64,000 bases of DNA, taken from the IMG/VR virus record IMGVR_UViG_3300031227_000028, positions 1-64,000 of that record, one strand, 5' to 3'. The notes under the pieces were generated by a model. That model had not been told where the DNA came from. It did no database searches and saw nothing but the letters and a program-made list of their open reading frames with translations. The stretch comes from a virus. The translations under genes were made by a program, and so were the position numbers. Positions 1-64,000 of this stretch are shown in pieces. Every line of letters begins with the position of its first letter. The first letter of the stretch is position 1.

Positions 1-2258
1 CCTAAACTAGAAGCAATTGGTTCTGTTATATCTGCATATAATAAATTTGCTTCAGTTGTTGTTGAATAATCAGATTTATCAGCAGACCAATTTCCTAAAG
101 AATCTACTTTTGAATCTAATGCATAACCTAATTGTAATTCTGTATATTCTGATGAAGTTAAATGATAATATTCTGCTGAATCTCCTCCTTGTAATCCTCC
201 TAAACTATTATGAGTTGTTACAGGTGAAGCAGTAGTTGCAAATGCAGTCCAAGCTGAACCGTCACACCAAAGAAGTTCTACAGCTGATGTATCATAATAC
301 CAAGCTCCAGCATAATTTGCAGAACATATTTCTGGACCACCATTACTGCCTTGAAGCTTCATCATATCAGATTGTAAAAGCATAAGAGTTTCTGAACCGC
401 CGATTGTAACTAAATTTTCAATAGGTTCTGTTTGAACTCGATTTCTTGTTCTCTTCACTGCAATATAATAAACACTTGTTGTATTAGCAAAAGGTGTTCC
501 ATCAAATTCTGTATTACATGTTCCTCTATCAGTTGGATTAATAAAATTAATTGTTCCACTTATTTGCATTCCATTTGTTGTGTCTGTAACACTCGGTAAA
601 ATAGTATAAGTTCCGACATTATTACAATAATAATATTCTAATTTAAGATTCTTATTAGAACTAATAGCTAAAGAAAATCCCATAGTTGTAAAATTAACTG
701 GTGCACCAACATAAACATACTCATTATCATTAACAAACATTGTTGCTCCTGCTCCAGCAGTATTAAAATTAGTTGTTTCATCAACACTTTCAACATAAGC
801 ATTAGTTAGTGTGTCTGTACTTCCTTGATGAATTATATGTGTTGGATTTCCAGATATGTGTATAACGTCAGCATCATTACCACCGTCAGGACCAAGTAAA
901 GATATATGAATAAAATGTAAATCGCTATTTGTGAATCCTGATGAATCTCCTTCTATTGCTAAAGCTTGTGAAGTTATACCATCAACACCTGTACTAGAAT
1001 ACATATATATATTTTGTCCAATTACACCATCATAATTTTTACTATCCACATCAATTGTTAAAGCTTGATGTTGGTCTGCTCCTGCAGTATCATCAATATA
1101 TACTCCTGTGAATCCTGTACCATTTTTAATTTTTATTTTATATTTACTTTGTTCATCATTTCCAACATAGTATTCATAAAATCCACCACTTTGAGAAATC
1201 ATATTAATTCCAGTATTAATAACCCAAGTAACACCACTAAAATCATCATCCCAACTAGGATTGTGTTCTAATGCTATACAAGAAGAATTAATAAATGTAT
1301 TCACATCACCTCTACCTTCATTATAAATACTGCTTTCATCACTTATTAATAACCACTGAGAATTGTTATCATCTACAAAATTATTAGATGTATAATCACA
1401 AAAGATATTTGTTGTATCATTAAATTCTCCATTACTTCCTTGATATAATTTGTTTCGGTCTCCAAGAACAATGTAAGAACCGTGGTCTGAACTATGTGAC
1501 CTTAAACCTTCATCAGAATAAATAAGTCCAATAGCTTCAATATCATCAGTCACTCCAAAGTCAGCACCTGTAGTAGCTGTATTACAATCAAGATGCAAAA
1601 AACCCCAATCACTACAAATATTATTTTGAGAGCTATTTAATAATGTATTATTCTGATTTACTACTAAAAAACTTCTTGCAATAAAACTTGCTTGATTACT
1701 CCCACCATCTTGAATCATAAATTGTGGTGTTCCTCTTGTATCGCTTATTACTTGAAATAAACTATTAGAATCAGTACCTGTGCTATCTGCTCCATTAGTA
1801 TAAAGACTTCCTGTAAAATTTCCTGTGGTATATTTATCTATATATCCGCCATTAATTTCTCCAAGTAAAGTTATATTACCTGTTGCATAAAGATTTCCAG
1901 TAATATTAACATTATCATAATAAGTAGCTGTACCACTTACATTAGTCCAAATACCACCTGAGATACCAGTTAATAAAGAACCATCACCAATAAAATAATC
2001 TCCACTAACATTTCCATTATATGTAGCAACTCCACTTACATTAGTCCAAATACCAGCTTTAATAATAGATGTATTTAATCTAAGATAACCATTATCATCA
2101 TATAATTCACCATTAGATTCATTTATCCACCAAGCAAAATCATAACTAGTAGTATATGGATTATATTGAACTAATCTAGGAATATTTGCAGCTGAAACTA
2201 ATGTAATTAATAATAAAAACATTACTATAAAAATTGATAATATTCTTTTTTTTACCAT
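1..2258 (-). CDS. Large signal-peptide-bearing virion or surface protein (partial, runs off the left edge)
   Basis: Not in the ORF track because no stop falls inside the window. ATG at 2258 gives MVKKRILSIFIVMFLLLITLVSA (signal peptide). The same frame is open at the window edge (...YADITEPIASSL). It is Thr/Ser/Asn-rich with an internal repeat GIWTNVSG(V/T)ATY. Confidence 0.7.
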   Translation of the reverse strand, partial: MVKKRILSIFIVMFLLLITLVSAANIPRLVQYNPYTTSYDFAWWINESNGELYDDNGYLRLNTSIIKAGIWTNVSGVATYNGNVSGDYFIGDGSLLTGISGGIWTNVSGTATYYDNVNITGNLYATGNITLLGEINGGYIDKYTTGNFTGSLYTNGADSTGTDSNSLFQVISDTRGTPQFMIQDGGSNQASFIARSFLVVNQNNTLLNSSQNNICSDWGFLHLDCNTATTGADFGVTDDIEAIGLIYSDEGLRSHSSDHGSYIVLGDRNKLYQGSNGEFNDTTNIFCDYTSNNFVDDNNSQWLLISDESSIYNEGRGDVNTFINSSCIALEHNPSWDDDFSGVTWVINTGINMISQSGGFYEYYVGNDEQSKYKIKIKNGTGFTGVYIDDTAGADQHQALTIDVDSKNYDGVIGQNIYMYSSTGVDGITSQALAIEGDSSGFTNSDLHFIHISLLGPDGGNDADVIHISGNPTHIIHQGSTDTLTNAYVESVDETTNFNTAGAGATMFVNDNEYVYVGAPVNFTTMGFSLAISSNKNLKLEYYYCNNVGTYTILPSVTDTTNGMQISGTINFINPTDRGTCNTEFDGTPFANTTSVYYIAVKRTRNRVQTEPIENLVTIGGSETLMLLQSDMMKLQGSNGGPEICSANYAGAWYYDTSAVELLWCDGSAWTAFATTASPVTTHNSLGGLQGGDSAEYYHLTSSEYTELQLGYALDSKVDSLGNWSADKSDYSTTTEANLLYADITEPIASSL

Positions 2259-2259
2259 T

Positions 2260-2598
2260 TTAAAACACATTATAAAAATAATCATAAGTTAATGAAGCTC
2301 TATTACTCCAATTTGTTAAATAATCAGTACTTCCTGAAACATATCTATCTTCTTCTAATATTGGACTGATTCCAGAACTTCTTAATATATACCAACTTCC
2401 AACTGTATCATTTAATCCAAAATATCTAATATTTGGTGATGATTGGTCTCTATCAGAACTTTTAAATCTTGAAAGTGGGTCTCCAATACTGTTTCCACTA
2501 ATATCAACGTTATTAACCCAAGCTCGATTATTTTCAACTCTCATTAAAGCTGAATCACCAACAACTATACCAGTTCCATCTTTAATTTGTTCTGACAT
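2260..2598 (-). CDS. Hypothetical virion protein
   Basis: 112 aa ORF tightly packed in the minus-strand structural operon. Confidence 0.6.
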   Translation of the reverse strand: MSEQIKDGTGIVVGDSALMRVENNRAWVNNVDISGNSIGDPLSRFKSSDRDQSSPNIRYFGLNDTVGSWYILRSSGISPILEEDRYVSGSTDYLTNWSNRASLTYDYFYNVF

Positions 2599-2957
2599 TA
2601 AGATAACCTCATTTGAATTTTTATATCAGTATCTTTTTTACCTTTAATAATAATAAGTATTTTATCATTAAGTAAAATCTTTTCTCTTGAATAATTTAAT
2701 AAAGTATTATCTTCTGCTAAAGCTTCTTTTCTTGGAAATATTAATTGATGTCCAAAATAACTAATATTTTTATATATGCATGAAGTGCTTTCTTCATCTA
2801 TTATTTTATTAGGAAATAATATTATTCTCATATCAAAAGAAATAACATCATTACTATATAATTTAAATGATTCTAAAAACCCTTTAACATTATTTTTAGT
2901 AATAAAAGCTAATTCGTTTTCTTCTCCAATTTTAAAATTAAAATCTATATCTTTCAT
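2598..2957 (-). CDS. Hypothetical protein (likely start MKDIDF at 2957)
   Basis: The ORF track gives 2598..3068. The internal ATG at 2957 avoids overlap with the upstream gene. Confidence 0.55.
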   Translation of the reverse strand: MKDIDFNFKIGEENELAFITKNNVKGFLESFKLYSNDVISFDMRIILFPNKIIDEESTSCIYKNISYFGHQLIFPRKEALAEDNTLLNYSREKILLNDKILIIIKGKKDTDIKIQMRLS

Positions 2958-2958
2958 T

Positions 2959-3288
2959 TTATAATTCAGGATGTTCAATATATACATCTTTACTTTTTTG
3001 ATAATGTGTTGATTTAATTTTTCCTTTTTTAGTATGGTCGTGTAATTTACCACCTTCATATCTTGCAATACCTGTTAATTTATTTTCTACACCTTGTATT
3101 AATTTATTAGCATGCATTCTACCAGTACTTTTTGTTGCACCGTCAATATCTTGATATGTATCAGTTAATGCAAGTTCATCTTCTTCGTCAAAAATTGGAT
3201 TTCCAGATTCACATTTATGAACATAATCTCCGCTATTAGAAGATACAGTATATGTTTGATTACATTTAGGACAAAATCTTATAACCAT
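2959..3288 (-). CDS. Zn-ribbon protein
   Basis: CPKC...HKC motif, packed in the operon. Confidence 0.6.
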   Translation of the reverse strand: MVIRFCPKCNQTYTVSSNSGDYVHKCESGNPIFDEEDELALTDTYQDIDGATKSTGRMHANKLIQGVENKLTGIARYEGGKLHDHTKKGKIKSTHYQKSKDVYIEHPEL

Positions 3289-3293
3289 TTTTA

Positions 3294-3497
3294 TTACTCG
3301 TTAATTTTTTGAAAAATATTATCTATTTGTTTTTGTTGTTCTTTTTTAAATGCTAAGACACATTTACCACAACAAAATTTACCATATAAACTAACTAATG
3401 GGAAAGTTTTTTCTCCACAATTTTCACAGTGTGGGTCATTTAACATTTGATTATTTATCATCATTTTAATTACTCCACAACTGGAACAGTTGAACAT
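3294..3497 (-). CDS. Small Zn-finger protein
   Basis: CENC...CCGKC motif directly after the portal gene. Confidence 0.5.
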   Translation of the reverse strand: MFNCSSCGVIKMMINNQMLNDPHCENCGEKTFPLVSLYGKFCCGKCVLAFKKEQQKQIDNIFQKINE

Positions 3498-5491
3498 CTA
3501 CAATTTGGATGTGCTGGTGGTTTAGGCCCATTATGTAATTTAAAAACATCACCATTTAAACCATTACATATTGGACAAGTTCTTTCAGAAACAGGTGCTA
3601 ACCATTGATATTTTTCAATACCTTCATCTTCATAAGTAATCATTAAACCTTCATTAGCTAATCTTATAGTTTCTGTTCTAGCTATTAATATTGGTCTTTC
3701 TTTACCGCTAACTGAAAGTATTTTTTCACCATCTTCACCTAAAACTAATTCTCCGTCTTTACTTAATTTATATCTATTTTTTGGTTCAACATAATCAGTA
3801 ATATCTCCAGCAATTTGTTTTACGCTTCTTTCATTCTTAAATCCATCTTTCATAATTTCTCTAAGCGCTTCTATTTGTGGTGTTGTAAATAAACCAGCTT
3901 CCATTTGAGCTTTATTTATAGCAGCTAATGCAACAAAATCATCTTTATCTATAGCTTTTTGAATATTTTTTTTATAATCTATTAAATTAAATCCAACCCA
4001 TTCTTTTAAAGAATAATCTCTATCTTCTATATTACCACATTGAGTATCATCTTCCTCATGAACATGAATATGTTTTTCTATAGGTTTTTCAATAATAGGT
4101 TTTTCTAATTGTAATCTAACTACTGGTACTGATTCATCTTCTTCTCTTTTTCGTTCTTCTTCTGGAACTTCTAAATCAGTATCATCGAAATTAAATAATA
4201 ATGCTAATTCTTTTTCAAATTGTATTCTTAATTTAAAATTTAAAGTATCATTTTCTAATAATTTAGTTATTTGTTCTATTCTATTGTTAATTTCAACTTT
4301 ACTAGGTTGACCCCATTCAAATTCAACATGTACGTCTTGAATACCATTAGCTAAAAGAACTCTTTTAAATATATCATTTTCAATATGTTTTTCAATTTCA
4401 GCCTGGAATGATTTAACTCTAATACTAAATGCTTGAGATTGTTCATCAGCTAATCCTTCAGCTATATTACCATGTCCCATTAATACTTCTGGAATTTGTA
4501 AACTAGAAAATAAATTTTGTCTTTCATATTCAAGAGGAAAAGAAAATTTGTCTCCAATTTTACCAAAATCAACAACACTAATATCAGTAAATACATCTGT
4601 TGCCCATTCAGTCATATTTCTCATATTATACATCTTTTGACCAATAGCTGTCACAGCTCCTTCATCTGGTATAATACCATTTTTATGTTGAGCATCTGGT
4701 AACATTCCTATTTTAGCATGTATAGGAGCATTAGCTTTTCTATGCATTAAAATATTCATATCTTTTTCAAGACCTAATATTCTATCTACATTATCTAAAG
4801 TAGAACATAATATTCCTAATCCATAAAAATCATCTTCAACTTGATTAAAATTAAGAGCAGAAATTTGATATGGTTCGAATTTAGTTTTTTCAACTTTTTT
4901 TTGTCTAGAAATATTATTCATTTCACCGAAATATTGATTAAATTCTTTTACATTTCCTTTATTATCTCTAACAACAAAAACATATTTAGCATTAAGTACT
5001 TTCATTCCTTTAGGAATTTCACCGTTTTTTCCACCTATTTCTAATGGAGAAAAACCGTTTTTTAGAGCATTTTTAACCCATCTTCTAAGTAATGTATCAA
5101 AATTATTAACTCTTAAGAAATCTTCTATAATTTTTACTGATTTTTCATTATCACTTTTAACAAAGAATCCAGGTCCTACTATATAATCAACATATTTATC
5201 AACAACAGATTGAATTAATCCATGTGATTTATATAGTCCTTCGGTTATATTATAATTAAATGGATGTTGTTCACCAATTTCATCTTTAAAGATTTTGATA
5301 TCTTTATCATCAGATTTAATTATTTTTCCTTTTAAATTAAAATCTTCTATTTGTTGATTTGTTTTGAAAAAAGAAAAATTGAAATTGTCAAAATTATCAG
5401 AATTATTAGTTTTAGTGTTTTCACTAATATCTATTGGTTTATTAGTTTTTTCAAGACTAAACCTTTCCTTAATGTTATTAATGATTCCCAT
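3470..5491 (-). CDS. Portal protein fused to a MuF/SPP1 gp7-like head morphogenesis domain
   Basis: Directly downstream of TerL. The N-terminal ~450 aa are portal-like (FYGLG, IPEVLMG, VEFEW). The C-terminus has the MuF signature IARTET...YQW...RTCPIC..LNG..F...PPAHPNCRC. Confidence 0.85.
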   Translation of the reverse strand: MGIINNIKERFSLEKTNKPIDISENTKTNNSDNFDNFNFSFFKTNQQIEDFNLKGKIIKSDDKDIKIFKDEIGEQHPFNYNITEGLYKSHGLIQSVVDKYVDYIVGPGFFVKSDNEKSVKIIEDFLRVNNFDTLLRRWVKNALKNGFSPLEIGGKNGEIPKGMKVLNAKYVFVVRDNKGNVKEFNQYFGEMNNISRQKKVEKTKFEPYQISALNFNQVEDDFYGLGILCSTLDNVDRILGLEKDMNILMHRKANAPIHAKIGMLPDAQHKNGIIPDEGAVTAIGQKMYNMRNMTEWATDVFTDISVVDFGKIGDKFSFPLEYERQNLFSSLQIPEVLMGHGNIAEGLADEQSQAFSIRVKSFQAEIEKHIENDIFKRVLLANGIQDVHVEFEWGQPSKVEINNRIEQITKLLENDTLNFKLRIQFEKELALLFNFDDTDLEVPEEERKREEDESVPVVRLQLEKPIIEKPIEKHIHVHEEDDTQCGNIEDRDYSLKEWVGFNLIDYKKNIQKAIDKDDFVALAAINKAQMEAGLFTTPQIEALREIMKDGFKNERSVKQIAGDITDYVEPKNRYKLSKDGELVLGEDGEKILSVSGKERPILIARTETIRLANEGLMITYEDEGIEKYQWLAPVSERTCPICNGLNGDVFKLHNGPKPPAHPNCRCSTVPVVE

Positions 5492-5627
5492 GAATGTGAA
5501 AAATTTATGAATAACTTATGAAAAAAAAGAATATGGATTAAAAGCAAAGGGGGAGGGTGCAAATTAAACCACGATATTATCTATAATAATTATATTAATT
5601 TATAAATGTTATATTAAATAATATTAT

Positions 5628-7127
5628 TTAACCGAAAGCAAATTTAAAACTACCAACAGAATCTCCTTCAACGCTAAGACTCCAACAAGCTAATGCTAAT
5701 GAATCTGTATAATCATCATGATATTGTGGTCCATCAGGATGACTACATTTCCACATATTATTTCTAACTTGTTTTTGCAAATCAATAAATTGTTTAATAA
5801 ATTTTTCTTTTTTAACTGGGTCAAGATGACTTCCAAATTTAATAAATGATTTTTCAACTAAAATTTTATTTTGATAAACATTTTTCATAAGACGACTAAG
5901 ATTTTTATACATTTTATCTTTACTACTAGCACTAAAATTAACTCCTTCAACAATTGTAGATATTCCAACTTCTTTTAGTCTAAAATTTAAATTATCTACT
6001 TGTTGGTCTTGGCTGGCTGTTGAATCACAATAAATCCCTCTAACAGATTTTCTATATCTAGTATCAATTTTATCTACTAAATCCATAATTTGAGAAGCAT
6101 AATCATCTCCATTAAATTCCATCCATTCAATAATTCCGCCAGTGTCTTTATCTATAAATGTTGCTACAGTTGAATCGTGAGCTTTACCCCAATCTATTCC
6201 TATAATAACATTATAAATTTTAGTATATGTTTTCATAATTTCATAATCTTCTTCAAGTTTCATTAATTCATCAAATGTAATAAACTGCCCTCTTTCTAAA
6301 ACCCATTTTAATGCATATTGAGTTTTATATTCGTCAGTTGTCTTATCAATTCTCTTGATAACTTTTTCATAATTTAAATGAACTGGATTTTTTGTTTCTT
6401 GATATTTAATTCTTCTTTCTTCTATGGCTTCAGTATCAGGAACAATTAGTTTTCTATCTTCTGGTAATGTTTCAAGGTTATGCCATAACCTACATTTAGC
6501 ATATCCAGCCGTACCTATATAAATATTAGTAGAATTAGTGTTTGTACCCATAGGTAATATTGTTTTATCTAATTTAAAATCAGTTAAATCTTGTGCTTCT
6601 TCAAGGATAATAACATTTAAAGTTTTTGATTCAGTATTAGACGTAGGACTTGCTGAGAAACAATATACTCTTCTTACTGGTATATTAAATGTACCTTTTT
6701 CGGTTTTAGAAGATAATAAAGTGATTTCATTACCATTGAATGTATCAAAATTAAAATCATATCCTTTATTTTGACATTTTTGAAGATATTCTTTTATTCT
6801 ATTAAAATCTGTTTTAGCTTGTTCTTCTTGAGGGGCAAATATACCTATGTGAAAGAATTCATGAAAATGTAAGCCAAAATGTTTACATATCTGATAATAA
6901 TGAAGAAGAAGAAACACAGTTGTAATACATACAGTTTCAGTTTTACCACTTTGACGACAAAATTCAATAGCTGAATCTCCACCTTCATGAGTTACAACAA
7001 GTTGAATTATTTTATTAGAAACCTTTTTTTGATAACCATATAAATCTCTATCAAAGTGCATTTCTGCAAAGGTATCTCTCATTAGAAATATCTTATTCCA
7101 CTGTTCCTCAGTTACTTGATTATCCAT
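5628..7127 (-). CDS. terL: Terminase large subunit
   Basis: Walker A RQSGKT, Walker B IILEEA, RNase H-like nuclease GIDWG...D and C-terminal HDDYTDSLALA. Confidence 0.9.
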   Translation of the reverse strand: MDNQVTEEQWNKIFLMRDTFAEMHFDRDLYGYQKKVSNKIIQLVVTHEGGDSAIEFCRQSGKTETVCITTVFLLLHYYQICKHFGLHFHEFFHIGIFAPQEEQAKTDFNRIKEYLQKCQNKGYDFNFDTFNGNEITLLSSKTEKGTFNIPVRRVYCFSASPTSNTESKTLNVIILEEAQDLTDFKLDKTILPMGTNTNSTNIYIGTAGYAKCRLWHNLETLPEDRKLIVPDTEAIEERRIKYQETKNPVHLNYEKVIKRIDKTTDEYKTQYALKWVLERGQFITFDELMKLEEDYEIMKTYTKIYNVIIGIDWGKAHDSTVATFIDKDTGGIIEWMEFNGDDYASQIMDLVDKIDTRYRKSVRGIYCDSTASQDQQVDNLNFRLKEVGISTIVEGVNFSASSKDKMYKNLSRLMKNVYQNKILVEKSFIKFGSHLDPVKKEKFIKQFIDLQKQVRNNMWKCSHPDGPQYHDDYTDSLALACWSLSVEGDSVGSFKFAFG

Positions 7128-7170
7128 CTATAAAGATAATAAATATTAACTTATTTATATATAGTAATAT

Positions 7171-7380
7171 TTATTTAATAGTTTTATCTTTTTGAAGAGC
7201 TTTTTCCATAGCTATGATTCCAGCTAATAAAACTACTAAAGATTCTTTATATGGAATATTTAGTTTTGGAATCATATCAAGAAGTATAGGAATTACCGGA
7301 ATAATAACTTTCCAAAATCTTTTAATACCAGCAATAATTCTTTTCTTAATTGTATATTTTTCAATTATTTGTTTAGTCAT
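7171..7380 (-). CDS. Small membrane protein, holin-like
   Basis: 69 aa with two hydrophobic segments and basic ends. Confidence 0.45.
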   Translation of the reverse strand: MTKQIIEKYTIKKRIIAGIKRFWKVIIPVIPILLDMIPKLNIPYKESLVVLLAGIIAMEKALQKDKTIK

Positions 7381-7577
7381 TTTTTTTTACCTTATAATTT
7401 AATATTTTAATATTCGTAGAACAATATGAACAATAAAATAAATCACATATTTTATCATACATTATTATTCCATCATAACAATATGGACACATACCTATTC
7501 TTTCTTTTAATGGTACTAAAGCCATTTTTATATTTATATTATTAACTCTTTATTTATAAATATATAATTAAATAATA

Positions 7578-8327
7578 TTATTTAATTAATATTGGATTTC
7601 TATATGCTGTATATATGTTTGCTAAAATAACAGGTTTACCATATTCAATTCTATTATTAATATCTTTTTCTCCAAAATATTCTATAGATTTTTCAACCAT
7701 AAGTCCTCTATAACTAGTATTACTTTCAACAACATAAAAATTATTATCTTTAATAGATTCCCATAATAAAGATGCATGATTAAGATTAGATGCCCAACCA
7801 TTATTTGTATTCATTGGTGTTAAATTAAGATATAATCTATCTCCATATTTTGTTAATAAATTATTAAATTCTAACTGACAAATAATAAAATAGAACATAA
7901 AAATAGCATAATCGTCACAATCACCATAAAAATTATTTTCGCATAATTTGCTTGGCTTAAACCAACCATCAACTATATCTTTTACATATCTATTTTCTTT
8001 ATATAATTTTTCATATCTATAATTTAAAGAATCTAAAATAACTATATTAGCATTATTATTATTAATCCAAGCATCATTTTCAGTTATATAATTTCTCATC
8101 CATTCATATTCTTTTTGATCTAATAATTTATCAATTACAGGTCTCCAAGAACCATTAATATAGAATGTAGTATTTTTATTTTCAAAAGGTTTTAAATTAA
8201 CTCTTTTTCTTATTAAAGAATTTATATAAGAATTTTTTATATTATTCCAATTAGGATTAATAATAAAATTATCTATTTCGTTTATTATTTTATAATTTTT
8301 AATACAATTAAGAAACATATTGGTCAC
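7578..8327 (-). CDS. Transglutaminase-like cysteine protease
   Basis: GDCDDYA (catalytic Cys), NHA (His) and VVES (acidic residue) form the triad pattern. Confidence 0.7.
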   Translation of the reverse strand: MTNMFLNCIKNYKIINEIDNFIINPNWNNIKNSYINSLIRKRVNLKPFENKNTTFYINGSWRPVIDKLLDQKEYEWMRNYITENDAWINNNNANIVILDSLNYRYEKLYKENRYVKDIVDGWFKPSKLCENNFYGDCDDYAIFMFYFIICQLEFNNLLTKYGDRLYLNLTPMNTNNGWASNLNHASLLWESIKDNNFYVVESNTSYRGLMVEKSIEYFGEKDINNRIEYGKPVILANIYTAYRNPILIK

Positions 8328-8532
8328 ACTCCTTATATTTAAATAATTTAGTTTTATAAGATTGATTTATAATATCAAAATCAATATCATTCCATTTCTT
8401 TAATTTTGCAATGGCTCTATAAACAGCTCCTTTAGATACTTTTAATATCTCTGCAAATTCATCTATAGAAAAACATTTACTTTTATTGTTTTTTGTTAAT
8501 ATTTTTATTTCGTTTTGACACAATTTACTCAA
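8308..8532 (-). CDS. Winged-helix DNA-binding protein
   Basis: HTH pattern SIDEFAEILKVSKGAVYRAIAKL. Confidence 0.65.
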   Translation of the reverse strand: MSKLCQNEIKILTKNNKSKCFSIDEFAEILKVSKGAVYRAIAKLKKWNDIDFDIINQSYKTKLFKYKECDQYVS

Positions 8533-8564
8533 CCCTCCAGTTTTTACACAAACAATTTAAATAA

Positions 8565-8644
8565 TGTCGCTACCCGGAATTGAACCGAGGTATTCCTAAC
8601 CTAGGAAATTTAATAGGCTATTCTTCCAATTAAATTATAGCGGC
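8565..8644 (-). tRNA. Aberrant tRNA-like element, anticodon not assignable
   Basis: Acceptor GCCGCTA/TAGCGAC, D arm ATTT/GAAT with GG, T arm CTCGG-TTCAATT-CCGGG. The anticodon arm has about 8 extra nt. Confidence 0.5.
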
Positions 8645-8751
8645 ATAAAAACATACCAATTTTTAATTGGTATGAAAAAGAAATGATTGGATAATATATA
8701 TTATAATTATAATAATATGAACTAATATATAAATGTTGTTATTTATTCATT

Positions 8752-10883
8752 TTACATACCTTTACTAATTTTATGTATATTTTCTTTAGTTAAAGGTAAA
8801 ACTTCCTCATAAAATATTTTACGTTTAATTATTTCTTGGGTTTTCTTTGTTCCTTTGATTGCTGATTCCATAGATTTAGATACATAATCAATATATAATT
8901 TTAATCCAGCATCTTTATTAATCGCAGAAACTTCCATCAATCTTTGATATTCTTTTTCTAATTCATTGTATTTTATAGATGCTTCTATAGCAATCATACC
9001 TGTTAATTCTTTAATTCCATAACTTTCCCTTTCTTCATTAGTCATTTTTTCAGCTAATGTTAATTCAACATCTAATAATATTTTATTTTTATCTATCATT
9101 TTATTTATTACCTTCTTTAATTTCTTCATTTCCGTAAGTAAATTTAACTTTTCCATCTAATTTTACTATTCCAGTATTTAACATATAATCAAGTTTCATT
9201 CCTTCTAATAGAGTAATTATTGAATGATTATATAATCCACTTTCTTTTATTAATTTTGAAAATCCAACTGCTGTTTTCTTTAATCTATTTTTATATTCTT
9301 CTGAATCAATTTCCATTTTTAATCATCTCTTTTAATTTTAAATACCATTTATCGTTTTTAATACAAGAGTATTCATCAAATTTATCAAATATCTTTTTAG
9401 CAATTTGTTGCTCTTTAAATTCATACATATTAATAATAGAATCAATTTCTTCATCATTTAATTTTTCAAATATATTTACACCTATAAGTAATTCTCTTTT
9501 AAAATTTATCCGTTTTGAATATAATTCAACATCTTTTGTTGCTTCTTTTTCATAACGTTCCATTTCTTCATAGATTGTTTCTACTTTTTCTTTTAGTTCT
9601 TTAGGTAATGTTTTTATAGCACAATCGTTACACATTTCATTATCTCCTTCCCCAGGAAAGCAAACCATTATATCTACTTCTTTTCCACATTTTGGGCATT
9701 TAATCATTTTAATTCACATATTTATTAACTTTTAATTCTATTATTTTTTTCTCCCAAGATTCATCTTCTCTGGATTCTTTATCATCAATTCGTCTTTGTT
9801 CAATTGCTTTCTTTACGCATTTTAAACAAAAAACTTTATGATTAGTCATTTGTATACATTCTGGACAATATTTTAATTCTTTCATAATTAATTATCTAGA
9901 GTTATTATTGCTATCATATACTCTACTCCACAACTTACAGTGCAATCACAATTTGTAGAACTAATTTTCCAACCTTTTTCTAGATATATATTTACATTAA
10001 TATCAAACTGTTCTTTGTTTGAACCAGTAATTGTTTTTAATTTAGTCATTTTGAACCTCAAATTTTATACTATGAATTAACGATTTATCAATATTTAATG
10101 CTTCTAAATATGAACCAGCTTCTCCAATATCACCATCAACTTCTATTATTATTTTCATCGTTCATTCGCCTTTTAATTTTTTTATTTCTTTGATATTATA
10201 TTTATGAATTATATTTTTAACTTTATTTATTATTATGTCATTAACTTTATTTTGTTCTAAACAACATTTAACTTCAATTCTGAAATTATTTATAATTTTT
10301 TTATTGTTTAATTTAGTCATTTTGAAAGCTCCTCTAACAGTTTTTTATTCTTTTTTAAAAATTTTCTAAACCAAGACATTAATGGTAAACTTATTTCTTC
10401 TAAATTACCTTCCTTATTTTCATAATATACCATTATTATCTATCTCTTATCATTCTATCTTCAAAACCGTTTAAATCCCATATCCATTGAACCCATTCAG
10501 GTTGATTATTAACAAACTCATTAATTTCATCATGTGTCATTTTCCTATATAATGGCGCTGAAATTCTGTTTGAAGATGTTTTAATTATACTTTTTAAATT
10601 ATTTTCTCTTTTTTTTAAAATAGATGAAAAAGATTTTGTTTTTATTAAATTTTTCATCTTATTTACCTTTATAATGTTCTTTACAATTCCAGACCTTATT
10701 TCTTAAATCAGCATGTTCTCCACCTTCAGCTGTGAAATTTCCATTATAACCTAAAAAACCTTTTATATATTTACAACAATTTTTATTATCGCAATATAAT
10801 CGTATACTTACAACAGTATTCACATACTCTTGCTCAGGCCATTTATATGAATTTCTTTCTTTTAATGTACTTTCGTATTCCAT
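8752..10883 (-). other. Cluster of small hypothetical ORFs (8752-9156, 9101-9316, 9306-9707, 10436-10657, 10659-10883 plus several under 60 aa)
   Basis: Tightly packed, same-strand, Lys/Glu-rich ORFs, some with CxxC; no recognisable families. Confidence 0.6.
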
Positions 10884-10997
10884 TTTTATTTCTTTATTTT
10901 ATACGCACACATTATCCTCTTCCTTTCGGATTGTAGGCGTTGCACGATTTTAGATAATATTAAACATATCTTGACGCCTCGTTAAATTAATAATAGC

Positions 10998-11133
10998 AGC
11001 ACCTAACCGGATTCAAACCGATGTCTCTTTTAAAACAACTTTATTTCATTATTCTAGTTTCACAAAATAAAGCAACATACTAGTAATATTATTTACGTTT
11101 ACAAAGCGCTTTATCGGGCTAAGCTATAGGTGC
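10998..11133 (-). tRNA. tRNA-like element with a ~60 nt insertion in the anticodon arm
   Basis: Perfect acceptor GCACCTA/TAGGTGC, D stem GCTT/AAGC, T arm ATCGG-TTTGAAT-CCGGT. The D-loop has GA instead of GG and the T-loop has TTT instead of TTC. Confidence 0.55.
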
Positions 11134-11344
11134 ATAAATGCAACTTATTTCTCCATACAAGTTGCCAACACTTTCTTTAGCATAAAATAGTTTTTAATAG
11201 CAGTCTTGATTTCCTTCCACCATCACATGTAAAGTACTAGCTTTAAACCATAAGGAAACTAGCTCTTCCTCTCCCGTTACTGATGATTAGTCAGCACTAA
11301 GAGCGGCGATTACTTAACCTCTCAATAAATTGAGTATAAATTGT

Positions 11345-11458
11345 TTACATTCCTGCAAACTTTGATAGGACTAATCCCATTAACAATCCGATAGACCAAG
11401 CAATTACTATAACTGCTGCAACCATTGGATGTCCAAAAAATTCTTGTTTTTGTTCCAT
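11345..11458 (-). CDS. Small single-TM peptide (37 aa)
   Basis: MEQKQEFFGHPMVAAVIVIAWSIGLLMGLVLSKFAGM, read by hand and below the ORF-track cutoff. Confidence 0.5.
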   Translation of the reverse strand: MEQKQEFFGHPMVAAVIVIAWSIGLLMGLVLSKFAGM

Positions 11459-11689
11459 TTTGAATGTATGATAGTCTACCAACCAGATTTTTCTTTTTAT
11501 ATGTTTCTTGTATTCCGCTTTTCTGCGCCATCAACAAGCTACCCGTACATATTTGAGGTCCAAGTAATTCTCCCGCTGTCTCCTTCGGACGATGCCTTCT
11601 TTTTAACGCGGAAAGGTATGAGTATAAAAACCTGGCGCTATGAAATGAATTAAAAAACATAGGGCCAGGAAAAAGAGGTGATAATAAAA

Positions 11690-11735
11690 CTCTTATATGT
11701 AATTTCGGTTGGTTGGGGTAAATTACATATAAGAG
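11690..11735. repeat. Perfect 16-bp stem hairpin
   Basis: CTCTTATATGTAATTT, a 14 nt loop, then AAATTACATATAAGAG. Confidence 0.85.
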
Positions 11736-11846
11736 CGATTGATTGAAGTGAACATAAATATATATTTTTAAATATATATTCTTTATTTATTATAATTATA
11801 ATTATTTTACTTATTTATATAGTTTTAGATGTTCTATCATATAATA

Positions 11847-12152
11847 CTAATTATATTTAAATTCTTTTATAAACGAATCAATATTTTCTTTAACTTCATT
11901 TAATTGTTTATTAATTGAAATCATTTCTTTACAAGCAATACAAATACCTGATTTATTTTTATCACAAATTGGTGCTCCGCACTTAGAACATTTTTTATTT
12001 AAGTTATTAAATCTCTTAGTATATTTAACACTATTATTTTTATTTAATTTATCAAATAATTTTTTAAAATGTTTAATAAATGTAATATTTATATTAATAA
12101 TTCTAAATGAATTAACCATTTTTCTACTATAAAATTCGTTACATGTAGGCAT
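11847..12152 (-). CDS. Zn-finger protein
   Basis: CSKC...CIAC. Confidence 0.5.
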   Translation of the reverse strand: MPTCNEFYSRKMVNSFRIININITFIKHFKKLFDKLNKNNSVKYTKRFNNLNKKCSKCGAPICDKNKSGICIACKEMISINKQLNEVKENIDSFIKEFKYN

Positions 12153-12153
12153 T

Positions 12154-12432
12154 TTATTTTCTCCTCTCTATATTTTTATTACAACATATACTTTTAGCAG
12201 GTCCATTTAAATTTAATTCTCTATAAATTTCCTCACTACAATTTTCATATTCATAAACATTTTTATTAAAATTAAAAAATTTAACAATATCTTTTTGTTT
12301 TATTAAATTAGTAATAGCTTTTGATACTGTTGAACACCCATAATTAAAATGTTTTGGATATATTTCTTTTATTTCTTTTGGAGTTAATCTTCCATATCTT
12401 CTTATTATATATAATACTTCTCTAGCTCCCAT
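12154..12432 (-). CDS. Winged-helix DNA-binding protein
   Basis: wHTH pattern LTPKEI...STVSKAITNLIKQKDI. Confidence 0.6.
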   Translation of the reverse strand: MGAREVLYIIRRYGRLTPKEIKEIYPKHFNYGCSTVSKAITNLIKQKDIVKFFNFNKNVYEYENCSEEIYRELNLNGPAKSICCNKNIERRK

Positions 12433-12446
12433 TTTGATATATATAA

Positions 12447-12746
12447 TTATGGTTTATTTATATTATTATGTTTATTTTTTAATTCTAACCATAATATAAA
12501 CAAGCCATTTGTAATAAAATGTGCTAAATGTGGTAATTTACTTTCAGAATCTAACCATTCACCTTGCATATATGCACTCCAATGCCTAATTGCCGCTGAT
12601 TTATACCTATTTATTTCAACTAACTTCCAATTGCCCTCTTGATATAAATCTGCACCATAAGTAAAAACATCTACAACTAAATCTAAAGCGTTCCATGGCA
12701 TTAAATGCCATCTTCTCTTTCCTTTATCGTGTTTAATTCCTTTCAT
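12447..12746 (-). CDS. dATP/dGTP diphosphohydrolase-domain protein (DUF5664-type)
   Basis: Signature KHDKGKRRWHL...GA..Y...NW...Y..A.IRH....GE..DSES.LPHLAH. Confidence 0.8.
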   Translation of the reverse strand: MKGIKHDKGKRRWHLMPWNALDLVVDVFTYGADLYQEGNWKLVEINRYKSAAIRHWSAYMQGEWLDSESKLPHLAHFITNGLFILWLELKNKHNNINKP

Positions 12747-13509
12747 CTTAATTTTTTTTATAATAATCGTCTTCTGGTTTCTTAAATGATTTATCTAAAT
12801 GTTCAAACGCTTCTAAACCTTTTTTATATAAATCGTTCCATTCTCCTCTTGTAAAATTCCACTGTTGAGCAACCATTGATAAATATATTTGGTCTGGTTT
12901 ATCTTCATATAAATGAAATAACATACAACTACGTGGACGAAATATCTTTTTAAGTCTTCCTCGTACTTTTTTATATTGTGGTATCATTTCATCTCCTGCT
13001 TATTTTTCTTTTGTATCCACATTTAAGACAAACTAAATATTTTCTATCTTCTAAATTTGAACTACCAAATAATAAATTATTTACCCATTCTTCATCTTCA
13101 ACAATCACAAACTTATGATTACATAATATTCTTTTTATTAATTCAAAAACCAATTTTTTCCCTCTTAATTTTTTTATATGATAATAAACCATCAGATGTT
13201 TTATATGGTTGTACAATATAATTTTCTTTATCAATTTGATATTCATAATGTAATTCTTCTAATTGTAAAATAACATTATGATACATTTTTATACCTTCTG
13301 TTATTTCTTCTATAAAATCTAATTCACTAATTTCTACACGTTCTTCTAAGTCTTCTTCAGTCATTTTATTACTTCCATATCATCTAAATTAACTTCTATT
13401 TGTTTAAAATCTTGATTAGTAATTAATAAATTATCCTGATAACGTTGTATTATTAAAATAATATCTCCTATTTTAATATTTACTGATTCCATATTATCTA
13501 ATTCTAATT

Positions 13510-13833
13510 TCATAGTATTATCTTCTCATAAACTACTGGGTCACTATAAGCATAAAACGTATCAATTCTATTGTATTTATATTGCAGATAATTATCTCCT
13601 CTCCATAGTTGATTCTCTGCTTTCTTTCTAGCGTGATTTGTATCATTTGACTTATATTCAAAAATAAGTAATCTATTACCTAGCTCAACCATTATGTCTG
13701 GTTCAACATAAATATCTGGTCCATGATAATATGATGTTTCTGTTCTTATATTCTTGTAAGGAGTTGTAGAGTTCGTTAGTCTTTCAACTATTGAACAAAT
13801 TCCTTTTTCGTGTGTACCTATTTTTTTTTTCAT
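13510..13833 (-). CDS. PD-(D/E)XK nuclease-like protein
   Basis: EPDIMV...IFEYKS motif. Confidence 0.6.
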   Translation of the reverse strand: MKKKIGTHEKGICSIVERLTNSTTPYKNIRTETSYYHGPDIYVEPDIMVELGNRLLIFEYKSNDTNHARKKAENQLWRGDNYLQYKYNRIDTFYAYSDPVVYEKIIL

Positions 13834-14280
13834 TTAAACGTTCCAGCAAAAAACATTAATAACAACATGATAATTGAAGAAATTAAACTAGTAAAAAAAC
13901 TATGTTTTTTTTCTTTTTTAATTTGGCCATCTAAAACTATCATCATGCCTAATGATATTAAATGTATTGCTATTATTATATAACCTGCCCAATTCATTTT
14001 AATCTATCTCTAATTTATCATTACTAATATATGGTTCATGATCTTTATATTCATACATTTTATACAAAGCTTCATCTATTGATATAGACTGTTTATTTTG
14101 AAATGTTTTTTCCATATAATCTTTCTTTAATAAACCATAATTATCATTGCCTTGTTTGTAATATAAATCTCCTTTTACATCAGCAAAAAAATTTTTTTCA
14201 TATCCATATTGTGTGAATTTATCTACTATTAAAGTTTTATCTCCTACTATTATTTCTAGTTTCTTCATATTCATATCTCC

Positions 14281-14751
14281 TTAAAATTCATATTTTAATC
14301 CTATTTCTGTTATACTTTTAGCATTAGCTATTCCTGTAAATTGTTCACTAGTAAAAATTCTATCTTCTATAAAAGCTCCTTGAAAATATTGTTCTTCAGC
14401 TTTAACTGGATGAGTACAATTATGAAAAGCATATAAAGTAAAATTAGATAATTTTAATTCAGCAAATATATCATATCCTTGACTAAATGGGTCAAAATAT
14501 ATGTTATTTTTTGGTAATTCCATATATGTTCTAGCAGCTCCTCCAATCTCTAAAGAAACATTATTATATAATTTTTGTTCTAAACTAAAACCAACTTCTA
14601 ATTTTGATATATTTTCTTTATAATCAAATATTTGGCCATATGATGGAACAAATGCAAAATCAGCATGACCGTGTGGTACTGGTTTAGGTAATGTACTACA
14701 TGAACTAATTAAAGCTACTAATCCAATAACTAATGGTTTTATTATTTTCAT
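14281..14751 (-). CDS. Lipoprotein-signal protein with a beta-barrel-type C-terminus
   Basis: MKIIKPLVIGLVALISSC (lipobox-like), alternating amphipathic strands, ends EIGLKYEF. Confidence 0.55.
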   Translation of the reverse strand: MKIIKPLVIGLVALISSCSTLPKPVPHGHADFAFVPSYGQIFDYKENISKLEVGFSLEQKLYNNVSLEIGGAARTYMELPKNNIYFDPFSQGYDIFAELKLSNFTLYAFHNCTHPVKAEEQYFQGAFIEDRIFTSEQFTGIANAKSITEIGLKYEF

Positions 14752-15450
14752 TTTATTCCTTCCAATTTTCTATAATATTAATTACTTTTAAAAGTTTATC
14801 ATCAGAAAGACATTGAAAATTAAATTCGCTAATTTTTCTTAAATTATTTCTTCTTCTAAGATATTGTTTATCTTCAATTGTGGTAGGACTTATAGATGAA
14901 GATGCCCAAGAACCTTCTCCTAAAATTAGACCAGTTCTTCTATTCCATCTAATATTACCTAAAGTAACTATTAATGTTTGAGTAGTTCTAATAATTATAG
15001 TAATAGATTGTATATTACCATATCTTCTTACTGTTACCTGTTGTCCGATTTGTAATTCTTTTAGTTCCATTTTAGTTACATAATATATCTTCATCTATAC
15101 ATATATCACAAATTTCACATTGTAATTTATTATTTTTATCAGTTGATATTTTCCTAACAAAGTTAAACCCAATATTAGTACCACATAAGCATTTATATTT
15201 AGTAGGGAATTCATGTTCACATTCATCACAAACATATTTTGGTAATCTTTCACCATCAAATGTTTCTAAAACAAAGTTTTTACTTCCGCAATATGGACAA
15301 TTTTTCATTTTATACCACCAATCCTAAAGCTTTCATTGCTTTAAAATGTGTCAAACCTTTAGCTCTAACACCTTGATATTGAACAAGTTGGTGAAAAGTA
15401 AGTTTATTTCTTTGATTTTGTTGTTTAATTGCAATTTTATTCATTTTTTC

Positions 15451-15525
15451 CATCTCCAATCAATTATTATTAATCACTAATTATAATTATAATAAACCAG
15501 TACTAATATATAAATGTATTGTTTT
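15451..15525 (-). promoter_or_regulatory. Repeated promoter/RBS cassette, copy 1
   Basis: AAACAATACA-TTTATATA-TTAGTACTGGTTTATTATAATTATAATTAGTGATTAAT...GATTGGAGATG: BRE-like A-run, archaeal TATA box, GGAGATG SD-like site. Confidence 0.75.
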
Positions 15526-15955
15526 TCATTTATATACTAATACTATCATCTTCTTCATCAATTCTCTTTAACAAACCAAAAATACTCTCAAATTTTCGTC
15601 CTAAATTCTTTTTAGAACCAACTATTCCTGCATGCTTTCCACCACATTTTAATGAACAAAATCTAGGTATTCCACCAACATTATTTTTTCCATATGATGG
15701 TTTTCGTCTAAATACTTCTCCACATTCTTCGCATATATATTTTGCCATTATTTCACCTTGGTCTCTTTATTCTTGCACAAAAATACCATGAACTATATCT
15801 ACAATGTTTACATGTTACTTTATCTAAATTATGCGTAGTATATTTAGGATTCTTTACGCTACAATAACTTTTACCATTAGGCGCTAGGAAATGAACTTTA
15901 AATCCATTCTTTTTCTTTTCCATAGTTAGTTCTTGTTCTATTATTGATTGCATAT

Positions 15956-16276
15956 TTACCTCTTCTTAATTATGTCTACCACAGTCATAGCTTCTTGTTT
16001 ATCTTTCTTTAACTTAATTAAATTTGTAAGGGCTGAAACTTTTCTAACTCCATCCTCTAATGTTTTTTGAATCTTATATGCAAAACGTTGAGTTAATGTC
16101 ATATCCTGAGCATGTAAAACATCATGACATTTCTGACATAAAGGTATTTCAACGTTCTTAACTGGATTCATACATTTAGGGATACAATGGTGATTAGTAA
16201 TATTTGTTGTGTTTTCACAACACCAACAAACGCCCTCATTTACTTTAATTCCATTATCTCTTATTTGCACGTTCAT
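15956..16276 (-). CDS. HNH-type endonuclease-like protein
   Basis: CWCC...HHCIP...N...LCQKCHD..H. Confidence 0.6.
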   Translation of the reverse strand: MNVQIRDNGIKVNEGVCWCCENTTNITNHHCIPKCMNPVKNVEIPLCQKCHDVLHAQDMTLTQRFAYKIQKTLEDGVRKVSALTNLIKLKKDKQEAMTVVDIIKKR

Positions 16277-16573
16277 TTTTAAACATCTTCACAATCTTCG
16301 ACGTCTTCATCGTATTCATCAGCGTATTCATCGTCTTCTTCATCGTCTTCTTTCATTTCATTAATAATTTCTTCAGAATATTCATCATAATCTTCAGTTT
16401 TAATCATAAGACCTTCATTCACCATAAATTTACTCATTACTTTAAGCATATCTTCAGCTTTACTTAATTCACGTTCTGAAATTTGTACTCTACTTGATAA
16501 TGTTAAGATACAATCTTGTAAATCTCTCATTGTGTTTTCAAATTTGCAATAGCTCATATTTCCCATTTTTTTT

Positions 16574-16675
16574 CATCTCCAATCATTAATCACTAATTAT
16601 AATTATAATTATAATAAACCAGTACTAATATATAAATATATTGTTTATTTATTTATATATTAGTACTGGTTTATT
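16574..16675 (-). promoter_or_regulatory. Repeated promoter cassette, copy 2, with a perfect 26-bp inverted repeat
   Basis: 16613-16638 and 16650-16675 are exact reverse complements (AATAAACCAGTACTAATATATAAATA). Confidence 0.75.
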
Positions 16676-17260
16676 TTCCTACTCTCCATAAAATTTTATT
16701 TAATGGTTTACTACAACTAATACCAGATAAAAAAAAATTAATAAAAACAAATTCAATATAATAATTAAACAATTTCATTGTAAATCCTTTAATTTGATTT
16801 CGTTTCATTTATAACACCAATCCTTGAGCTAAATGTTTTAAGAAATGATTAACATCACCATTCATAAAATCTATTTTCATAATTGTTTTAGCTATTTGAT
16901 TTTGTTCTTTAATTGATGCAATCATAATATGTTCAATTACAACATCATTTGAAATTAAATTTATTCCGCTTGGACCTTCAATTTCGTAATTTTGAGTTTC
17001 TAATTGTTTTTCACTAAAAAAAGTTTTTAAATATTTTTTTGCATTCATTTTTATTCCTCTATGATAATTTCAATACTTGATGCATCTGCAATTTCTTCAA
17101 CATCTCTTATAGTAGCTTTATTTGGGTTATCTTCCATATCTTCATATTCATCAACTATTAAATTATATAATTTAATTTCATTTATTTTATCATATATAGT
17201 AGGTTGTGTAATTAATTTCCAAAGTTTTTTATATTTAATAATTTTTTCATCCATTTTTTC

Positions 17261-17334
17261 CATCTCCAATCATTAATCATTAATCACTAATTATAATTAT
17301 AATAAACCAGTACTAATATATAAATGTATTGTTT
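17261..17334 (-). promoter_or_regulatory. Repeated promoter cassette, copy 3
   Basis: Near-identical to copy 1. Confidence 0.75.
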
Positions 17335-18448
17335 ATTGCCTTACTATTTGTATTAACATTTTTGAATTTTCGTTATTAACTTCAACTAAATCTATACATT
17401 CTAAATGATATGGTTTAGCTTCCATAATTCTATCTTCTTGTGTGCCATGAATTCCTACTAAAACACATTCTTTATTTTCATTAGTGCCACAAATTGGGCA
17501 TATTGATTCTTTTGGAAATTCTTTAAACGTTCTCATTTTAATGCCTCAAATATATCATCTTTAGCAATTAATCCCATCATCATTTTTCTATCTTGTTGAT
17601 ATAATATTTCAATTGCTGCTCTTGTTTGAACTTTTTGAAATTCAACGCCACGTCTAAAAACTTCTTTTAAAGCTAGATTTTCTGAATCCCAATTTGAGCA
17701 ATCGCTGACTGCTTCGCTCATTTCCTTTTCATATTCTTTATTCATTTTCAATTACCATTCTTCTAATAATTCTTCTTCTAATATATCTAAATCTATATCT
17801 TCATATAAAATATATTCATAAACATAACTTTCCATTTATACACCTGCTAATTGAAATTGTTTTTCACTAATTTGTTTTGATATTTTTGTTGTATTATAAA
17901 TATTAAATGCAATCGCTATTGCAAATATCCATGCAATCATAAATGTTAATAATATCCATGCCATTAAAAAAAAGATTTTAGCAAAATACATTTTATGTAA
18001 ATATCTTAATTCATCTTCTAATAATTTTTTTTGTCCTTTAGTTAATTTTGTCATTTTTACATACACCTTATGTGAATACCTTGTTCAACTTCGCTTGGTC
18101 CAAGCTCTTCACCACAAACAGAGCATACAGGTTCTAACAAACTAATATCTAATCTATTATATATTTGTTCTCCTTTATATGCATAATTACCCAAAATAAC
18201 ATAAATAAAATCATTAGTCACCTTTGTGACCATTCCTTTATTTTCGTTTTCATCGATGACTAAATCACCGACTTTAAAGTCGGCTTCATTATTCATTTTA
18301 AAATTCCAAGTTCTAATCCTTGGAAATACATTGATTCTAAATCAGCTTTAGAACTTTTATTCCATGATGCTTTACTTCTTAATACATTAACTGAACTTAA
18401 TTTTTGAATTAATTCTTTTTTATTTAATTTTTTTTCATCCATTTTTTT

Positions 18449-18515
18449 CATCTCCAATTATTAATCACTAATTATAATTATAATAAACCATTATTAATAT
18501 ATAAATGTATTGTTT
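18449..18515 (-). promoter_or_regulatory. Repeated promoter cassette, copy 4
   Basis: Same element with a few substitutions; the downstream ORF starts MDEKK. Confidence 0.7.
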
Positions 18516-18928
18516 TTACATTTATATATTAATAAAGGCAAAGCGTTTAACCGCTCAGTCTTCATTGTTATCAACAATTCCATAATTTACAAAATTTGTA
18601 AAGCTTTCTTCTTGCTCTTCATTTAAGAATAAACTCTCTGAATCTATAGTAGCTTGTTTTGTTGCTGCTTCATCACTAAAACCATTCATTCTTAAATTAT
18701 AATATATACTCCCTTTGCTTGTATCCATTTTTATTCCTCCATAATAATTTTTATTGTAAAAGGTAATACTAATTTACTTCCTCTAAGGATTTCTGTATGT
18801 TCAAAAACACAAACTTGAATTTCTGGAACGTTATATTTTTCTGCATATTTTTCTACAATTGATTGTTTATTGTGATATCCACATTCTTTATAAATTTTTA
18901 ATGTTTTTATTTTTTCATCCATTTTTTT

Positions 18929-18995
18929 CATCTCTAATCGTTAATCTTTAATTATAATATAATAATACCATTACTAATATATAAATGTTATGTTT
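18929..18995 (-). promoter_or_regulatory. Repeated promoter cassette, copy 5 (diverged)
   Basis: Same element; the downstream ORF starts MDEKIK. Confidence 0.6.
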
Positions 18996-19017
18996 ATTCA
19001 TTTATATATGAAATACC

Positions 19018-19108
19018 CTGTAGGTGACTAGTGATTTAAGGGTTTATATCAGAATAATCGGTCTATTACAGTAGGTGACTGTAGGTGACTGGTGATTTAA
19101 GGGTTTAT
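19018..19108. repeat. 30-bp direct repeat pair with GTAGGTGACT decamers
   Basis: CTGTAGGTGACT(A/G)GTGATTTAAGGGTTTAT at 19018-19047 and 19079-19108, with an extra decamer at 19071-19080. Confidence 0.8.
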
Positions 19109-19822
19109 TTCAATAATATCGTCAGAATTAGGTTCAATTTGGTCTGATTCTTCAGAATCCTGACCAAACATCTTTTTAAGTATAATAGAGGCTGTGTCTT
19201 CAGCTATATTAGCATTTAAATTCATATTTACATTAGTATTTCTAGTTTTGGTACCATGTAACTGCTTATGCACGTCTAATTTAAGCTTCTCAATCTGCAT
19301 CATATGTTTAGGATTATCGCATAATTTCTCAATTTTTTCTAAGTTTGTATATATTTGACCTGCTCCAAGCTCAGAATCCGTCATAAATTCAACAAATTTA
19401 TCGATTTTCTTATCAGATACTCCAGAATTTTTCATTCCTAATACCTTTTGGGAGATTCTTGCTTTTAAAGAGTTCATTGAGCCTGTTCTCTTGCCTATTC
19501 TATCAGGTCCTGCCCTCCCTGCCTTCTTTATATAAACTTCAAATGATGCTCTGCTATTCTGAAACCATTTTGTTAAATCTCTTGGTCCTTGAAAATATCT
19601 AACTTCTTCTGTTACTTGATTGACTTCACCTTGAAAATTTTTTCCTTCTTTTTTATAAACGACTATTTTTTCGCCTAATTCATTATTATAAGAAGAAATA
19701 TATTCATGTTCCCATTTAAATACATTAGAAGGCGGTGTTATTACTTTAGTTAAATCGACTTTCCCAATATTTTCACATATCTCAGCCTCTTTTAGCTCAT
19801 CTTTTAAAATTTTCTTATACAT
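19097..19822 (-). CDS. Hypothetical protein, possibly terminase small subunit
   Basis: 241 aa, helical, with a C-terminal HGTKTRNTNVNMN strand and acidic tail reminiscent of TerS; function is speculative. Confidence 0.35.
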   Translation of the reverse strand: MYKKILKDELKEAEICENIGKVDLTKVITPPSNVFKWEHEYISSYNNELGEKIVVYKKEGKNFQGEVNQVTEEVRYFQGPRDLTKWFQNSRASFEVYIKKAGRAGPDRIGKRTGSMNSLKARISQKVLGMKNSGVSDKKIDKFVEFMTDSELGAGQIYTNLEKIEKLCDNPKHMMQIEKLKLDVHKQLHGTKTRNTNVNMNLNANIAEDTASIILKKMFGQDSEESDQIEPNSDDIIEINP

Positions 19823-19916
19823 ATTGCTACCAAACTTGCGTTATTTTAATAGATTATATCTGTAATACTAGTTAATAATTAAAAAAAAATAATTAAAAAT
19901 ACGTTAGTTATGACGT

Positions 19917-20534
19917 TTATTTAGGCATATTTGACTGTCTTAAAAGTTTCATTTCTTCATCTCTTTTAATTTCATCAAGTTTTTTTTGATAAATTGGGTT
20001 TTCATTTAAATATTTATCAGTTTGTTCTTTATTAACTTTCATATATTTAAGAAATTTCTCTTCATCTTTATAATCAATTTCCATAGCATTTCCGCAACCT
20101 CTTTGTTTACAAGTTAAATTGTAAACCCATCCATATTGAGCTTCTGTGCTAACACCATTTACAACTGCTTTTTTAGTTGCTGGCTTTCTTATAATTGCAT
20201 TATCAAATTTTCCTTGAATTAATTTACCAAAAGCAAATCTTTCACTTTCTGCATATTGAGTAAAATCTACGCTAAAAGGGTCAATTTTAATTTTATTTTT
20301 TACTTCATTATTTAATGTAAGCATGAACGATTCTGTTTTATCTGATAAATTTTTTTCAAAATCTATTTTAGCACATCTTGCACAAAATGGTTGTCTTTTT
20401 CTATTATATTCTGCTTCGTTATCAGCTTTTATTCTATTAAAAATAACTTTTGGAGACTTTTCTTTATCAAATATGTTTTTATAGTCTGCTTTTTCCTCTA
20501 AAGTCTGTTCTCTGAAAATCTTACCTTCTACCAT
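19917..20534 (-). CDS. Hypothetical Zn-binding protein
   Basis: CARC...CKQRGC. Confidence 0.55.
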   Translation of the reverse strand: MVEGKIFREQTLEEKADYKNIFDKEKSPKVIFNRIKADNEAEYNRKRQPFCARCAKIDFEKNLSDKTESFMLTLNNEVKNKIKIDPFSVDFTQYAESERFAFGKLIQGKFDNAIIRKPATKKAVVNGVSTEAQYGWVYNLTCKQRGCGNAMEIDYKDEEKFLKYMKVNKEQTDKYLNENPIYQKKLDEIKRDEEMKLLRQSNMPK

Positions 20535-20535
20535 T

Positions 20536-20862
20536 TTATTCTTTATCCTCTTCGTTAGCGTCTCTACCGCTATCTAACGCACTATCGTCAATTACTGGTT
20601 TTTCTTTTTCTTCAACACCTAATGTTAAATGTTCATTATAAATATCAAATAAATTTTTATTTTGGTCAACAATTGATTGATATTTTTTCATATTTTGTCG
20701 ATATTGTTCTATCTTATAATTATAATCAGCTTCATATCCACCACGTAAACCGTTTTCAATAACTGATGCTTGATAAGCATAATAATCCATTTCTGTTTTA
20801 CATTTATCTATTGCTTTTTGTGTTCTTCTTTTTTCATCTTCGTTTAATTCTCTTCTTACCAT
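20536..20862 (-). CDS. Hypothetical coiled-coil protein
   Basis: 108 aa ORF with a GGAGG-like SD. Confidence 0.55.
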   Translation of the reverse strand: MVRRELNEDEKRRTQKAIDKCKTEMDYYAYQASVIENGLRGGYEADYNYKIEQYRQNMKKYQSIVDQNKNLFDIYNEHLTLGVEEKEKPVIDDSALDSGRDANEEDKE

Positions 20863-20996
20863 AATAAACCCTCCAATATAATTTCTATTGCTGTATCTTG
20901 ATTTAATTTTTCTCCTCTAACAATTCCCATATTGTCAATAAAATTTTTTAAATTTTCATGAGCAAAATCGCTTACAGTAACATTAAGTTTTTTCAT
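20856..20996 (-). CDS. Small ribbon-helix-helix-like regulator
   Basis: Read by hand: MKKLNVTVSDFAHENLKNFIDNMGIVRGEKLNQDTAIEIILEGLLW (beta strand plus two helices). Confidence 0.45.
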   Translation of the reverse strand: MKKLNVTVSDFAHENLKNFIDNMGIVRGEKLNQDTAIEIILEGLLW

Positions 20997-21074
20997 AAAA
21001 TAATAATTATTTTACCTATTTATAATTACTATATTATATAATATTATTTACATTAAAATTTTAATTTTGTATCT

Positions 21075-21610
21075 ACTTTTGAAAATTTTATACTGTTTTA
21101 GTACTAATACAATACTAAAATCTTCAAAAGTATATAAAATTTCTAAAAAAACAGCGTTCTTTTATAAAAGAACACAACATTCTCGAAAAAATCGATATAT
21201 TCAAACTTTTCAAAAGTATATAATTATATATTAATAATTATAATTATAATTATAATTATTGATATTGAAAGATTATTATATATATATATTATATATATTT
21301 TATATAATTATATAAAAATATAAAAAATATATAAGTGAGTCTAATTTTCACGGTTTTGACGGTTCTTTTATAAAAGAATCGACTTTTTTTTCAGTTTGTA
21401 TATACTTCCACTGATTTTAGTATTAAATTAGTACTAATATATATACTTTTGTATATACTTTTATACCATTTTCTTTTATATAACTTTTGAATCGTAATAT
21501 TTTAGATACAATAATTATAATTATAATAATAATTATTAAAAACACGGTTTTCCTATAATTATAATTATTGTATATACTTTTATTCTCCACTTTTCAAAAG
21601 TATATAAAAT
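21075..21610. other. Putative replication origin
   Basis: Non-coding region at the coding-strand switch, upstream of MCM. Inverted arms 21098-21173 and 21362-21437 flank an extremely AT-rich core, and AAAAGTATATA motifs recur. Confidence 0.65.
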
Positions 21611-21741
21611 GATATTTTTATATATTATCAAGGCATTATACCTTAATTAGGTAATAAATAAATATTATCATATTATTGGGTTTATATTCTCTATCATAAT
21701 AATATATATAAATAAGTTAATATTTTTAATAATTACACACA

Positions 21742-24288
21742 ATGGGAGATTCAATAGATTACAAAAAATTAAAACAATGTAGAAAAACTATAATAGAAAA
21801 ATATGGTAATTCTGTATCTAGTTTAATAACTACAAAACTACTTTTTTCTCTATATATTCATAACAAAGCAAATCTTAATGTAAAATTTATTTATGTAAGA
21901 AAAACATATTTTAAAAACGCTGATAAAATAATAGAAGAGAAAAAATATGAACGTTTTTATAAGCAATTTAAATCAAGAGAAAATATGTTTTTAACTGCTG
22001 AAAATGAAGATTTTCTTATTTGTAATGAAGAATTATCAGAAATTATTTTAAGTTTTTTTACAGATATTTATAATGATGAAAAAATTAAATCTAATGATAG
22101 ACATATAATTGAACAAAATGATGAAGAATCTATAATTGATAATATATATACTCTATCTGATTTTAAAAAGAAATTTAATGGCAGGAGCGATGTAATAGAA
22201 TTAGATTCAGGAATTCTTGAAAGTAATTGTTATGTTCCAAATAAAATATTACATTTTAATAATATTCATTCTCTTATTAATAATAATGAAGATTTTAAAT
22301 TTATAATGAATCCGTTGATTTCATTATCAAAATATTTTGATGCTAAAAAGACAGATAATATAATAAAATTAGAATTTAATATTATAAGAAAAGTTACAAG
22401 TTCAAATTTTTTTGGAGACCATTTAGTATCACAATATTCAATACAATGTCCTAGATGCGCTGTTAAATTTAATTTAATGCCATATCAAACGCATAAAAAT
22501 ATTAAACATTTTTGTGGTGGTGCTTATGAACCAGCTAACCAAGCGATTAAGTCTACTGCATGTAAAGCTGAAACATTAACTCCATTATTTCTATATGAAA
22601 TCGAGCTGTTAAATAATGAGAATGATGGTAGCAAAGATAAAGAAGGTAATAAAGTTTATATTTATTCATTTGAAACAAATTTAAAACCTGGTAGATATGT
22701 AGGAGATATTTTTAATACAATAGGAGATTTAGATAAAAATAAGCAAGATATGTATCTAGTATTTTTATTAGGATATAAACATTATAAACCAAAAGTATCA
22801 AATAGCTTAATAAGTAATAATGAATCTATTAATTGGTGTAAAGAAAATAAATTACCAAATGCTAGATTCCTTGATGCTTTATTTTCAGTAAGAAATTGCT
22901 ATAAGAATTATACTACTCATTTGATAAGCGATAAAGGGTTTTTATTACAATTATTTGTTACAATATCAGGATTAGGTAAACTTATTTTTAATTATGATAA
23001 ATTAGGAATATCAGTAATAGGTAATAAATCATTATCTAAAACATATATAGGTAGTATTTTTAGTATGTTATTAGATAGAGATTATCATTTCATTCAAAGT
23101 GGAGAAGATGTTTCAGGGCCAGGGTTAAAAGGTGGAATTAACAATAAAAAGTTAATAAATGGACAAAATACTAGTATCTTTGAACATGGAATCTTTACAA
23201 TAAGTGGATTAACTGTATTTGATGAAGGTGAAAACTTTTATAGAGATGATTTACTTAATAGTACATTAAAAACATTCTTGAATAGAACAATTACAATTTC
23301 AAAAATTGGAGGAAGAGAAGGAATAGAACAAAACTATACTCCTTTAATTTTTTGTAACTTCTTTAACTTCCAAAAGAATGAATATGTAAAAGAAATAGAA
23401 AATAATTATAATAGGTTTTATAATTCAGAAATTCAAAAAGGTACAGTAGAAAAAACACATGGTACAAGAAAAACTGATACATGTCAATATGTAAGACGTC
23501 AAAATCTATTTCTTCCTCTTAATTATTATAAATCTAAACTAAATAATAATCCCTTGTGTAAAGCCATTGCCCTAGTTCGTGAACGATATACTAATTCAGA
23601 AATCGATTGGCGAACTGGGGGTTCAATGGCCTCTTCTTACAGATTACTTTTTGATGTAATTTGCTGGAATACGAAGAAAAAAGTTGATAAAGATAACCAA
23701 AGAAAATCTGGTTTTAATAACAGTATTCTGCCGTTAATTAGTCAATTACCTTATGAATCGTTCCAGGAAGAGCTTAAATTACACTATAACCCTAGTAAAA
23801 TAAAGATTGATTTATATGATGAATTATATAATTCTGATGAAGTAAATCATCAATTGCAAAAGCTTAAAGAAAATATTAGTAAATTCCTTTTAGATGATGG
23901 TTTAGAATTACATAAACATTTATCGCATAACTCAGTTGAAATGGATGAGAAATTAAGTTTCATCCTATATAATGCAATTATAGTAATGCAGTTATGTGAA
24001 GATATCAATTCAGTCTCAATAAGTGAGAATATTAAAATGTGGTGTAAATTAATCTTCCTTAAATGTAAACGTGGAGTAAGTCAGAATGAATACGATTTTA
24101 AAACTCATAATTTAAAATACGATGAAGTTGATTATGACTATATTAGCCTGGAAGCTGACATTGAAGATATTGAGAAAGACGAAGAATCAGTAAGAATTGC
24201 TAAGAATATTATAGAATTAGAAGAAAAGAAAGAAATTGATGAAAGAAATGAGCAAGAAAACAATGAAGTAGAGATTACCCTTGATTAA
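21742..24288 (+). CDS. mcm: Divergent MCM-family replicative helicase
   Basis: Zn finger CPRC, Walker A GNKSLSKT, SGPGLKG, FEHG, Walker B VFDE, TITISKIG (pre-sensor-1 hairpin), sensor-1 FCN and SYRLLFD, all in MCM order. Confidence 0.8.
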   Translation: MGDSIDYKKLKQCRKTIIEKYGNSVSSLITTKLLFSLYIHNKANLNVKFIYVRKTYFKNADKIIEEKKYERFYKQFKSRENMFLTAENEDFLICNEELSEIILSFFTDIYNDEKIKSNDRHIIEQNDEESIIDNIYTLSDFKKKFNGRSDVIELDSGILESNCYVPNKILHFNNIHSLINNNEDFKFIMNPLISLSKYFDAKKTDNIIKLEFNIIRKVTSSNFFGDHLVSQYSIQCPRCAVKFNLMPYQTHKNIKHFCGGAYEPANQAIKSTACKAETLTPLFLYEIELLNNENDGSKDKEGNKVYIYSFETNLKPGRYVGDIFNTIGDLDKNKQDMYLVFLLGYKHYKPKVSNSLISNNESINWCKENKLPNARFLDALFSVRNCYKNYTTHLISDKGFLLQLFVTISGLGKLIFNYDKLGISVIGNKSLSKTYIGSIFSMLLDRDYHFIQSGEDVSGPGLKGGINNKKLINGQNTSIFEHGIFTISGLTVFDEGENFYRDDLLNSTLKTFLNRTITISKIGGREGIEQNYTPLIFCNFFNFQKNEYVKEIENNYNRFYNSEIQKGTVEKTHGTRKTDTCQYVRRQNLFLPLNYYKSKLNNNPLCKAIALVRERYTNSEIDWRTGGSMASSYRLLFDVICWNTKKKVDKDNQRKSGFNNSILPLISQLPYESFQEELKLHYNPSKIKIDLYDELYNSDEVNHQLQKLKENISKFLLDDGLELHKHLSHNSVEMDEKLSFILYNAIIVMQLCEDINSVSISENIKMWCKLIFLKCKRGVSQNEYDFKTHNLKYDEVDYDYISLEADIEDIEKDEESVRIAKNIIELEEKKEIDERNEQENNEVEITLD

Positions 24289-24304
24289 GGTATAATGCCT
24301 TAAT
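24284..24304. promoter_or_regulatory. Palindromic operator-like site ATTAAGGTATAATGCCTTAAT
   Basis: Also present at ~21630-21648 (inverted) and 44233-44253. Confidence 0.55.
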
Positions 24305-24329
24305 TCTCATATTTGCTTTATAAAGGTAT

Positions 24330-24420
24330 ATACTCTATCACCTAAAGGTATATAAAGAAAACCAGCGTAATTATAATTATAATTAGTGATTAATAATTAA
24401 TGATTGGAGATAAAAAAATG
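24330..24420 (+). promoter_or_regulatory. Promoter cassette variant
   Basis: TACTCTATCA...TATATAAA...TTATAATTATAATTAGTGATTAAT...GATTGGAGAT. Confidence 0.6.
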
Positions 24421-26340
24421 GAATTCGATAAAAACCTAAATTGCACAACAACATTAAAAGAATGTAACAGAGAAAAATTAGATTCAATTGTGTATGTAAA
24501 AGAAAGCATTTCAAAAGTTAAAAGTGATTTAAAACTTAATATTGCAGATTTAAAAGCTCAAATAGTAGAATTAAATAAAATAGCAGATGAAGATATTATT
24601 GATTTAAAAGTAGATATTGAAAAATTAAAAATACCTATGACTGAAGATGAATATAACAAAACAATAAAAGAACATATAATAATAATAAAAGAAATGCAGA
24701 TGAGGTACTAAAAATGTTTATGAAAATATATGGAAATACATATAACAAAGTAAAACAGTTAAAACGTGAGATAGAAGTTTTAGAAGGTACTTATAAAGAA
24801 TATAATGAAGCTTTAAAATCATGTGATATTACTGAAGCTAACTATAAAGGTATTAAAGCTACTTTCAATAATAGTTTAGAAAATTTTAGAAAACAAATTA
24901 ATGCAAAGCAAAAAGAAATCAATTATGAATTAAGTAATAGAGTTGTGAATACAAAATGAAAAAAGCTGAAAATCATTTAGAAGTTTGTGAATATAACTGT
25001 AAATTTAATTTAAATAATGAATGTGTTTATGGTTTAAGAAATTTAGGTTGTTATTTAGATAAGAAAAAAGAAGAAGATATGAAATTAACAACGTTTTTAG
25101 CTTGCGTAGAATTTGGATTTAAAGGACATGAAGCAGGTCATAATTTACAAAAAATTTTAGAAGATTTTATTGCTATTTATAAAAATCAAGAGGAATAAAA
25201 ATGTGTATGTATATGAATGATAGTTGTTATGATTGTCCAAATAAAGATGAATGTGAGGAATTTGAAGAATGAAAAGATTTCCAGTATCAATTGAAAATGG
25301 TAAAATTATATCAATTGTAGGTAGCATTGATTTAGAAGAACCTTATGCATCAAAATTTAAAAACATTGAGCTTAGTCTTGATGTAGAATATCTTAAAATA
25401 ACAGAAAACGGAGAGGAAAGGAAAAAATTAATTACAGCTAAATTAGTTCCAATAAAAAAATGGAAATAAATCCTCAAAGATTTACATGGGAAACAGCAGG
25501 TCTTAGAACTGGTTATCATATTTACGATTTTATAAAAAGAGATGATAATGAAGAATTTGTTAGGGTGAATAAAGACAAATATAAATTAATTGGAACTTGT
25601 GATGGTGTATTATTATCAGTTAGACCTAGAACTAATGAATTTGCAGCACTGTTTGATATTTTAGACGAAGATGAATTAGAAGATAAAGTATGGATTCATT
25701 TTCCTAATACATTTAAAAAATTATTCGAGGAAACAAAATGACGAAATATAATTGTGGTTGTGAAAGTGAAGGAATCATTCTTGTGAGTAAACATGATTTT
25801 GAAATATCAAAAATAAAGAAGTGGTCCGATAGTGTAGGAGTTGCAGGAACTAGAGAATTATGTCTATATTGTTGGTGTGAAAAACATAATATTAAGTTAC
25901 ATTCTAGTTGTAAAATGTTAAAGGGAAAATGGGTGAAATAAATGGCAGCAATGGATAAAATATATGGAAATAAAAAACAATACAATCAATTAATGAAATT
26001 TTATGAAGATAATTTTGATGATTACAAAAGTTTTACAGGATTGGATTATATTAGAAAATATGATTATACACCTAAAGAACTTAAAACTTATAAGAAAGAT
26101 GATGAATTACCAATAGTTAATCAAGAAGTTATTGCTGATACTTGGTTGATATTAAGATGTAATTTTGATTGGGTAATTGACCAATTAAAAGATATGTATA
26201 ATTGTGATGATTATTTTAAAATAGATATGATAGAAAATTTAAAAAATAATGTTCAAAACGATTTTTGTCAATCATTAATAGAACATAAAAAAGCTGAAAG
26301 AGAAATGTATAGAATCAATAAATTATGTGAAAAAGAATAA
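24400..26340 (+). other. Cluster of small hypothetical ORFs
   Basis: Seven or eight packed same-strand ORFs of 66-132 aa. Confidence 0.6.
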
Positions 26341-26351
26341 GGAAATAAAGA

Positions 26352-27620
26352 ATGAAAATAATAGCAACAATAATGGGACAAAATTGCGAAAAAACATTAT
26401 CATTATGTTTAAAATCAGTTAAAGATTTCGATGGAATAGTTTATTTAGATGGTGGTAGTACTGATGATAGTAAATTAATAGCATTAGATTATGATTTAAC
26501 AATAATTAATAATAAATTTGATAAAAGTAATCCAAATATGATAAGTATTCAAAGAAATTATTATCTTAATTATCTTAAAAAAACATATAAAGAAGAATTA
26601 GAAGACGTTTTTATTTTAGTTCTTGATGCAGATGAATTTGTTTCAGAAGGAGCTTATGAAATATTAAAAAATGATATAAAAAAATTAAAAAGCTATACTG
26701 AAGATGGTCAAGGTTTAATGTCAAATATCATAAGTCCAAAAATGCGACATCTTATATATAATTTATCTTATGAAGATGCAACTAGAGAAACACATTTTGC
26801 ACCTAATAGATTATTTAACTTAAAATTTGCTGATAAATATCCAAAAGGAGAACATGGGATTCTTAATAATTCTGGTACTAGTTATAAATATAGTGGAATT
26901 ACTATATGGCATTTAGGTTATTTAGGAGGACCATGGGGAATTAAAAAAAGATATGACCAACAAATACTTAGAAACACTGGTCACGCAAAACAATATTTAA
27001 AAGATTGGAATAAAGCTCATTTATTAGGACATTATCCAATTAAAAAAGTTAATGTTTTAGATTTACCAAAAATATTATTAGAAAATTTTAGTCTTGATAA
27101 AGACGAAATATATTTTGAAGGTAGAGGAATTGAAAGCAAACATTTTATTGATGCTATAGATTGGAAAGAATTTTTTAAATGTAAAACAGCATATGAAATT
27201 GGTTGCGGAAGAGGTCCAAGAGTTTATGCATTAAATAATATTGGTGTTAAAACTTATGGTTGTGATATTAATAAATGGGCTTGTGAGCATAAATTTCATG
27301 ATAATATTGAACAAATGGATATTACTAAAATAAATTCTTGGAAAAATAAATATGATTTAATAATTGCATATGATGTATTGGAACATATTGAAGAAAACGA
27401 TTTATGGAGAGTAATTGATTATATGAAGTTTGGAACAAGAAAATATATTTTAATATCTGTACCAGTAATTGGTGACCTAAATTTAGAAGCTGACCCTACT
27501 CATAAAATTAAACAAACAAAAGATTGGTGGATTAAAAAGTTTACAGATAGAGGATTTAAATTAATTGAAACACCACAACATTTTTTATATAGAAATCAAT
27601 TAATGATATTTGAGGTTTAA
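26352..27620 (+). CDS. GT2 glycosyltransferase fused to a class I SAM methyltransferase
   Basis: N-terminal DGGSTD and LDADE; C-terminal EIGCGRG and YDVLEH. Confidence 0.85.
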   Translation: MKIIATIMGQNCEKTLSLCLKSVKDFDGIVYLDGGSTDDSKLIALDYDLTIINNKFDKSNPNMISIQRNYYLNYLKKTYKEELEDVFILVLDADEFVSEGAYEILKNDIKKLKSYTEDGQGLMSNIISPKMRHLIYNLSYEDATRETHFAPNRLFNLKFADKYPKGEHGILNNSGTSYKYSGITIWHLGYLGGPWGIKKRYDQQILRNTGHAKQYLKDWNKAHLLGHYPIKKVNVLDLPKILLENFSLDKDEIYFEGRGIESKHFIDAIDWKEFFKCKTAYEIGCGRGPRVYALNNIGVKTYGCDINKWACEHKFHDNIEQMDITKINSWKNKYDLIIAYDVLEHIEENDLWRVIDYMKFGTRKYILISVPVIGDLNLEADPTHKIKQTKDWWIKKFTDRGFKLIETPQHFLYRNQLMIFEV

Positions 27621-28373
27621 AATGAGCGAAGAAAAATATGTATGCGGAAAGCCAATGAATGTTTGTAATGCTGATGGCATTAGCTCTGTAATGAATTATA
27701 GACTTAGAACAGAAAAACAAGAAAATTATAAAGATATCCTTGGAACTAGTTATTATAAAAAGGAAGATGTTAATAATAATTGTATAAGAAACAAAAAATT
27801 ATTAGAAGCGATACAAAAAATTAGAGATGATATACATAAATCTCATGGAGATAATTGTTATCGTGAAGATATGAATTATGTTGGTGCTGATGCTTTAGAC
27901 GCATTAGAAGAAGAATTAGGTTTAAAATGATTAAAATAAGTTTAGATTTACAAAAAGATTATGACGAAAAAGGTCAGGTTAAAGGATGGATTGATATGGC
28001 ATCGATTAATTTTTATGAAAAAGATGATAATCAAGCAAAAAGTATAGATGATGATGGTAGCGAATTTATTATATTAGATACTCCTTGTCTTTCTTTTGAA
28101 AAATTTGATAGAAAAATGTCAGAAATATCAGGAGAACCAGTTAATGAATATTTTTATAGTATTAAACTTAATATGATAGATGTACCTATGGTTGAAGAAT
28201 TTTTTAAAAAATTTGGTGTTGTAATAAATGACGAATGAAATTTTAAAAAGATTAACACATATAGTTTTTTTGGCGTGATGGTAAATTAACTTGTGAGCAA
28301 GAAGTTGAAAAATTATTACACGAATTAGGCCATATAATAAGTAAAGACAAAAAAGTTTTAGAGGAAATAGAAA

Positions 28374-28700
28374 ATGATAAAAGAAAAAATAAATAAAACA
28401 TTAGCACTAATTATTTTTATTAGTTTTATTGCACTTGGATTAGTATCTGGAGCAATATTTTTAATAATAAATGATAATAAACAAAAGGTTTTAAATAACG
28501 AAACAAAATTATATAATGTAACTGAAGTTAATAGTTATTTAGATCAAGCATTTGAAATAGGTTATAAACAATCTGAATCAAATATACAACAAGTTATAAA
28601 TAAATCTTTATATGATGGTTATATAGAATTTAATATTAATAATCAAACAATAACATATATTCATCCATTATTATGTGATAGAATAAATATAACAGAATAA
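28374..28700 (+). CDS. Membrane-anchored hypothetical protein
   Basis: N-terminal TM helix and several NxT/S sequons. Confidence 0.55.
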   Translation: MIKEKINKTLALIIFISFIALGLVSGAIFLIINDNKQKVLNNETKLYNVTEVNSYLDQAFEIGYKQSESNIQQVINKSLYDGYIEFNINNQTITYIHPLLCDRINITE

Positions 28701-28702
28701 AA

Positions 28703-29968
28703 ATGATAGATAAGATGAGAACATTTTTTGAGGAAATTGTAACATTTAATGACTTTATAGAAGTTAGGATAATGGATAATAGAACAAAGAAAATGTTTTC
28801 AAATTATGTTTCAGATTATAATGAATTATTAAAAACGTTAGATATATATAAATCGGATAAATTTAATATTTATTACGGTATTAATACAAGAAAAGTTAGA
28901 GGACGTAAAGATATTGATGTTGAATTAAGAAATTTGTTTTATTTTGATGTTGAACATGGTCAAGTTAAACCGCCTTTAACTAATGAAAATTATAAGAAAA
29001 AATTAATAACTACTATTAGAGAAATTACAATTTATTTAAGAAAAGTATATGATATTAAACCATGTGCAATTGTAAAAAGTGGGAGAGGGTATCATTTATA
29101 TTATAAATTTATACCTTTTAATGCAGCAGATTATAAAAAACAATTTGTTGCTTGGTTTAAACAAATACAAAATGAAATAGAAATTATTCAATCATGTAAA
29201 GATATTAAAATAACAGACTCAGTTTTTAATGTTTCAAGAATTGCAAGTTGTCCTTATACTAAACATACTAAATATTTAGAAAAACCATTAAGAGAAATTT
29301 TAATTATTGATACTAAAAAAATAAACGATTTAATTCCTTTAATAAAAAAATTTAAAGTTCATCATATTATAAAATCAAAACAAACAAACATCAAGAAAAA
29401 AGGAAATAAATATACTAAAGATACTATTTTTAAATCACCAGAATTCTTACTCATTGCTAATTATGATAATCTACCAGAAGGCAATATAAATAATCATTTA
29501 ATTTTGGCCTTAAAATTGTTAATGAAAGAAAATAATCTAACTAATTTCGAAGATATGACGTTAGCATTAAACGATTTAGGCTATGAAAATAAGATAATGG
29601 ATTGGACAGAATTAGATGAAGATTATGAATATAGTAATAGATTATTAATAAATTGGTGTTGTAAAAATTATGATTGGTGTGTTGATAATAAATATAAATT
29701 ACCATATAAATATATGAATAGGAAAAAATGTGATATTAAAAAAGAAAGCAAAAATGTTAAATTTCCTGATAAAGAATTAAAAACTTTTAAACAAGTTGAG
29801 CAATATGTTAAAGCGTTTAATAAAATACATATGGAAGAACGTGATGAAGATGTTGTGATTTATTATGATTGTCTTAAAAATAAAATTAAAAATAATATAA
29901 TTAAGCCCAAATTATGGGATTTTATTATAATAAATAAATTATTAGAACAAATATTATTATTAAAATAG
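28703..29968 (+). CDS. Archaeo-eukaryotic primase superfamily protein
   Basis: YFDVE (motif I), SGRGYHLY (motif II), SRIASCPYT (motif III region); helical C-terminal domain. Confidence 0.75.
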   Translation: MIDKMRTFFEEIVTFNDFIEVRIMDNRTKKMFSNYVSDYNELLKTLDIYKSDKFNIYYGINTRKVRGRKDIDVELRNLFYFDVEHGQVKPPLTNENYKKKLITTIREITIYLRKVYDIKPCAIVKSGRGYHLYYKFIPFNAADYKKQFVAWFKQIQNEIEIIQSCKDIKITDSVFNVSRIASCPYTKHTKYLEKPLREILIIDTKKINDLIPLIKKFKVHHIIKSKQTNIKKKGNKYTKDTIFKSPEFLLIANYDNLPEGNINNHLILALKLLMKENNLTNFEDMTLALNDLGYENKIMDWTELDEDYEYSNRLLINWCCKNYDWCVDNKYKLPYKYMNRKKCDIKKESKNVKFPDKELKTFKQVEQYVKAFNKIHMEERDEDVVIYYDCLKNKIKNNIIKPKLWDFIIINKLLEQILLLK

Positions 29969-30025
29969 ACAAAAAACAAAACATATATATATAACTTAAT
30001 ATTATTAATAATATTAGAGGTTAAA

Positions 30026-30217
30026 ATGACTTTAGAATATGGAACAAAAGATGATAATGAATATATACAAACTATTATTCATATAAGAGTAGCTAATAAG
30101 AAATTCTTAAAAGCAATGGCAGGTATAAATGGTATTTCAATGAAAGAACAATTAGATAATACATTAACAGAACAGAGAAAAATATTTGATAAACAAGTAA
30201 AACAATTCAAAAATTAA
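30026..30217 (+). CDS. Small RHH-like DNA-binding protein
   Basis: QTIIHIRVANKKFLKAMA..GISMKE pattern. Confidence 0.45.
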   Translation: MTLEYGTKDDNEYIQTIIHIRVANKKFLKAMAGINGISMKEQLDNTLTEQRKIFDKQVKQFKN

Positions 30218-30297
30218 TAATCCTAATGATAGTATTCTATCAAGGATAGTGGATTACCACAATCAAACAGCTGTAAAAGCAAACGAGGAAAATAAAA

Positions 30298-30930
30298 ATG
30301 GAAGAAGAAAAAAATTTATTTGATGAAATGACTAATATACCTGAACAAAAACCAAATACAAACAACGATGTATCTGTAGCAGATGCTGTTCAAGAATTAG
30401 AAAAAGAAGAGGTAGTGGTTGATTCTGTTTTTGATTATAATAAATTACCAAGCACTACAGGTTCTTCATATAATAGAGTTAATTTAGATAATGAAGAAGT
30501 TGTAATTAGTAAAGCAGAAATTAAATTACCACATCCTAATTCTGATTGGGTTGAAGGAAGAACTAATAAAAACATACACTATAAAGGATATCAATTTATT
30601 GTAAGTTATGATACTGAAAACGATGACCACGAAAATTATAGCGGTATGAGAGGATTCCAAAAAACAAACGGTAGTTTAGGTGAACCAACAATTTATACAA
30701 AAAAATTAAGCACACAAGCTAGTAAATTATTTGGTAAATTTAAAGAATATATTATAAGAACTGTTAAAGTTGAAGAAAAAGAAATGACTTCTGATATTTT
30801 TGAAGCTTCTTATGGTTTAAAACAATTTATGGCTTTCTTAAATAGTAAACCAAAAGCTTTACTTAGAGTAATAGAAGTAGATTATGATGGTAAAATTACT
30901 GAGAAAAACATGATAAGTAAATTTCTTTAA
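30298..30930 (+). CDS. Hypothetical replication-module protein (possible ssDNA-binding)
   Basis: Acidic N-terminus, beta-rich and aromatic; located between primase and helicase. Confidence 0.4.
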   Translation: MEEEKNLFDEMTNIPEQKPNTNNDVSVADAVQELEKEEVVVDSVFDYNKLPSTTGSSYNRVNLDNEEVVISKAEIKLPHPNSDWVEGRTNKNIHYKGYQFIVSYDTENDDHENYSGMRGFQKTNGSLGEPTIYTKKLSTQASKLFGKFKEYIIRTVKVEEKEMTSDIFEASYGLKQFMAFLNSKPKALLRVIEVDYDGKITEKNMISKFL

Positions 30931-30994
30931 ACCTTTATAGGTTTATTTTTTTTATTTTTATTAGAAACAACTATACAAAATAGAAGGTAAATAT

Positions 30995-33127
30995 ATGAAA
31001 TTTAACTTAAGCCCTAGCAGTATGAACGTGTATTTTGAATCACAGTTAATGTACTATTTTCAAAAAGTAATTAAAGCACAACTAAGCGATTGGGTGCCAC
31101 AATGTTATGGTGCATTAGGAAATTGCTTACATTCAACTTTAGAAGAAGTTGATAAACTAAATAAAGACCAATTAGAAAGTCTATTCTGGGAGAAATACTA
31201 TGGTTCAGCAGCTGCTAAATCAGTTGGAATTAGAGGAACATATCCTGACCCATATAAATATTCTGAAGCAGTAAGATATGGTAAAGAAATATTTGAATTA
31301 AAATATGATATAATATCTTGTGAAGAAATAATTACTATTCCTATTTATGTTAATAATGAGCATACTATTTATTTAAAAGGTATTATTGATGTTCAAGCAA
31401 AATTAAAAAAAGATGGAAGTTATGTAATCGTTGACCATAAATCAAGTACTAGTATAGATAAAGGAGATAATTTCAAACGTCAAGGGTTATTTTATTCAAT
31501 GTTAATTTATAGAGTAAAAGGAATTCTACCAACGCAAGTTATTTTTGAATATGAAAAAATTAAAAAAACTAAATCATTTTCGTTTACAATTAAAGAATTA
31601 GATGATTTTTATGATTTATGTATTTCTACTATTAATGATATAATAGGTAAAGGAACAGATATAAGACAGTTTGAAATTGGTGAAATTAATAGTATTTTTA
31701 ATGGTCATAAAACTTTATGTGAACAAGTAAAAGAAAGTAGAAAAAATAAATTAAATTTTGGTATAGCTATATATGGTAATACATCAATACTTGTAGGAGA
31801 TATAACTGATATTTTAAAAAATAAATTAGATAAATTAATGTCATATGAAAAAGAGAATGCAGAATTTATAAAACAAAATAGTGATTGGGATGGGATAGTT
31901 CATTTATATAATAAATATAAAAATACATTTCCTACAGGATATATTCCTTTAGTTAAAAAAATATTAAAACATTATTCTGAATATATGAAAAAAGATTATA
32001 GATTAGAAATGAAAGATATGAGAAAACAAACTAAAAAAATTACATATTGTGAAAAACTAGAAGGTATTAAATTTAGAAGTTATCAAGAAGAATCTAGTAT
32101 TGCATTCTTTAAAGCCCAATATGGAATTATTAAATTAAAAACAGGGTTAGGAAAAACAATAGCTGCTGGTGAAATAATTAGAAAAGCTGGTTTAGTTACT
32201 TTATGGGTTATTGATAGAAAATTATTAGTTGAACAAACAGCTAAAACTTATCAAGAATTATTTAATGAAGAAATAGGAACTATTACTGAAGGTAAAATTG
32301 ATATTAAAAATATTACAATTTGTACTTATCAAACGTTAAATAGAAGATTTAAAGAATTAGCTGAATATTTAAAAACAGTTGGATTTTTAGTTGTAGATGA
32401 ATGTCATAAAGCTAGTGCAATGAGTATAAAAAATATTGCTGAACGATGTACAAATACTAAATATAGATTAGGACTTTCAGCTACTCCTGATTTGAAAAAT
32501 GAATGGCCTGAAGTAAAAGGTATATTAGGAGATATATGTTATCAATTAGATAAAGATGACCCACGTAATAAAGAATTTTTAGCTGAAGCTGATATAAATT
32601 TTATATCATTAGATGATAGAAAGTTTGCTGATAGTGGTGATTATCGAGAATCATATAATAGTTATATTGTTCATAATGATATAAGAAATAATTGTATAAA
32701 AAAATTAGTTGATAAACATAAAAACGAAAATATATTAATTGTTACAAAATTAATTGAACATGCAAAAATATTAAGTAAATTACTTAATTGTGCAATTATA
32801 ATTGGTGAAACATCTACAGAAGAAAGAAATAGAATTACTGAAGAATATGCAAAAGAAAAACCTTTTATTTGTGTAGGTAGTGTTCAAATAATTTCTGAAG
32901 GTTGGGATGTACCAACATTATCTGTTTTAATTCAAGCCAGTGCAATGTCAAGTAATATTAAAACAATACAAGGATTAGGTCGTCCTTTAAGAAAGAATAA
33001 CAATAAAGATAAAGCAATATATTATGATTTTTTAGATAAATATAATAAATACACAAATGATGCATCAAAAAATAGAATAAAAGCTCTTAAATATGAAGGA
33101 AATATATTAAAAGTAATAAATGGATAA
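30995..33127 (+). CDS. PD-(D/E)XK (RecB/Cas4-like) nuclease fused to an SF2 (UvsW/XPB-like) helicase
   Basis: N-terminal LSPSS, GNCLH, GIID...IVDHKS; C-terminal TGLGKT, DECH, SAT, EGWDVP, QGLGRPLR. Confidence 0.85.
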   Translation: MKFNLSPSSMNVYFESQLMYYFQKVIKAQLSDWVPQCYGALGNCLHSTLEEVDKLNKDQLESLFWEKYYGSAAAKSVGIRGTYPDPYKYSEAVRYGKEIFELKYDIISCEEIITIPIYVNNEHTIYLKGIIDVQAKLKKDGSYVIVDHKSSTSIDKGDNFKRQGLFYSMLIYRVKGILPTQVIFEYEKIKKTKSFSFTIKELDDFYDLCISTINDIIGKGTDIRQFEIGEINSIFNGHKTLCEQVKESRKNKLNFGIAIYGNTSILVGDITDILKNKLDKLMSYEKENAEFIKQNSDWDGIVHLYNKYKNTFPTGYIPLVKKILKHYSEYMKKDYRLEMKDMRKQTKKITYCEKLEGIKFRSYQEESSIAFFKAQYGIIKLKTGLGKTIAAGEIIRKAGLVTLWVIDRKLLVEQTAKTYQELFNEEIGTITEGKIDIKNITICTYQTLNRRFKELAEYLKTVGFLVVDECHKASAMSIKNIAERCTNTKYRLGLSATPDLKNEWPEVKGILGDICYQLDKDDPRNKEFLAEADINFISLDDRKFADSGDYRESYNSYIVHNDIRNNCIKKLVDKHKNENILIVTKLIEHAKILSKLLNCAIIIGETSTEERNRITEEYAKEKPFICVGSVQIISEGWDVPTLSVLIQASAMSSNIKTIQGLGRPLRKNNNKDKAIYYDFLDKYNKYTNDASKNRIKALKYEGNILKVING

Positions 33128-33202
33128 ACAAAACATTTATATATTAGTTATGATTATTTATTATTTATTATGATTAAAAAAATTTATATGAGGTAAATAA
33201 AA

Positions 33203-33907
33203 ATGAAAATAAAAAAACAAATTATTAGAGATTTTTTAAAAGAAAGTGCATTATCTGGTGATAGTTCACTTACTGAAGTAAAATTAGATTTCAATGAACA
33301 AGCAATGTGCTTAACTGCAATAACTGGTGGTAATGCTGTAATGGTAAAAGCTCAATTAATTTCTGGTGCATTTGAAGAATATGAAGCAATTGGAAAAATT
33401 GGAATAATTAATTATTCTGAATTGACAAAAATTATTGATGCATTAAATGATAATATTGAAATTAATAAAGAAGGAAATTTATTAGTATTTAAAGGTGGGC
33501 GAAAAATTGAAGTACCATTAGCTGATGAATCATTAATTAAAGATATTTCAAAAATTCCTAGTTTAGAATATGATTATACATTTGCTTTGAATAAATCAGT
33601 ATTTGACGCTATTAATAAAAATATTGTATTCTCAATGAATAAAAATGATAGTAAAACTATTCAATTTACTGGTGAAAATAAAATATTAAATATTAAATAT
33701 GGTACTAAATATAAATTTGAAGATAGTATTGCAGTTAATGAAATTAATGCTAATAAAATTGATGTTAAATTTGGAGAGCCTTTATTAAATGCTATTACAA
33801 ATTTAAGTGGTGATTTAACAGTTCAAATGAAAAGCGAATTTCCAATAACTATTATGAAAAAAACTGAAATGTATGCAATTAAGATTATTGTAGCACCAAA
33901 AGTTTAA
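33203..33907 (+). CDS. pcn: DNA sliding clamp (PCNA-like)
   Basis: 234 aa with a two-domain beta pattern, ends IIVAPKV like archaeal PCNA, adjacent to RFC. Confidence 0.85.
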   Translation: MKIKKQIIRDFLKESALSGDSSLTEVKLDFNEQAMCLTAITGGNAVMVKAQLISGAFEEYEAIGKIGIINYSELTKIIDALNDNIEINKEGNLLVFKGGRKIEVPLADESLIKDISKIPSLEYDYTFALNKSVFDAINKNIVFSMNKNDSKTIQFTGENKILNIKYGTKYKFEDSIAVNEINANKIDVKFGEPLLNAITNLSGDLTVQMKSEFPITIMKKTEMYAIKIIVAPKV

Positions 33908-33955
33908 ATTTTTATTTTATTTTATTTTATTAAATTATTAAGAGGGAGAAACAAA

Positions 33956-34882
33956 ATGAATATTGACGATTTAAAAAACATTGCATGGATGATTAAATAT
34001 AGACCAAAAACATTAGATAATGTTGTTGGAAAAGAAGCTAAACTATTGAAAAAATATGTTGATAGTAATAATTTACAACATTTTTTACTATCTTCTAGAA
34101 CACCAGGTACAGGAAAAACAACTTGTGCAAAAGCTATTATTAATGATACTGGAGCAGATTACATTGAAATAAATAGTAGTGATGAAAGAGGAATAGATGT
34201 TATTAGAGATAAAATTAAATTATTTGTTAGTACGATGAGTTCTAAACCTGGTTTAAAAAAAATTGTATTTTTAGATGAAATGGATTCTATGACTAAAACA
34301 GCTCAAGATGCACTTCGTAATATGATGGAGAAATTTATGACTAATGCTATCTTTATTCTAACTTGTAATTATATTGAAAAGGTTATTGAACCAATCAAAA
34401 ATCGTTGTGAAGTTATAGTTTTTGATAGTCCTGATAAAGCAGAGATTAGAAAATATTTATTGAATATCATAGATGCTGAAAGCGTTAAATATACTAGTGA
34501 TGGATTAAATAAATTAATTGATATGAATTATCCAAGTATAAGAGAATCTGTTAATACTTTACAAAAGTTTAAAACTATGGATATTGAATTGAATCCTATT
34601 AATTTAAAAAAAAATAATGAGAAATTTGATATTTTATGGACAGATATTAAAAGTGGTAAGGTTTTAAATGTTAGAAAAGAAATCTGTGAAAATAATTATA
34701 ACCCTGAATTATTATTAAAACATTTTTGGGCAAAAACATATACAGATGAAAAATTAACTATAAAACAAAAAATTAAATTAGTATCTGTATTAGCAGATGT
34801 TGATTATAAAATGAGTATTGGTGCATCAAAAAATATTCAAATAGATAATATGTTATTTAAAATAGTAGGTGCTTTAATATAA
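33956..34882 (+). CDS. rfcS: Replication factor C small subunit / clamp loader ATPase
   Basis: W..KYRP, PGTGKTT, NSSDERGIDVIR, LDEMD, AQDALR, CNY, NRC. Confidence 0.92.
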   Translation: MNIDDLKNIAWMIKYRPKTLDNVVGKEAKLLKKYVDSNNLQHFLLSSRTPGTGKTTCAKAIINDTGADYIEINSSDERGIDVIRDKIKLFVSTMSSKPGLKKIVFLDEMDSMTKTAQDALRNMMEKFMTNAIFILTCNYIEKVIEPIKNRCEVIVFDSPDKAEIRKYLLNIIDAESVKYTSDGLNKLIDMNYPSIRESVNTLQKFKTMDIELNPINLKKNNEKFDILWTDIKSGKVLNVRKEICENNYNPELLLKHFWAKTYTDEKLTIKQKIKLVSVLADVDYKMSIGASKNIQIDNMLFKIVGALI

Positions 34883-34887
34883 TTAAA

Positions 34888-35382
34888 ATGGATTTATTCA
34901 AAACTTTAAATAAAATATATACTGCAAGAGATACTGATTGGGTTAAAGATATTGATAGTAATGTGTCAAATGTACCTATTAATATTATTTTATCATATAA
35001 TATTAAACTTAGTAATGTAGTAGCTTTTTTAGATAAATATACATTTAGATTAGATGTTAAGAATTTTTGTATATTAGCTTGGGCAATTATACACCCTAAA
35101 TATAATTCAATGCCTTTTAGTAAAAAAATAAAAGCTAATGAAAAAGAAAATAATAAATATCAATTTTTATTAGATAAAATACAAACTAGAATGGAAATAT
35201 CAAACAATGATTGGGTTGATTCTAAGAATTATTATATTGAAGACATTGAAAGAAGAATAACAGATTATTTAACTTTATTTGGTTGTACTAAAAAAGAATG
35301 GAAATCAATTGGAATTGATTTTGAAGAATCAAAAAAAATTAATATTGTAGATATAAAAAAAGGATTAGATAAATGGTTTTAA
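34888..35382 (+). CDS. Probable second clamp-loader subunit (gp62-like) with a C-terminal PIP-like motif
   Basis: Follows RFC, helical, ends KKGLDKWF. Confidence 0.55.
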   Translation: MDLFKTLNKIYTARDTDWVKDIDSNVSNVPINIILSYNIKLSNVVAFLDKYTFRLDVKNFCILAWAIIHPKYNSMPFSKKIKANEKENNKYQFLLDKIQTRMEISNNDWVDSKNYYIEDIERRITDYLTLFGCTKKEWKSIGIDFEESKKINIVDIKKGLDKWF

Positions 35383-35483
35383 TTAACAAAACATTTATAT
35401 ATTATATATGTAATAAATAATTATATTGATAGGAGACTGTTACTCCTAATCAAATAGAACAAAAAAAATACGGAGATATAAAA

Positions 35484-36134
35484 ATGATAAATGAAATAAT
35501 AATAACTTACAAATTTTTTGGTAAGAGAGGCTTATTTGTATTCACAGGTATAGCAATAATCTTAGCAAATATACAAGTTTTGAAAACAGTACAATTATTT
35601 GGAATGGTTGCAACATTAGGTAATGTTATATATGGATGTTCTTTTTTGATAACAGATATATTATCTGAAAATCATGGGAAGAAAGATGCTAAGACAGCTG
35701 TTATAATAGGATTGTCTGCAGCAATAATATCAACTGTTATAATGTATATATGTACTTTATTCGTTCCACATTCAAGTGATTTCGCTAGTGGGGCTTTATC
35801 AACAATTTTTAGTGTTATGCCAAGAATAATGATTGCATCTTTAATAGCATATACAATATCTAACTTTAATGATGTACATATATTCCATAAAATAAAAGCT
35901 AAAACAGGAGATAAACATCTTTGGATTAGAAATATTGGTTCAACATTTTCAAGTCAATTATTAGATACAGTAATTTTTAGTGTAATAGCTTTCTGGGGAA
36001 TGTTTAGTAGAGATATATTTATTCAAATAATGTTAACTACATATATTATGAAAATTGTAACAGCAGCTTTAGATACACCTTTCCTTTATCTTGCTAAATG
36101 GATGAAGAAAAATGGTCATGTGAGTGAGGAATAA
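35484..36134 (+). CDS. yhhQ: Queuosine-precursor (preQ0/preQ1) transporter, YhhQ/VUT family
   Basis: Multi-TM with ANIQVLK, FLITDILSE.HG, RIMIASLIAY, LWIRNIGST..SQLLDT, DTPFLY. Confidence 0.9.
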   Translation: MINEIIITYKFFGKRGLFVFTGIAIILANIQVLKTVQLFGMVATLGNVIYGCSFLITDILSENHGKKDAKTAVIIGLSAAIISTVIMYICTLFVPHSSDFASGALSTIFSVMPRIMIASLIAYTISNFNDVHIFHKIKAKTGDKHLWIRNIGSTFSSQLLDTVIFSVIAFWGMFSRDIFIQIMLTTYIMKIVTAALDTPFLYLAKWMKKNGHVSEE

Positions 36135-36135
36135 A

Positions 36136-37287
36136 ATGGATAGAAATTTTTTTGAAGAGAATAAATTAGTATATTTGCCAGCAACCCTTCCATCTGCTGA
36201 GTTATGTATAAATAATGATGAACCAACTGCAAAACAACCTCACTTTTGGAATAAAGAAACATCAATATGGTACTATCCAAATTTATTAATTAGTGCATAT
36301 CATGCAGATAAAATTGAAGATATTAGAAAATTAATGGGAATAGATAAAGATGTAAAAATTCTTTATGATAGTGGAGGTTACCAAATGGTAACCTTAGGAG
36401 GAAATATTAATCCTAAAGATTTAATAGAATTACAATTAAAAAATTCTAATGCTGGCCTTATATTAGATAATCCTCCTTTTAAAATAGGATTAGGAAATTC
36501 ACAGTTTGGTGAATCAATGAATGAAGATGAAATATCAATATGTCTTAATAAAACAAAAGAGAATGCTAAAATTGCAATGGCTAATAATATAGGACCAAAT
36601 AAAATTAGATTATATGGTGTAGTGCAAGGAGAATCATGGGAACAAATTAATAGATGGTATGATTCAATGCATGAATTAGAAGAAGAATATGGAAAATTTG
36701 ATGCCTGGGCAATGTCACCAAAACCATCAACAATAGCATTATATGGAATTTTATTATTAGAAAGAAAAATTAAAACCCCAATACATTTTTTACAGGCTAC
36801 AAGTAGAGAAGCAATATCCACTACCGCATATATTAGAAAATTATCAAAAAATTTGATAACTATTGATAGTTCAAATTTTTCATCTGGTACAAGATATGGA
36901 AGAATAATAAATTATGAGCATTTAGGTATATTTGATATAGGCGAAGGAAAAAGAGAAAAAAATAAAAAAGGTTGGTTTTGTGATTGTCCTATTTGTAGAG
37001 AAAGAAAAATTGATATTGAAAATTTATCAACAACAGATTTAAAATATATAAATATTCATAATTTATATCAAATAGTTAAAATTGTAAAAGTTGCAGATTG
37101 GTTAGTTGATTATAGTGAAGTAATGTTTTTTAATTGGATTAAGAAATTTAAATCATCATGCACTGGTGCAATTAAAATGTTACAATTTTATGATAAATAT
37201 GGATTAGAAAGAACTAAATTAAATTACTCAGATATATTCACAGCAAATGATAATATAGTAAATCAAAAAGGTTTATTTGATTTTTAA
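36136..37287 (+). CDS. Guanine transglycosylase (TGT/DpdA superfamily), paralog 1
   Basis: DSGGYQ, LILD, LYGVVQG, ITIDSS, Zn site CDCPIC...HN; no PUA domain; ends QKGLFDF. Start placed at MDRNFF. Confidence 0.85.
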   Translation: MDRNFFEENKLVYLPATLPSAELCINNDEPTAKQPHFWNKETSIWYYPNLLISAYHADKIEDIRKLMGIDKDVKILYDSGGYQMVTLGGNINPKDLIELQLKNSNAGLILDNPPFKIGLGNSQFGESMNEDEISICLNKTKENAKIAMANNIGPNKIRLYGVVQGESWEQINRWYDSMHELEEEYGKFDAWAMSPKPSTIALYGILLLERKIKTPIHFLQATSREAISTTAYIRKLSKNLITIDSSNFSSGTRYGRIINYEHLGIFDIGEGKREKNKKGWFCDCPICRERKIDIENLSTTDLKYINIHNLYQIVKIVKVADWLVDYSEVMFFNWIKKFKSSCTGAIKMLQFYDKYGLERTKLNYSDIFTANDNIVNQKGLFDF

Positions 37288-37312
37288 ATTATATAGATTA
37301 GGAGAAAATAAA

Positions 37313-38458
37313 ATGAAAAGAACATTTTTTGAAAATAATAAATTAGTTTTTATCCCTGCAATTTTACCTAATAAAGATCTTTTTGGTAAAGAAACAGATA
37401 AATATTCTTTTTTTTCTGATAAGTCTTTATATTTTTATCCTAATGTTTTAATTAGTGCATATCACGGGAAACATTTAGATATTAGGAAAGAATTAGAATG
37501 TAATGATAATGTTATGATTTTAGGTGATTCAGGTGGATTTCAAGCAGTAACTTTAGGTGGCGATATAAACGCTAAAGAAGTTATTAAATGGCAAATGAAT
37601 AATTGTAATGCTGGTTTAATACTTGATAAGCCTCCATATAAATTTGGTGGAACAGCGCAATTTGCAGGTACACCATCTAAAGAATTTTTTAATGAATGTT
37701 TAGAAAAAACAAAACAAAATGCTTTAATAGCTCTTGAACATAATAAAGGCGAAAAGAAAATTAGATTATATGGAGTAATTCAAGGCGAAACATGGGAACA
37801 AATGAAACAATGGTATGAAACAATATCATCAATTCAAACAAATGAGAAAAAATTTGATGCATGGGCATTATCACCAAAACCATCAAATGATGTTTTTAAA
37901 ATTGCAATGCTTGGTATTTTATGTTTAGAAAAAAAAATAGATACACCATTGCATATACTTCAAATTTCAAATCGTCCTGGAATAATAGTTGCTGCTTTAA
38001 TAAGATTTTGTATTCAACAAACAGTAACTATAGATAGTTCTTCTCCTTCAAAAGCATCACGTTTTGGGGAAATATATAATCCATATACATTTTTAGCAGA
38101 AATTAAAACCGGGCAAAGAAGACCAAAAGAAAAAATGAATGGATGGATGTGTGATTGCCCAATATGTCAAGCAACTAATATATCTTTTAATGATGTTGAA
38201 AATAAAAATTATGAAAATATTTTGGATTTACATAATTTATATCAAATAGTGCGTTTTGTAAAATATATGGATTGGGTAGTACAAGATAAAGAAATATTAA
38301 TGAAAATGGTAAAAACTGTTTCAATTAATGCTTATAATGCAATTGAAATGATTTATTATTATAAAGAATATGGATTAGAAAGAACTAAATTAAAATATCC
38401 AAATGTATTTGAATCAAATAATGATGCATCAAATCAAAAAGGATTATTTGAATTTTAA
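37313..38458 (+). CDS. Guanine transglycosylase (TGT/DpdA superfamily), paralog 2
   Basis: DSGGFQ, LILD, LYGVIQG, VTIDSS, CDCPIC...HN; ends QKGLFEF. Start placed at MKRTFF. Confidence 0.85.
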   Translation: MKRTFFENNKLVFIPAILPNKDLFGKETDKYSFFSDKSLYFYPNVLISAYHGKHLDIRKELECNDNVMILGDSGGFQAVTLGGDINAKEVIKWQMNNCNAGLILDKPPYKFGGTAQFAGTPSKEFFNECLEKTKQNALIALEHNKGEKKIRLYGVIQGETWEQMKQWYETISSIQTNEKKFDAWALSPKPSNDVFKIAMLGILCLEKKIDTPLHILQISNRPGIIVAALIRFCIQQTVTIDSSSPSKASRFGEIYNPYTFLAEIKTGQRRPKEKMNGWMCDCPICQATNISFNDVENKNYENILDLHNLYQIVRFVKYMDWVVQDKEILMKMVKTVSINAYNAIEMIYYYKEYGLERTKLKYPNVFESNNDASNQKGLFEF

Positions 38459-38467
38459 GGTAATAAA

Positions 38468-38941
38468 ATGGCTGTGAAACAAGAAACATATGATAAATGG
38501 ATAGCTAAATATGGTCCAAATGCAAGAATTGGTTTAGATATTATAGGTAAATGTAATTTATATCCTAAAGAATTAGGGAGAATATTTTTACCTACAATAA
38601 CAGAGGCAATTAAAAAAAATAATTGTTATATAATTGATGATAGGAATTGGGTATTTTTTAATTATAATAAAAAATTAAATAAAATGAAACTTCAATATAT
38701 ATTATCAATGGACCATAAAGGAACTATTTTATTAAAACATCTTGAATCAATTTGTGCAGAAAGACATATTCCTATAATTTATTTAACTGTTGTTGCAGGA
38801 ATGCCAGCAGTTGATTGGTATTATAAAAAAGGTTTTATAAAAGTTAAAGAAAGACATTCAAGGAAGGGAACTTTATTGTTTGATGTTGAGAAGAAGTTTT
38901 TTAAAATAGGTTTAGAGAAATGGTATAAAAATGAAATATAA
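38468..38941 (+). CDS. GNAT-family acetyltransferase
   Basis: KGTILLKHLE...IYLTV....AVDWYYKKGF matches GNAT motifs A/B; near-terminal IGLEKWY. Confidence 0.7.
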   Translation: MAVKQETYDKWIAKYGPNARIGLDIIGKCNLYPKELGRIFLPTITEAIKKNNCYIIDDRNWVFFNYNKKLNKMKLQYILSMDHKGTILLKHLESICAERHIPIIYLTVVAGMPAVDWYYKKGFIKVKERHSRKGTLLFDVEKKFFKIGLEKWYKNEI

Positions 38942-41048
38942 ATCGCAAATAGACAAAATGATTAGTAATTGTTTGGTATATGATATAGAAACAAGCGCTA
39001 GTTATCCTGATGGTAAACCAATAAACATTAAAACAGATTTTAAAAATTATATTAAATATGCAATAGTTAAATGGGTAGGTTTTTATTCTTATAAATATAA
39101 TAAATATTATGAATATAATGCTATTATACAACTTGATGAAATTGACCAAATGTTTAAAGACCATAGACATATTATTGGTATAAATAATATAGAATTTGAT
39201 ACTCCTATTTGTATGAATAATAATATTATAAAACAATATCAACATAAACAAATAGATTTACAGGTTATTCTTGGAAATAATTTATTACAAGGGCATAAAA
39301 ATAGAGCAACATTTATGGGTGTAAATTTAAAAAAAATTATTATTAATGATAAAGAATATGGACCTAATACTTTAATGAGTTTAGCTTATCATTTTAATTT
39401 ACCAGTATTAAAAGGAGATATAGATTATAATATATTTTTTAAAAATCATTGGGATGAAAAAGAAACTAAAAATATTATTAAATATTTACATGGTGATATA
39501 GAAGTAACTAAATTATTATTTGATAAAGTAATTAATTTCTGGACTATATTTACAGATTGGTTATATATTGAAGATGTAGAAAAATGGGCTTGGTTAAAAA
39601 GTAGTATTGCCAGTTTAACTTATCTTGCAGCATGTAAAGTTAAAAATGTTTTACCAACATATGGAAGTATAGGAGAAACTGAAGATATGGGTGGAAGAGC
39701 AGTAATGCCTATTAAAGATGAAATATATAATGTTCATTATTTAGATGAAGCATCTAAATATCCACATATATTTGCTCAGTTTAATTTATTTAGTGAAGTA
39801 GATATATCAAGTTATACTAATGAACAAATTGAAAAAGCAATTGCAAATAATATAATATGGCATGGCAATGATAAATTTAAAGTTAAAGGATATTATTATA
39901 TAAAAGAACAATCTATATTAGCTAAAGATGTATTAAATAAATTAAAAACAAGAATAGCTGTTAAGAAAATACTTAAAAAAGATAAAAATGGTAAATATAT
40001 TAATATTGATGAACATAATTATATGAAAATAGAAATTGACCCATTGTTAAAAGATTTTATATTTGATAAACAATTATCTGATTATATTATAAATTCATTA
40101 AATGGATTACAATATGCTATTAAAATCTTTTTAAATTCATTATATGGTGCAGTTAGAAGTGGAATATTTGAACAAATACATACTCCTAATGCTGGATATG
40201 ATTGTTGTTGGATTGGTCAACAAATTCATGAAAAAGTTGAAAAAGAATTTAAAGACCGTGGATATGACACAGTAGGTGGATTTACAGATTCCTGGTTTAT
40301 AGAAAAAAAAGAAGGAGATACTAGAGAATTAATGATTAAATATTGTAAAACTATAATGAACAAATTAAAAGAATCATTTATTTTTCCTGCAGATACACAT
40401 ATAATTGATTATGAATGTTTTATGGATTATTTATTATATAATAAAGATAAGAAAAATGAATATAAAAAAAATAATTATTGTTTCATATCTAATGGTAAAG
40501 TTAAAGTTGTAGGATTTCCTATAAAAAAAAGTAATTCATCTAAACTAGGAAATATAATACTTAATAAATATATTATTCTAGAAGGATTAAAAAGAAATAA
40601 TTTAAAATTTAAAAAGAAATATTTTGATAATATAATTGCAGAAGAATTAAAAAATGATATTACTTTATCTGCTGTTGTTTTTAAATGTAATCCATCAATA
40701 ACTTATAAAAAAATAAATCAATTACAAGCACAAGTAAGTCGAGCATATTTTGATGGTTTAGGTGGAGAAATAGCTATAATTAAAAATAAAAAATTTGGTA
40801 AAGTAGGAAAAACAAATAAATATTGTACTATAAAAGAAGCAATAGAAAATAATATACAAGTTGAAGATTTAGATTTAACTAAATTATTTAATGAACTTAA
40901 TCCATTTATTAGAAAAGAAAAAGATATGGATTTATTTAGTTTTGTTGGTGGTGATGATAATTTATTTGATGAAAAAGTTGATGAAAAAGTTGATGAAAAA
41001 GTTGATGAAAAAGTTGAAACAAAAACGGGGCTAGATAAATGGTTTTGA
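38931..41048 (+). CDS. polB: Family B DNA polymerase
   Basis: Exo motifs YDIET, N..FD and YLHGD; Pol motif A DEASKYP, B KIFLNSLYG, C GFTDSW; ends KTGLDKWF. Confidence 0.9.
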   Translation: MKYKSQIDKMISNCLVYDIETSASYPDGKPINIKTDFKNYIKYAIVKWVGFYSYKYNKYYEYNAIIQLDEIDQMFKDHRHIIGINNIEFDTPICMNNNIIKQYQHKQIDLQVILGNNLLQGHKNRATFMGVNLKKIIINDKEYGPNTLMSLAYHFNLPVLKGDIDYNIFFKNHWDEKETKNIIKYLHGDIEVTKLLFDKVINFWTIFTDWLYIEDVEKWAWLKSSIASLTYLAACKVKNVLPTYGSIGETEDMGGRAVMPIKDEIYNVHYLDEASKYPHIFAQFNLFSEVDISSYTNEQIEKAIANNIIWHGNDKFKVKGYYYIKEQSILAKDVLNKLKTRIAVKKILKKDKNGKYINIDEHNYMKIEIDPLLKDFIFDKQLSDYIINSLNGLQYAIKIFLNSLYGAVRSGIFEQIHTPNAGYDCCWIGQQIHEKVEKEFKDRGYDTVGGFTDSWFIEKKEGDTRELMIKYCKTIMNKLKESFIFPADTHIIDYECFMDYLLYNKDKKNEYKKNNYCFISNGKVKVVGFPIKKSNSSKLGNIILNKYIILEGLKRNNLKFKKKYFDNIIAEELKNDITLSAVVFKCNPSITYKKINQLQAQVSRAYFDGLGGEIAIIKNKKFGKVGKTNKYCTIKEAIENNIQVEDLDLTKLFNELNPFIRKEKDMDLFSFVGGDDNLFDEKVDEKVDEKVDEKVETKTGLDKWF
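40968..41015 (+). repeat. 12-bp tandem repeat x4 encoding a (DEKV)4 linker before the PolB PIP motif
   Basis: GATGAAAAAGTT four times. Confidence 0.9.
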
Positions 41049-41171
41049 ATTATTGTAGAAGATGTGGAAGAAAACTTAATAGCGATAAAGATTATGGGCC
41101 AGTATGTTTAAAAAAAGTTATATTTGAAAGAAGTTTAAATAAAGATTTACTTGTTGATTTTGAGGTTGAAG

Positions 41172-41678
41172 ATGTTTGAAGATTTAGAAGAACCAAAAAT
41201 AAAAGCTATTAAGAAAAAACGTAAGAAACAAATATTAGAAGGATTATTTTCTCAATCTATAAAAAAATATCCTAATTTATTAGGACATAAATTACATAAT
41301 AACCCTTTAGCCCATCAAACTACTCATGCTGATTTTGAAGTATTAAATAAAAATGGTAATATTTATTTTGTTGAAGCAAAAGAATCTAAATTAAATGATA
41401 AAGGATATGGTTCATTTGCATTTAAAAGATTAACTCAAAGAAATTCTTTAATTTTTTATTCTAATTTTTCTAATTATACTTTTAGTTTTATACTGTTATT
41501 CTTTCGTTCTAACACTATGGAAAAATCAAGGTGTTTTGCTATACCTATAGAAAAATGGTGCGAATTTGAGCAAGTAATAGGCAAGAAATCAGCTAATATA
41601 CACGATATAAATGAAAATTTTGCTGATTATATATTAGAATACAGTAATAAACAGTTTAATCTAATGTTCTTATGTTAA
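41172..41678 (+). CDS. Holliday junction resolvase-like PD-(D/E)XK nuclease
   Basis: ADFEV...FVEAKES, RecU/Hjc-like; directly after PolB; likely start MFEDL. Confidence 0.65.
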   Translation: MFEDLEEPKIKAIKKKRKKQILEGLFSQSIKKYPNLLGHKLHNNPLAHQTTHADFEVLNKNGNIYFVEAKESKLNDKGYGSFAFKRLTQRNSLIFYSNFSNYTFSFILLFFRSNTMEKSRCFAIPIEKWCEFEQVIGKKSANIHDINENFADYILEYSNKQFNLMFLC

Positions 41679-41689
41679 TATTCTATTAT

Positions 41690-41777
41690 ATGCTCTATTA
41701 TCTAAACCTTTATATATGAATACTGGTTTATTATAATTATAATTATAATTATTAAAATGATTGGAGATATAAAAATG
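41690..41777 (+). promoter_or_regulatory. Promoter cassette variant
   Basis: CTCTATTATCTAAACCTTTATATATGAATACTGGTTTATTATAATTATAATT...GATTGGAGAT; the ORF starts MDEKK. Confidence 0.65.
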
Positions 41778-42549
41778 GATGAAAAAAAAATTATTGAAGG
41801 AATTAAATTTGAATTAAATTTAAAAAATAATGAATTTGAAGCACGTTATGTTGGAACAATTACAAGATATAATATAACAGAAAAAAATAATTTTAATTCT
41901 TTTATAGATGAACATTTAATTCTTGAAGCATCAAAAAATATGGCTAAAAAATTATATATAAAATTATATAAAAAGGTAGAATAAAATGAATAAAAAAACA
42001 GCAATTGCACAAGATTTAATTTTTTCAGGAGTATATAATACATTTGCAGAAGATACTAAAGCTAAAAAAAAAGATTTTAAAGGTTATAGAAATGTTATGG
42101 TTAATCATGAAAGTGGTTATAGTTTATATGTTGAAAAACAATATTTTATTGACCAAGAAATTAAAGATTTAAAAAATAGAGTAAGTAGATATGAACAAAG
42201 AGCAATTGATTTAGTTAATAAATATGAAACAGATAGAAAAATTATGTTAGAAAAAAATCAAAATGATAAAAATAGAATATTAGAATTACAATCAGGAGAT
42301 AAAAAATGAGTGAAAAAAAAATTTCGAAAATAATAGATATTGATAATCAAATAATGAATAAATATGATTTATGTTCAGGTGTAGATATGCTTAAACATAA
42401 AGATGAATTTATTAAAGCATTAAAAAATGCTAATATAGAAAATATTACACAAAAAGATTATAATAAATTAGAAGATATGAATTATCATACACCTTTAGAA
42501 ATAATTATTGAAGCAGGAATGTTTAAACAAAATAATCAGGTAAATTAAA

Positions 42550-43497
42550 ATGAATGGAAAAAAATATAAACCATATTTAATAACAAACGATACTCCAAAT
42601 TTAGATATATTAGATTATTCTTTATATTATAAATCTAAAAAGAGAGATGGTATTAGAGTAAATTTTAATAAAGGAGAAATGCTTTCAAGGTCTCTTAAAC
42701 AAATTCAAAATAAACAATTACAAGAACAATTTCAAAATTTAAAAGATTTCTCAAAAAAATATAATGCAATTATTGATGCTGAATTATATAGTCATAGTTC
42801 AACGTTTCAACATATAACTTCATTAGTAATGACTCAAAATTATAATGATAAAAATTCTATTAAAAAACATGGAAAAGTTTTAGAAATTCCAATTGATTTT
42901 AAAGCATATATTTTTGATATAATTTTTGATGATAATTATGAAGAAAAATTTGAAAATAGATATTTAAATATGTTAAATTTATCAGAAATTGAAAATCAAA
43001 ATAATTTTAAAGTTGTTAAACAATTAGGATGTTTAGATAAAAAAGATGTTATAACATTTTATGAAGATAATTTAAAAAATGATTATGAAGGTGTAGTTTT
43101 AAAAAGAAAAGATATGCCATATAAATGTGGAAGAAGTACTTTAAAGACTGGTGATGCATTAAAATTAAAACCATATAAAAGATTTGATGCAATAATAAAA
43201 GGAGTTACTGAAAGAATGGAAAATACTTCTGAATCGTTTAAAAATGAATTAGGTAATTCTACTAAATCTAGAAAAAACGAAGATATGATTCCAACTGGAA
43301 TTGCAGCTGCATTTATAGTTGATTATGAAGGAAAAGAAATGAAAGTATCTTTAACTGGAGATATGGCTTATAGAAAAAATATCTTTGAAAATAAAGAAGA
43401 TATGATAGGTAAATGGATAGAATTTGAAGGAATGGAAGTTGGTTCTAAAAATGTTCCAAGACATCCATCATTTATTAGATTTAGAGATGCAAAATAA
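42550..43497 (+). CDS. lig: ATP-dependent DNA ligase (minimal)
   Basis: KRDGIR (motif I), DAELY, FDI, EGVVLK, LKLK, PRHPSFIRFR (motif VI). Confidence 0.92.
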   Translation: MNGKKYKPYLITNDTPNLDILDYSLYYKSKKRDGIRVNFNKGEMLSRSLKQIQNKQLQEQFQNLKDFSKKYNAIIDAELYSHSSTFQHITSLVMTQNYNDKNSIKKHGKVLEIPIDFKAYIFDIIFDDNYEEKFENRYLNMLNLSEIENQNNFKVVKQLGCLDKKDVITFYEDNLKNDYEGVVLKRKDMPYKCGRSTLKTGDALKLKPYKRFDAIIKGVTERMENTSESFKNELGNSTKSRKNEDMIPTGIAAAFIVDYEGKEMKVSLTGDMAYRKNIFENKEDMIGKWIEFEGMEVGSKNVPRHPSFIRFRDAK

Positions 43498-43577
43498 TAA
43501 TATAAATAATAATAGTATATATAAATAGTAATGTAATTATTATAATTATAATAATTATTTAATAGGAGGTAGTAACA

Positions 43578-43724
43578 ATGGTGCAATCATTAGTAACTTT
43601 TACTGAGGAAGATAGTAACTTTATTGACGAATATAAAAAAGAAAAAGATATTTCATCAAAACAAGACGCTATAATTGATATGGTAAAAAGAATTAAAAAA
43701 ATCGAAGAAGAAAACAAACAATAA
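43578..43724 (+). CDS. Small RHH/antitoxin-like regulator
   Basis: Read by hand: MVQSLVTFTEEDSNFIDEYKKEKDISSKQDAIIDMVKR...; AGGAGGT SD upstream. Confidence 0.5.
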   Translation: MVQSLVTFTEEDSNFIDEYKKEKDISSKQDAIIDMVKRIKKIEEENKQ

Positions 43725-44294
43725 ATAACACTATGGAGGGTGTAAAAATGACTATAATTATTGAAGAAGAAGAAGGAATTGATGCAAAAATATTTCAAGG
43801 TAATGCATTTAAATTTAAAATTAAACAAGATAAAATTGATGATTTTAAAGGAAACTATGATGTATTTGCTGATGAAAAATGGAATAAATATAAAATAAAA
43901 ATAGCAGATTTAATTCAAAAAAGAATGACAAAATTTGTTAAAGAAATTGTTGCTGGGGGAACTTGGGAAGAAGATTTTAAATCTATTTTTAGCGGGCTAA
44001 TTGATTTAATTGAAGGAACACAAGGAGAAGCTAAAGTTTTTGAATAAAATGGAAACAGCAAAATCATATAAAAAGTTACTTGAGCCTATACAATATAGTG
44101 ATGATAGAAAAAAAGCAATGATAGAACTTGGTTATGATATTGATGAATTGCAAAAAGAATTTAAATTAAAATACGGTGAACAAGAAAAAAATTTAGATTC
44201 ATTAAACATGCTTAATTCTATTTTAAATAAAGATTAAGGTATAATACCTTAATTATTTTTTATTTTCTATTTCTTTATAAATAATTAACGCTCA

Positions 44295-44375
44295 AAAACA
44301 ATACATTTATATATTAGTACTGGTTTATTATAATTATAATTATAATTAAATGATTGATTGGAGATGAACGAAATG
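44295..44375 (+). promoter_or_regulatory. Repeated promoter cassette (plus-strand copy)
   Basis: AAAACAATACATTTATATATTAGTACTGGTTTATTATAATTATAATT...GATTGGAGATG, with the same core as the minus-strand copies. Confidence 0.75.
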
Positions 44376-45324
44376 GATGAAGAAAAAAATTATGAAAGGT
44401 CAAAAGATAACAAACGGTATAAATATTCAGAAACTGATAAAGATAACACAAGTTATTATTATCAAGCAACTTCATCAAAAAATAATGAAGATGGAAAATA
44501 TACAGGACATTATAATTCATGTAGTAAAGAAGATTATTATGAATTATAAATAATTATAACTAATGATTTGGAGATGAAAAAAAATGGATGAAATTATGAA
44601 ATCAAAATTAGAAATTTTAATTAAACAAATTAAAAATAAACAAATATCTATTGTTTATAAAAAAAACGATATTAAAAATATTAAAGAAATAATTGAAGCA
44701 GAAAGTTTAAATTTAAAAGTTATTATACAAAGTGAATTAGATGAAAAAAATAAAAAGAAATTTTCAAATGAAGATTCTAGAAGATTAGAATTTATTCAAA
44801 GAAGTATTAAAGATATAAGTTTATGTAAAAAAAATCATAGAACATTTGAAATGGAAACTAATTGTAGAGCAATGGAAATTGATTTAGAATATGATAAAAA
44901 CGAATTAAGAATGTATGAAATTTTATCAAGGTTAGGTGTAATATAATAATGGTTGATAAAAAATTAATGAATAAAAAACTTAAAGATTTAACTATAAAAG
45001 AAGTTGAAGAATATTTAAAAAATAAAGAAAATTATAATTTTGATGTATCATATAAAAATATAACAGACGATTGTAAATTTACACCTTTTTGTAGCGGTGG
45101 TTCAAATGACCCTAAATATGGTTGTAATAAAATATATTATGATTTAGCAATTCATTATAAAAAAAGACTTATTTTTAGATTAGATATTAATAGTTTTAAA
45201 AATAAATCAACATATCCTAAAGATAATGTTCTTATATCAGAAGGAATAGAATATCAATTTCATTGGTTAGATAATGGAAAATTTATGATAGTTAAAAAAT
45301 ATTCAAAATAGAGGTTAAATAATA

Positions 45325-45450
45325 ATGGTAGACATAGTAATTTATCACAAAAGTGATTTAGACAGGATTGGTTCAGCAGCAGCAGGATTTGACATGTCAA
45401 TACCAGACTTTTATCTTAATTTTTTAATAAGGAATATAGTAGAGGAGTAA
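45325..45450 (+). pseudogene. Internally deleted DHH phosphoesterase remnant
   Basis: MVDIVIYHKSDLDRIGSAAAGF: DHH motif I (YH..DLDG..SAA) joined directly to the DHHA1 C-terminal AAGF. Confidence 0.5.
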
Positions 45451-45452
45451 AA

Positions 45453-45749
45453 ATGGAAGCAGAAAAAATATCAATGAAAAATTTGTTATACAAAATAACA
45501 GATTTAAAAACTCTTGACGGAGTAGATTCAGTAGGAAGTTATCTTTATAATGGATACCATGTACAAATTAGTGAACATAATTTAACATGTGCAGAACGAG
45601 TTGGTAGATTATATTATAGAAGAAGAAATAATGGTTTATGTGTTAATTGTGGAAAAAAAGTTACTAGAATGAATCCTAAAACAGGAAAATTATACAGACT
45701 TTGTGAAAAGCATAGAAAACAAATTGATTTAAAAAAGAGAGTAAGATGA
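45453..45749 (+). CDS. Zn-binding hypothetical protein
   Basis: RRRNNGLCVNCG...LYRLCEKH. Confidence 0.65.
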   Translation: MEAEKISMKNLLYKITDLKTLDGVDSVGSYLYNGYHVQISEHNLTCAERVGRLYYRRRNNGLCVNCGKKVTRMNPKTGKLYRLCEKHRKQIDLKKRVR

Positions 45750-46496
45750 AAACTATAGAAGAATTACAAAAACGTTTAGAAGGTGCCTTTAAACATAGTA
45801 ATTTTTTTGATTCTTTACATGAAGTTAATGAAGTAAAAAAAGTTATTGGTGCAAAGGAATTAACTAAATTTTTAAAAAAGAAAATTAATATTATAAAAAA
45901 AGAAAAAAGAGAATATAATTTAAAAGTCAAAAATATTAGAATTAAATATGGTTCATTTAACGAATATATATATGAAGAAGCTTTACAATATATAACTCAT
46001 AGTTATAAAGTAGGAGAAATTGTTGTTGTTGAATATTGTGATTCATATAAAGCCCTTAAAATACATAAAATAACAAAAAAAGGTTATGATTTATGGGATG
46101 GAAATAAATTGGCCACAATAATGAAAATACCAGAATCTAGTATATTAGGTTATGGACATAATTTAAATAAAATAATTAAAGAAAATGACAAAAAGAAGGT
46201 CAAAAATTAATTCAACTTTTTTTCTTGATATAATTGGTGAAGATAAAGTTGATAAAAAGAAATATAAAAAAACAGATAAATATAAACCCAACGATTATTT
46301 TATGTAAATAATATTATTTAATACAAACATTTATATATTAGTTGTTATATTATTATGAATATGTATAAGACAACAAGTTTAACCAATATGTGTATGAGTA
46401 ATTTATTACTTGCGTCATTTTAGTTATAACTATGTTGTTAAGCTTATTCTTTTTATTTATCTGTTTAACAACAGGTTGAAATATATTAAAATTTAT

Positions 46497-46572
46497 AGAA
46501 GTGTAGGCTAGTCAGGTCAAAGTCACGCGGCTCATGACCGTGAGAACGTTGGTTCAAATCCGACCACTTCTA
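46497..46572 (+). tRNA. tRNA-Met(CAT), initiator-like A1:U72
   Basis: AGAAGTG/CACTTCT acceptor, CGCGG-CT CAT GA-CCGTG. Confidence 0.9.
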
Positions 46573-46682
46573 TTTTGTTTAAATGTACATTTAAATAAAC
46601 GTGATAAAAATAATTACCTACCGTTTAGAAACGAAAGGAGGAGTGATTCCCTCGTTGCAAGGAATTATTGTTTATTTTTATT

Positions 46683-46753
46683 GCCGATGTAGTATAATGG
46701 TATTATACCTGGCTGTTGACCAGATGATAGGGGTTCAATTCCCTTCGTCGGCG
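46683..46753 (+). tRNA. tRNA-Asn(GTT)
   Basis: Cloverleaf with loop CT GTT GA. Confidence 0.9.
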
Positions 46754-46759
46754 TTTTAT

Positions 46760-46880
46760 ACGTGTGTGGCTGATTGGTAAAAGCGCTGGACTTAGAATGA
46801 AAATTCGTCTACAAGATGTTTTTACATAAGTTATCCAGTTTCCTAAGTGGATGTTGTGTGTTCAATTCATACCACACGTA
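46760..46880 (+). tRNA. tRNA-Leu(TAG) with a BHB intron at 46797-46832
   Basis: CTGGA-CT TAG A[intron]A-TCCAG; CTTA/TAAG helix, 3-nt bulges GAA and TTA; long variable arm. Confidence 0.9.
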
Positions 46881-46887
46881 TTTTTAT

Positions 46888-46971
46888 GCTACGATGGCTC
46901 AATATGGCACAGCAACAGATTGCTAATCTGTGAGACAATAACTCTTTTCGGTTCAAATCCGAATCGTAGCG
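46888..46971 (+). tRNA. tRNA-Ser(GCT)
   Basis: Cloverleaf with long variable arm. Confidence 0.9.
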
Positions 46972-47069
46972 TTGAAGGAGAAGCTAAAAATGGTCTTATT
47001 GGAAGCAAGAGGCAATGCTTGACGAAGAGAAACTTATAACTGTAGCGGGTTATACATTCATTATTTTTT

Positions 47070-47150
47070 GCTAACAAAGCGAATGGTAAGCGTGCCGTCT
47101 TGAAAACGGTTGGTCCTTGCGGCTCGTCAGTTCGAATCTGGCTGTTAGCG
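47070..47150 (+). tRNA. tRNA-Ser(TGA)
   Basis: Cloverleaf with long variable arm; short, atypical D arm. Confidence 0.85.
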
Positions 47151-47179
47151 TTATTAAAATAAAAAAAATATAAATTATT

Positions 47180-47253
47180 GGGCGAATAGTTAAATCTGGT
47201 ATAACGTCCCGCTTGCAACGGGGAGGCTTCGGGTTCAAATCCCGATTTGTCCA
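47180..47253 (+). tRNA. tRNA-Ala(TGC)
   Basis: Cloverleaf with G3:U70. Confidence 0.92.
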
Positions 47254-47262
47254 TATATTAAA

Positions 47263-47463
47263 ATGAGTTATGATAAAAATCATACAAAAGACGATTGTGA
47301 TAAATGTCTTGAAAGGGTTGGAAAAGAAAATTTAACACCTATTAAGTTTTTATATCTTGATAGGAATGATTTAATGCATCCTGATTATTATCATAACGCA
47401 ACTAAAGCACAAAAAGATTACAAATTATATTATGTTTGTAAAAATTGTTTAAAAAATTATTAA
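47263..47463 (+). CDS. Small Zn-finger protein inside the tRNA array
   Basis: CDKC...CKNC. Confidence 0.6.
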   Translation: MSYDKNHTKDDCDKCLERVGKENLTPIKFLYLDRNDLMHPDYYHNATKAQKDYKLYYVCKNCLKNY

Positions 47464-47464
47464 T

Positions 47465-47538
47465 GCACGTGTGGCACAGTGGTCTACTGCGTCTGCCTTG
47501 TAAGCAGAATTACCCCAGTTCAAATCTGGGTACGTGCT
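47465..47538 (+). tRNA. tRNA-Thr(TGT)
   Basis: Cloverleaf. Confidence 0.92.
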
Positions 47539-47544
47539 TTTTAT

Positions 47545-47616
47545 GCATCATTGGGCAAGTGGTAAGTCGTCTGTCTGCAAAACAGAAGAACCCCGGTTCA
47601 ATTCCGGGATGATGCT
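47545..47616 (+). tRNA. tRNA-Cys(GCA)
   Basis: Cloverleaf with U73. Confidence 0.92.
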
Positions 47617-47617
47617 T

Positions 47618-47902
47618 ATGGTAAAATATAAAAAAAAATATGGGCATGAATATCCAACATTAACAGTTCCAATGAAATCACTTCAAGAAGAAAATTTATT
47701 TATTAATCCTTATTGGAATGAATGGAATACTCAAAAAGATAGTTTAAGAGTTATATGTGATAATAAAAAAATAGTTAAACAAAATAAAAATAGAATACAT
47801 AAATTTTCAGTTTGGGATATTAGAGAAAAAGGAATACAAGAAAAAAATAAAAAAAAATTAATTATAAGAAAGAAAAGAAAATTATTAAATAATATTATTT
47901 AA
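47618..47902 (+). CDS. Basic hypothetical protein inside the tRNA array
   Basis: True start likely MVKYKK at 47618, because the longer track call overlaps tRNA-Cys. Confidence 0.55.
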   Translation: MVKYKKKYGHEYPTLTVPMKSLQEENLFINPYWNEWNTQKDSLRVICDNKKIVKQNKNRIHKFSVWDIREKGIQEKNKKKLIIRKKRKLLNNII

Positions 47903-48174
47903 TACAAACATTTATATATTAGATATGGTTTTATATAATTATAATAAATAATCTTAATATTAATTTATTAAGAAATATTAAATAACTAGATAATTATAGG
48001 TGTTATCCCAATCATATTAAAATGAACATACAAGAATGGAGACAGGACGGGGAAAGAGGCTTTGACATAGTGTTTAAGCCTATCTATCGTTAGTCCTTCC
48101 ATGGTTCATATCAATTTCTAAATAAATAAAAAAGAACATTGGCCATGTGCCATGGAATTCTAAAAAAAATATAC

Positions 48175-48245
48175 AGTCGTATAGTTTAATGGTAAAATTA
48201 TCCGTTTACACCGGATGGCTATGAGTTCAATTCTCATTGCGACTA
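48175..48245 (+). tRNA. tRNA-Val(TAC)
   Basis: Cloverleaf. Confidence 0.9.
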
Positions 48246-48259
48246 TAATAAACCTTTAT

Positions 48260-48332
48260 GCTCTAATGGTCTAGTGGACAATGACATCTGGCTTTCGACC
48301 AGAAGACCTGAGTTCAATTCTCGGTTGGGGTA
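48260..48332 (+). tRNA. tRNA-Glu(TTC)
   Basis: Cloverleaf with a GU-rich acceptor. Confidence 0.88.
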
Positions 48333-48338
48333 CTTTAC

Positions 48339-48413
48339 TGGGTGGTGGTCTAGTTTGGCTAAGACTCTCGACTTGGACTCGAGAAACCGGGGGTTCAAAT
48401 CCTCCCCATCCAA
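48339..48413 (+). tRNA. tRNA-Pro(TGG)
   Basis: Cloverleaf. Confidence 0.9.
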
Positions 48414-48423
48414 TATTTATTTT

Positions 48424-48495
48424 GCCTGTGTAGTGTAATGGCTATCACATGAGACTGTCTATCTCAAAATTTGGGTTCAATTCCCAGCATGGGCG
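48424..48495 (+). tRNA. tRNA-Asp(GTC)
   Basis: Cloverleaf with G73. Confidence 0.9.
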
Positions 48496-48499
48496 TTAT

Positions 48500-48574
48500 G
48501 GAAGTATAGCTTAATCTGGTTAAAGCACCGGTCTTATATACCGTTGAATCTGGGTTCAAATCCCAGTATTTCCA
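48500..48574 (+). tRNA. tRNA-Ile(TAT)
   Basis: CCGGT-CT TAT AT-ACCGT, A73. Confidence 0.88.
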
Positions 48575-48579
48575 TTTAT

Positions 48580-48652
48580 GGACGTATGGCTAAGTGGTTA
48601 AGGCAGTCGACTGATATTCGAAAGAACACCGGTTCAAATCCGGTTATGTCCA
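48580..48652 (+). tRNA. tRNA-Ile(GAT)
   Basis: Cloverleaf. Confidence 0.9.
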
Positions 48653-48658
48653 TTTTAT

Positions 48659-48768
48659 GCACCCATAGTCTAAACTGGAAGGGCTCTTGGCTTCGATACA
48701 ATTGTATGGCTAGTAAGACGCTTTTTTGAAGATACCAAGGTATCCGGGTTCAAATCCCGGTGGGTGCT
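48659..48768 (+). tRNA. tRNA-Arg(TCG) with a BHB intron at 48697-48733
   Basis: CTTGG-CT TCG A[intron]A-CCAAG; CTTC/GAAG helix, bulges GAT and ATA. Confidence 0.88.
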
Positions 48769-48773
48769 TTTAT

Positions 48774-48847
48774 GTGAATGTAGCAAAACGGTTTAATGCA
48801 CTCGACTTTTAATCGAGAGACTGAGGGTTCAAATCCCTTCATTCACA
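48774..48847 (+). tRNA. tRNA-Lys(TTT)
   Basis: Cloverleaf. Confidence 0.92.
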
Positions 48848-48854
48848 TTTTTAT

Positions 48855-48927
48855 AGGGTAGTGGTCTAGTGGACAATGACATCTGACTTTGGATCAGAAA
48901 ACGGCAGTTCAATTCTGCCCTACCCCA
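48855..48927 (+). tRNA. tRNA-Gln(TTG)
   Basis: Cloverleaf with an A1-C72 mismatch. Confidence 0.9.
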
Positions 48928-48932
48928 TAATT

Positions 48933-49004
48933 GCTTGCATAGCATAACGGTTAATGCTTCAGGTTGTGGTCCTGATAATCTGGGTTCAATTCCCAGTGTA
49001 AGCT
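48933..49004 (+). tRNA. tRNA-His(GTG)
   Basis: Cloverleaf; no encoded G-1. Confidence 0.88.
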
Positions 49005-49011
49005 TTTTAAT

Positions 49012-49084
49012 GGACATATAGCATAATGGGAGTGCGCTGAGCTGAAGCCTCAGTATTGTTGGAGTTCGACTCTCCATATGTCCA
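49012..49084 (+). tRNA. tRNA-Phe(GAA)
   Basis: Cloverleaf. Confidence 0.9.
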
Positions 49085-49094
49085 TCATATTAAA

Positions 49095-49601
49095 ATGGCA
49101 TACGAACTATATAAAATAAAAAAGGATAAAGAAAATTATTTTAAAGATTGGTCTAGTGATAAACTTTTAACTTTAACTGACGAAATAAAAGAAGTAGTCT
49201 ATAAAAAGTATTTAGTTAAATGTGATGTTTTTAAAAGAGATAATTATAGTTGTCAAAATATTAATTGTAAAAATTTAAATAGTCCATTAACAATGCATCA
49301 TGTTAAATTTCAAAAAAATGGTGGAGAACATAAAATAAAAAATTGTGTAACTTTATGTGAACCATGTCACGTTTTATTTCATAGAGCTAGAACAGCAATT
49401 ACTTATAAAAATAATAAATATCTTCCTATTCATATTAGAGGTAAAACTTTTATGTTAGATAGACAAGATAAAATTAACTGGAAAGAAATTAAAAGTCATA
49501 TGAGAAAACTTAGAAAAACTTTAAGAAAAGAAAGAATTTATTTAAGTTGGAAAGATATGAATTTATTAATGAAATTTTTAGAATTAAATTTTGAAGATTA
49601 G
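49095..49601 (+). CDS. HNH endonuclease inserted in the tRNA array
   Basis: VFKRDNYSCQ..C...LTMHH.....GG....NCVTLCEPCH; start MAYEL. Confidence 0.85.
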   Translation: MAYELYKIKKDKENYFKDWSSDKLLTLTDEIKEVVYKKYLVKCDVFKRDNYSCQNINCKNLNSPLTMHHVKFQKNGGEHKIKNCVTLCEPCHVLFHRARTAITYKNNKYLPIHIRGKTFMLDRQDKINWKEIKSHMRKLRKTLRKERIYLSWKDMNLLMKFLELNFED

Positions 49602-49606
49602 TTTAT

Positions 49607-49681
49607 GTATCTGTAGTGTAGTTTGGTCTATCATCTGGGACTTCCAATTCTGGGACGTGGGTTCGAATCCCACCGGGTACA
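49607..49681 (+). tRNA. tRNA-Gly(TCC)
   Basis: Cloverleaf with A73 (archaeal/eukaryal type). Confidence 0.88.
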
Positions 49682-49688
49682 TTTTTAA

Positions 49689-49759
49689 CCGCTCGAGATA
49701 TTTGGTAATCATACGAGGCTGTAACCCTTGTTCTATCGGTTCAATTCCGGTCGGGTGGA
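49689..49759 (+). tRNA. tRNA-Tyr(GTA), archaeal type
   Basis: C1:G72, short variable loop, A73; atypical D arm. Confidence 0.82.
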
Positions 49760-49767
49760 TTTTTAAT

Positions 49768-49840
49768 GGGCTGTTGGTGAAATCTGGTATCATATTTGGC
49801 TCCAGACCAAATGTTATGGGTTCAAATCCCATGCAACCCA
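49768..49840 (+). tRNA. tRNA-Trp(CCA)
   Basis: Cloverleaf. Confidence 0.9.
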
Positions 49841-49884
49841 TATATAAAAGCTTTATAAAGGCTTTATAAACCCTTTTTCTATTA

Positions 49885-49965
49885 TATACTCTATCATCTA
49901 AACCTTTATATATGTATACTGCTTTATTATAATTATAATTATAATTGATTGGAGATGACAAAATG
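49885..49965 (+). promoter_or_regulatory. Promoter cassette variant
   Basis: TATACTCTATCATCTAAACCTTTATATATG...TTTATTATAATTATAATT...GATTGGAGATG. Confidence 0.65.
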
Positions 49966-50571
49966 AATACATATGAAAAAAAAATTATGAATGAAATTGA
50001 AGGAGATTATGAATCAAATTTTATTTTAATTCCATTAGGACAATGTGAATTTTGTGGTCATAAATCAAAGATGGGTTATGAAGTAGTTCATAAAATTACT
50101 AAAAAAGTTTTAAAAGTTGGAACAACTTGTGTTTATACTTTAGTTAATCTTAACAAACAACAAAAAAGAATTTTAGATAATATTATTAAAAAACAAAAAC
50201 ACGATTTAAAATATGCTAGTATAAAAAAATACTTAGAAGCTAAACATAAAGATGAATTAATTACATCAAATCAAAGTTACAATAGACAACATCATTGTCA
50301 TGACGAAATTATAAATGAAACTGAAGAATGGGTATTTTACAAAGTTGTTGATGATGAAACAAAAGAAGTATATGCAAATACTCAAAGTACAAAAGAAAAA
50401 TATTATTCAGTTAATTATATTGTTGATTATTCATATCATTCAGTACAAACACAAAAAAATGTTGTAAGTCAAATATTAAATAAAATCAACAACACCCAAT
50501 CAAATATAAATAACTATTGGTTTGAAACATATAAAGAATTAACATCAGTAGATTTAAAAAATTTAAAATGA
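49963..50571 (+). CDS. Hypothetical Zn-binding protein
   Basis: CEFCGH...VGTTCV. Confidence 0.55.
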   Translation: MNTYEKKIMNEIEGDYESNFILIPLGQCEFCGHKSKMGYEVVHKITKKVLKVGTTCVYTLVNLNKQQKRILDNIIKKQKHDLKYASIKKYLEAKHKDELITSNQSYNRQHHCHDEIINETEEWVFYKVVDDETKEVYANTQSTKEKYYSVNYIVDYSYHSVQTQKNVVSQILNKINNTQSNINNYWFETYKELTSVDLKNLK

Positions 50572-51048
50572 GGCGATATAAATGGATAAAAAAACAATTA
50601 TAAATGGATTAAATTCATGGGAAACAAATAAGGTTTATGTATTTGATGGATTAAAATATAAAGAAGTTAAAATGATTACAAAAGGAATGGGGAAAGGTAT
50701 TATATTACATATAAATATAAATTAAAATAGATGATTTAAATGTTAATAACAGCAATAAATAAATATAATAAAACTATTATATTAGAATATGATAGCGTTA
50801 AACAAGCTATTAGTAATAATTATCAAGCATATGAAAATAAAACATTGACTAATTTTAAACAATTGAGGTGAATTAAAAAATGGTTAGCAAAATAAAACAA
50901 TTAATAAAAAAATACGATAATGAGATGGATTATATTCGTAACTTAACATATGAACGCATAAAATCATCAACAAAAGCAGCTAAACTATATGGGAAATCAT
51001 ACCCATCAGTTTTAAAAGCTAAATACCCTATATTTTTACTATAAGAAA

Positions 51049-51711
51049 ATGGATAAATCAATAAAATTACTAAAAGAACATTGTATATTTACTAATCCAG
51101 AAGATTGTTATGTATTATTTGCGATTGCACGTAGGAAAAACAACCTATACTTAACGAATAGTCAAGAGGTGGTGTTTAGACAAGTGATAAAAAATAATGA
51201 AAATATCGAGCGTAAATACAATAAATTAATATCTCAATGTAATGATTATCAATATACTGATGGAAAAACAGATATAAAAAGAAAATTAAATTTTTATGTT
51301 TATGTTTCAGTAAATTCACGAAATGCATTAAAAGCTTATATTGAACTTCAAAAAAGATTTAATCAATATGTATTTGAGCTATTAAAAAATAATGATAATT
51401 ATCATTTATTTAAACGTCTTGATTCAATATGGTTATCTGATTTAATGAAGCCAAATTGTAAAAGTAGTAAAAGATTTTTATTAGATATTGATACTAAAGA
51501 ACAAGAAAAAATAGATAAGATAAGTGGGTTATTAGATAAAGTTACTTTAACAATTAAATGTTATAAGAATGAAACTAAAAATGGATTTCATTATATTATG
51601 GACCCATTTGACAAACAAAAATTTCATAATCTATTAACTGAAAATAATTTAAAAGATATTTGTGAAGTAAAAACAGATGGATTATTTTTTGTAGAGAATT
51701 TAGGTGAATAA
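51049..51711 (+). CDS. Hypothetical protein with AEP-like DxD and TKNGFH motifs
   Basis: RFLLDIDTK...TKNGFHYI. Confidence 0.45.
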   Translation: MDKSIKLLKEHCIFTNPEDCYVLFAIARRKNNLYLTNSQEVVFRQVIKNNENIERKYNKLISQCNDYQYTDGKTDIKRKLNFYVYVSVNSRNALKAYIELQKRFNQYVFELLKNNDNYHLFKRLDSIWLSDLMKPNCKSSKRFLLDIDTKEQEKIDKISGLLDKVTLTIKCYKNETKNGFHYIMDPFDKQKFHNLLTENNLKDICEVKTDGLFFVENLGE

Positions 51712-51714
51712 AAA

Positions 51715-53076
51715 ATGAGAGAAAAGATAAAAATTCCAGATAATGTAACAAATATTATGTCTCACCTTATAGCTCATGGTTATGATGCATATATTATTGG
51801 TGGGGCAATAAGAGATTACTTTCTTGGAATAATTCCTCACGATTGGGATTTATTTACAAATTGTCCTGACTTAGTTAATGAGTTTCCAGAAGGAAATGTA
51901 ATTGGTGGAGAAGAAAGACAAGCAAAGATTTTAACTGTGATAGTGGACGGAATAGAAGTATCACAATATCGAGCAAATGGTGAACGAACAGAAGTAGGAA
52001 ATGATTTGGAAACTCATTTATCTACTTGTGATTATAATATCAATGCAATGGCATGTGATATAAATGGAAACATCATAGATTTACATGGTGGAATATTTGA
52101 TTTAAAACATTGGACATTTGAATTTGTTGGTGATGGAAACCAAAGAATAAAAGAAGACCCTCTACGAATATTAAGAGGTATAAGACTTATTCTGAAGAAC
52201 CGATTACATCCAAGCCTGGAAACAGAAACAATTTTAGAAGAGAATGGTATTAAGTTATATGAGTTACCAAAAGAAAGAATCCGAGAAGAATTTCTTAAAC
52301 TTTTAAAATATGAAAAATGTTTTGATATATTAAAAGAATTTGAATTGTTAAAATATATCATTCCAGATATTGAAAAGTCATATAACATGAACGGTGGCGA
52401 TTATCATGATGAAACTGTTTTTGAACACATGAATTATTCATTTAAAGAAGCTTGTAAGATAACTGATAATGTATTTTTTAGATTAGCTGCAGGACTTCAT
52501 GATTTTGGTAAGATTTCTGCTATATCAAGAACAGTATTAATTGACCCTAGAACTATGAGAGCTATAGAAGATTCAAAGACACATTTCTATGAGCATGAAA
52601 GAATTGGTGCAGAAAAAATTGAAGAATGGATGAGAGAATATAAATTTGCTGAAAAGGAAATTAAATATGTTGTTACTTTAGTGCGAACTCATATGTGGGC
52701 TTGGACTGAAACAATTTCAAAACGGTCTTATATCAAACATTTCAAGAAATTTGAAGATGCAGATATTGATATTATGGATTTTGTTACTATGACTTATTGC
52801 GACAATCAAGGTAATATGAAAAACTCTAGAATTAAATTTGCTGATTGGGTAAGAGATAGTCCAATTCATAAAAAATATTATGAGTTAAAACATACTAATG
52901 AACCATTTTCAGTTAAAGATTTAGCAGTTGGCGGTAAAGATTTAATTCAATTAGGATTTAAACCTGGACCAGAAATGGGAAAACTTTTAAAAAAACTTTT
53001 TGAAAAAGTAATGATATGTGAAATTAAAAATGATAAACGTGAATTAATTACATTTTTAAAAGAATTTAAGGAATGA
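51715..53076 (+). CDS. cca: Class II CCA tRNA nucleotidyltransferase with HD domain
   Basis: GGAIRD...DWD, DYNINAMA, EDPLRILR, ERIREE, LHDFGK, PGPEMG. Confidence 0.88.
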   Translation: MREKIKIPDNVTNIMSHLIAHGYDAYIIGGAIRDYFLGIIPHDWDLFTNCPDLVNEFPEGNVIGGEERQAKILTVIVDGIEVSQYRANGERTEVGNDLETHLSTCDYNINAMACDINGNIIDLHGGIFDLKHWTFEFVGDGNQRIKEDPLRILRGIRLILKNRLHPSLETETILEENGIKLYELPKERIREEFLKLLKYEKCFDILKEFELLKYIIPDIEKSYNMNGGDYHDETVFEHMNYSFKEACKITDNVFFRLAAGLHDFGKISAISRTVLIDPRTMRAIEDSKTHFYEHERIGAEKIEEWMREYKFAEKEIKYVVTLVRTHMWAWTETISKRSYIKHFKKFEDADIDIMDFVTMTYCDNQGNMKNSRIKFADWVRDSPIHKKYYELKHTNEPFSVKDLAVGGKDLIQLGFKPGPEMGKLLKKLFEKVMICEIKNDKRELITFLKEFKE

Positions 53077-53369
53077 GAAAAATGACTATGCCTATAAATA
53101 TAATGAATTGTAAATTAATCACTATTTATAAATTATTAGAAACTATAAATAATCAAAGTGGTAAATATAAAGTAACTAACATAAATATAATATCTAAAAG
53201 ATCTAAAATAACATATGCTCATACTTTTGATATGTTAAAATTATTGATAAAAACTAAATTAATTGAGAAAAAAACTATACAACATGGAATATATCAATAT
53301 AATTTAACTAAATCAGGATATAAAACATTAATTGCAATATCGTTTATAAATAGTAGTATATATAAATAA
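53073..53369 (+). CDS. Winged-helix transcription regulator
   Basis: ITYAHTFDMLKLL....LIEK...YNLTKSG. Confidence 0.6.
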   Translation: MRKMTMPINIMNCKLITIYKLLETINNQSGKYKVTNINIISKRSKITYAHTFDMLKLLIKTKLIEKKTIQHGIYQYNLTKSGYKTLIAISFINSSIYK

Positions 53370-53392
53370 GTTTATATAATATTATTTATAAA

Positions 53393-53620
53393 ATGGGTAA
53401 AGCTCCTTCAATTTATAGAAAAATAAGAAAGTCAACAACTAATTCTCCTTTTGGTGATACATTTGCAATTACCATACCAAGAGATATTGCTGATGAATTC
53501 TCAGGTACATATTTTAAAATTCATAAAAATAATAATACTATTTTCTTAGAATCTGGATGTAGACTTCCAAATAAAAATAGTAAAAGAGATGTAAATAAAT
53601 ATTTTTATGTGAGGATATAA
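53393..53620 (+). CDS. AbrB/MazE-like DNA-binding protein
   Basis: RKIRK...FAITIPRDIA. Confidence 0.55.
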   Translation: MGKAPSIYRKIRKSTTNSPFGDTFAITIPRDIADEFSGTYFKIHKNNNTIFLESGCRLPNKNSKRDVNKYFYVRI

Positions 53621-54835
53621 ATGGTAGATAAAAAAATAAAAATATTATGGTTAAGTGATAGTCCACTTACTAGTACAGGATATGGAACTATGACTTTAAA
53701 TATTTTAAATGGTATGACAGAAAAAGGAATTGAGTGTCATTGTATATGTCACAATCAACCTGGACAAACTTTAAAGCCTGGAATTAAATTTATGGATGAT
53801 ACAGAAATTAAATTTCATTTACATGGTGCAGGTGTAGAAAGATATTCTAAAGATAAAGTTAAATATTTATTACAAGAATTAAAACCAGATTATTTTGTAA
53901 CATTATTAGATACATTTATGATTACAGAAGCTGGGTTTTTAGGAATGAATTTCAGTCCTGCTAAAAGTATATTTTATTTTCCTTCAGATGGAGAAGACCA
54001 ATTACCTTTATCTTGCGAGAAATTATTTACTTCTGGGACATACCAGTATCCTATTGCAATGGCAAAATTCGGTCAGCAACAAGTTAAGAAAGCCCATAAC
54101 ATTGATGCATTATATATACCTCATGCAGTTAAACATAAACTATTTAGACCATATAATGATAAAGAAAAAGTAAAAAATAGATTAAAATGGAGTAATAAAT
54201 TAGGTGTAGATTTATCTAAAAAACAAATTATAGGAACTGTTGCTAGAAATCAAGGTAGAAAAATGATGGATAGAATGATTCCAATAATGAAATTAATTGC
54301 AGCTAAAAATGAAAATGCTGTAATGTTAATGCATACAGACCCATTTGATAGAGCAGGTTATTTTGATATGATGTATGAAATTAAAAAACATAACCTAGAA
54401 AATAAATTTATTTTTACAGGTCTTAATTTTTTGAATCCATATACATATACAGAACTTTCTGAAATTTATAATTTAATGGATATATTCTTATTGACAACAA
54501 CTGGAGAAGGATTTGGTGTTCCAATAATAGAAGCTATGTCTTGTAAAGTACCTTGTGTTGTAACTGATTATACAACAACAAAAGAATTAGTTTTAGACCA
54601 TAATTCTGGATTAGGTATTATAGTAAGTGCGGAAATTATGGGAACATGGAATGTAAAACGTGGTGTCTGTGATATTGAAGATGGAGCTAATAAATGTCTA
54701 TTCCTTTTATCAAATGATAAATTAAGAACAAATATGGGAGAGAATGGCCGTAAAGCTGTTTTAAAATATTATACTTGGGATAAGGTATTGAAAGATTGGT
54801 ATAAATTATTCAATAAATTAAAAGGTGATTATTAA
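53621..54835 (+). CDS. GT4 glycosyltransferase
   Basis: TGYG, RNQGRK, EGFGVPIIEAMSC. Confidence 0.9.
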   Translation: MVDKKIKILWLSDSPLTSTGYGTMTLNILNGMTEKGIECHCICHNQPGQTLKPGIKFMDDTEIKFHLHGAGVERYSKDKVKYLLQELKPDYFVTLLDTFMITEAGFLGMNFSPAKSIFYFPSDGEDQLPLSCEKLFTSGTYQYPIAMAKFGQQQVKKAHNIDALYIPHAVKHKLFRPYNDKEKVKNRLKWSNKLGVDLSKKQIIGTVARNQGRKMMDRMIPIMKLIAAKNENAVMLMHTDPFDRAGYFDMMYEIKKHNLENKFIFTGLNFLNPYTYTELSEIYNLMDIFLLTTTGEGFGVPIIEAMSCKVPCVVTDYTTTKELVLDHNSGLGIIVSAEIMGTWNVKRGVCDIEDGANKCLFLLSNDKLRTNMGENGRKAVLKYYTWDKVLKDWYKLFNKLKGDY

Positions 54836-55078
54836 TGATATCATATAATATAAAAGATAAAAATGAAATTAATAAATTAATAAAAGATATGAAAGCATTT
54901 ATAAAAAATATACGTGTTTTTGTTTCTGATTTTCAAGAACAAACAAAATCAAATAATGTATTAGAATTTTTAACATGGCTTGAAAATAAAACAGAAAAAA
55001 GAATTTATGATAAAAAAGTCGAATTAGAACAGAAATTAATACATAATCATAAAATAAAAAATAAAGAGATGACTAATA

Positions 55079-55576
55079 ATGATTAATCATAGACAAAATG
55101 TATTATCTGAAATTGATAAATTTATTGCTGATAATGATATTAATAATTTAAGATGTTTAGAATTAGGTTCTGGTAATGCAAGCGATTTTAAAGATAAATT
55201 TGAACAATATAATATTAAAGAATGGTTAATGACAGATAAAAATGATAATATATTTATGGAAAATTTACCATATGAAGATGATTCATTTGATTTAATTTTT
55301 AGTTGTCATGCGTTTGAACATTGTGAAAATCCCTTAAAAGCATTAAGAGAAATGAAAAGAGTATCCAAAAAATGGGTAATAATTATAACACCATTTCATT
55401 GTAAACATCAAATTTTAAATGCGGATTTTGACCATATTTTTTGTTTAACTGAAATACAAATGAAAAGATTATTTAGATATACTGGAATAATAGAAGATAA
55501 AATTTATGTTCAAGATATAATGGGAGCTAAAGAACAAGATTATAATTTAATTAGTATTGGTAAAGGTGATTATTAA
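55079..55576 (+). CDS. Class I SAM-dependent methyltransferase
   Basis: LELGSG, LPYEDDSFDLI, HAFEH, ALREMKRV. Confidence 0.85.
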   Translation: MINHRQNVLSEIDKFIADNDINNLRCLELGSGNASDFKDKFEQYNIKEWLMTDKNDNIFMENLPYEDDSFDLIFSCHAFEHCENPLKALREMKRVSKKWVIIITPFHCKHQILNADFDHIFCLTEIQMKRLFRYTGIIEDKIYVQDIMGAKEQDYNLISIGKGDY

Positions 55577-55780
55577 TGCCAGCTAAAATATTAAAATCTA
55601 CAGAAACACCAATTGATTATATAATTAAATGTCAAAGAGAAGGAGTTAAACATTGTCTTTCTTTTGAAGAATTTAAAGATTATATAGAATTTGATTGTTC
55701 TTTAAAAGTTAGTTTTCCAAAAATATTAGAAGAAGTTTATAATAAATTTAAAGATGAATATTATAAAATAGAGGTTTAAA

Positions 55781-56632
55781 ATGAATAATAGAATAACTAT
55801 ACATATTGCTTGTAAAGATAGACCAAGTGAATTAGCTTTATTATTACAAAGTCTTAGAACACAATCTTTAGAAAACTGGGATTTATTAATAGTAGATGAT
55901 GCTTCTCAAATACCTCTTGGACAAAATGAAGTTTTAATGAAATTAATTAATAGAGTTAAATTAGAAAAACATAAATGTAAATTTATAAGAAATGATGTTT
56001 CTCTTGGTGTGTGTCAAGCTAGAAATATTTGTATTGAAAATGATAAATTTAATAATATGTATACTGCAAGACTTGATGACGATAGTATATTAGAACCATT
56101 TTGTTTAGAGAAATTATATTTAGGTATAGTAAAATTAAATTATGATTTAATTGGTGGAACAATTCCTATTTGTCATTCACCTTATTTTGAACGACAAAAT
56201 AAATATTTAAAAGGTTTTATTAACGAACATAAATTTAATAAGAAAGGCGATTTAATATTTAATGCAGATGAATGTGCTTATACATATACTAAAAATGATT
56301 ATTTACCTACACATCAATTTAGAACATATTGTGTTTATAAATCTAAATTAAATAAAATAAAATATCCAAAAAATCTTTCTAAAATAGGATTCAGAGAAGA
56401 AGGTTTTTTTAGTATGAAAGCAATTTTAAAAGGATATAAATTAGGGATATGTACTGGAGCAATAGCTAATCATATACAATCAACTTCTGGTGGTTGTCGT
56501 GACCCTGAATATCCAAAATTTGTTCAATCAGATGATAAAATATTTAGAGATTGGTTAAAAAACAAATTTGAAAAACATGGTGATTTTCTAAAAGAATATA
56601 AGAAAAAATATACTAAACAGGTGAAAAAATGA
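55781..56632 (+). CDS. GT2 glycosyltransferase
   Basis: IVDDAS, QARN, RLDDD. Confidence 0.85.
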   Translation: MNNRITIHIACKDRPSELALLLQSLRTQSLENWDLLIVDDASQIPLGQNEVLMKLINRVKLEKHKCKFIRNDVSLGVCQARNICIENDKFNNMYTARLDDDSILEPFCLEKLYLGIVKLNYDLIGGTIPICHSPYFERQNKYLKGFINEHKFNKKGDLIFNADECAYTYTKNDYLPTHQFRTYCVYKSKLNKIKYPKNLSKIGFREEGFFSMKAILKGYKLGICTGAIANHIQSTSGGCRDPEYPKFVQSDDKIFRDWLKNKFEKHGDFLKEYKKKYTKQVKK

Positions 56633-57723
56633 AGTTAACAATTGAAGGACCAATGTTTGATACTAGTGGTTATGCAAATCATGTAAGATATTTTTCTAAT
56701 ACTTTATATGATGTTAATAAAGATATTAAAATAGAAACAACTTTAGTTTCAGGTTGGGAACATATGTGTAATAGTCAAGAATTAGAAATGATTAAAAAAC
56801 CATATGATGAAGATAGCACTTTAATATTTATTGGACAACCACCAAGTTGGCCATTTGCTATTGCAAAGAATCCTAAACATTTTATTGGATATTTAGTTTG
56901 TGAAGGAGATAAAGTTCCTAATTTTTGGTTAAAACATATTTTTGATGAACGAGTTGACCAAATATGGGTACCTAGTAAACATGTAAAAAATGCTATTATA
57001 AATTCATGTTCAAATCCTAGTGATTTAGAATATCTAAATAATAAAATAAAAATAGTTCCTCATGGAGTTAATTTAGAATTATTTCAACCAAGAGATAAAG
57101 ATAATAAAATTTATACATTTATTTGTAATAAAGGTTGGTCAAAAGGAATACATGATAGAGGAGGAGTGCAATTTTTAGTTAAAGCATTTACAGAAGAATT
57201 TACTAGTAAAGAAAATGTTAGATTAAAAATTAAATTAAATACAGCATATCATTATCAAGGTTGGAATATTGATGAAGAGTTTAAAAAACTTAAATTAAAT
57301 AAAAAAATTAATAAACCTAAAGTTGAATTAGCTATTGGTAATATGACGCAAGATGAATTAGTTGAATTCTATAATAGTGGTGATGTATTTGTTTGTCCTA
57401 CAATGGGAGAAGGATTTGGTTTAACTTATGCTGAAGCAATGTCTTGTCAAGTGCCTTGTATTGCAACTAATTTTGGTGGTCAAAAAGATTTTATAAACAC
57501 TAAAAATGGTTGGTTATTAGATTGTAAACTTATAGATTCATATGAAGAAGAAGGAGTTAAATGGGCTTTACCAGATGTTGAACATCTTAAAAAATTAATG
57601 AGAGCTTGTTTTAAATATAAGAAGAAAGCAATTGAAAAAGGTGAACAAGCATATAAAGATATTTCTAAATATAGCTGGCGTAATTCTGTAAAAAAAGGAA
57701 TGAAGTTCCTAAAGGAACTTTAA
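56629..57723 (+). CDS. GT4 glycosyltransferase
   Basis: SGYA, VPHGV, EGFGLTYAEAMSC. Confidence 0.9.
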   Translation: MKLTIEGPMFDTSGYANHVRYFSNTLYDVNKDIKIETTLVSGWEHMCNSQELEMIKKPYDEDSTLIFIGQPPSWPFAIAKNPKHFIGYLVCEGDKVPNFWLKHIFDERVDQIWVPSKHVKNAIINSCSNPSDLEYLNNKIKIVPHGVNLELFQPRDKDNKIYTFICNKGWSKGIHDRGGVQFLVKAFTEEFTSKENVRLKIKLNTAYHYQGWNIDEEFKKLKLNKKINKPKVELAIGNMTQDELVEFYNSGDVFVCPTMGEGFGLTYAEAMSCQVPCIATNFGGQKDFINTKNGWLLDCKLIDSYEEEGVKWALPDVEHLKKLMRACFKYKKKAIEKGEQAYKDISKYSWRNSVKKGMKFLKEL

Positions 57724-59109
57724 ATTATTTTTTTTATATTCCCCATTTATAATATTAACTAATTGAACTTGTCCTGTATCCCATAAAAATGCATTAGTAT
57801 TAGTCCATCCACTTGGGTTATTCTTCATATAAAATACTTTTAATGGCAAACTAGTTCCTACTGTATATGTATTTCTTAATATACCAGCATTGTGAACGTG
57901 TCCAGTAATACTTTTACCAAAATCAGTTTCTTTAGTTTTTAATGAACCTCTTCCATATCCAGGACCAGTGTTTCCATGATTAGCTAATTGAATTCCATGT
58001 AATTTATAATCTTGGTCCATTTTTAAAAAATTAACATTTTCAGGTAATCCACCGTGAGTTTTAATACCAATTTCTAATGGATTTTCTCCGTTTGCATAAG
58101 CTGATGCTAATTCAAAAGCTGTTCTAGCATTCATTGGGTCTTTAATAAATCTTCCTTCATCTAAATATCTTTCTAAAAATCCAGGGCTATGATTTGAATA
58201 TATTACATTAACTTCTCTTCCTTCCATAGCATTTGCAAGTAACCAAAGTTCTTTATTACAATCTCTTAATTCTTTATCTAAAGAAAGATTACCTTTATCT
58301 GCTCCTTCTCTTATCATTTGATATATTAATTCTTTTTGCATGTGATGAGAAATACTATGTCCATTAAAAAAATCATGTAAAAATAATCTATCTGGTTTAT
58401 ATTCTTTTATCATATCAAAATTAGCTTTACGTACTTTTTTATCTGTATAACCATTATGATAATCTCCTAATATTAAAGCATCTAAATTAGCTTGTTGTGG
58501 TTGAGAATTTGAGCTAAATTTAATACCTAAGTCAACAAAAGTACCATTGACCATTGAATGAATATTACGATGATGATACTTACTATTGTTAACAATATCT
58601 ACAACCCAAGCACCATATACATGGTCTCTTAGTGCAATATTTCCTAATCTTCTTCTTTCTGCACTGGTATCTTTATGTGTTGCATAATTAGGTTCTGTAA
58701 TTGCTCCTGGTGTAATTAATGCTCTTGGCATTTTAACATTACTATGTGAAATATATTTAAGTCTTTGTTTAGGACTTGCAAATATTTTACTTGTTTCTCT
58801 TTGACTAAATCTAGCTAATCCAACTAATGGGTCTATTTGATATGGTCTAATATTAAATTGATCTATTTCAATATTATCATTAAGTTTTAATTTACCATAT
58901 TCTATATGATAATCTTTTAAAGAATCATCAATGTTTTCTATATTCCAATCTTGTCTTGCACTTTCTCCTATTGTGGGTAAGATAATTAATTCATCGGCGA
59001 ATTCATCTACATAATTTTCTAATGATTTTAAAAAATTTTTATTAGGTTTTGCAAATGCTTGAGCTGTTGTTACTACATAAGTTTTTGTTTCATGCTTAAT
59101 TTTAACCAC
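57709..59109 (-). CDS. Calcineurin-like metallophosphoesterase
   Basis: GDYH, HD, SNH, HG, GHVH. Confidence 0.75.
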   Translation of the reverse strand: MVKIKHETKTYVVTTAQAFAKPNKNFLKSLENYVDEFADELIILPTIGESARQDWNIENIDDSLKDYHIEYGKLKLNDNIEIDQFNIRPYQIDPLVGLARFSQRETSKIFASPKQRLKYISHSNVKMPRALITPGAITEPNYATHKDTSAERRRLGNIALRDHVYGAWVVDIVNNSKYHHRNIHSMVNGTFVDLGIKFSSNSQPQQANLDALILGDYHNGYTDKKVRKANFDMIKEYKPDRLFLHDFFNGHSISHHMQKELIYQMIREGADKGNLSLDKELRDCNKELWLLANAMEGREVNVIYSNHSPGFLERYLDEGRFIKDPMNARTAFELASAYANGENPLEIGIKTHGGLPENVNFLKMDQDYKLHGIQLANHGNTGPGYGRGSLKTKETDFGKSITGHVHNAGILRNTYTVGTSLPLKVFYMKNNPSGWTNTNAFLWDTGQVQLVNIINGEYKKNNLKFL

Positions 59110-59118
59110 TCCTTTATT

Positions 59119-59487
59119 TTATTTAAATTGCCATGTTATTTGTAATTGTAATTCTGCTGTTCCATTAAAAGTTTCTGGATTACTTAAACTATCATAACTC
59201 CATAAATCTCCTGTTCCTAATCCTGATGCAGTTCTTCCACCAAATTCTCTTAATGTTGTACCGCTCATTTGAGATACAGTATAATCATAAGTATATTCAA
59301 TTTCATTTGGTGTTGTAGTTATTACAGAACTATATCCTGATGAAGCTGTACCATTAACTAAACCTGACCTAGTTGAAACAACTGTTCCAGAACCATCACC
59401 TATTTCTGCATAACCAGGATATAATCTACTCCCTGTTGGACTTATACTTAATGCAAGTCCTGATTTCATTATTTCTGTTGATACCAT
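59119..59487 (-). CDS. Putative tail/baseplate structural protein
   Basis: IGDGSG...TLREFG pattern, beta-rich. Confidence 0.5.
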   Translation of the reverse strand: MVSTEIMKSGLALSISPTGSRLYPGYAEIGDGSGTVVSTRSGLVNGTASSGYSSVITTTPNEIEYTYDYTVSQMSGTTLREFGGRTASGLGTGDLWSYDSLSNPETFNGTAELQLQITWQFK

Positions 59488-59494
59488 TTTATTC

Positions 59495-61696
59495 TCATGT
59501 ATTAAAATCTGTTGTTATATAAGCTTGAAATGCTGGAGTACCTATTGGAAATTTAGGTGTTATTTTTAATTTAACATTAAATCCAGCTAATTTATTTCCT
59601 GAACCGTCTTCACCGTTCTCTATTATAGTTCCACAAGATTGTGGAGTATCTAATATAGTTGTATGATAAAATTTATTATTAAAAGGTATACTAGCATCAT
59701 TAGTATTTGATATTGGTATTATTCCATAATCAATACTACCTGCTGGAATATCGTTACTAATATAATTTATTCCTGAATAATTAGTTAAATATGTACTATC
59801 CCAAGTAAGAGCAATATTATCTTCATTAATATGTGCTGAAATTGTTGCCGGTGCAAAACTAGTATAAGCTGATGTATCATAATATGACCCAGTAACTGAA
59901 CCTAACATATATTCATAATATCTATATGTTGCTCCTTCTCTTGTTGATGCTTTTAATCTAGTAATAGCTTCACCTGTTTCTGAATTGTATATTAATCCTG
60001 GAGCACCTACACTAACTGTTGTTAAAATATCTGTTAAAATATCATCTTCTAATTTAGTATAATTATCGTTTTCTAAATCCCATTCTGTAATAATTATATG
60101 TGAAGAATCAGTTGTACTACCGCTACTTCTAAAACCTGCTACAGCACCTATTTTTGGATTTCTAAAATTTATATATTGACTAACTGATGCATAATGGTCA
60201 ACCGAACTTGCAGTTGTTCCAATACCAGTTTGACTATCTGATGTTAAATTTCCATTTACAAATCTTAATATTGTATCTTGCCCTTGGTCAAATACATCAT
60301 CTTCCACAGAAAAACCAATATAATATAATATTTTACTATTATTATAATAAAATTTTCCTAAAGACATAGTATAATCAAGTGAACTCATACTATCTCCTGA
60401 ATAAAGAGTTGGACTAAAAGTATCTCTAGCAGCTACAAGAGTAGTTCCAGCATCTGATATATATAAATCTCCAATTCTACATTCTAATGCTATTGCTCCA
60501 TTATCATCAGTATAACCATGTGTTATAATATTTTGAGATACAAAAGTAGTACCAATCATTGCAGCTTGAGCTGGTAGTATATTAGTTATTGTTGTATAAT
60601 ATTCATCTCTAATATCACCTGATGAAACTGAACCTGGTACAGTTTCTAATTCATCAACTGCATGAGTATGTTCCCATTGAATAACTCCTGAACTATTATA
60701 TTTATAAGTAAAATAATCTCCATACCAAATTAATGAATCTGGGTCACCACTGAGAGAAATAAATGCTGCATGCCATTCTCTAAGTAAATTTGTACTTACA
60801 TAAACATTATAACTACTATCAAACGCTATAGATTGATATGTTCTTAATATACCTCCACTAGGTGTAGCATGTGAACCTCCAAATCTATCGTTAAAACTTG
60901 TTGCTGTAGGAACTGTTCCACTTGGCATAGTATAATCTATAGGTACATTTACAAGTTGTGATTTTAATTGTATATCAATAATAGCTGCTCTATAAGTTCC
61001 TTGACTATCTAAATATAATGTTTTAAGATATCTTCCTTTTGTAACTGGACTTAAAAAATCAGTTTCAGAAGTTGTAAAATCCATAACTAAATATGAACCA
61101 TTATATTTAGTTAATATAGTATCCCATTCAACTTTATTAGGAATATCTTCTGTCCAAGTTATTGTTGGAGATATATTCTCCCAACCGCTTGGTAAAGTTA
61201 CAGTACCAGCTAATATATCATCAACTAAATAATAAGCAAATGAATAATATTTATTTAATATTTCATTTAATTGATTAATAGCATTTGTTAAATCGTTCCA
61301 ATTATCAAGTGTTGGATAATCTGTATCAACACTTAAAGTTGGTAAAGTAAAACTATCAACAGTTGAATCATCAAAAAATTTATATAATACATTTGTTAAT
61401 ACTTCTTGAGCATTTAATAAATCAATTCTTAACGCTGGAACTTTTATTACTAAAGCATCCATATCAGTTTTAATAGCGTTCCATCTAGCAACATTAAGAT
61501 AATCTCCGTCTTGATAATCATAACTAGCTGTTGCAGTATATGAAGTAGACGTTTGAACCCAACCACCTGTACCGGTGTCTAAAGTAGCTATCATAGTAAC
61601 TATAGCGTTATGTATTTTAGTTGAATTCTCCACTGATTCTTGAATTTCACTAATCATTGAAGGAAAACATCTTTCTGATAATATACGTTCTTTCAT
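59495..61696 (-). CDS. Putative tail fibre / receptor-binding protein
   Basis: N-terminal short helical repeats (WN...I), then a Ser/Thr/Tyr-rich beta domain. Confidence 0.5.
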   Translation of the reverse strand: MKERILSERCFPSMISEIQESVENSTKIHNAIVTMIATLDTGTGGWVQTSTSYTATASYDYQDGDYLNVARWNAIKTDMDALVIKVPALRIDLLNAQEVLTNVLYKFFDDSTVDSFTLPTLSVDTDYPTLDNWNDLTNAINQLNEILNKYYSFAYYLVDDILAGTVTLPSGWENISPTITWTEDIPNKVEWDTILTKYNGSYLVMDFTTSETDFLSPVTKGRYLKTLYLDSQGTYRAAIIDIQLKSQLVNVPIDYTMPSGTVPTATSFNDRFGGSHATPSGGILRTYQSIAFDSSYNVYVSTNLLREWHAAFISLSGDPDSLIWYGDYFTYKYNSSGVIQWEHTHAVDELETVPGSVSSGDIRDEYYTTITNILPAQAAMIGTTFVSQNIITHGYTDDNGAIALECRIGDLYISDAGTTLVAARDTFSPTLYSGDSMSSLDYTMSLGKFYYNNSKILYYIGFSVEDDVFDQGQDTILRFVNGNLTSDSQTGIGTTASSVDHYASVSQYINFRNPKIGAVAGFRSSGSTTDSSHIIITEWDLENDNYTKLEDDILTDILTTVSVGAPGLIYNSETGEAITRLKASTREGATYRYYEYMLGSVTGSYYDTSAYTSFAPATISAHINEDNIALTWDSTYLTNYSGINYISNDIPAGSIDYGIIPISNTNDASIPFNNKFYHTTILDTPQSCGTIIENGEDGSGNKLAGFNVKLKITPKFPIGTPAFQAYITTDFNT

Positions 61697-61698
61697 TT

Positions 61699-62022
61699 TT
61701 AAGTTCCTGAATAAGATATTTCTGTTCTAGTTATTTTAGCATTATTACCTATAAATCTATAATAAATTCCACTTGTTGATGCATCTGAAAATTTATTAGA
61801 TACACCTCTATCAAAACTATATATAGCTAAAGTGTTTCCGCTATAAAAATTTGGTATTCTAGGTTGATAACTATTTTCATTATCACCGTTACTTGAAATT
61901 TGATATTGAATATTATTTAAATTTTCTCCATCAATAGTAAACCAAACTGTATTATATGAATCAATAGCATTTTTTGCTATTTGTTTTCCTTTTAATATTT
62001 TAGGTAGTAATGGTATTGGCAT
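61699..62022 (-). CDS. Hypothetical structural protein
   Basis: Packed in the same operon. Confidence 0.5.
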   Translation of the reverse strand: MPIPLLPKILKGKQIAKNAIDSYNTVWFTIDGENLNNIQYQISSNGDNENSYQPRIPNFYSGNTLAIYSFDRGVSNKFSDASTSGIYYRFIGNNAKITRTEISYSGT

Positions 62023-62023
62023 C

Positions 62024-63865
62024 TTAAACTATACGAACCTCTCTAGTTATATTATGAGCTTCTGGACCATATCCTAAGCTTGCAGTAACATTAAATAATC
62101 CTTTTATAGAACCATTTATTTGCCAAAAATATGTTAACCTTGTTGAAAATGGAAATTCAGCTATGTCCCAAGGATTAGCTGTTGGGTCAGATTCTGTAGC
62201 AGGAGAATTAACAAGTATTACATCATCAAAAGTAAAACTATATGTACTATTTGATATTTCCCATAATATATTATAATTATAATAATCATCAAACCCAGTA
62301 TTATTAAACTCTACCCATACAAACCAGTCAGTTGTTTCATTTCCTATTGATGTTGGTAATGGATAATTATTTGAATATACCCATCCTATTGCTGTTGTAT
62401 TAGTGGTATTATATACATTTAATCCTGTTTCTGATACTGTACTACCATTAGCAGTTATATTTAAAAAATGTGTACTATATGTAGTTGAAACATTCATTGG
62501 TTTCCAAGTAAAATCATATAAACCAGTTGTTCCTATTGAAACATTTTCTGTTGTATTAATTAATCCTAAATGTGCTATTGTATTTGTATCTAATTGGTTA
62601 AATTCAAAATCTTTACTAAATACACCATCACTAGTAATATTAACTTGAAAATTCATTGTCTTATATAAAAAATATTCCGCTAATCCTGCTGTGGTATTAG
62701 CCATTATAATATCATTAAGAGTTATTCCTGTTATTTCATCTTCAAATATAATTGAAAAATCTTCTGATTCATTTGCATCTAAATAATCTAACCAACTACA
62801 AATACTAGTATATCCTGGTGATATTGTTAATGTTATATTAGTATCAACATCCATTCTTGATGAACTATCTGAATTACAAGTATTACCCATCCATAAAGAA
62901 TAAGCACTTTCTGATGATAAACTAATATTATCTATTAAAGGTATAGATAAATTATTAGTTCTACTTAATGTAAAAATATATGTAAAATTTTTTAATTTAA
63001 TTGAACTTAAATCAATTAATCCTGTTGAGTCAGTACCTTCTATTATATTACCTGACATATTTTCGTATGAATATGATAAAGTATAATTTGTATGAACATT
63101 ATCTATCCCACTTGTATCATATGTAAATTGATAAGCAGTAATATAAGTTGATGGACTTATTGAATTTGTATATGTTCCTTGTAAAGCTGAACCAACAGCA
63201 AATCCATCAAAATGTAAAGCATTGAAAGTTAATGTATTATCACTACATACAATATCTGTACAAATAGAAGGGTCATTACAATCACCAGTTAAAACATTGG
63301 ATGCTACTATTTCTGAATTATATACTAAATCATTATAAGTTGATTGGAATGTATCAGAATAATATATATTATAATCATCGCAAGATATATTTCGTACAAT
63401 TATGGTTGCTGATTTATTTAAATTATTAGCATAAATATTACTACTATTAACTGCTATAAAATTTTCTCCCGATATTACATCTTCTGTAAAAGTTATATCA
63501 GTAATATCAACTACATTATTCCACTTTGTTTTTATTGATGACGAGTCAATAGTAAAATCAACAACACTTGTTTTTTCTAAATCAGATAAAGCTGAAACAT
63601 TAGTACTATCTCCATAATCATAAAAAGGTGCAGAACAATCTTCTGTCCATTCTTGTGAAACAATCCAATCAGAACAAACACTACTACCAACACAAAGATA
63701 ACCTAAAGGTGGTTCTGGAAAATAAGTAGTATATCCATCTGTTGTACATACTGAAGGACAAAAATTTTTTGTACATCCACTATTACCACCAAGTCCAAAA
63801 ACATTAATACTCAACAAAACCCCAACCAGTAAAAATATAAACATTAATCTTATTTTATTTTTCAT
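62024..63865 (-). CDS. Secreted, sequon-rich surface glycoprotein-like protein
   Basis: Signal peptide MKNKIRLMFIFLLVGVLLSINVFG, Cys-rich N-terminus, about 26 N-x-S/T sequons counted by hand. Confidence 0.75.
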   Translation of the reverse strand: MKNKIRLMFIFLLVGVLLSINVFGLGGNSGCTKNFCPSVCTTDGYTTYFPEPPLGYLCVGSSVCSDWIVSQEWTEDCSAPFYDYGDSTNVSALSDLEKTSVVDFTIDSSSIKTKWNNVVDITDITFTEDVISGENFIAVNSSNIYANNLNKSATIIVRNISCDDYNIYYSDTFQSTYNDLVYNSEIVASNVLTGDCNDPSICTDIVCSDNTLTFNALHFDGFAVGSALQGTYTNSISPSTYITAYQFTYDTSGIDNVHTNYTLSYSYENMSGNIIEGTDSTGLIDLSSIKLKNFTYIFTLSRTNNLSIPLIDNISLSSESAYSLWMGNTCNSDSSSRMDVDTNITLTISPGYTSICSWLDYLDANESEDFSIIFEDEITGITLNDIIMANTTAGLAEYFLYKTMNFQVNITSDGVFSKDFEFNQLDTNTIAHLGLINTTENVSIGTTGLYDFTWKPMNVSTTYSTHFLNITANGSTVSETGLNVYNTTNTTAIGWVYSNNYPLPTSIGNETTDWFVWVEFNNTGFDDYYNYNILWEISNSTYSFTFDDVILVNSPATESDPTANPWDIAEFPFSTRLTYFWQINGSIKGLFNVTASLGYGPEAHNITREVRIV

Positions 63866-63999
63866 TCTAACCCAATCTCCCCATCAATGTATGTAACATT
63901 AACAGCTGTTCCTGCACCATCATCATTAGTTGTAATATAATGAGCAGATATATTTGTTGATATTGTTGTATTAATATAATAGTTTGAAGTTATATTCCA
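63862..63999 (-). CDS. 3' end of another sequon-rich protein (partial)
   Basis: ...WNITSNYYINTTISTNISAH...VNVTYIDGEIGLE stop, overlapping the next ATG. Confidence 0.55.
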   Translation of the reverse strand, partial: WNITSNYYINTTISTNISAHYITTNDDGAGTAVNVTYIDGEIGLE

Positions 64000-64000
64000 T

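Follow-up and report, generated by a model that had tools for sequence, protein, structure and literature searches.

The replisome operon of an uncultured salt-lake virus, whose host is most likely archaeal, contains two DpdA-like transglycosylases and a small GNAT-like protein that carry C-terminal motifs similar to those of the viral family-B DNA polymerase (PolB) and a clamp-loader protein. The best reading of this arrangement, to which we assign a probability of about 60%, is a 7-deazaguanine DNA-modification system tethered to the viral sliding clamp, PCNA. Polymerase and clamp loader seem to grip PCNA by a shared C-terminal peptide, and because the modification enzymes share this tail, a coupling of DNA modification to replication is probable. 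We analyzed a stretch of 64,000 nucleotides (the window), extending some searches to the complete 82,856-bp (82.9 kb) genome of this tailed virus. The operon order given in a preliminary description (PCNA, RFC-like loader, gp62-like subunit, YhhQ, TGT1, TGT2, GNAT, PolB, resolvase) was recovered with all nine genes present. The cluster and its edges comprise the following features:

30995..33127, + strand: PD-(D/E)XK nuclease and SF2 helicase (Pfam ResIII, Helicase_C, PDDEXK_1), the upstream edge of the cluster
33131..33143, + strand: promoter-like motif AAACATTTATATA (BRE/TATA-like), 5' of the PCNA gene
33203..33907, + strand: PCNA-type sliding clamp (NCBIfam NF002222, E=2e-13)
33956..34882, + strand: RFC small-subunit or gp44-like clamp-loader ATPase (NF001679, E=1e-65; phrog_168, E=4e-66)
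34888..35382, + strand: 164-aa candidate clamp-loader subunit A (gp62-like; an Atlas lead), tail KKGLDKWF at 35356-35379
35389..35401, + strand: second copy of the promoter-like motif, 5' of YhhQ
35484..36134, + strand: YhhQ/Vut_1 preQ0/preQ1 precursor transporter (TIGR00697, E=1.2e-61; PF02592, E=6e-50)
36136..37287, + strand: TGT1, DpdA-like transglycosylase of 383 aa with the TGT fold, tail QKGLFDF at 37264-37284
37313..38458, + strand: TGT2, DpdA-like transglycosylase of 381 aa and paralogue of TGT1, tail QKGLFEF at 38435-38455
38468..38941, + strand: small GNAT-like protein (Acetyltransf_10, E=2e-4, under the cut-off), overlapping the start of PolB
38931..41048, + strand: PolB, with motifs A, B and C visible in the sequence and no match in a Pfam search
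41151..41678, + strand: Holliday-junction resolvase-like protein (phrog_843, E=4e-5), the downstream edge of the cluster

Clamp-type tails were absent from both edge proteins, the nuclease/helicase and the resolvase-like protein. The promoter-like motif occurred 15 times in the window versus 3.9 expected, and its orientation follows transcription. Genes 3' of the copy at 35389..35401 are closely packed or overlapping, and from their layout YhhQ, TGT1, TGT2, GNAT and PolB would form a single transcription unit starting at that copy.

We envisage that a modification cassette (YhhQ, the two transglycosylases and the small GNAT) entered the operon between the genes for loader and polymerase. YhhQ would import preQ0/preQ1, and the transglycosylases would replace guanine of the double-stranded viral genome with a 7-deazaguanine base. 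The preliminary description had noticed no folE, queD, queE or queC in the window, which proved correct for the whole viral genome, where queF is absent as well. The virus thus lacks the biosynthesis genes, and the base would therefore be made by the host or salvaged through YhhQ. The PIP-box-like tails (Q-K-G-L-F-D/E-F or K-x-G-L-D/E-K-W-F/Y) may dock in the hydrophobic pocket of PCNA, with clamps remaining on newly replicated DNA drawing the modifying enzymes to the viral DNA in preference to that of the host. If true, clamp tethering would give fast, extensive modification.

The presumed docking platform for the tails is the viral PCNA, of which 15 homologues were found. Its AF2 model had a pLDDT of 91, and the top PDB matches in Foldseek were all archaeal or eukaryotic PCNA, the best being Haloferax PCNA (3ifv, TM 0.85); matches also included 1rxm and 3a2f. 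By sequence and predicted fold, the viral clamp is a true PCNA of the archaeal/eukaryotic type. Pfam contained no family for the 164-aa protein, which the Atlas groups with Phage_clamp_A by features (0.90) and structure (TM 0.51/0.63) as a lead only; it is a probable gp62-like clamp-loader subunit A.

All five tails highlighted by the preliminary description read as reported: KKGLDKWF in the 164-aa protein, QKGLFDF in TGT1, QKGLFEF in TGT2, KIGLEKWY in GNAT and KTGLDKWF in PolB. However, the GNAT motif (38903-38926) is not terminal, being followed by four further residues (KNEI) because the GNAT gene overlaps the start of PolB, and three of the five open with K instead of the canonical Q. Across the entire genome (277 ORFs of 40 aa or longer), only these five showed the pattern GL..[FWY][FWY] or GLF.[FWY] in their last 16 residues. 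All five lie within six adjacent genes, a placement with an estimated chance of ~1e-5. The PolB tail (41022-41045) sits behind an acidic repeat linker, and that of TGT1 sits after a disordered linker (pLDDT < 50 for residues 371-383). Two classes can be distinguished: modifying enzymes end in hF[DE][FY], whereas PolB, the loader subunit and GNAT have the GLDKWF type. Known archaeal PCNA ligands include LFDF (RFC-L type) and GL..W[FL] (PolB/Fen1 type). Like archaeal PIP clients (PolB, RFC large subunit, Fen1), the tailed proteins pair Q/K-x-x-L-x-x-aromatic at the extreme C-terminus with a flexible linker and a PCNA. A difference is that the putative clients of this virus extend to base-exchange enzymes and a GNAT, neither of which is known to partner with PCNA. 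The TGT tail is also shorter by one residue, lacking the eighth, aromatic position of the canonical PIP box. Archaeal PolB and Fen1 bind PCNA through C-terminal PIP peptides (PDB 1rxm and 3a2f; Tori 2007, as cited in PMC7594292).

TGT1 and TGT2 fall into a large viral family (about 1,280 representatives). When 147 of its representatives were examined, 21% had the motif Q..[LIVM]..[FWY] within their final 12 residues, compared to 0.4% of internal control windows, and the tail was kept although the family has diverged to about 25% identity. Tails of TGT and PolB from the same genome were more alike than those from different genomes (mean score 11.0 versus 8.0; 830 of 100,000 permutations reached this value), in a test of only n = 10 lineages. 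Several members, such as the TGTs of contigs L006 and L062-65, had no recognizable tail.

The replisome operon is shared by a sibling contig, L012. It has the same helicase (44% identical, in the same position), PCNA, RFC, 164-aa protein (48%, ending KSGLDKWF), PolB (58%, ending EEEKWF) and resolvase (56%), with identities spanning 44-58%. There is no TGT, YhhQ or GNAT in L012. Instead, its operon holds four DNA methyltransferases, which end in IFDF, VFDYA, LFSFNEE and VFDYE, tails of the same kind; such methylases are absent from the genome of the window virus.

The turnover of cassettes evident between the window and L012 would also fit an alternative that we consider unlikely, in which DNA is modified but the tails do not bind PCNA, being instead directed to another hub (polymerase, loader, an SSB-like protein or a factory scaffold) or left as cassette remnants. 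Tail persistence at about 25% family identity speaks against remnants, as a scar would not be retained. The tails do depart from the canonical PIP sequence, and their two classes could mean different partners, yet both classes resemble known archaeal PCNA ligands and a PCNA gene of the virus's own lies just upstream. Furthermore, the polymerase and clamp-loader subunits are textbook clamp clients (PMC2988020).

TGT2 is 46% identical to TGT1, and the true ATG starts of both lie slightly inside the listed ORFs. Both paralogues keep the catalytic aspartates D78 (DSGG[FY]Q) and D244 (IDSS), the base-binding D111 and the zinc site CxCxxC...H, so they are predicted from these residues to be catalytically intact. 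The family profile matched DpdA2 of Vibrio phage nt-1 (E=6.6e-15) and DpdA1 of phage 9g (1.3e-3) and gave no match to DpdA3 of phiST, which points to nt-1 DpdA2 as the closest characterized relative. That protein shares the TGT superfamily, a viral 7-deazaguanine context and the DSGG.Q and DSS motifs, although its similarity is distant and covers only ~225 profile positions. It differs in having 464 aa, a place inside a FolE/QueC cluster and no obvious PIP-type tail, whereas the window TGTs have 381-383 aa, are duplicated in a replisome operon without biosynthesis genes, and end in QxxLFxF. The presence of dPreQ0 in phage nt-1 has been credited to DpdA2 (PMC6884629).

In other viral contigs, the TGT-family gene abuts PolB, with the PolB homologue 5' or 3' of it, and PolB or an RFC-like loader was found within ~4.5 kb in 12 of 13 lineages. 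Nearby deazaguanine genes include QueF (L005), YhhQ (L006), QueE-FolE-QueC-QueF (L007, L008/9) and QueE-FolE-QueC (L040). The L006 copy of YhhQ is 76% identical to that of the window virus and lies directly 5' of a TGT-PolB pair. The interpretation in the preliminary description is thus partly supported. Comparative evidence favors its core, namely action of the DpdA-like enzymes on DNA and recruitment through clamp-binding tails: other viruses link the family to PolB and to preQ0/preQ1 genes, the tail is conserved across the family and varies together with that of PolB, and the sibling operon has four tailed DNA methylases.

Could both enzymes instead modify tRNA, at G15 (archaeosine-type) or G34 (queuosine-type), with their operon position incidental? 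We regard this as improbable. Substrates would exist, since the genome encodes 20 tRNAs, including the GUN set (Asn/Asp/His/Tyr), and G15 is present in 8 of 18 scorable viral tRNAs; there is also a CCA-adding enzyme. In the PDB, the closest match by sequence to the family is the tRNA enzyme ArcTGT (1iq8, E=2.6e-7), which shares the DSG.FQ, LD.P and CxCPxC...HNL motifs and the TIM-barrel and zinc fold, and tRNA TGTs scored slightly above bacterial DpdA (7ui4) in the fold search. However, scores fell far under the cut-offs of the tRNA-TGT models (30 vs 307 bits for TIGR00430 and 22 vs 350 bits for TIGR00432), and the 383-aa proteins have no counterpart of the tRNA-binding domains (~200 residues) at the C-terminus of ArcTGT, a protein of 582 aa. 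The family is nearer to DpdA2 than to other DpdAs, and its genomic context here is the replisome rather than translation. Many viruses pair it with PolB or clamp-loader genes, and none of these showed an association with tRNA genes. DNA enzymes have matching tails, the equivalent slots of the sibling hold DNA methylases, and queuosine is not known from archaeal tRNA. Less probable still is that one or both paralogues are non-enzymatic or perform a reaction other than guanine exchange (a heterodimer with one structural subunit, like eukaryotic QTRT1/QTRT2, or glycosylase-type repair), for although the tandem paralogues are divergent, TGT1 is missing four residues from the SPKPS.DP.KIA segment that is otherwise conserved, and TGT enzymes work as dimers (PMC6884629), each copy has all catalytic and zinc residues and its own tail, and the linkage of family members to YhhQ or Que genes indicates deazaguanine chemistry.

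The GNAT could possibly acylate an aminomethyl-deazaguanine. An archaeal host would probably supply preQ0, which has no amine, thereby leaving the GNAT without an obvious substrate. Its sole homologue, P0176, is 61% identical, carries PF13673 and ends in KNILDF, a tail that is also hydrophobic but unlike that of the GNAT in sequence.

Our literature searches found no published clamp-coupled DpdA system, in agreement with the preliminary description. As a concept, clamp-coupled DNA modification has precedents in which a clamp recruits a DNA-modifying enzyme to newly replicated DNA. Eukaryotic DNMT1 is recruited by PCNA, through a PIP box that is N-terminal and internal. The chemistry differs among these cases, being methylation for DNMT1, glucosylation for T4 alpha-glucosyltransferase and base exchange here. 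The interaction of the T4 enzyme with gp45 is disputed, and was not reproduced in bioRxiv 10.64898/2025.12.06.692756. The gp45 clamp of T4/RB69 is a comparable viral "toolbelt," on which the polymerase (gp43) and non-replicative proteins (gp33, gp55) share interchangeable hydrophobic/acidic C-terminal epitopes (PMC2988020). In contrast to that system, this virus has a clamp that resembles PCNA, not gp45, in both sequence and fold, and the extra clients would modify DNA rather than act as transcription factors. The two systems are similar in operon organization, with genes for a clamp, a loader of gp44-like and gp62-like subunits, and PolB.

The PCNA-tethered transglycosylase system put forward in the preliminary description was based on gene order and on five related C-terminal peptides, and reading the sequence again reproduced both exactly. 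The cluster runs PCNA, RFC-like loader, p164, YhhQ, TGT1, TGT2, GNAT, PolB, and resolvase, with the following tailed members:

34888-35382: p164, a 164-aa gp62-like probable clamp-loader subunit, ending KKGLDKWF
36136-37287, + strand: TGT1, a DpdA-like transglycosylase, ending QKGLFDF
37313-38458, + strand: TGT2, its paralogue, ending QKGLFEF
38468-38941: GNAT, ending KIGLEKWY
38931-41048: PolB, ending KTGLDKWF

The clamp was recognized as PCNA (NCBIfam, E=2e-13). The top PDB matches of its AF2 model (pLDDT 91) were all archaeal or eukaryotic PCNA (Haloferax 3ifv, TM 0.85), and gp45 was absent from the top 50 fold matches. Scanned with the PCNA alignment, viral contigs gave no match. Also identified were the RFC small-subunit-like ATPase (E=1e-65), YhhQ (TIGR00697, E=1e-61), and the resolvase. 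PolB is divergent and was recognized by its motifs A, B, and C; p164 had a single lead, to Phage_clamp_A (gp62-like) in Atlas; and the GNAT match was weak, its one homologue carrying PF13673.

Genome-wide, 277 ORFs reach 40 aa, and endings of the form GL..[FWY][FWY] or GLF.[FWY] occur on only five of them, which make up five of six adjacent genes. Variants of the PIP box (Q-x-x-[LIVM]-x-x-[FYW]-[FYW]), with which the tails had been equated, are present, but the strict consensus is absent. The tails of TGT1 and TGT2 (Q-K-G-L-F-[DE]-F) stop at PIP position 7, and those of PolB, p164, and GNAT start with K rather than Q, keep L at position 4, and place W[FY] at positions 7-8. A candidate cognate PCNA is encoded by the virus. 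The tails come in two flavours: modifying enzymes have hF[DE][FY], and GL[DE]KW[FY] occurs on the window GNAT, PolB, and the loader subunit. The two parallel the archaeal RFC-L-type and PolB/Fen1-type PIP peptides. The fold matches of PCNA include Fen1- and PolB-bound PCNA structures (1rxm and 3a2f), and PolB has been described as using a C-terminal PIP (as cited in PMC7594292).

Conservation of the tail in homologues, which a docking role had led us to expect, was borne out: of the close TGT1 homologues that are complete, 9/9 end in Q/K-x-x-[LIV]-[FS]-x-[FIWV]. Across 147 full-length representatives of the family, 21% had Q..[LIVM]..[FWY] in the last 12 residues versus 0.4% of internal control windows, and the match was nearly always at the C-terminal end or one residue short of it. 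In the AF2 model of TGT1 the last helix spans residues 365-368, and pLDDT is under 50 over residues 371-383. Linker length and sequence differ among homologues, while the terminal seven residues are conserved. A variable linker followed by a conserved end is the layout expected of a short linear docking motif. The TGT and PolB tails of one contig are also alike (..KFFDI/..QFFSFG, ..EFFNF/..QFFQF, and ..LLDYY/..DLFEY). Over 10 lineages, TGT-PolB tail similarity averaged 11.0 within the same genome versus 8.0 with other genomes, and the observed mean was reached in 830 of 100,000 permutations. The GNAT homologue, 61% identical to the window protein, has a different hydrophobic tail (..KNILDF). 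Its ENA contig and that of the TGT homologue P0002 have the identical length of 3,052 bp, by which the two are probably encoded on one contig. In a GC-rich viral contig (L044), a TGT-family protein ending ..SASSTSW and an RFC-like protein ending ..SAAGTSW (3729-5087 and 7674-9299) share ..TSW, another lineage-specific common tail.

A sibling virus without TGT, metagenome contig L012, has the same order of common replisome genes as the window, with identities of 44% for the helicase, 50% for PCNA, 55% for RFC, 48% for p164, 58% for PolB, and 56% for the resolvase. Its p164 and PolB end in KSGLDKWF and EEEKWF. The two viruses have both the replisome operon and the tails in common. YhhQ, TGT, and GNAT are absent from L012, and its operon is instead interleaved with four DNA methyltransferases (three N6_N4_Mtase and one C5) bearing hF[DS][FY]-type tails:

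L012, 2070-3083: tailed methyltransferase
L012, 5120-6730: tailed methyltransferase
L012, 7519-8433: tailed methyltransferase
L012, 10467-11084: tailed methyltransferase

These enzymes end in ..QPSIFDF, ..KGVFDYA, ..ADLFSFNEE, and ..KGVFDYE, and N6_N4 or C5 methylases of this kind were not found in the window genome. The pair of viruses amounts to a natural swap experiment, with deazaguanine transglycosylases in one and four methylases in the other. Comparing them suggests that, in this lineage, the tailed non-replicative proteins of the operon are all DNA-modifying and that the cassette is interchangeable. This contrast is our strongest argument for DNA as the probable substrate of TGT1 and TGT2 and for a functional role of the tail.

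We assign a probability of about 60% to the reading in which preQ0 or preQ1, supplied by YhhQ or the host, would replace G in viral dsDNA through the action of TGT1 and TGT2, with their tails putatively tethering both enzymes to PCNA rings that are loaded as the DNA replicates. GNAT, also tailed, may act further on the base or on a component of the replisome. The alternative that survives best shares DNA as the substrate, with the tails docking on another hub or being vestigial. Weighing the lack of a strict PIP consensus against the conserved ends, we consider it unlikely.

The AF2 model of TGT1 (pLDDT 79, pTM 0.83) comprises a TGT-type TIM barrel and zinc subdomain, and it matched bacterial and eukaryotic TGT, ArcTGT, and the bacterial DpdA 7ui4 at probability 1.0. 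Both paralogues keep the CxCxxC...H zinc residues unchanged, together with D78, D111, and D244, which do not vary in any homologue either. By homology, D78 and D244 are assigned as catalytic aspartates and D111 as the base-binding one. D78 and D111 align to ArcTGT motifs, and the DSSS motif aligns to the DpdA of phage 9g. TGT1 and TGT2 are 46% identical, about as distant from one another as from homologues in other viruses. Used singly, the TGT1 sequence had no match in the PDB or among the viral contigs. A profile of 11 close homologues reached ArcTGT 1iq8 (E=2.6e-7) via DSG.FQ, LD.P, and CxCPxC...HNL, and an exhaustive profile search returned 1,282 cluster representatives at E<=1e-3, which implies a large family.

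Characterized viral DpdA subfamilies were tested with a 44-sequence profile of the TGT family. The DpdA2 of Vibrio phage nt-1 (VPFG_00171, encoded between FolE and QueC) matched at E=6.6e-15 and the DpdA1 of 9g at E=1.3e-3 (hhalign probability 38%). Membership in DpdA3 was rejected because phiST DpdA3 had no match to the profile (hhalign probability 49% over 90 columns), and DpdA4 was rejected because its DUF6610 was absent by Pfam. PADLOC gave no bacterial DpdA match. Given the subfamily scores and the absent DUF6610, we refer to the TGTs as DpdA-like; judged by these scores, DpdA2 is the nearest subfamily, and the family may form a clade of its own.

Both TGTs fell below the curated cut-off of every tRNA TGT model: 21-24 bits versus 26.3 for PF01702, 30 versus 307 for TIGR00430, 22 versus 350 for TIGR00432, and 21-39 versus 47.6 for TIGR00449. 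The C-terminal tRNA-binding domains of ArcTGT (C1, C2, and PUA) are absent from TGT1 and TGT2, which in the model have only a helical extension past the zinc site and span 381-383 aa as compared to 582 aa for ArcTGT 1iq8. Against this background, it is quite improbable that the TGT-like enzymes modify tRNA. Position 15 is A in 10 of the viral tRNAs, G in 8, and unscorable in 2, which does not speak against that explanation. A non-canonical role for one TGT paralogue is very improbable, both having kept the zinc residues and aspartates.

Distant relatives of the family include unannotated TGT-like proteins of 530-550 aa in Pseudomonas, Vibrio, and Sinorhizobium jumbo phages, whose genes adjoin those for primase, helicase, or RecA (hits H3-H24):

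L003: Phage NCTB
L004: Sinorhizobium phage Phosso
L015: Vibrio phage GR11A

Gene context was surveyed in 13 lineages of viral contigs with TGT-family members. PolB lies directly downstream of TGT in L005, L006, L007, L008/9, L040, and L046, and directly upstream in L047. In T4-like marine contigs (L049-L061), TGT is two or three genes away from PolB and from an RFC-like loader; the 236-252-aa ORFs adjoining TGT there had no Pfam identification and, hence, cannot be called clamps. Directly upstream of TGT are QueF in L005, a YhhQ 76% identical to that of the window in L006, QueE-FolE-QueC-QueF in L007 and L008/9, and QueE-FolE-QueC in L040. YhhQ adjoins TGT in the window too, placing the family in linkage with genes for preQ0/preQ1 synthesis or transport. 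Such Que/YhhQ-TGT arrangements typify the phage clusters for 7-deazaguanine DNA modification (PMC6884629, PMC10516641). One relative has a further gene:

L005:518-1689: NAD-binding oxidoreductase and QueF, directly upstream of a tailed TGT-PolB pair

This pair of upstream genes points to preQ1, not preQ0, in that relative. The lack of precursor-synthesis genes that the preliminary description remarked in the window extends to the whole genome, in which QueC, QueD, FolE, radical-SAM, and QueF were not found. The genome fits a published category of phages having DpdA with or without YhhQ and obtaining precursor from the host or exogenously.

In phage 9g, the prototype dG+ phage, a 'replicative clamp' and a DNA polymerase are annotated directly after dpdA (L014, KJ419279, 36-3960). 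The 9g DpdA ends ..RLQDLFDE, which recalls a beta-clamp-binding motif. Upstream of FolE in the deazaguanine cluster of nt-1, the hypothetical protein VPFG_00169 (L017:1-543) ends ..ENSLANFF and resembles a T4-type clamp epitope; nt-1 DpdA2 ends ..EYPDFKS.

The coupling of DNMT1 to PCNA is a precedent in concept, and clamp-tethered TGTs would in effect be its viral counterpart. Another is T4 gp45 with its clients gp43, gp33, and gp55 (PMC2988020), and the PCNA/gp45 'toolbelt' would be extended to DNA-hypermodification enzymes. A third, the T4 alpha-GT/gp45 claim, was not reproduced by a 2025 preprint, although the enzymes used there were C-terminally tagged (bioRxiv 10.64898/2025.12.06.692756). 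Our literature search agreed with the earlier impression of novelty, in that no description was found of DpdA or 7-deazaguanine coupling to a sliding clamp or PCNA, nor of a clamp-binding motif on a phage DNA methyltransferase. DpdA is thought to act post-replicatively, and G is replaced at <0.1% in some phages and entirely in others for reasons unexplained (PMC10516641). A clamp-docking tail offers a concrete, testable mechanism that would account for a base-exchange enzyme finding viral DNA, for high coverage, and for sparing of the host. The tail could also mark DNA-acting versus tRNA-acting TGT homologues in metagenomes.

More tentatively, and with greater doubt than belief, we suggest that the tails may serve as a modular address label of general use among archaeal and bacterial viruses, where any DNA-modifying enzyme entering the replisome operon would acquire the local polymerase-type tail and, in this virus, the GNAT would acylate the inserted 7-deazaguanine. 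Examples would be the DpdA-like transglycosylases, N6/N4 and C5 methylases, and GNAT. If true, the tail would direct modifying enzymes to viral DNA that has just been replicated, and the GNAT product would be an undescribed acylated base.

A promoter-like motif, A[AT]ACATTTATATA, has 15 copies versus 3.9 expected, one standing ahead of the PCNA gene and another ahead of YhhQ. Copies from the motif count are:

8726, 15507, 17317, 18498, 18978, - strand: A[AT]ACATTTATATA
29979, 33131, 35389, 41704, 44301, 46325, 47906, 49900, + strand: A[AT]ACATTTATATA

The copies are intergenic and always run along the local transcription direction, and some precede the two tRNA blocks. The motif looks like a BRE/TATA-type viral promoter, and the copy before YhhQ makes YhhQ-TGT1-TGT2-GNAT-PolB look like one transcription unit.

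The genome is a single contig of 82,856 bp, beginning with the 64-kb window, with 26% GC and a terminal overlap of ~98 bp (IMG/VR class direct terminal repeats, CheckV completeness 100%). It belongs to a tailed virus with a portal that carries a fused Mu-F-like domain, a large terminase, a 20-tRNA array, and a CCA-adding enzyme:

3470-5491, - strand: portal with C-terminal Mu-F/SPP1 gp7-like minor head domain (phrog_9232 and phrog_115)
46496-49841: 20-tRNA array
51715-53076: CCA-adding enzyme

The virus is uncultured and present only in Logan contigs of salt-lake metagenomes. One salt-lake run is probably its source, two further runs contain 75% and 49% of its sampled words, and there was no RNA dataset among the sequencing runs containing the virus.

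An archaeal host is preferred from the tRNA-Tyr, the A1:U72 pair of tRNA-Met, and the BRE/TATA-like motif, with the PCNA-type clamp listed on the same side. The tRNA-Tyr is 71 nt long and combines a short variable arm with C1:G72 and A73, features that we take to be the archaeal/eukaryotic identity set and not accepted by bacterial TyrRS. A bacterial host was considered in light of the CCA-adding enzyme, which lies several genes downstream of the tRNA array and is class II (PolyA_pol head and HD), a bacterial/eukaryotic type. In a collection of cultured viruses that includes few archaeal ones, the closest RFC and TerL likewise come from bacteriophages. Cellular neighbours of YhhQ were assorted bacteria and one Methanosarcinales MAG, which is uninformative on host. 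Overall, the host is quite probably an archaeon, and our main conclusion is independent of this being so. An archaeal-type tRNA-Tyr beside a class II CCA enzyme would be an odd pairing in an archaeal host. Elsewhere in the window are a glycosyltransferase-methyltransferase fusion (26352-27620) and a cluster of three glycosyltransferases and a small SAM methyltransferase (53621-57723), which may serve glycan or virion modification.

What the first reader, a model, noticed from the sequence alone, without database searches (positions are those of the whole stretch)
36136..38458. Tandem TGT paralogs share a remodelled base-binding pocket
Seen: both copies keep the two catalytic Asp motifs (DSGG(Y/F)Q and IDSS) and the Zn site. 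The loop that reads AxGG in bacterial and archaeal TGTs is FDAWA(M/L)SPKPS in both, and HxxG becomes H(F/I)LQ. Established: this loop determines preQ0/preQ1/queuine selectivity. Inference: the enzymes insert a non-standard base. Two intact paralogs suggest either two target-sequence specificities or a heterodimer.
Basis: partly seen in the sequence, partly recalled or inferred. Interest (0 to 1): 0.72.

Follow-up and report, generated by a model that had tools for sequence, protein, structure and literature searches.

The report
Twin preQ1-type DNA transglycosylases in phage
An uncultured 83-kb salt-lake virus carries two diverged copies of an uncharacterised guanine-swapping enzyme next to a precursor importer and its DNA polymerase; relatives pair the same enzyme with a complete preQ1 pathway, so it most likely puts preQ1 into the viral DNA.

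Summary
Genes A (36136-37287) and B (37313-38458) are 47% identical TGT-fold proteins. Both keep the catalytic Asp residues and the CxCxxC...H zinc site. Both replace the Gly-Gly loop with WA(M/L)SPKPS and HxxG with H(F/I)LQ.

The remodelled pocket is not private to this pair. It marks a large, wholly uncharacterised viral clade that fits none of DpdA1-4, bacterial DpdA, bTGT or arcTGT. In all 8 distinct related loci of this loop type that carry synthesis genes, QueF (preQ0 to preQ1) lies at or one gene from the enzyme's 5' end, with QueC where the flank allows. Zinc-bearing relatives with Gly-type loops lack QueF in 6 of 7 loci.

Here, and in a second lineage (L137), the pathway is replaced by a YhhQ-type precursor transporter. 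Both copies, a GNAT, PolB and a small ORF end in PIP-like tails, and a PCNA-fold clamp is encoded nearby, which argues for DNA rather than tRNA as the target.

The most likely base is therefore preQ1, which is already known in phage DNA, and not necessarily a new one. The two-copy state is unique among the 167 distinct contigs examined. Whether the copies form a heterodimer or have different specificities could not be tested. Earlier scan notes (e1-2806618) describe a preQ1 plus acetyltransferase operon on other DNA.

The parts
33203..33907 (+). PCNA-fold sliding clamp (234 aa)
   Evidence: No Pfam family above cut-off. AF2 model on 3 sequences, pLDDT 71. Foldseek best hits are yeast, human and archaeal PCNA, E about 4e-14, TM 0.68-0.76.
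33956..34882 (+). RFC-type clamp-loader subunit
   Evidence: Pfam AAA 2e-20, DNA_pol3_delta2 1e-10, Rep_fac_C 8e-7.
34888..35382 (+). Conserved 164-aa ORF ending in the PIP-like tail KKGLDKWF
   Evidence: Orthologues in L013 and L048 (35-39% identity) end in VGLDAWF and VVLNKWF. No Pfam hit.
35484..36134 (+). YhhQ/COG1738 queuosine-precursor transporter
   Evidence: TIGR00697 E 1e-61 (208 bits, cut-off 51) and Pfam Vut_1 6e-50. The same YhhQ-TGT-PolB order occurs in L137.
36136..37287 (+). TGT-family transglycosylase copy A, the more diverged copy
   Evidence: It deviates at 6 of 55 columns conserved in 27 single-copy relatives (F76Y, W93L, A115S, G119E, F126I, L186M in copy-B numbering), none of them catalytic. 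PIP-like tail QKGLFDF.
36697..36729 (+). Copy A remodelled beta6-alpha6 loop FDAWAMSPKPS
   Evidence: alignments.
37313..38458 (+). TGT-family transglycosylase copy B, the conservative copy
   Evidence: It deviates at 1 of 55 conserved columns. PIP-like tail QKGLFEF.
37853..37885 (+). Copy B remodelled loop FDAWALSPKPS
   Evidence: alignments.
38468..38941 (+). Divergent GNAT-like protein (157 aa) with the PIP-like tail KIGLEKWY
   Evidence: Pfam Acetyltransf_10 E 2e-4, below cut-off. Orthologues directly after the TGT gene in L014 (41% identity) and L048 (52%, Pfam 5e-6). A different GNAT sits before the TGT gene in L013.
38931..41048 (+). Family B DNA polymerase ending in KTGLDKWF
   Evidence: 28-30% identical to the PolB genes that follow the TGT gene in L009, L010, L011, L013 and L014. 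The L013 orthologue hits Pfam DNA_pol_B at 2e-21. The window protein itself has no Pfam hit.

Best explanation
A and B are two active members of an uncharacterised, zinc-bearing, virus-specific branch of the TGT superfamily. They work like DpdA: after replication they exchange guanine in the virus's own DNA for a 7-deazaguanine base by the double-displacement mechanism of TGT (acid/base Asp in DSGG, nucleophile Asp in IDSS). The remodelled pocket (S-P in place of G-G, Lys-Pro-Ser after it, Gln in place of the Gly of HxxG) is this clade's adaptation to preQ1 rather than preQ0. Relatives make preQ1 themselves with FolE, QueD, QueE, QueC and QueF. This virus, and independently the L137 virus, has swapped that pathway for a YhhQ-type importer and lives on salvaged or host-made precursor. 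C-terminal PIP-like tails hold both enzymes, the neighbouring GNAT and PolB on the virus's PCNA-like clamp, so modification happens at or just behind the fork. The two copies are old (47% identity), both are intact, and A has drifted more. The most likely division of labour is different DNA sequence contexts, or different precursor preference, which would raise the fraction of G replaced. Shown here: fold, catalytic and zinc residues, loop change, gene neighbourhoods, tails, PCNA fold. Inferred: DNA as substrate, preQ1 as the base, clamp binding, the roles of the two copies.
For: TGT fold at Z about 25. Family profile against PDB sequences: arcTGT 4e-23, Salmonella DNA-guanine transglycosylase DpdA 3e-12, bTGTs 1e-8 to 1e-11. 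Invariant across 81 family members: D72, S73, G74, G75, D105, H214, D241. Conserved in at least 90%: C280, C282, C285, H307. All 8 distinct loci with the SPKPS/HxLQ type and synthesis genes (L009, L010, L011, L013, L014, L048, L142, L190/L191) have QueF at or one gene from the TGT gene's 5' end. Five of these QueF proteins carry the canonical ESK(S/A)LKLY and CPKT(G/N)QPD or CLVTKQPD motifs; three are divergent. Zinc-bearing relatives with other loops lack QueF in 6 of 7 loci (L012, L139, L140, L143, L146, L171; only L050 has it). Among about 150 zinc-less DpdA2-like loci only L041 has QueF. The virus itself has no QueC, FolE, QueD or QueF but has YhhQ. L137 shows the same YhhQ-TGT-PolB cassette in another subclade. 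YhhQ homologues of 63-65% identity lie on contigs of the same length as TGT homologues P0002 and P0032. The motif GL[DEF]x[WF][FY] or GLF[DE]F occurs in only 5 of 155 ORFs of the genome, always at the C-terminus, all in adjacent genes. The tails are conserved in relatives. A PCNA fold is encoded nearby. By the published loop rule, small residues at loop positions 5-6 mean preQ1/queuine and bulky ones mean preQ0 (PMC10164549); Ser at position 5 fits the preQ1 type.
Against: No member of this clade has been assayed. The QueF association is clade-wide and may reflect one evolutionary event, so it cannot separate the loop from other clade features. A Lys beside a pocket for the cationic aminomethyl group of preQ1 is not obviously favourable. 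Residue-level pocket geometry could not be inspected because no model coordinates were available, and the arcTGT and bTGT alignments differ by one register. This virus lacks QueF and its host is unknown, so preQ1 supply depends on an unverified transporter specificity; YhhQ family members carry preQ0, preQ1 or queuine. Clamp binding rests on motif and fold only. The Pfam TGT score is below the gathering cut-off (21-24 against 26.3 bits).
Confidence: 0.6

Rival explanations
1. The enzymes act on tRNA, not DNA. They would be viral tRNA-guanine transglycosylases that load salvaged preQ1 or queuine onto G34 of the virus's own GUN-anticodon tRNAs, or preQ0 onto G15 as arcTGT does.
For: The virus encodes 20 tRNAs, including Asn-GTT, Asp-GTC, His-GTG and Tyr-GTA. 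The zinc subdomain typical of tRNA TGTs is kept, whereas the phage DpdA1 and DpdA2 references lack CxCxxC. The closest solved sequence is arcTGT. The transporter is of the queuosine-precursor type.
Against: Scores against the tRNA enzyme models are far below cut-off: TIGR00430 30 against 307 bits and TIGR00432 22 against 350 bits. The proteins lack the C2/PUA tRNA-binding domains of arcTGT (381 aa against 582). In the window and in every related locus with the downstream flank the gene lies in the replication module just upstream of PolB (directly, or one to two genes away). Clamp-type PIP tails are shared with PolB. Salmonella DpdA also keeps the zinc site and acts on DNA (PMC10164549).
Confidence: 0.1
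2. The pocket is built for a base other than plain preQ1. One option is a preQ1 derivative made by the adjacent GNAT (N-acyl-preQ1), inserted as the free base or formed on DNA. Another is preQ0 or CDG in this QueF-less virus.
For: A GNAT-like gene directly flanks the TGT gene in the window, L014, L048 and L013 and carries the same clamp tail. Methyl- and formyl-preQ1 are known precedents (PMC10516641). VH7D DpdA2 is promiscuous for preQ1, preQ0 and CDG. The loss of Gly-Gly and the gain of Lys and Gln have no counterpart in characterised preQ1 enzymes. No paper in the library links DpdA, preQ1 and an acetyltransferase.
Against: The GNAT is absent from L009, L010, L011, L137, L142 and L190, which have the same loop, so the loop does not depend on it. 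The window GNAT scores below the Pfam cut-off. The invariant partner of the loop is QueF, not the GNAT.
Confidence: 0.2
3. A and B form an obligate heterodimer, as in eukaryotic QTRT1/QTRT2, rather than acting as two independent enzymes.
For: TGT enzymes work as dimers (PMC6884629). The genes are adjacent and probably co-transcribed, lying 25 bp apart. A has drifted at 6 conserved positions against 1 for B.
Against: Both copies keep all catalytic, pocket and zinc residues, unlike the inactive QTRT2. All other contigs examined carry a single copy, so the family works as a homo-oligomer or monomer. Nothing was tested directly.
Confidence: 0.15
4. One copy, probably A, is a redundant or decaying duplicate, or a recent import from a related virus, with no distinct role.
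For: The best tree places A with L048/P0003 rather than with B (support 83/85). A is on the longer branch (0.61 against 0.44).
Against: The frame is open over 383 codons at 47% divergence, with every functional motif and the clamp tail intact. A sister relationship of A and B is not rejected (AU p = 0.15).
Confidence: 0.05

Closest known systems
DpdA2 of Vibrio phages nt-1 and VH7D (Hutinet 2019, PMC6884629; Cui 2023, PMC10516641)
   Same: Closest characterised viral relatives. The family profile hits them at E 2.6e-14 and 2.4e-13, and hhalign gives 96.8% probability over 210 columns. They share DSGG, the second Asp and the DSS nucleophile motif, and sit next to Que genes. VH7D DpdA2 inserts preQ1 into DNA and sits next to a 302-aa ORF whose sequence reads like a bimodular QueF (not scanned against Pfam).
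   Different: DpdA2 is 459-464 aa, has no CxCxxC zinc site, and has the loops AVSGAAIG or AAADTCIG with HMLG. Only the N-terminal 210-230 residues align. The proteins here are about 380 aa, bear zinc, and read SPKPS and HxLQ.
Archaeosine tRNA-guanine transglycosylase (P. horikoshii, PDB 1iq8)
   Same: Best solved-structure relative by sequence (E 4e-23) and fold (Z 25.6, rmsd 3.1 over 302 residues). It has the same catalytic Asp residues, CxCxxC...H site and HNL motif.
   Different: arcTGT has the loop PIGGVVPL with HLFG, C-terminal C2/PUA domains (582 aa), a tRNA G15 substrate and preQ0 specificity. The TIGR00432 score here is 22 against a cut-off of 350.
Bacterial DpdA (S. Montevideo, PDB 7ui4; PMC10164549)
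   Same: A DNA-guanine transglycosylase with the TGT fold, three active-site Asp residues and a zinc site. Profile E 3e-12.
   Different: bDpdA has the G206-G207-M-V-P-L loop of the preQ0 type, needs DpdB/ATP, and is part of a host restriction-modification system. No Pfam DpdA (PF23859) hit was listed for A or B at E <= 0.01.
Streptococcus phage Dp-1 and Halovirus HVTV-1 dPreQ1 systems
   Same: The same predicted chemistry, with FolE, QueD, QueE, QueC and QueF plus a transglycosylase giving dPreQ1 in DNA. The L048 QueF is 59% identical to Dp-1 QueF.
   Different: Their transglycosylases (DpdA1 and DpdA4) are not detected by this family's profile.
Virus-encoded YhhQ and DpdA-only viruses (HCTV-1/HCTV-16, HRTV-29, Salmonella phage 7-11; PMC8651126, PMC6884629)
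   Same: These are precedents for viral YhhQ and for viruses that carry only the transglycosylase and use host or imported precursor.
   Different: There YhhQ accompanies a full pathway or shows no correlation with any phage group. Here and in L137 it takes the exact place of the pathway, immediately upstream of the enzyme.

Membership tests
TGT superfamily (PF01702 / TIM-barrel transglycosylase) | TGT fold | tested here: met
   AF2 pLDDT 91.8. VIA Z 25-26, rmsd about 3.1 over 296-313 residues, to human, archaeal and Z. mobilis TGT.
TGT superfamily (PF01702 / TIM-barrel transglycosylase) | Sequence score above the curated cut-off | tested here: not met
   PF01702 scores 21.4 (A) and 24.1 (B) against 26.3 bits. 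TIGR00449 scores 21.6 and 39.6 against 47.6. The family profile does reach arcTGT at 4e-23.
TGT superfamily (PF01702 / TIM-barrel transglycosylase) | Acid/base Asp, base-recognition Asp, nucleophile Asp; Cys3His zinc site | tested here: met
   D72, D105, D241 and C280/C282/C285/H307 in B; D78, D111, D244 and C282/C284/C287/H308 in A. The three Asp are invariant, and the Cys and His conserved in at least 90%, across 81 relatives.
Bacterial tRNA-guanine(34) transglycosylase (TIGR00430) | Equivalog score; GGLAVGE loop | tested here: not met
   30 against 307 bits for B only; no TIGR00430 match was listed for A. The loop reads SPKPS.
Archaeosine TGT (TIGR00432) | Equivalog score; C-terminal C2/PUA domains | tested here: not met
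   22 against 350 bits for A only; no TIGR00432 match was listed for B. 381-383 aa against 582; no PUA hit.
DpdA1 (phage 9g type) | Detectable homology to 9g DpdA | tested here: inconclusive
   Profile hit E 8e-4 over 72 positions only. 9g DpdA is 317 aa without a zinc motif. No hit in Dp-1.
DpdA2 (nt-1 / VH7D type) | Full-length similarity and shared architecture | tested here: not met
   Only residues 43-257 align. DpdA2 lacks the zinc subdomain and has a different loop. The two are related but form a separate branch.
DpdA3 (phiST CGPG_00065 / CP220) | Homology to CGPG_00065 | tested here: not met
   hhalign 79.8% probability over 93 columns only; the protein is 259 aa. No profile hit in the phiST or CP220 records.
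DpdA4 (DUF6610, PF20314; HVTV-1) | PF20314 match or similarity to HVTV1_69 | tested here: not met
   No such Pfam hit at E <= 0.01. No profile hit in the HVTV-1 record.
DpdA in the functional sense (DNA-guanine transglycosylase of a 7-deazaguanine system) | Genetic linkage to 7-deazaguanine precursor supply | tested here: met
   QueD, QueE, FolE, QueC and QueF in relatives; YhhQ here and in L137.
DpdA in the functional sense (DNA-guanine transglycosylase of a 7-deazaguanine system) | Guanine exchange on DNA | not testable with these tools
   Support is indirect only: replication-module position, PIP-like tails, PCNA fold.

The most novel reading that the evidence does not exclude
The SPKPS/HxLQ clade is a fifth viral DpdA type that is physically coupled to the replisome through PCNA. 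In the subclade carrying the clamp-tailed GNAT, including this virus, the final DNA base would be an N-acylated preQ1 that has never been reported. The two paralogues would then give complementary sequence coverage, so that most or all G is replaced using only imported precursor.
Probability: 0.15. Interest if true: 0.8.

Novelty: new variant of a known kind. Interest (0 to 1): 0.6.

Why it matters
7-Deazaguanine DNA modification is a major viral counter-defence, and its enzymes are currently sorted into bDpdA and DpdA1-4. This locus exposes a large viral branch that falls outside those groups: 516 cluster representatives match at E <= 1e-30, and no isolate phage in the searched collection carries it. 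The branch gives a natural experiment on how the TGT pocket switches precursor, with Gly-Gly/HxxG and no QueF on one side and SPKPS/HxLQ with QueF on the other. It also suggests a mechanism not described for DpdA, namely tethering to the sliding clamp. It shows a pathway-for-transporter swap that happened at least twice. The only two-copy case found offers a direct test of whether DpdA paralogues split sequence motifs or substrates. All of this can be tested with standard E. coli que-mutant expression and LC-MS.

Tried and rejected
The contexts of most database homologues, including the P0002 and P0032 contigs that seem to carry YhhQ, could therefore not be read. Their linkage rests only on equal contig lengths.
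Neither clamp-tail binding nor A-B dimerisation was tested.
There is no independent read-level check of the tandem arrangement.
- The look-up of sequencing runs listed no RNA holder.
- Megablast of 30-42 kb against phage records gave no match.
- phmmer of copy B alone against PDB sequences gave nothing meaningful.
- PHROGs and PADLOC gave no hit.
- The Pfam TGT model did not find the DpdA genes in the 9g, nt-1 or CP220 records, so that route to reference sequences failed.
- The AU test of A and B as sisters was inconclusive (p 0.15).
- An ArcS-like role for one copy was considered and dropped, because both copies keep the transglycosylase Asp residues and no ArcS motif was seen.
- Host assignment failed. 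YhhQ's nearest named homologues span Deltaproteobacteria, Parcubacteria, Woesearchaeota, Spirochaetes and Bacilli. One relative is binned in an archaeal MAG and another in a Bacilli MAG.
- Model coordinates are not exposed, so pocket geometry and docking were not done.
Full report
**What is there.** The window is the first 64 kb of an 82,856-bp virus record with direct terminal repeats, rated complete, with about 25% G+C. On the + strand a replication module runs as follows:
- a PD-(D/E)XK-SF2 helicase (30995-33127);
- a 234-aa clamp (33203-33907);
- an RFC-like loader (33956-34882);
- a 164-aa ORF (34888-35382);
- a YhhQ/COG1738 transporter (35484-36134);
- TGT-like copy A (36136-37287);
- TGT-like copy B (37313-38458);
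- a GNAT-like ORF (38468-38941);
- PolB (38931-41048);
- further on, an ATP-dependent ligase.

Both TGT genes start at an ATG behind a GGAG-type ribosome-binding site.

**Observation check.** A and B are 47% identical (E 4e-122). An AlphaFold2 model of B built on 81 relatives is confident (pLDDT 91.8, pTM 0.91). It superposes on human, archaeal and bacterial TGTs at Z 25-26.

The family profile aligns best to P. horikoshii arcTGT (4e-23), then to Salmonella DpdA (3e-12), then to bTGTs. In the alignments to T. maritima TGT and bDpdA and to E. coli Tgt, S-P of SPKPS stands on the Gly-Gly of the beta6-alpha6 loop. K-P-S then occupies the three positions whose backbone and side chains contact the 7-substituent. 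The arcTGT alignment shifts this by one residue with a gap, so the exact register is uncertain. The Gln of HxLQ stands on the Gly of HxxG.

The published analysis of bDpdA assigns preQ0 versus preQ1/queuine discrimination to this loop. It reads GGhsbb for preQ0 enzymes and GGhsG/sG for preQ1 or queuine enzymes (PMC10164549).

**The remodelling is a clade trait.** A word-indexed search gave 107 relatives. An exhaustive profile search gave 2,336 cluster representatives at E <= 1e-3 and 516 at E <= 1e-30. Atlas neighbours are 91-95% viral.

I aligned 355 sampled sequences to the family HMM. They fall into three groups:
- (S/A)PKP(S/A/P) with HxLQ and a zinc site, 53 sequences;
- PKP-type loops with HxLG/A/L;
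- Gly-Gly or other loops with HxLG, many of them about 500 aa, zinc-less and DpdA2-like.

More distant zinc-bearing members still read (S/A)IGG(I/M)VP and H(I/F)(L/F)G, like arcTGT. SPKPS/HxLQ is thus a derived state shared by a coherent subfamily.

No isolate phage in 50,697 records has it; there are only 5 tblastn hits, all at 26% identity or less. PHROGs and PADLOC give nothing.

**Relation to DpdA1-4.**
- The family profile finds nt-1 and VH7D DpdA2 (E about 1e-13 to 1e-14; hhalign 96.8% over 210 columns). Those proteins are about 460 aa, lack the zinc motif and have different loops.
- 9g DpdA1 is hit only marginally (8e-4). Dp-1, HVTV-1 (DpdA4), CP220 and phiST (DpdA3) are not hit.
- phiST CGPG_00065 aligns over 93 columns at 79.8% probability.
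- Similarity to E. coli Tgt is about as strong as to DpdA2 (96.3%).
- Neither Pfam DpdA (PF23859) nor DUF6610 appeared in the scan.

I therefore do not file the pair under any named subfamily. It works like a DpdA but lies on its own branch.

**What the neighbours say about the base.** The virus has no QueC, FolE, QueD or QueF anywhere. Its closest single-copy relatives (43-52% identity; L013, L014, L048, L009) share the clamp, RFC, orf164 and PolB synteny. Between orf164 and the TGT gene they carry QueD, QueE, FolE, QueC and QueF.

I extended this to 176 loci, which represent 167 distinct contigs:
- Every SPKPS/HxLQ locus with synthesis genes has QueF at or one gene from the TGT gene's 5' end. 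These are L009, L010, L011, L013, L014, L048, L142 and the near-duplicate pair L190/L191, 8 distinct contigs in all.
- Five of these QueF proteins have the canonical NADPH-type motif and the catalytic Cys; three are divergent.
- Of seven zinc-bearing relatives with other loops, six lack QueF. L139, L140 and L012 stop at QueC. L143, L146 and L171 stop at QueE.
- Among about 150 DpdA2-like loci, only one has QueF.

A naive Fisher test on 9 of 9 against 1 of 7 loci gives about 9e-4. With L190 and L191 collapsed to one contig (8 of 8 against 1 of 7) the value is about 1e-3. The SPKPS/HxLQ group is essentially one clade, so this may be a single event and the p-value overstates the evidence.

The plain reading is that the pocket is the preQ1 version of this enzyme. 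preQ1 in viral DNA is already known from Dp-1, HVTV-1 and VH7D. 'Non-standard base' is therefore only partly right.

**The transporter swap.** In the window YhhQ (TIGR00697, 1e-61) sits exactly where relatives have QueF. L137, from a different subclade (the 430-aa type of P0018), has the same YhhQ-TGT-PolB order and no Que genes. YhhQ homologues of 63-65% identity lie on contigs with the same lengths as the TGT homologues P0002 and P0032. Viral YhhQ and DpdA-only viruses have precedents (PMC6884629, PMC8651126).

**DNA or tRNA?** The virus has 20 tRNA genes, including all four GUN species, so a tRNA role had to be considered. Four points argue against it:
- Scores against the tRNA enzyme models are an order of magnitude below cut-off.
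- There are no PUA/C2 domains.
- In the window and in every related locus with the downstream flank, the gene lies just upstream of PolB, directly or one to two genes away.
- Following a lead from earlier scan notes (e1-6110454, e1-6110438), I checked the C-termini. GL[DEF]x[WF][FY] or GLF[DE]F occurs in only five of the genome's 155 six-frame ORFs of 60 aa or more. It is always at the C-terminal end, and always in the adjacent genes orf164, A, B, GNAT and PolB.

Relatives keep Qxx(L/I)Fx(F/W) tails on the enzyme and xLxxW(F) tails on PolB. The 234-aa ORF folds as PCNA (pLDDT 71; Foldseek E 4e-14, TM about 0.7).

**The two copies.** Among the 167 distinct contigs with a family member, only this genome has two. 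Both fall in one well-supported 13-member clade. The best tree puts A with L048/P0003 (support 83/85) and leaves B unresolved. A sister relationship of A and B is not rejected (AU p 0.15).

Of 55 columns conserved in 27 single-copy relatives, B departs at one and A at six. A's changes include the stacking/gate residue after DSGG (Phe to Tyr) and Leu to Met inside the loop. None is catalytic.

So this is an old duplication or an import. Both genes have been maintained, and A is drifting. Different DNA motif preference is the reading I favour, by analogy with motif-specific DpdAs such as CAjan (two motifs) and iggy (GA) (abstracts). Different precursor preference or a heterodimer remain open.

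**GNAT.** A small, divergent GNAT-like gene follows the enzyme here and in L014 and L048 (41-52% identity). A different GNAT precedes the enzyme in L013. It is absent from six other loci with the same loop, so it is an optional add-on. Acylation of the preQ1 amine is an attractive but untested idea. It was also raised in scan notes e1-6110440 and, on other DNA, e1-2806618. I found no paper on it.

**Habitat and host.** The stretch occurs in salt-lake metagenomes from several studies. Three runs besides the likely source run hold 21-69% of its sampled words. The host is unknown.

**Verdict.** This is a new variant of a known kind: a DpdA-like enzyme of an unnamed branch, probably specific for preQ1, probably tethered to the clamp. 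In this virus it is uniquely duplicated and fed by a transporter.

Noticed in passing
window 34888-41048 (C-termini at 35359-35379, 37264-37284, 38435-38455, about 38906-38926, 41025-41045): Five adjacent genes (orf164, TGT A, TGT B, GNAT, PolB) are the only ORFs in the 83-kb genome with a C-terminal GL[DEF]x[WF][FY] or GLF[DE]F tail, which resembles a PIP box. Relatives keep similar tails.
   Followed up: partly
window 33203-33907: This 234-aa ORF has no Pfam family but folds as a PCNA-type sliding clamp (Foldseek E 4e-14). An RFC-like loader follows it.
   Followed up: yes
L137 5470-9229 (IMGVR_UViG_3300025736_000100): A second, independent YhhQ-TGT-PolB cassette without any Que genes, in a different subclade of the family.
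   Followed up: partly
L050 6523-8001; also P0047: The QueF next to a family member is 492 aa and holds an intein plus an HTH insert (Pfam Intein_splicing 2e-9). One 557-aa TGT homologue (P0047) also carries an intein domain.
   Followed up: no
L143, L146, L171: Zinc-bearing relatives with other loops (GWAIGSASV, GGIVY(G/A)(T/S)KGG) sit with FolE, QueD and QueE only, with no QueC or QueF. This suggests CDG-derived bases, as in DpdA3 phages, but made by a different enzyme branch.
   Followed up: no
window 46496-49841: ARAGORN finds an array of 20 tRNA genes, including Asn, Asp, His and Tyr (GUN anticodons) and two Ile and two Ser species.
   Followed up: no
window 26352-27620: A 422-aa ORF joins a family-2 glycosyltransferase domain to a class I SAM methyltransferase domain (Pfam, E about 1e-6).
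   Followed up: no
window 30995-33127: A 710-aa protein fuses an N-terminal PD-(D/E)XK nuclease domain to an XPB/ResIII-type SF2 helicase.
   Followed up: no
L190 6631-7323: A 230-aa CxxCxxCC-domain protein lies between QueC and QueF in one preQ1 cluster. L013 has two further unassigned ORFs (137 and 192 aa) inside its cluster.
   Followed up: no
whole record: The stretch 35484-38941 recurs in salt-lake metagenomes from several studies. The nearest relatives are binned in an 'uncultured archaeon' MAG and a 'Bacilli' MAG, so the host domain is unresolved despite the archaeo-eukaryotic-type replisome.
   Followed up: partly
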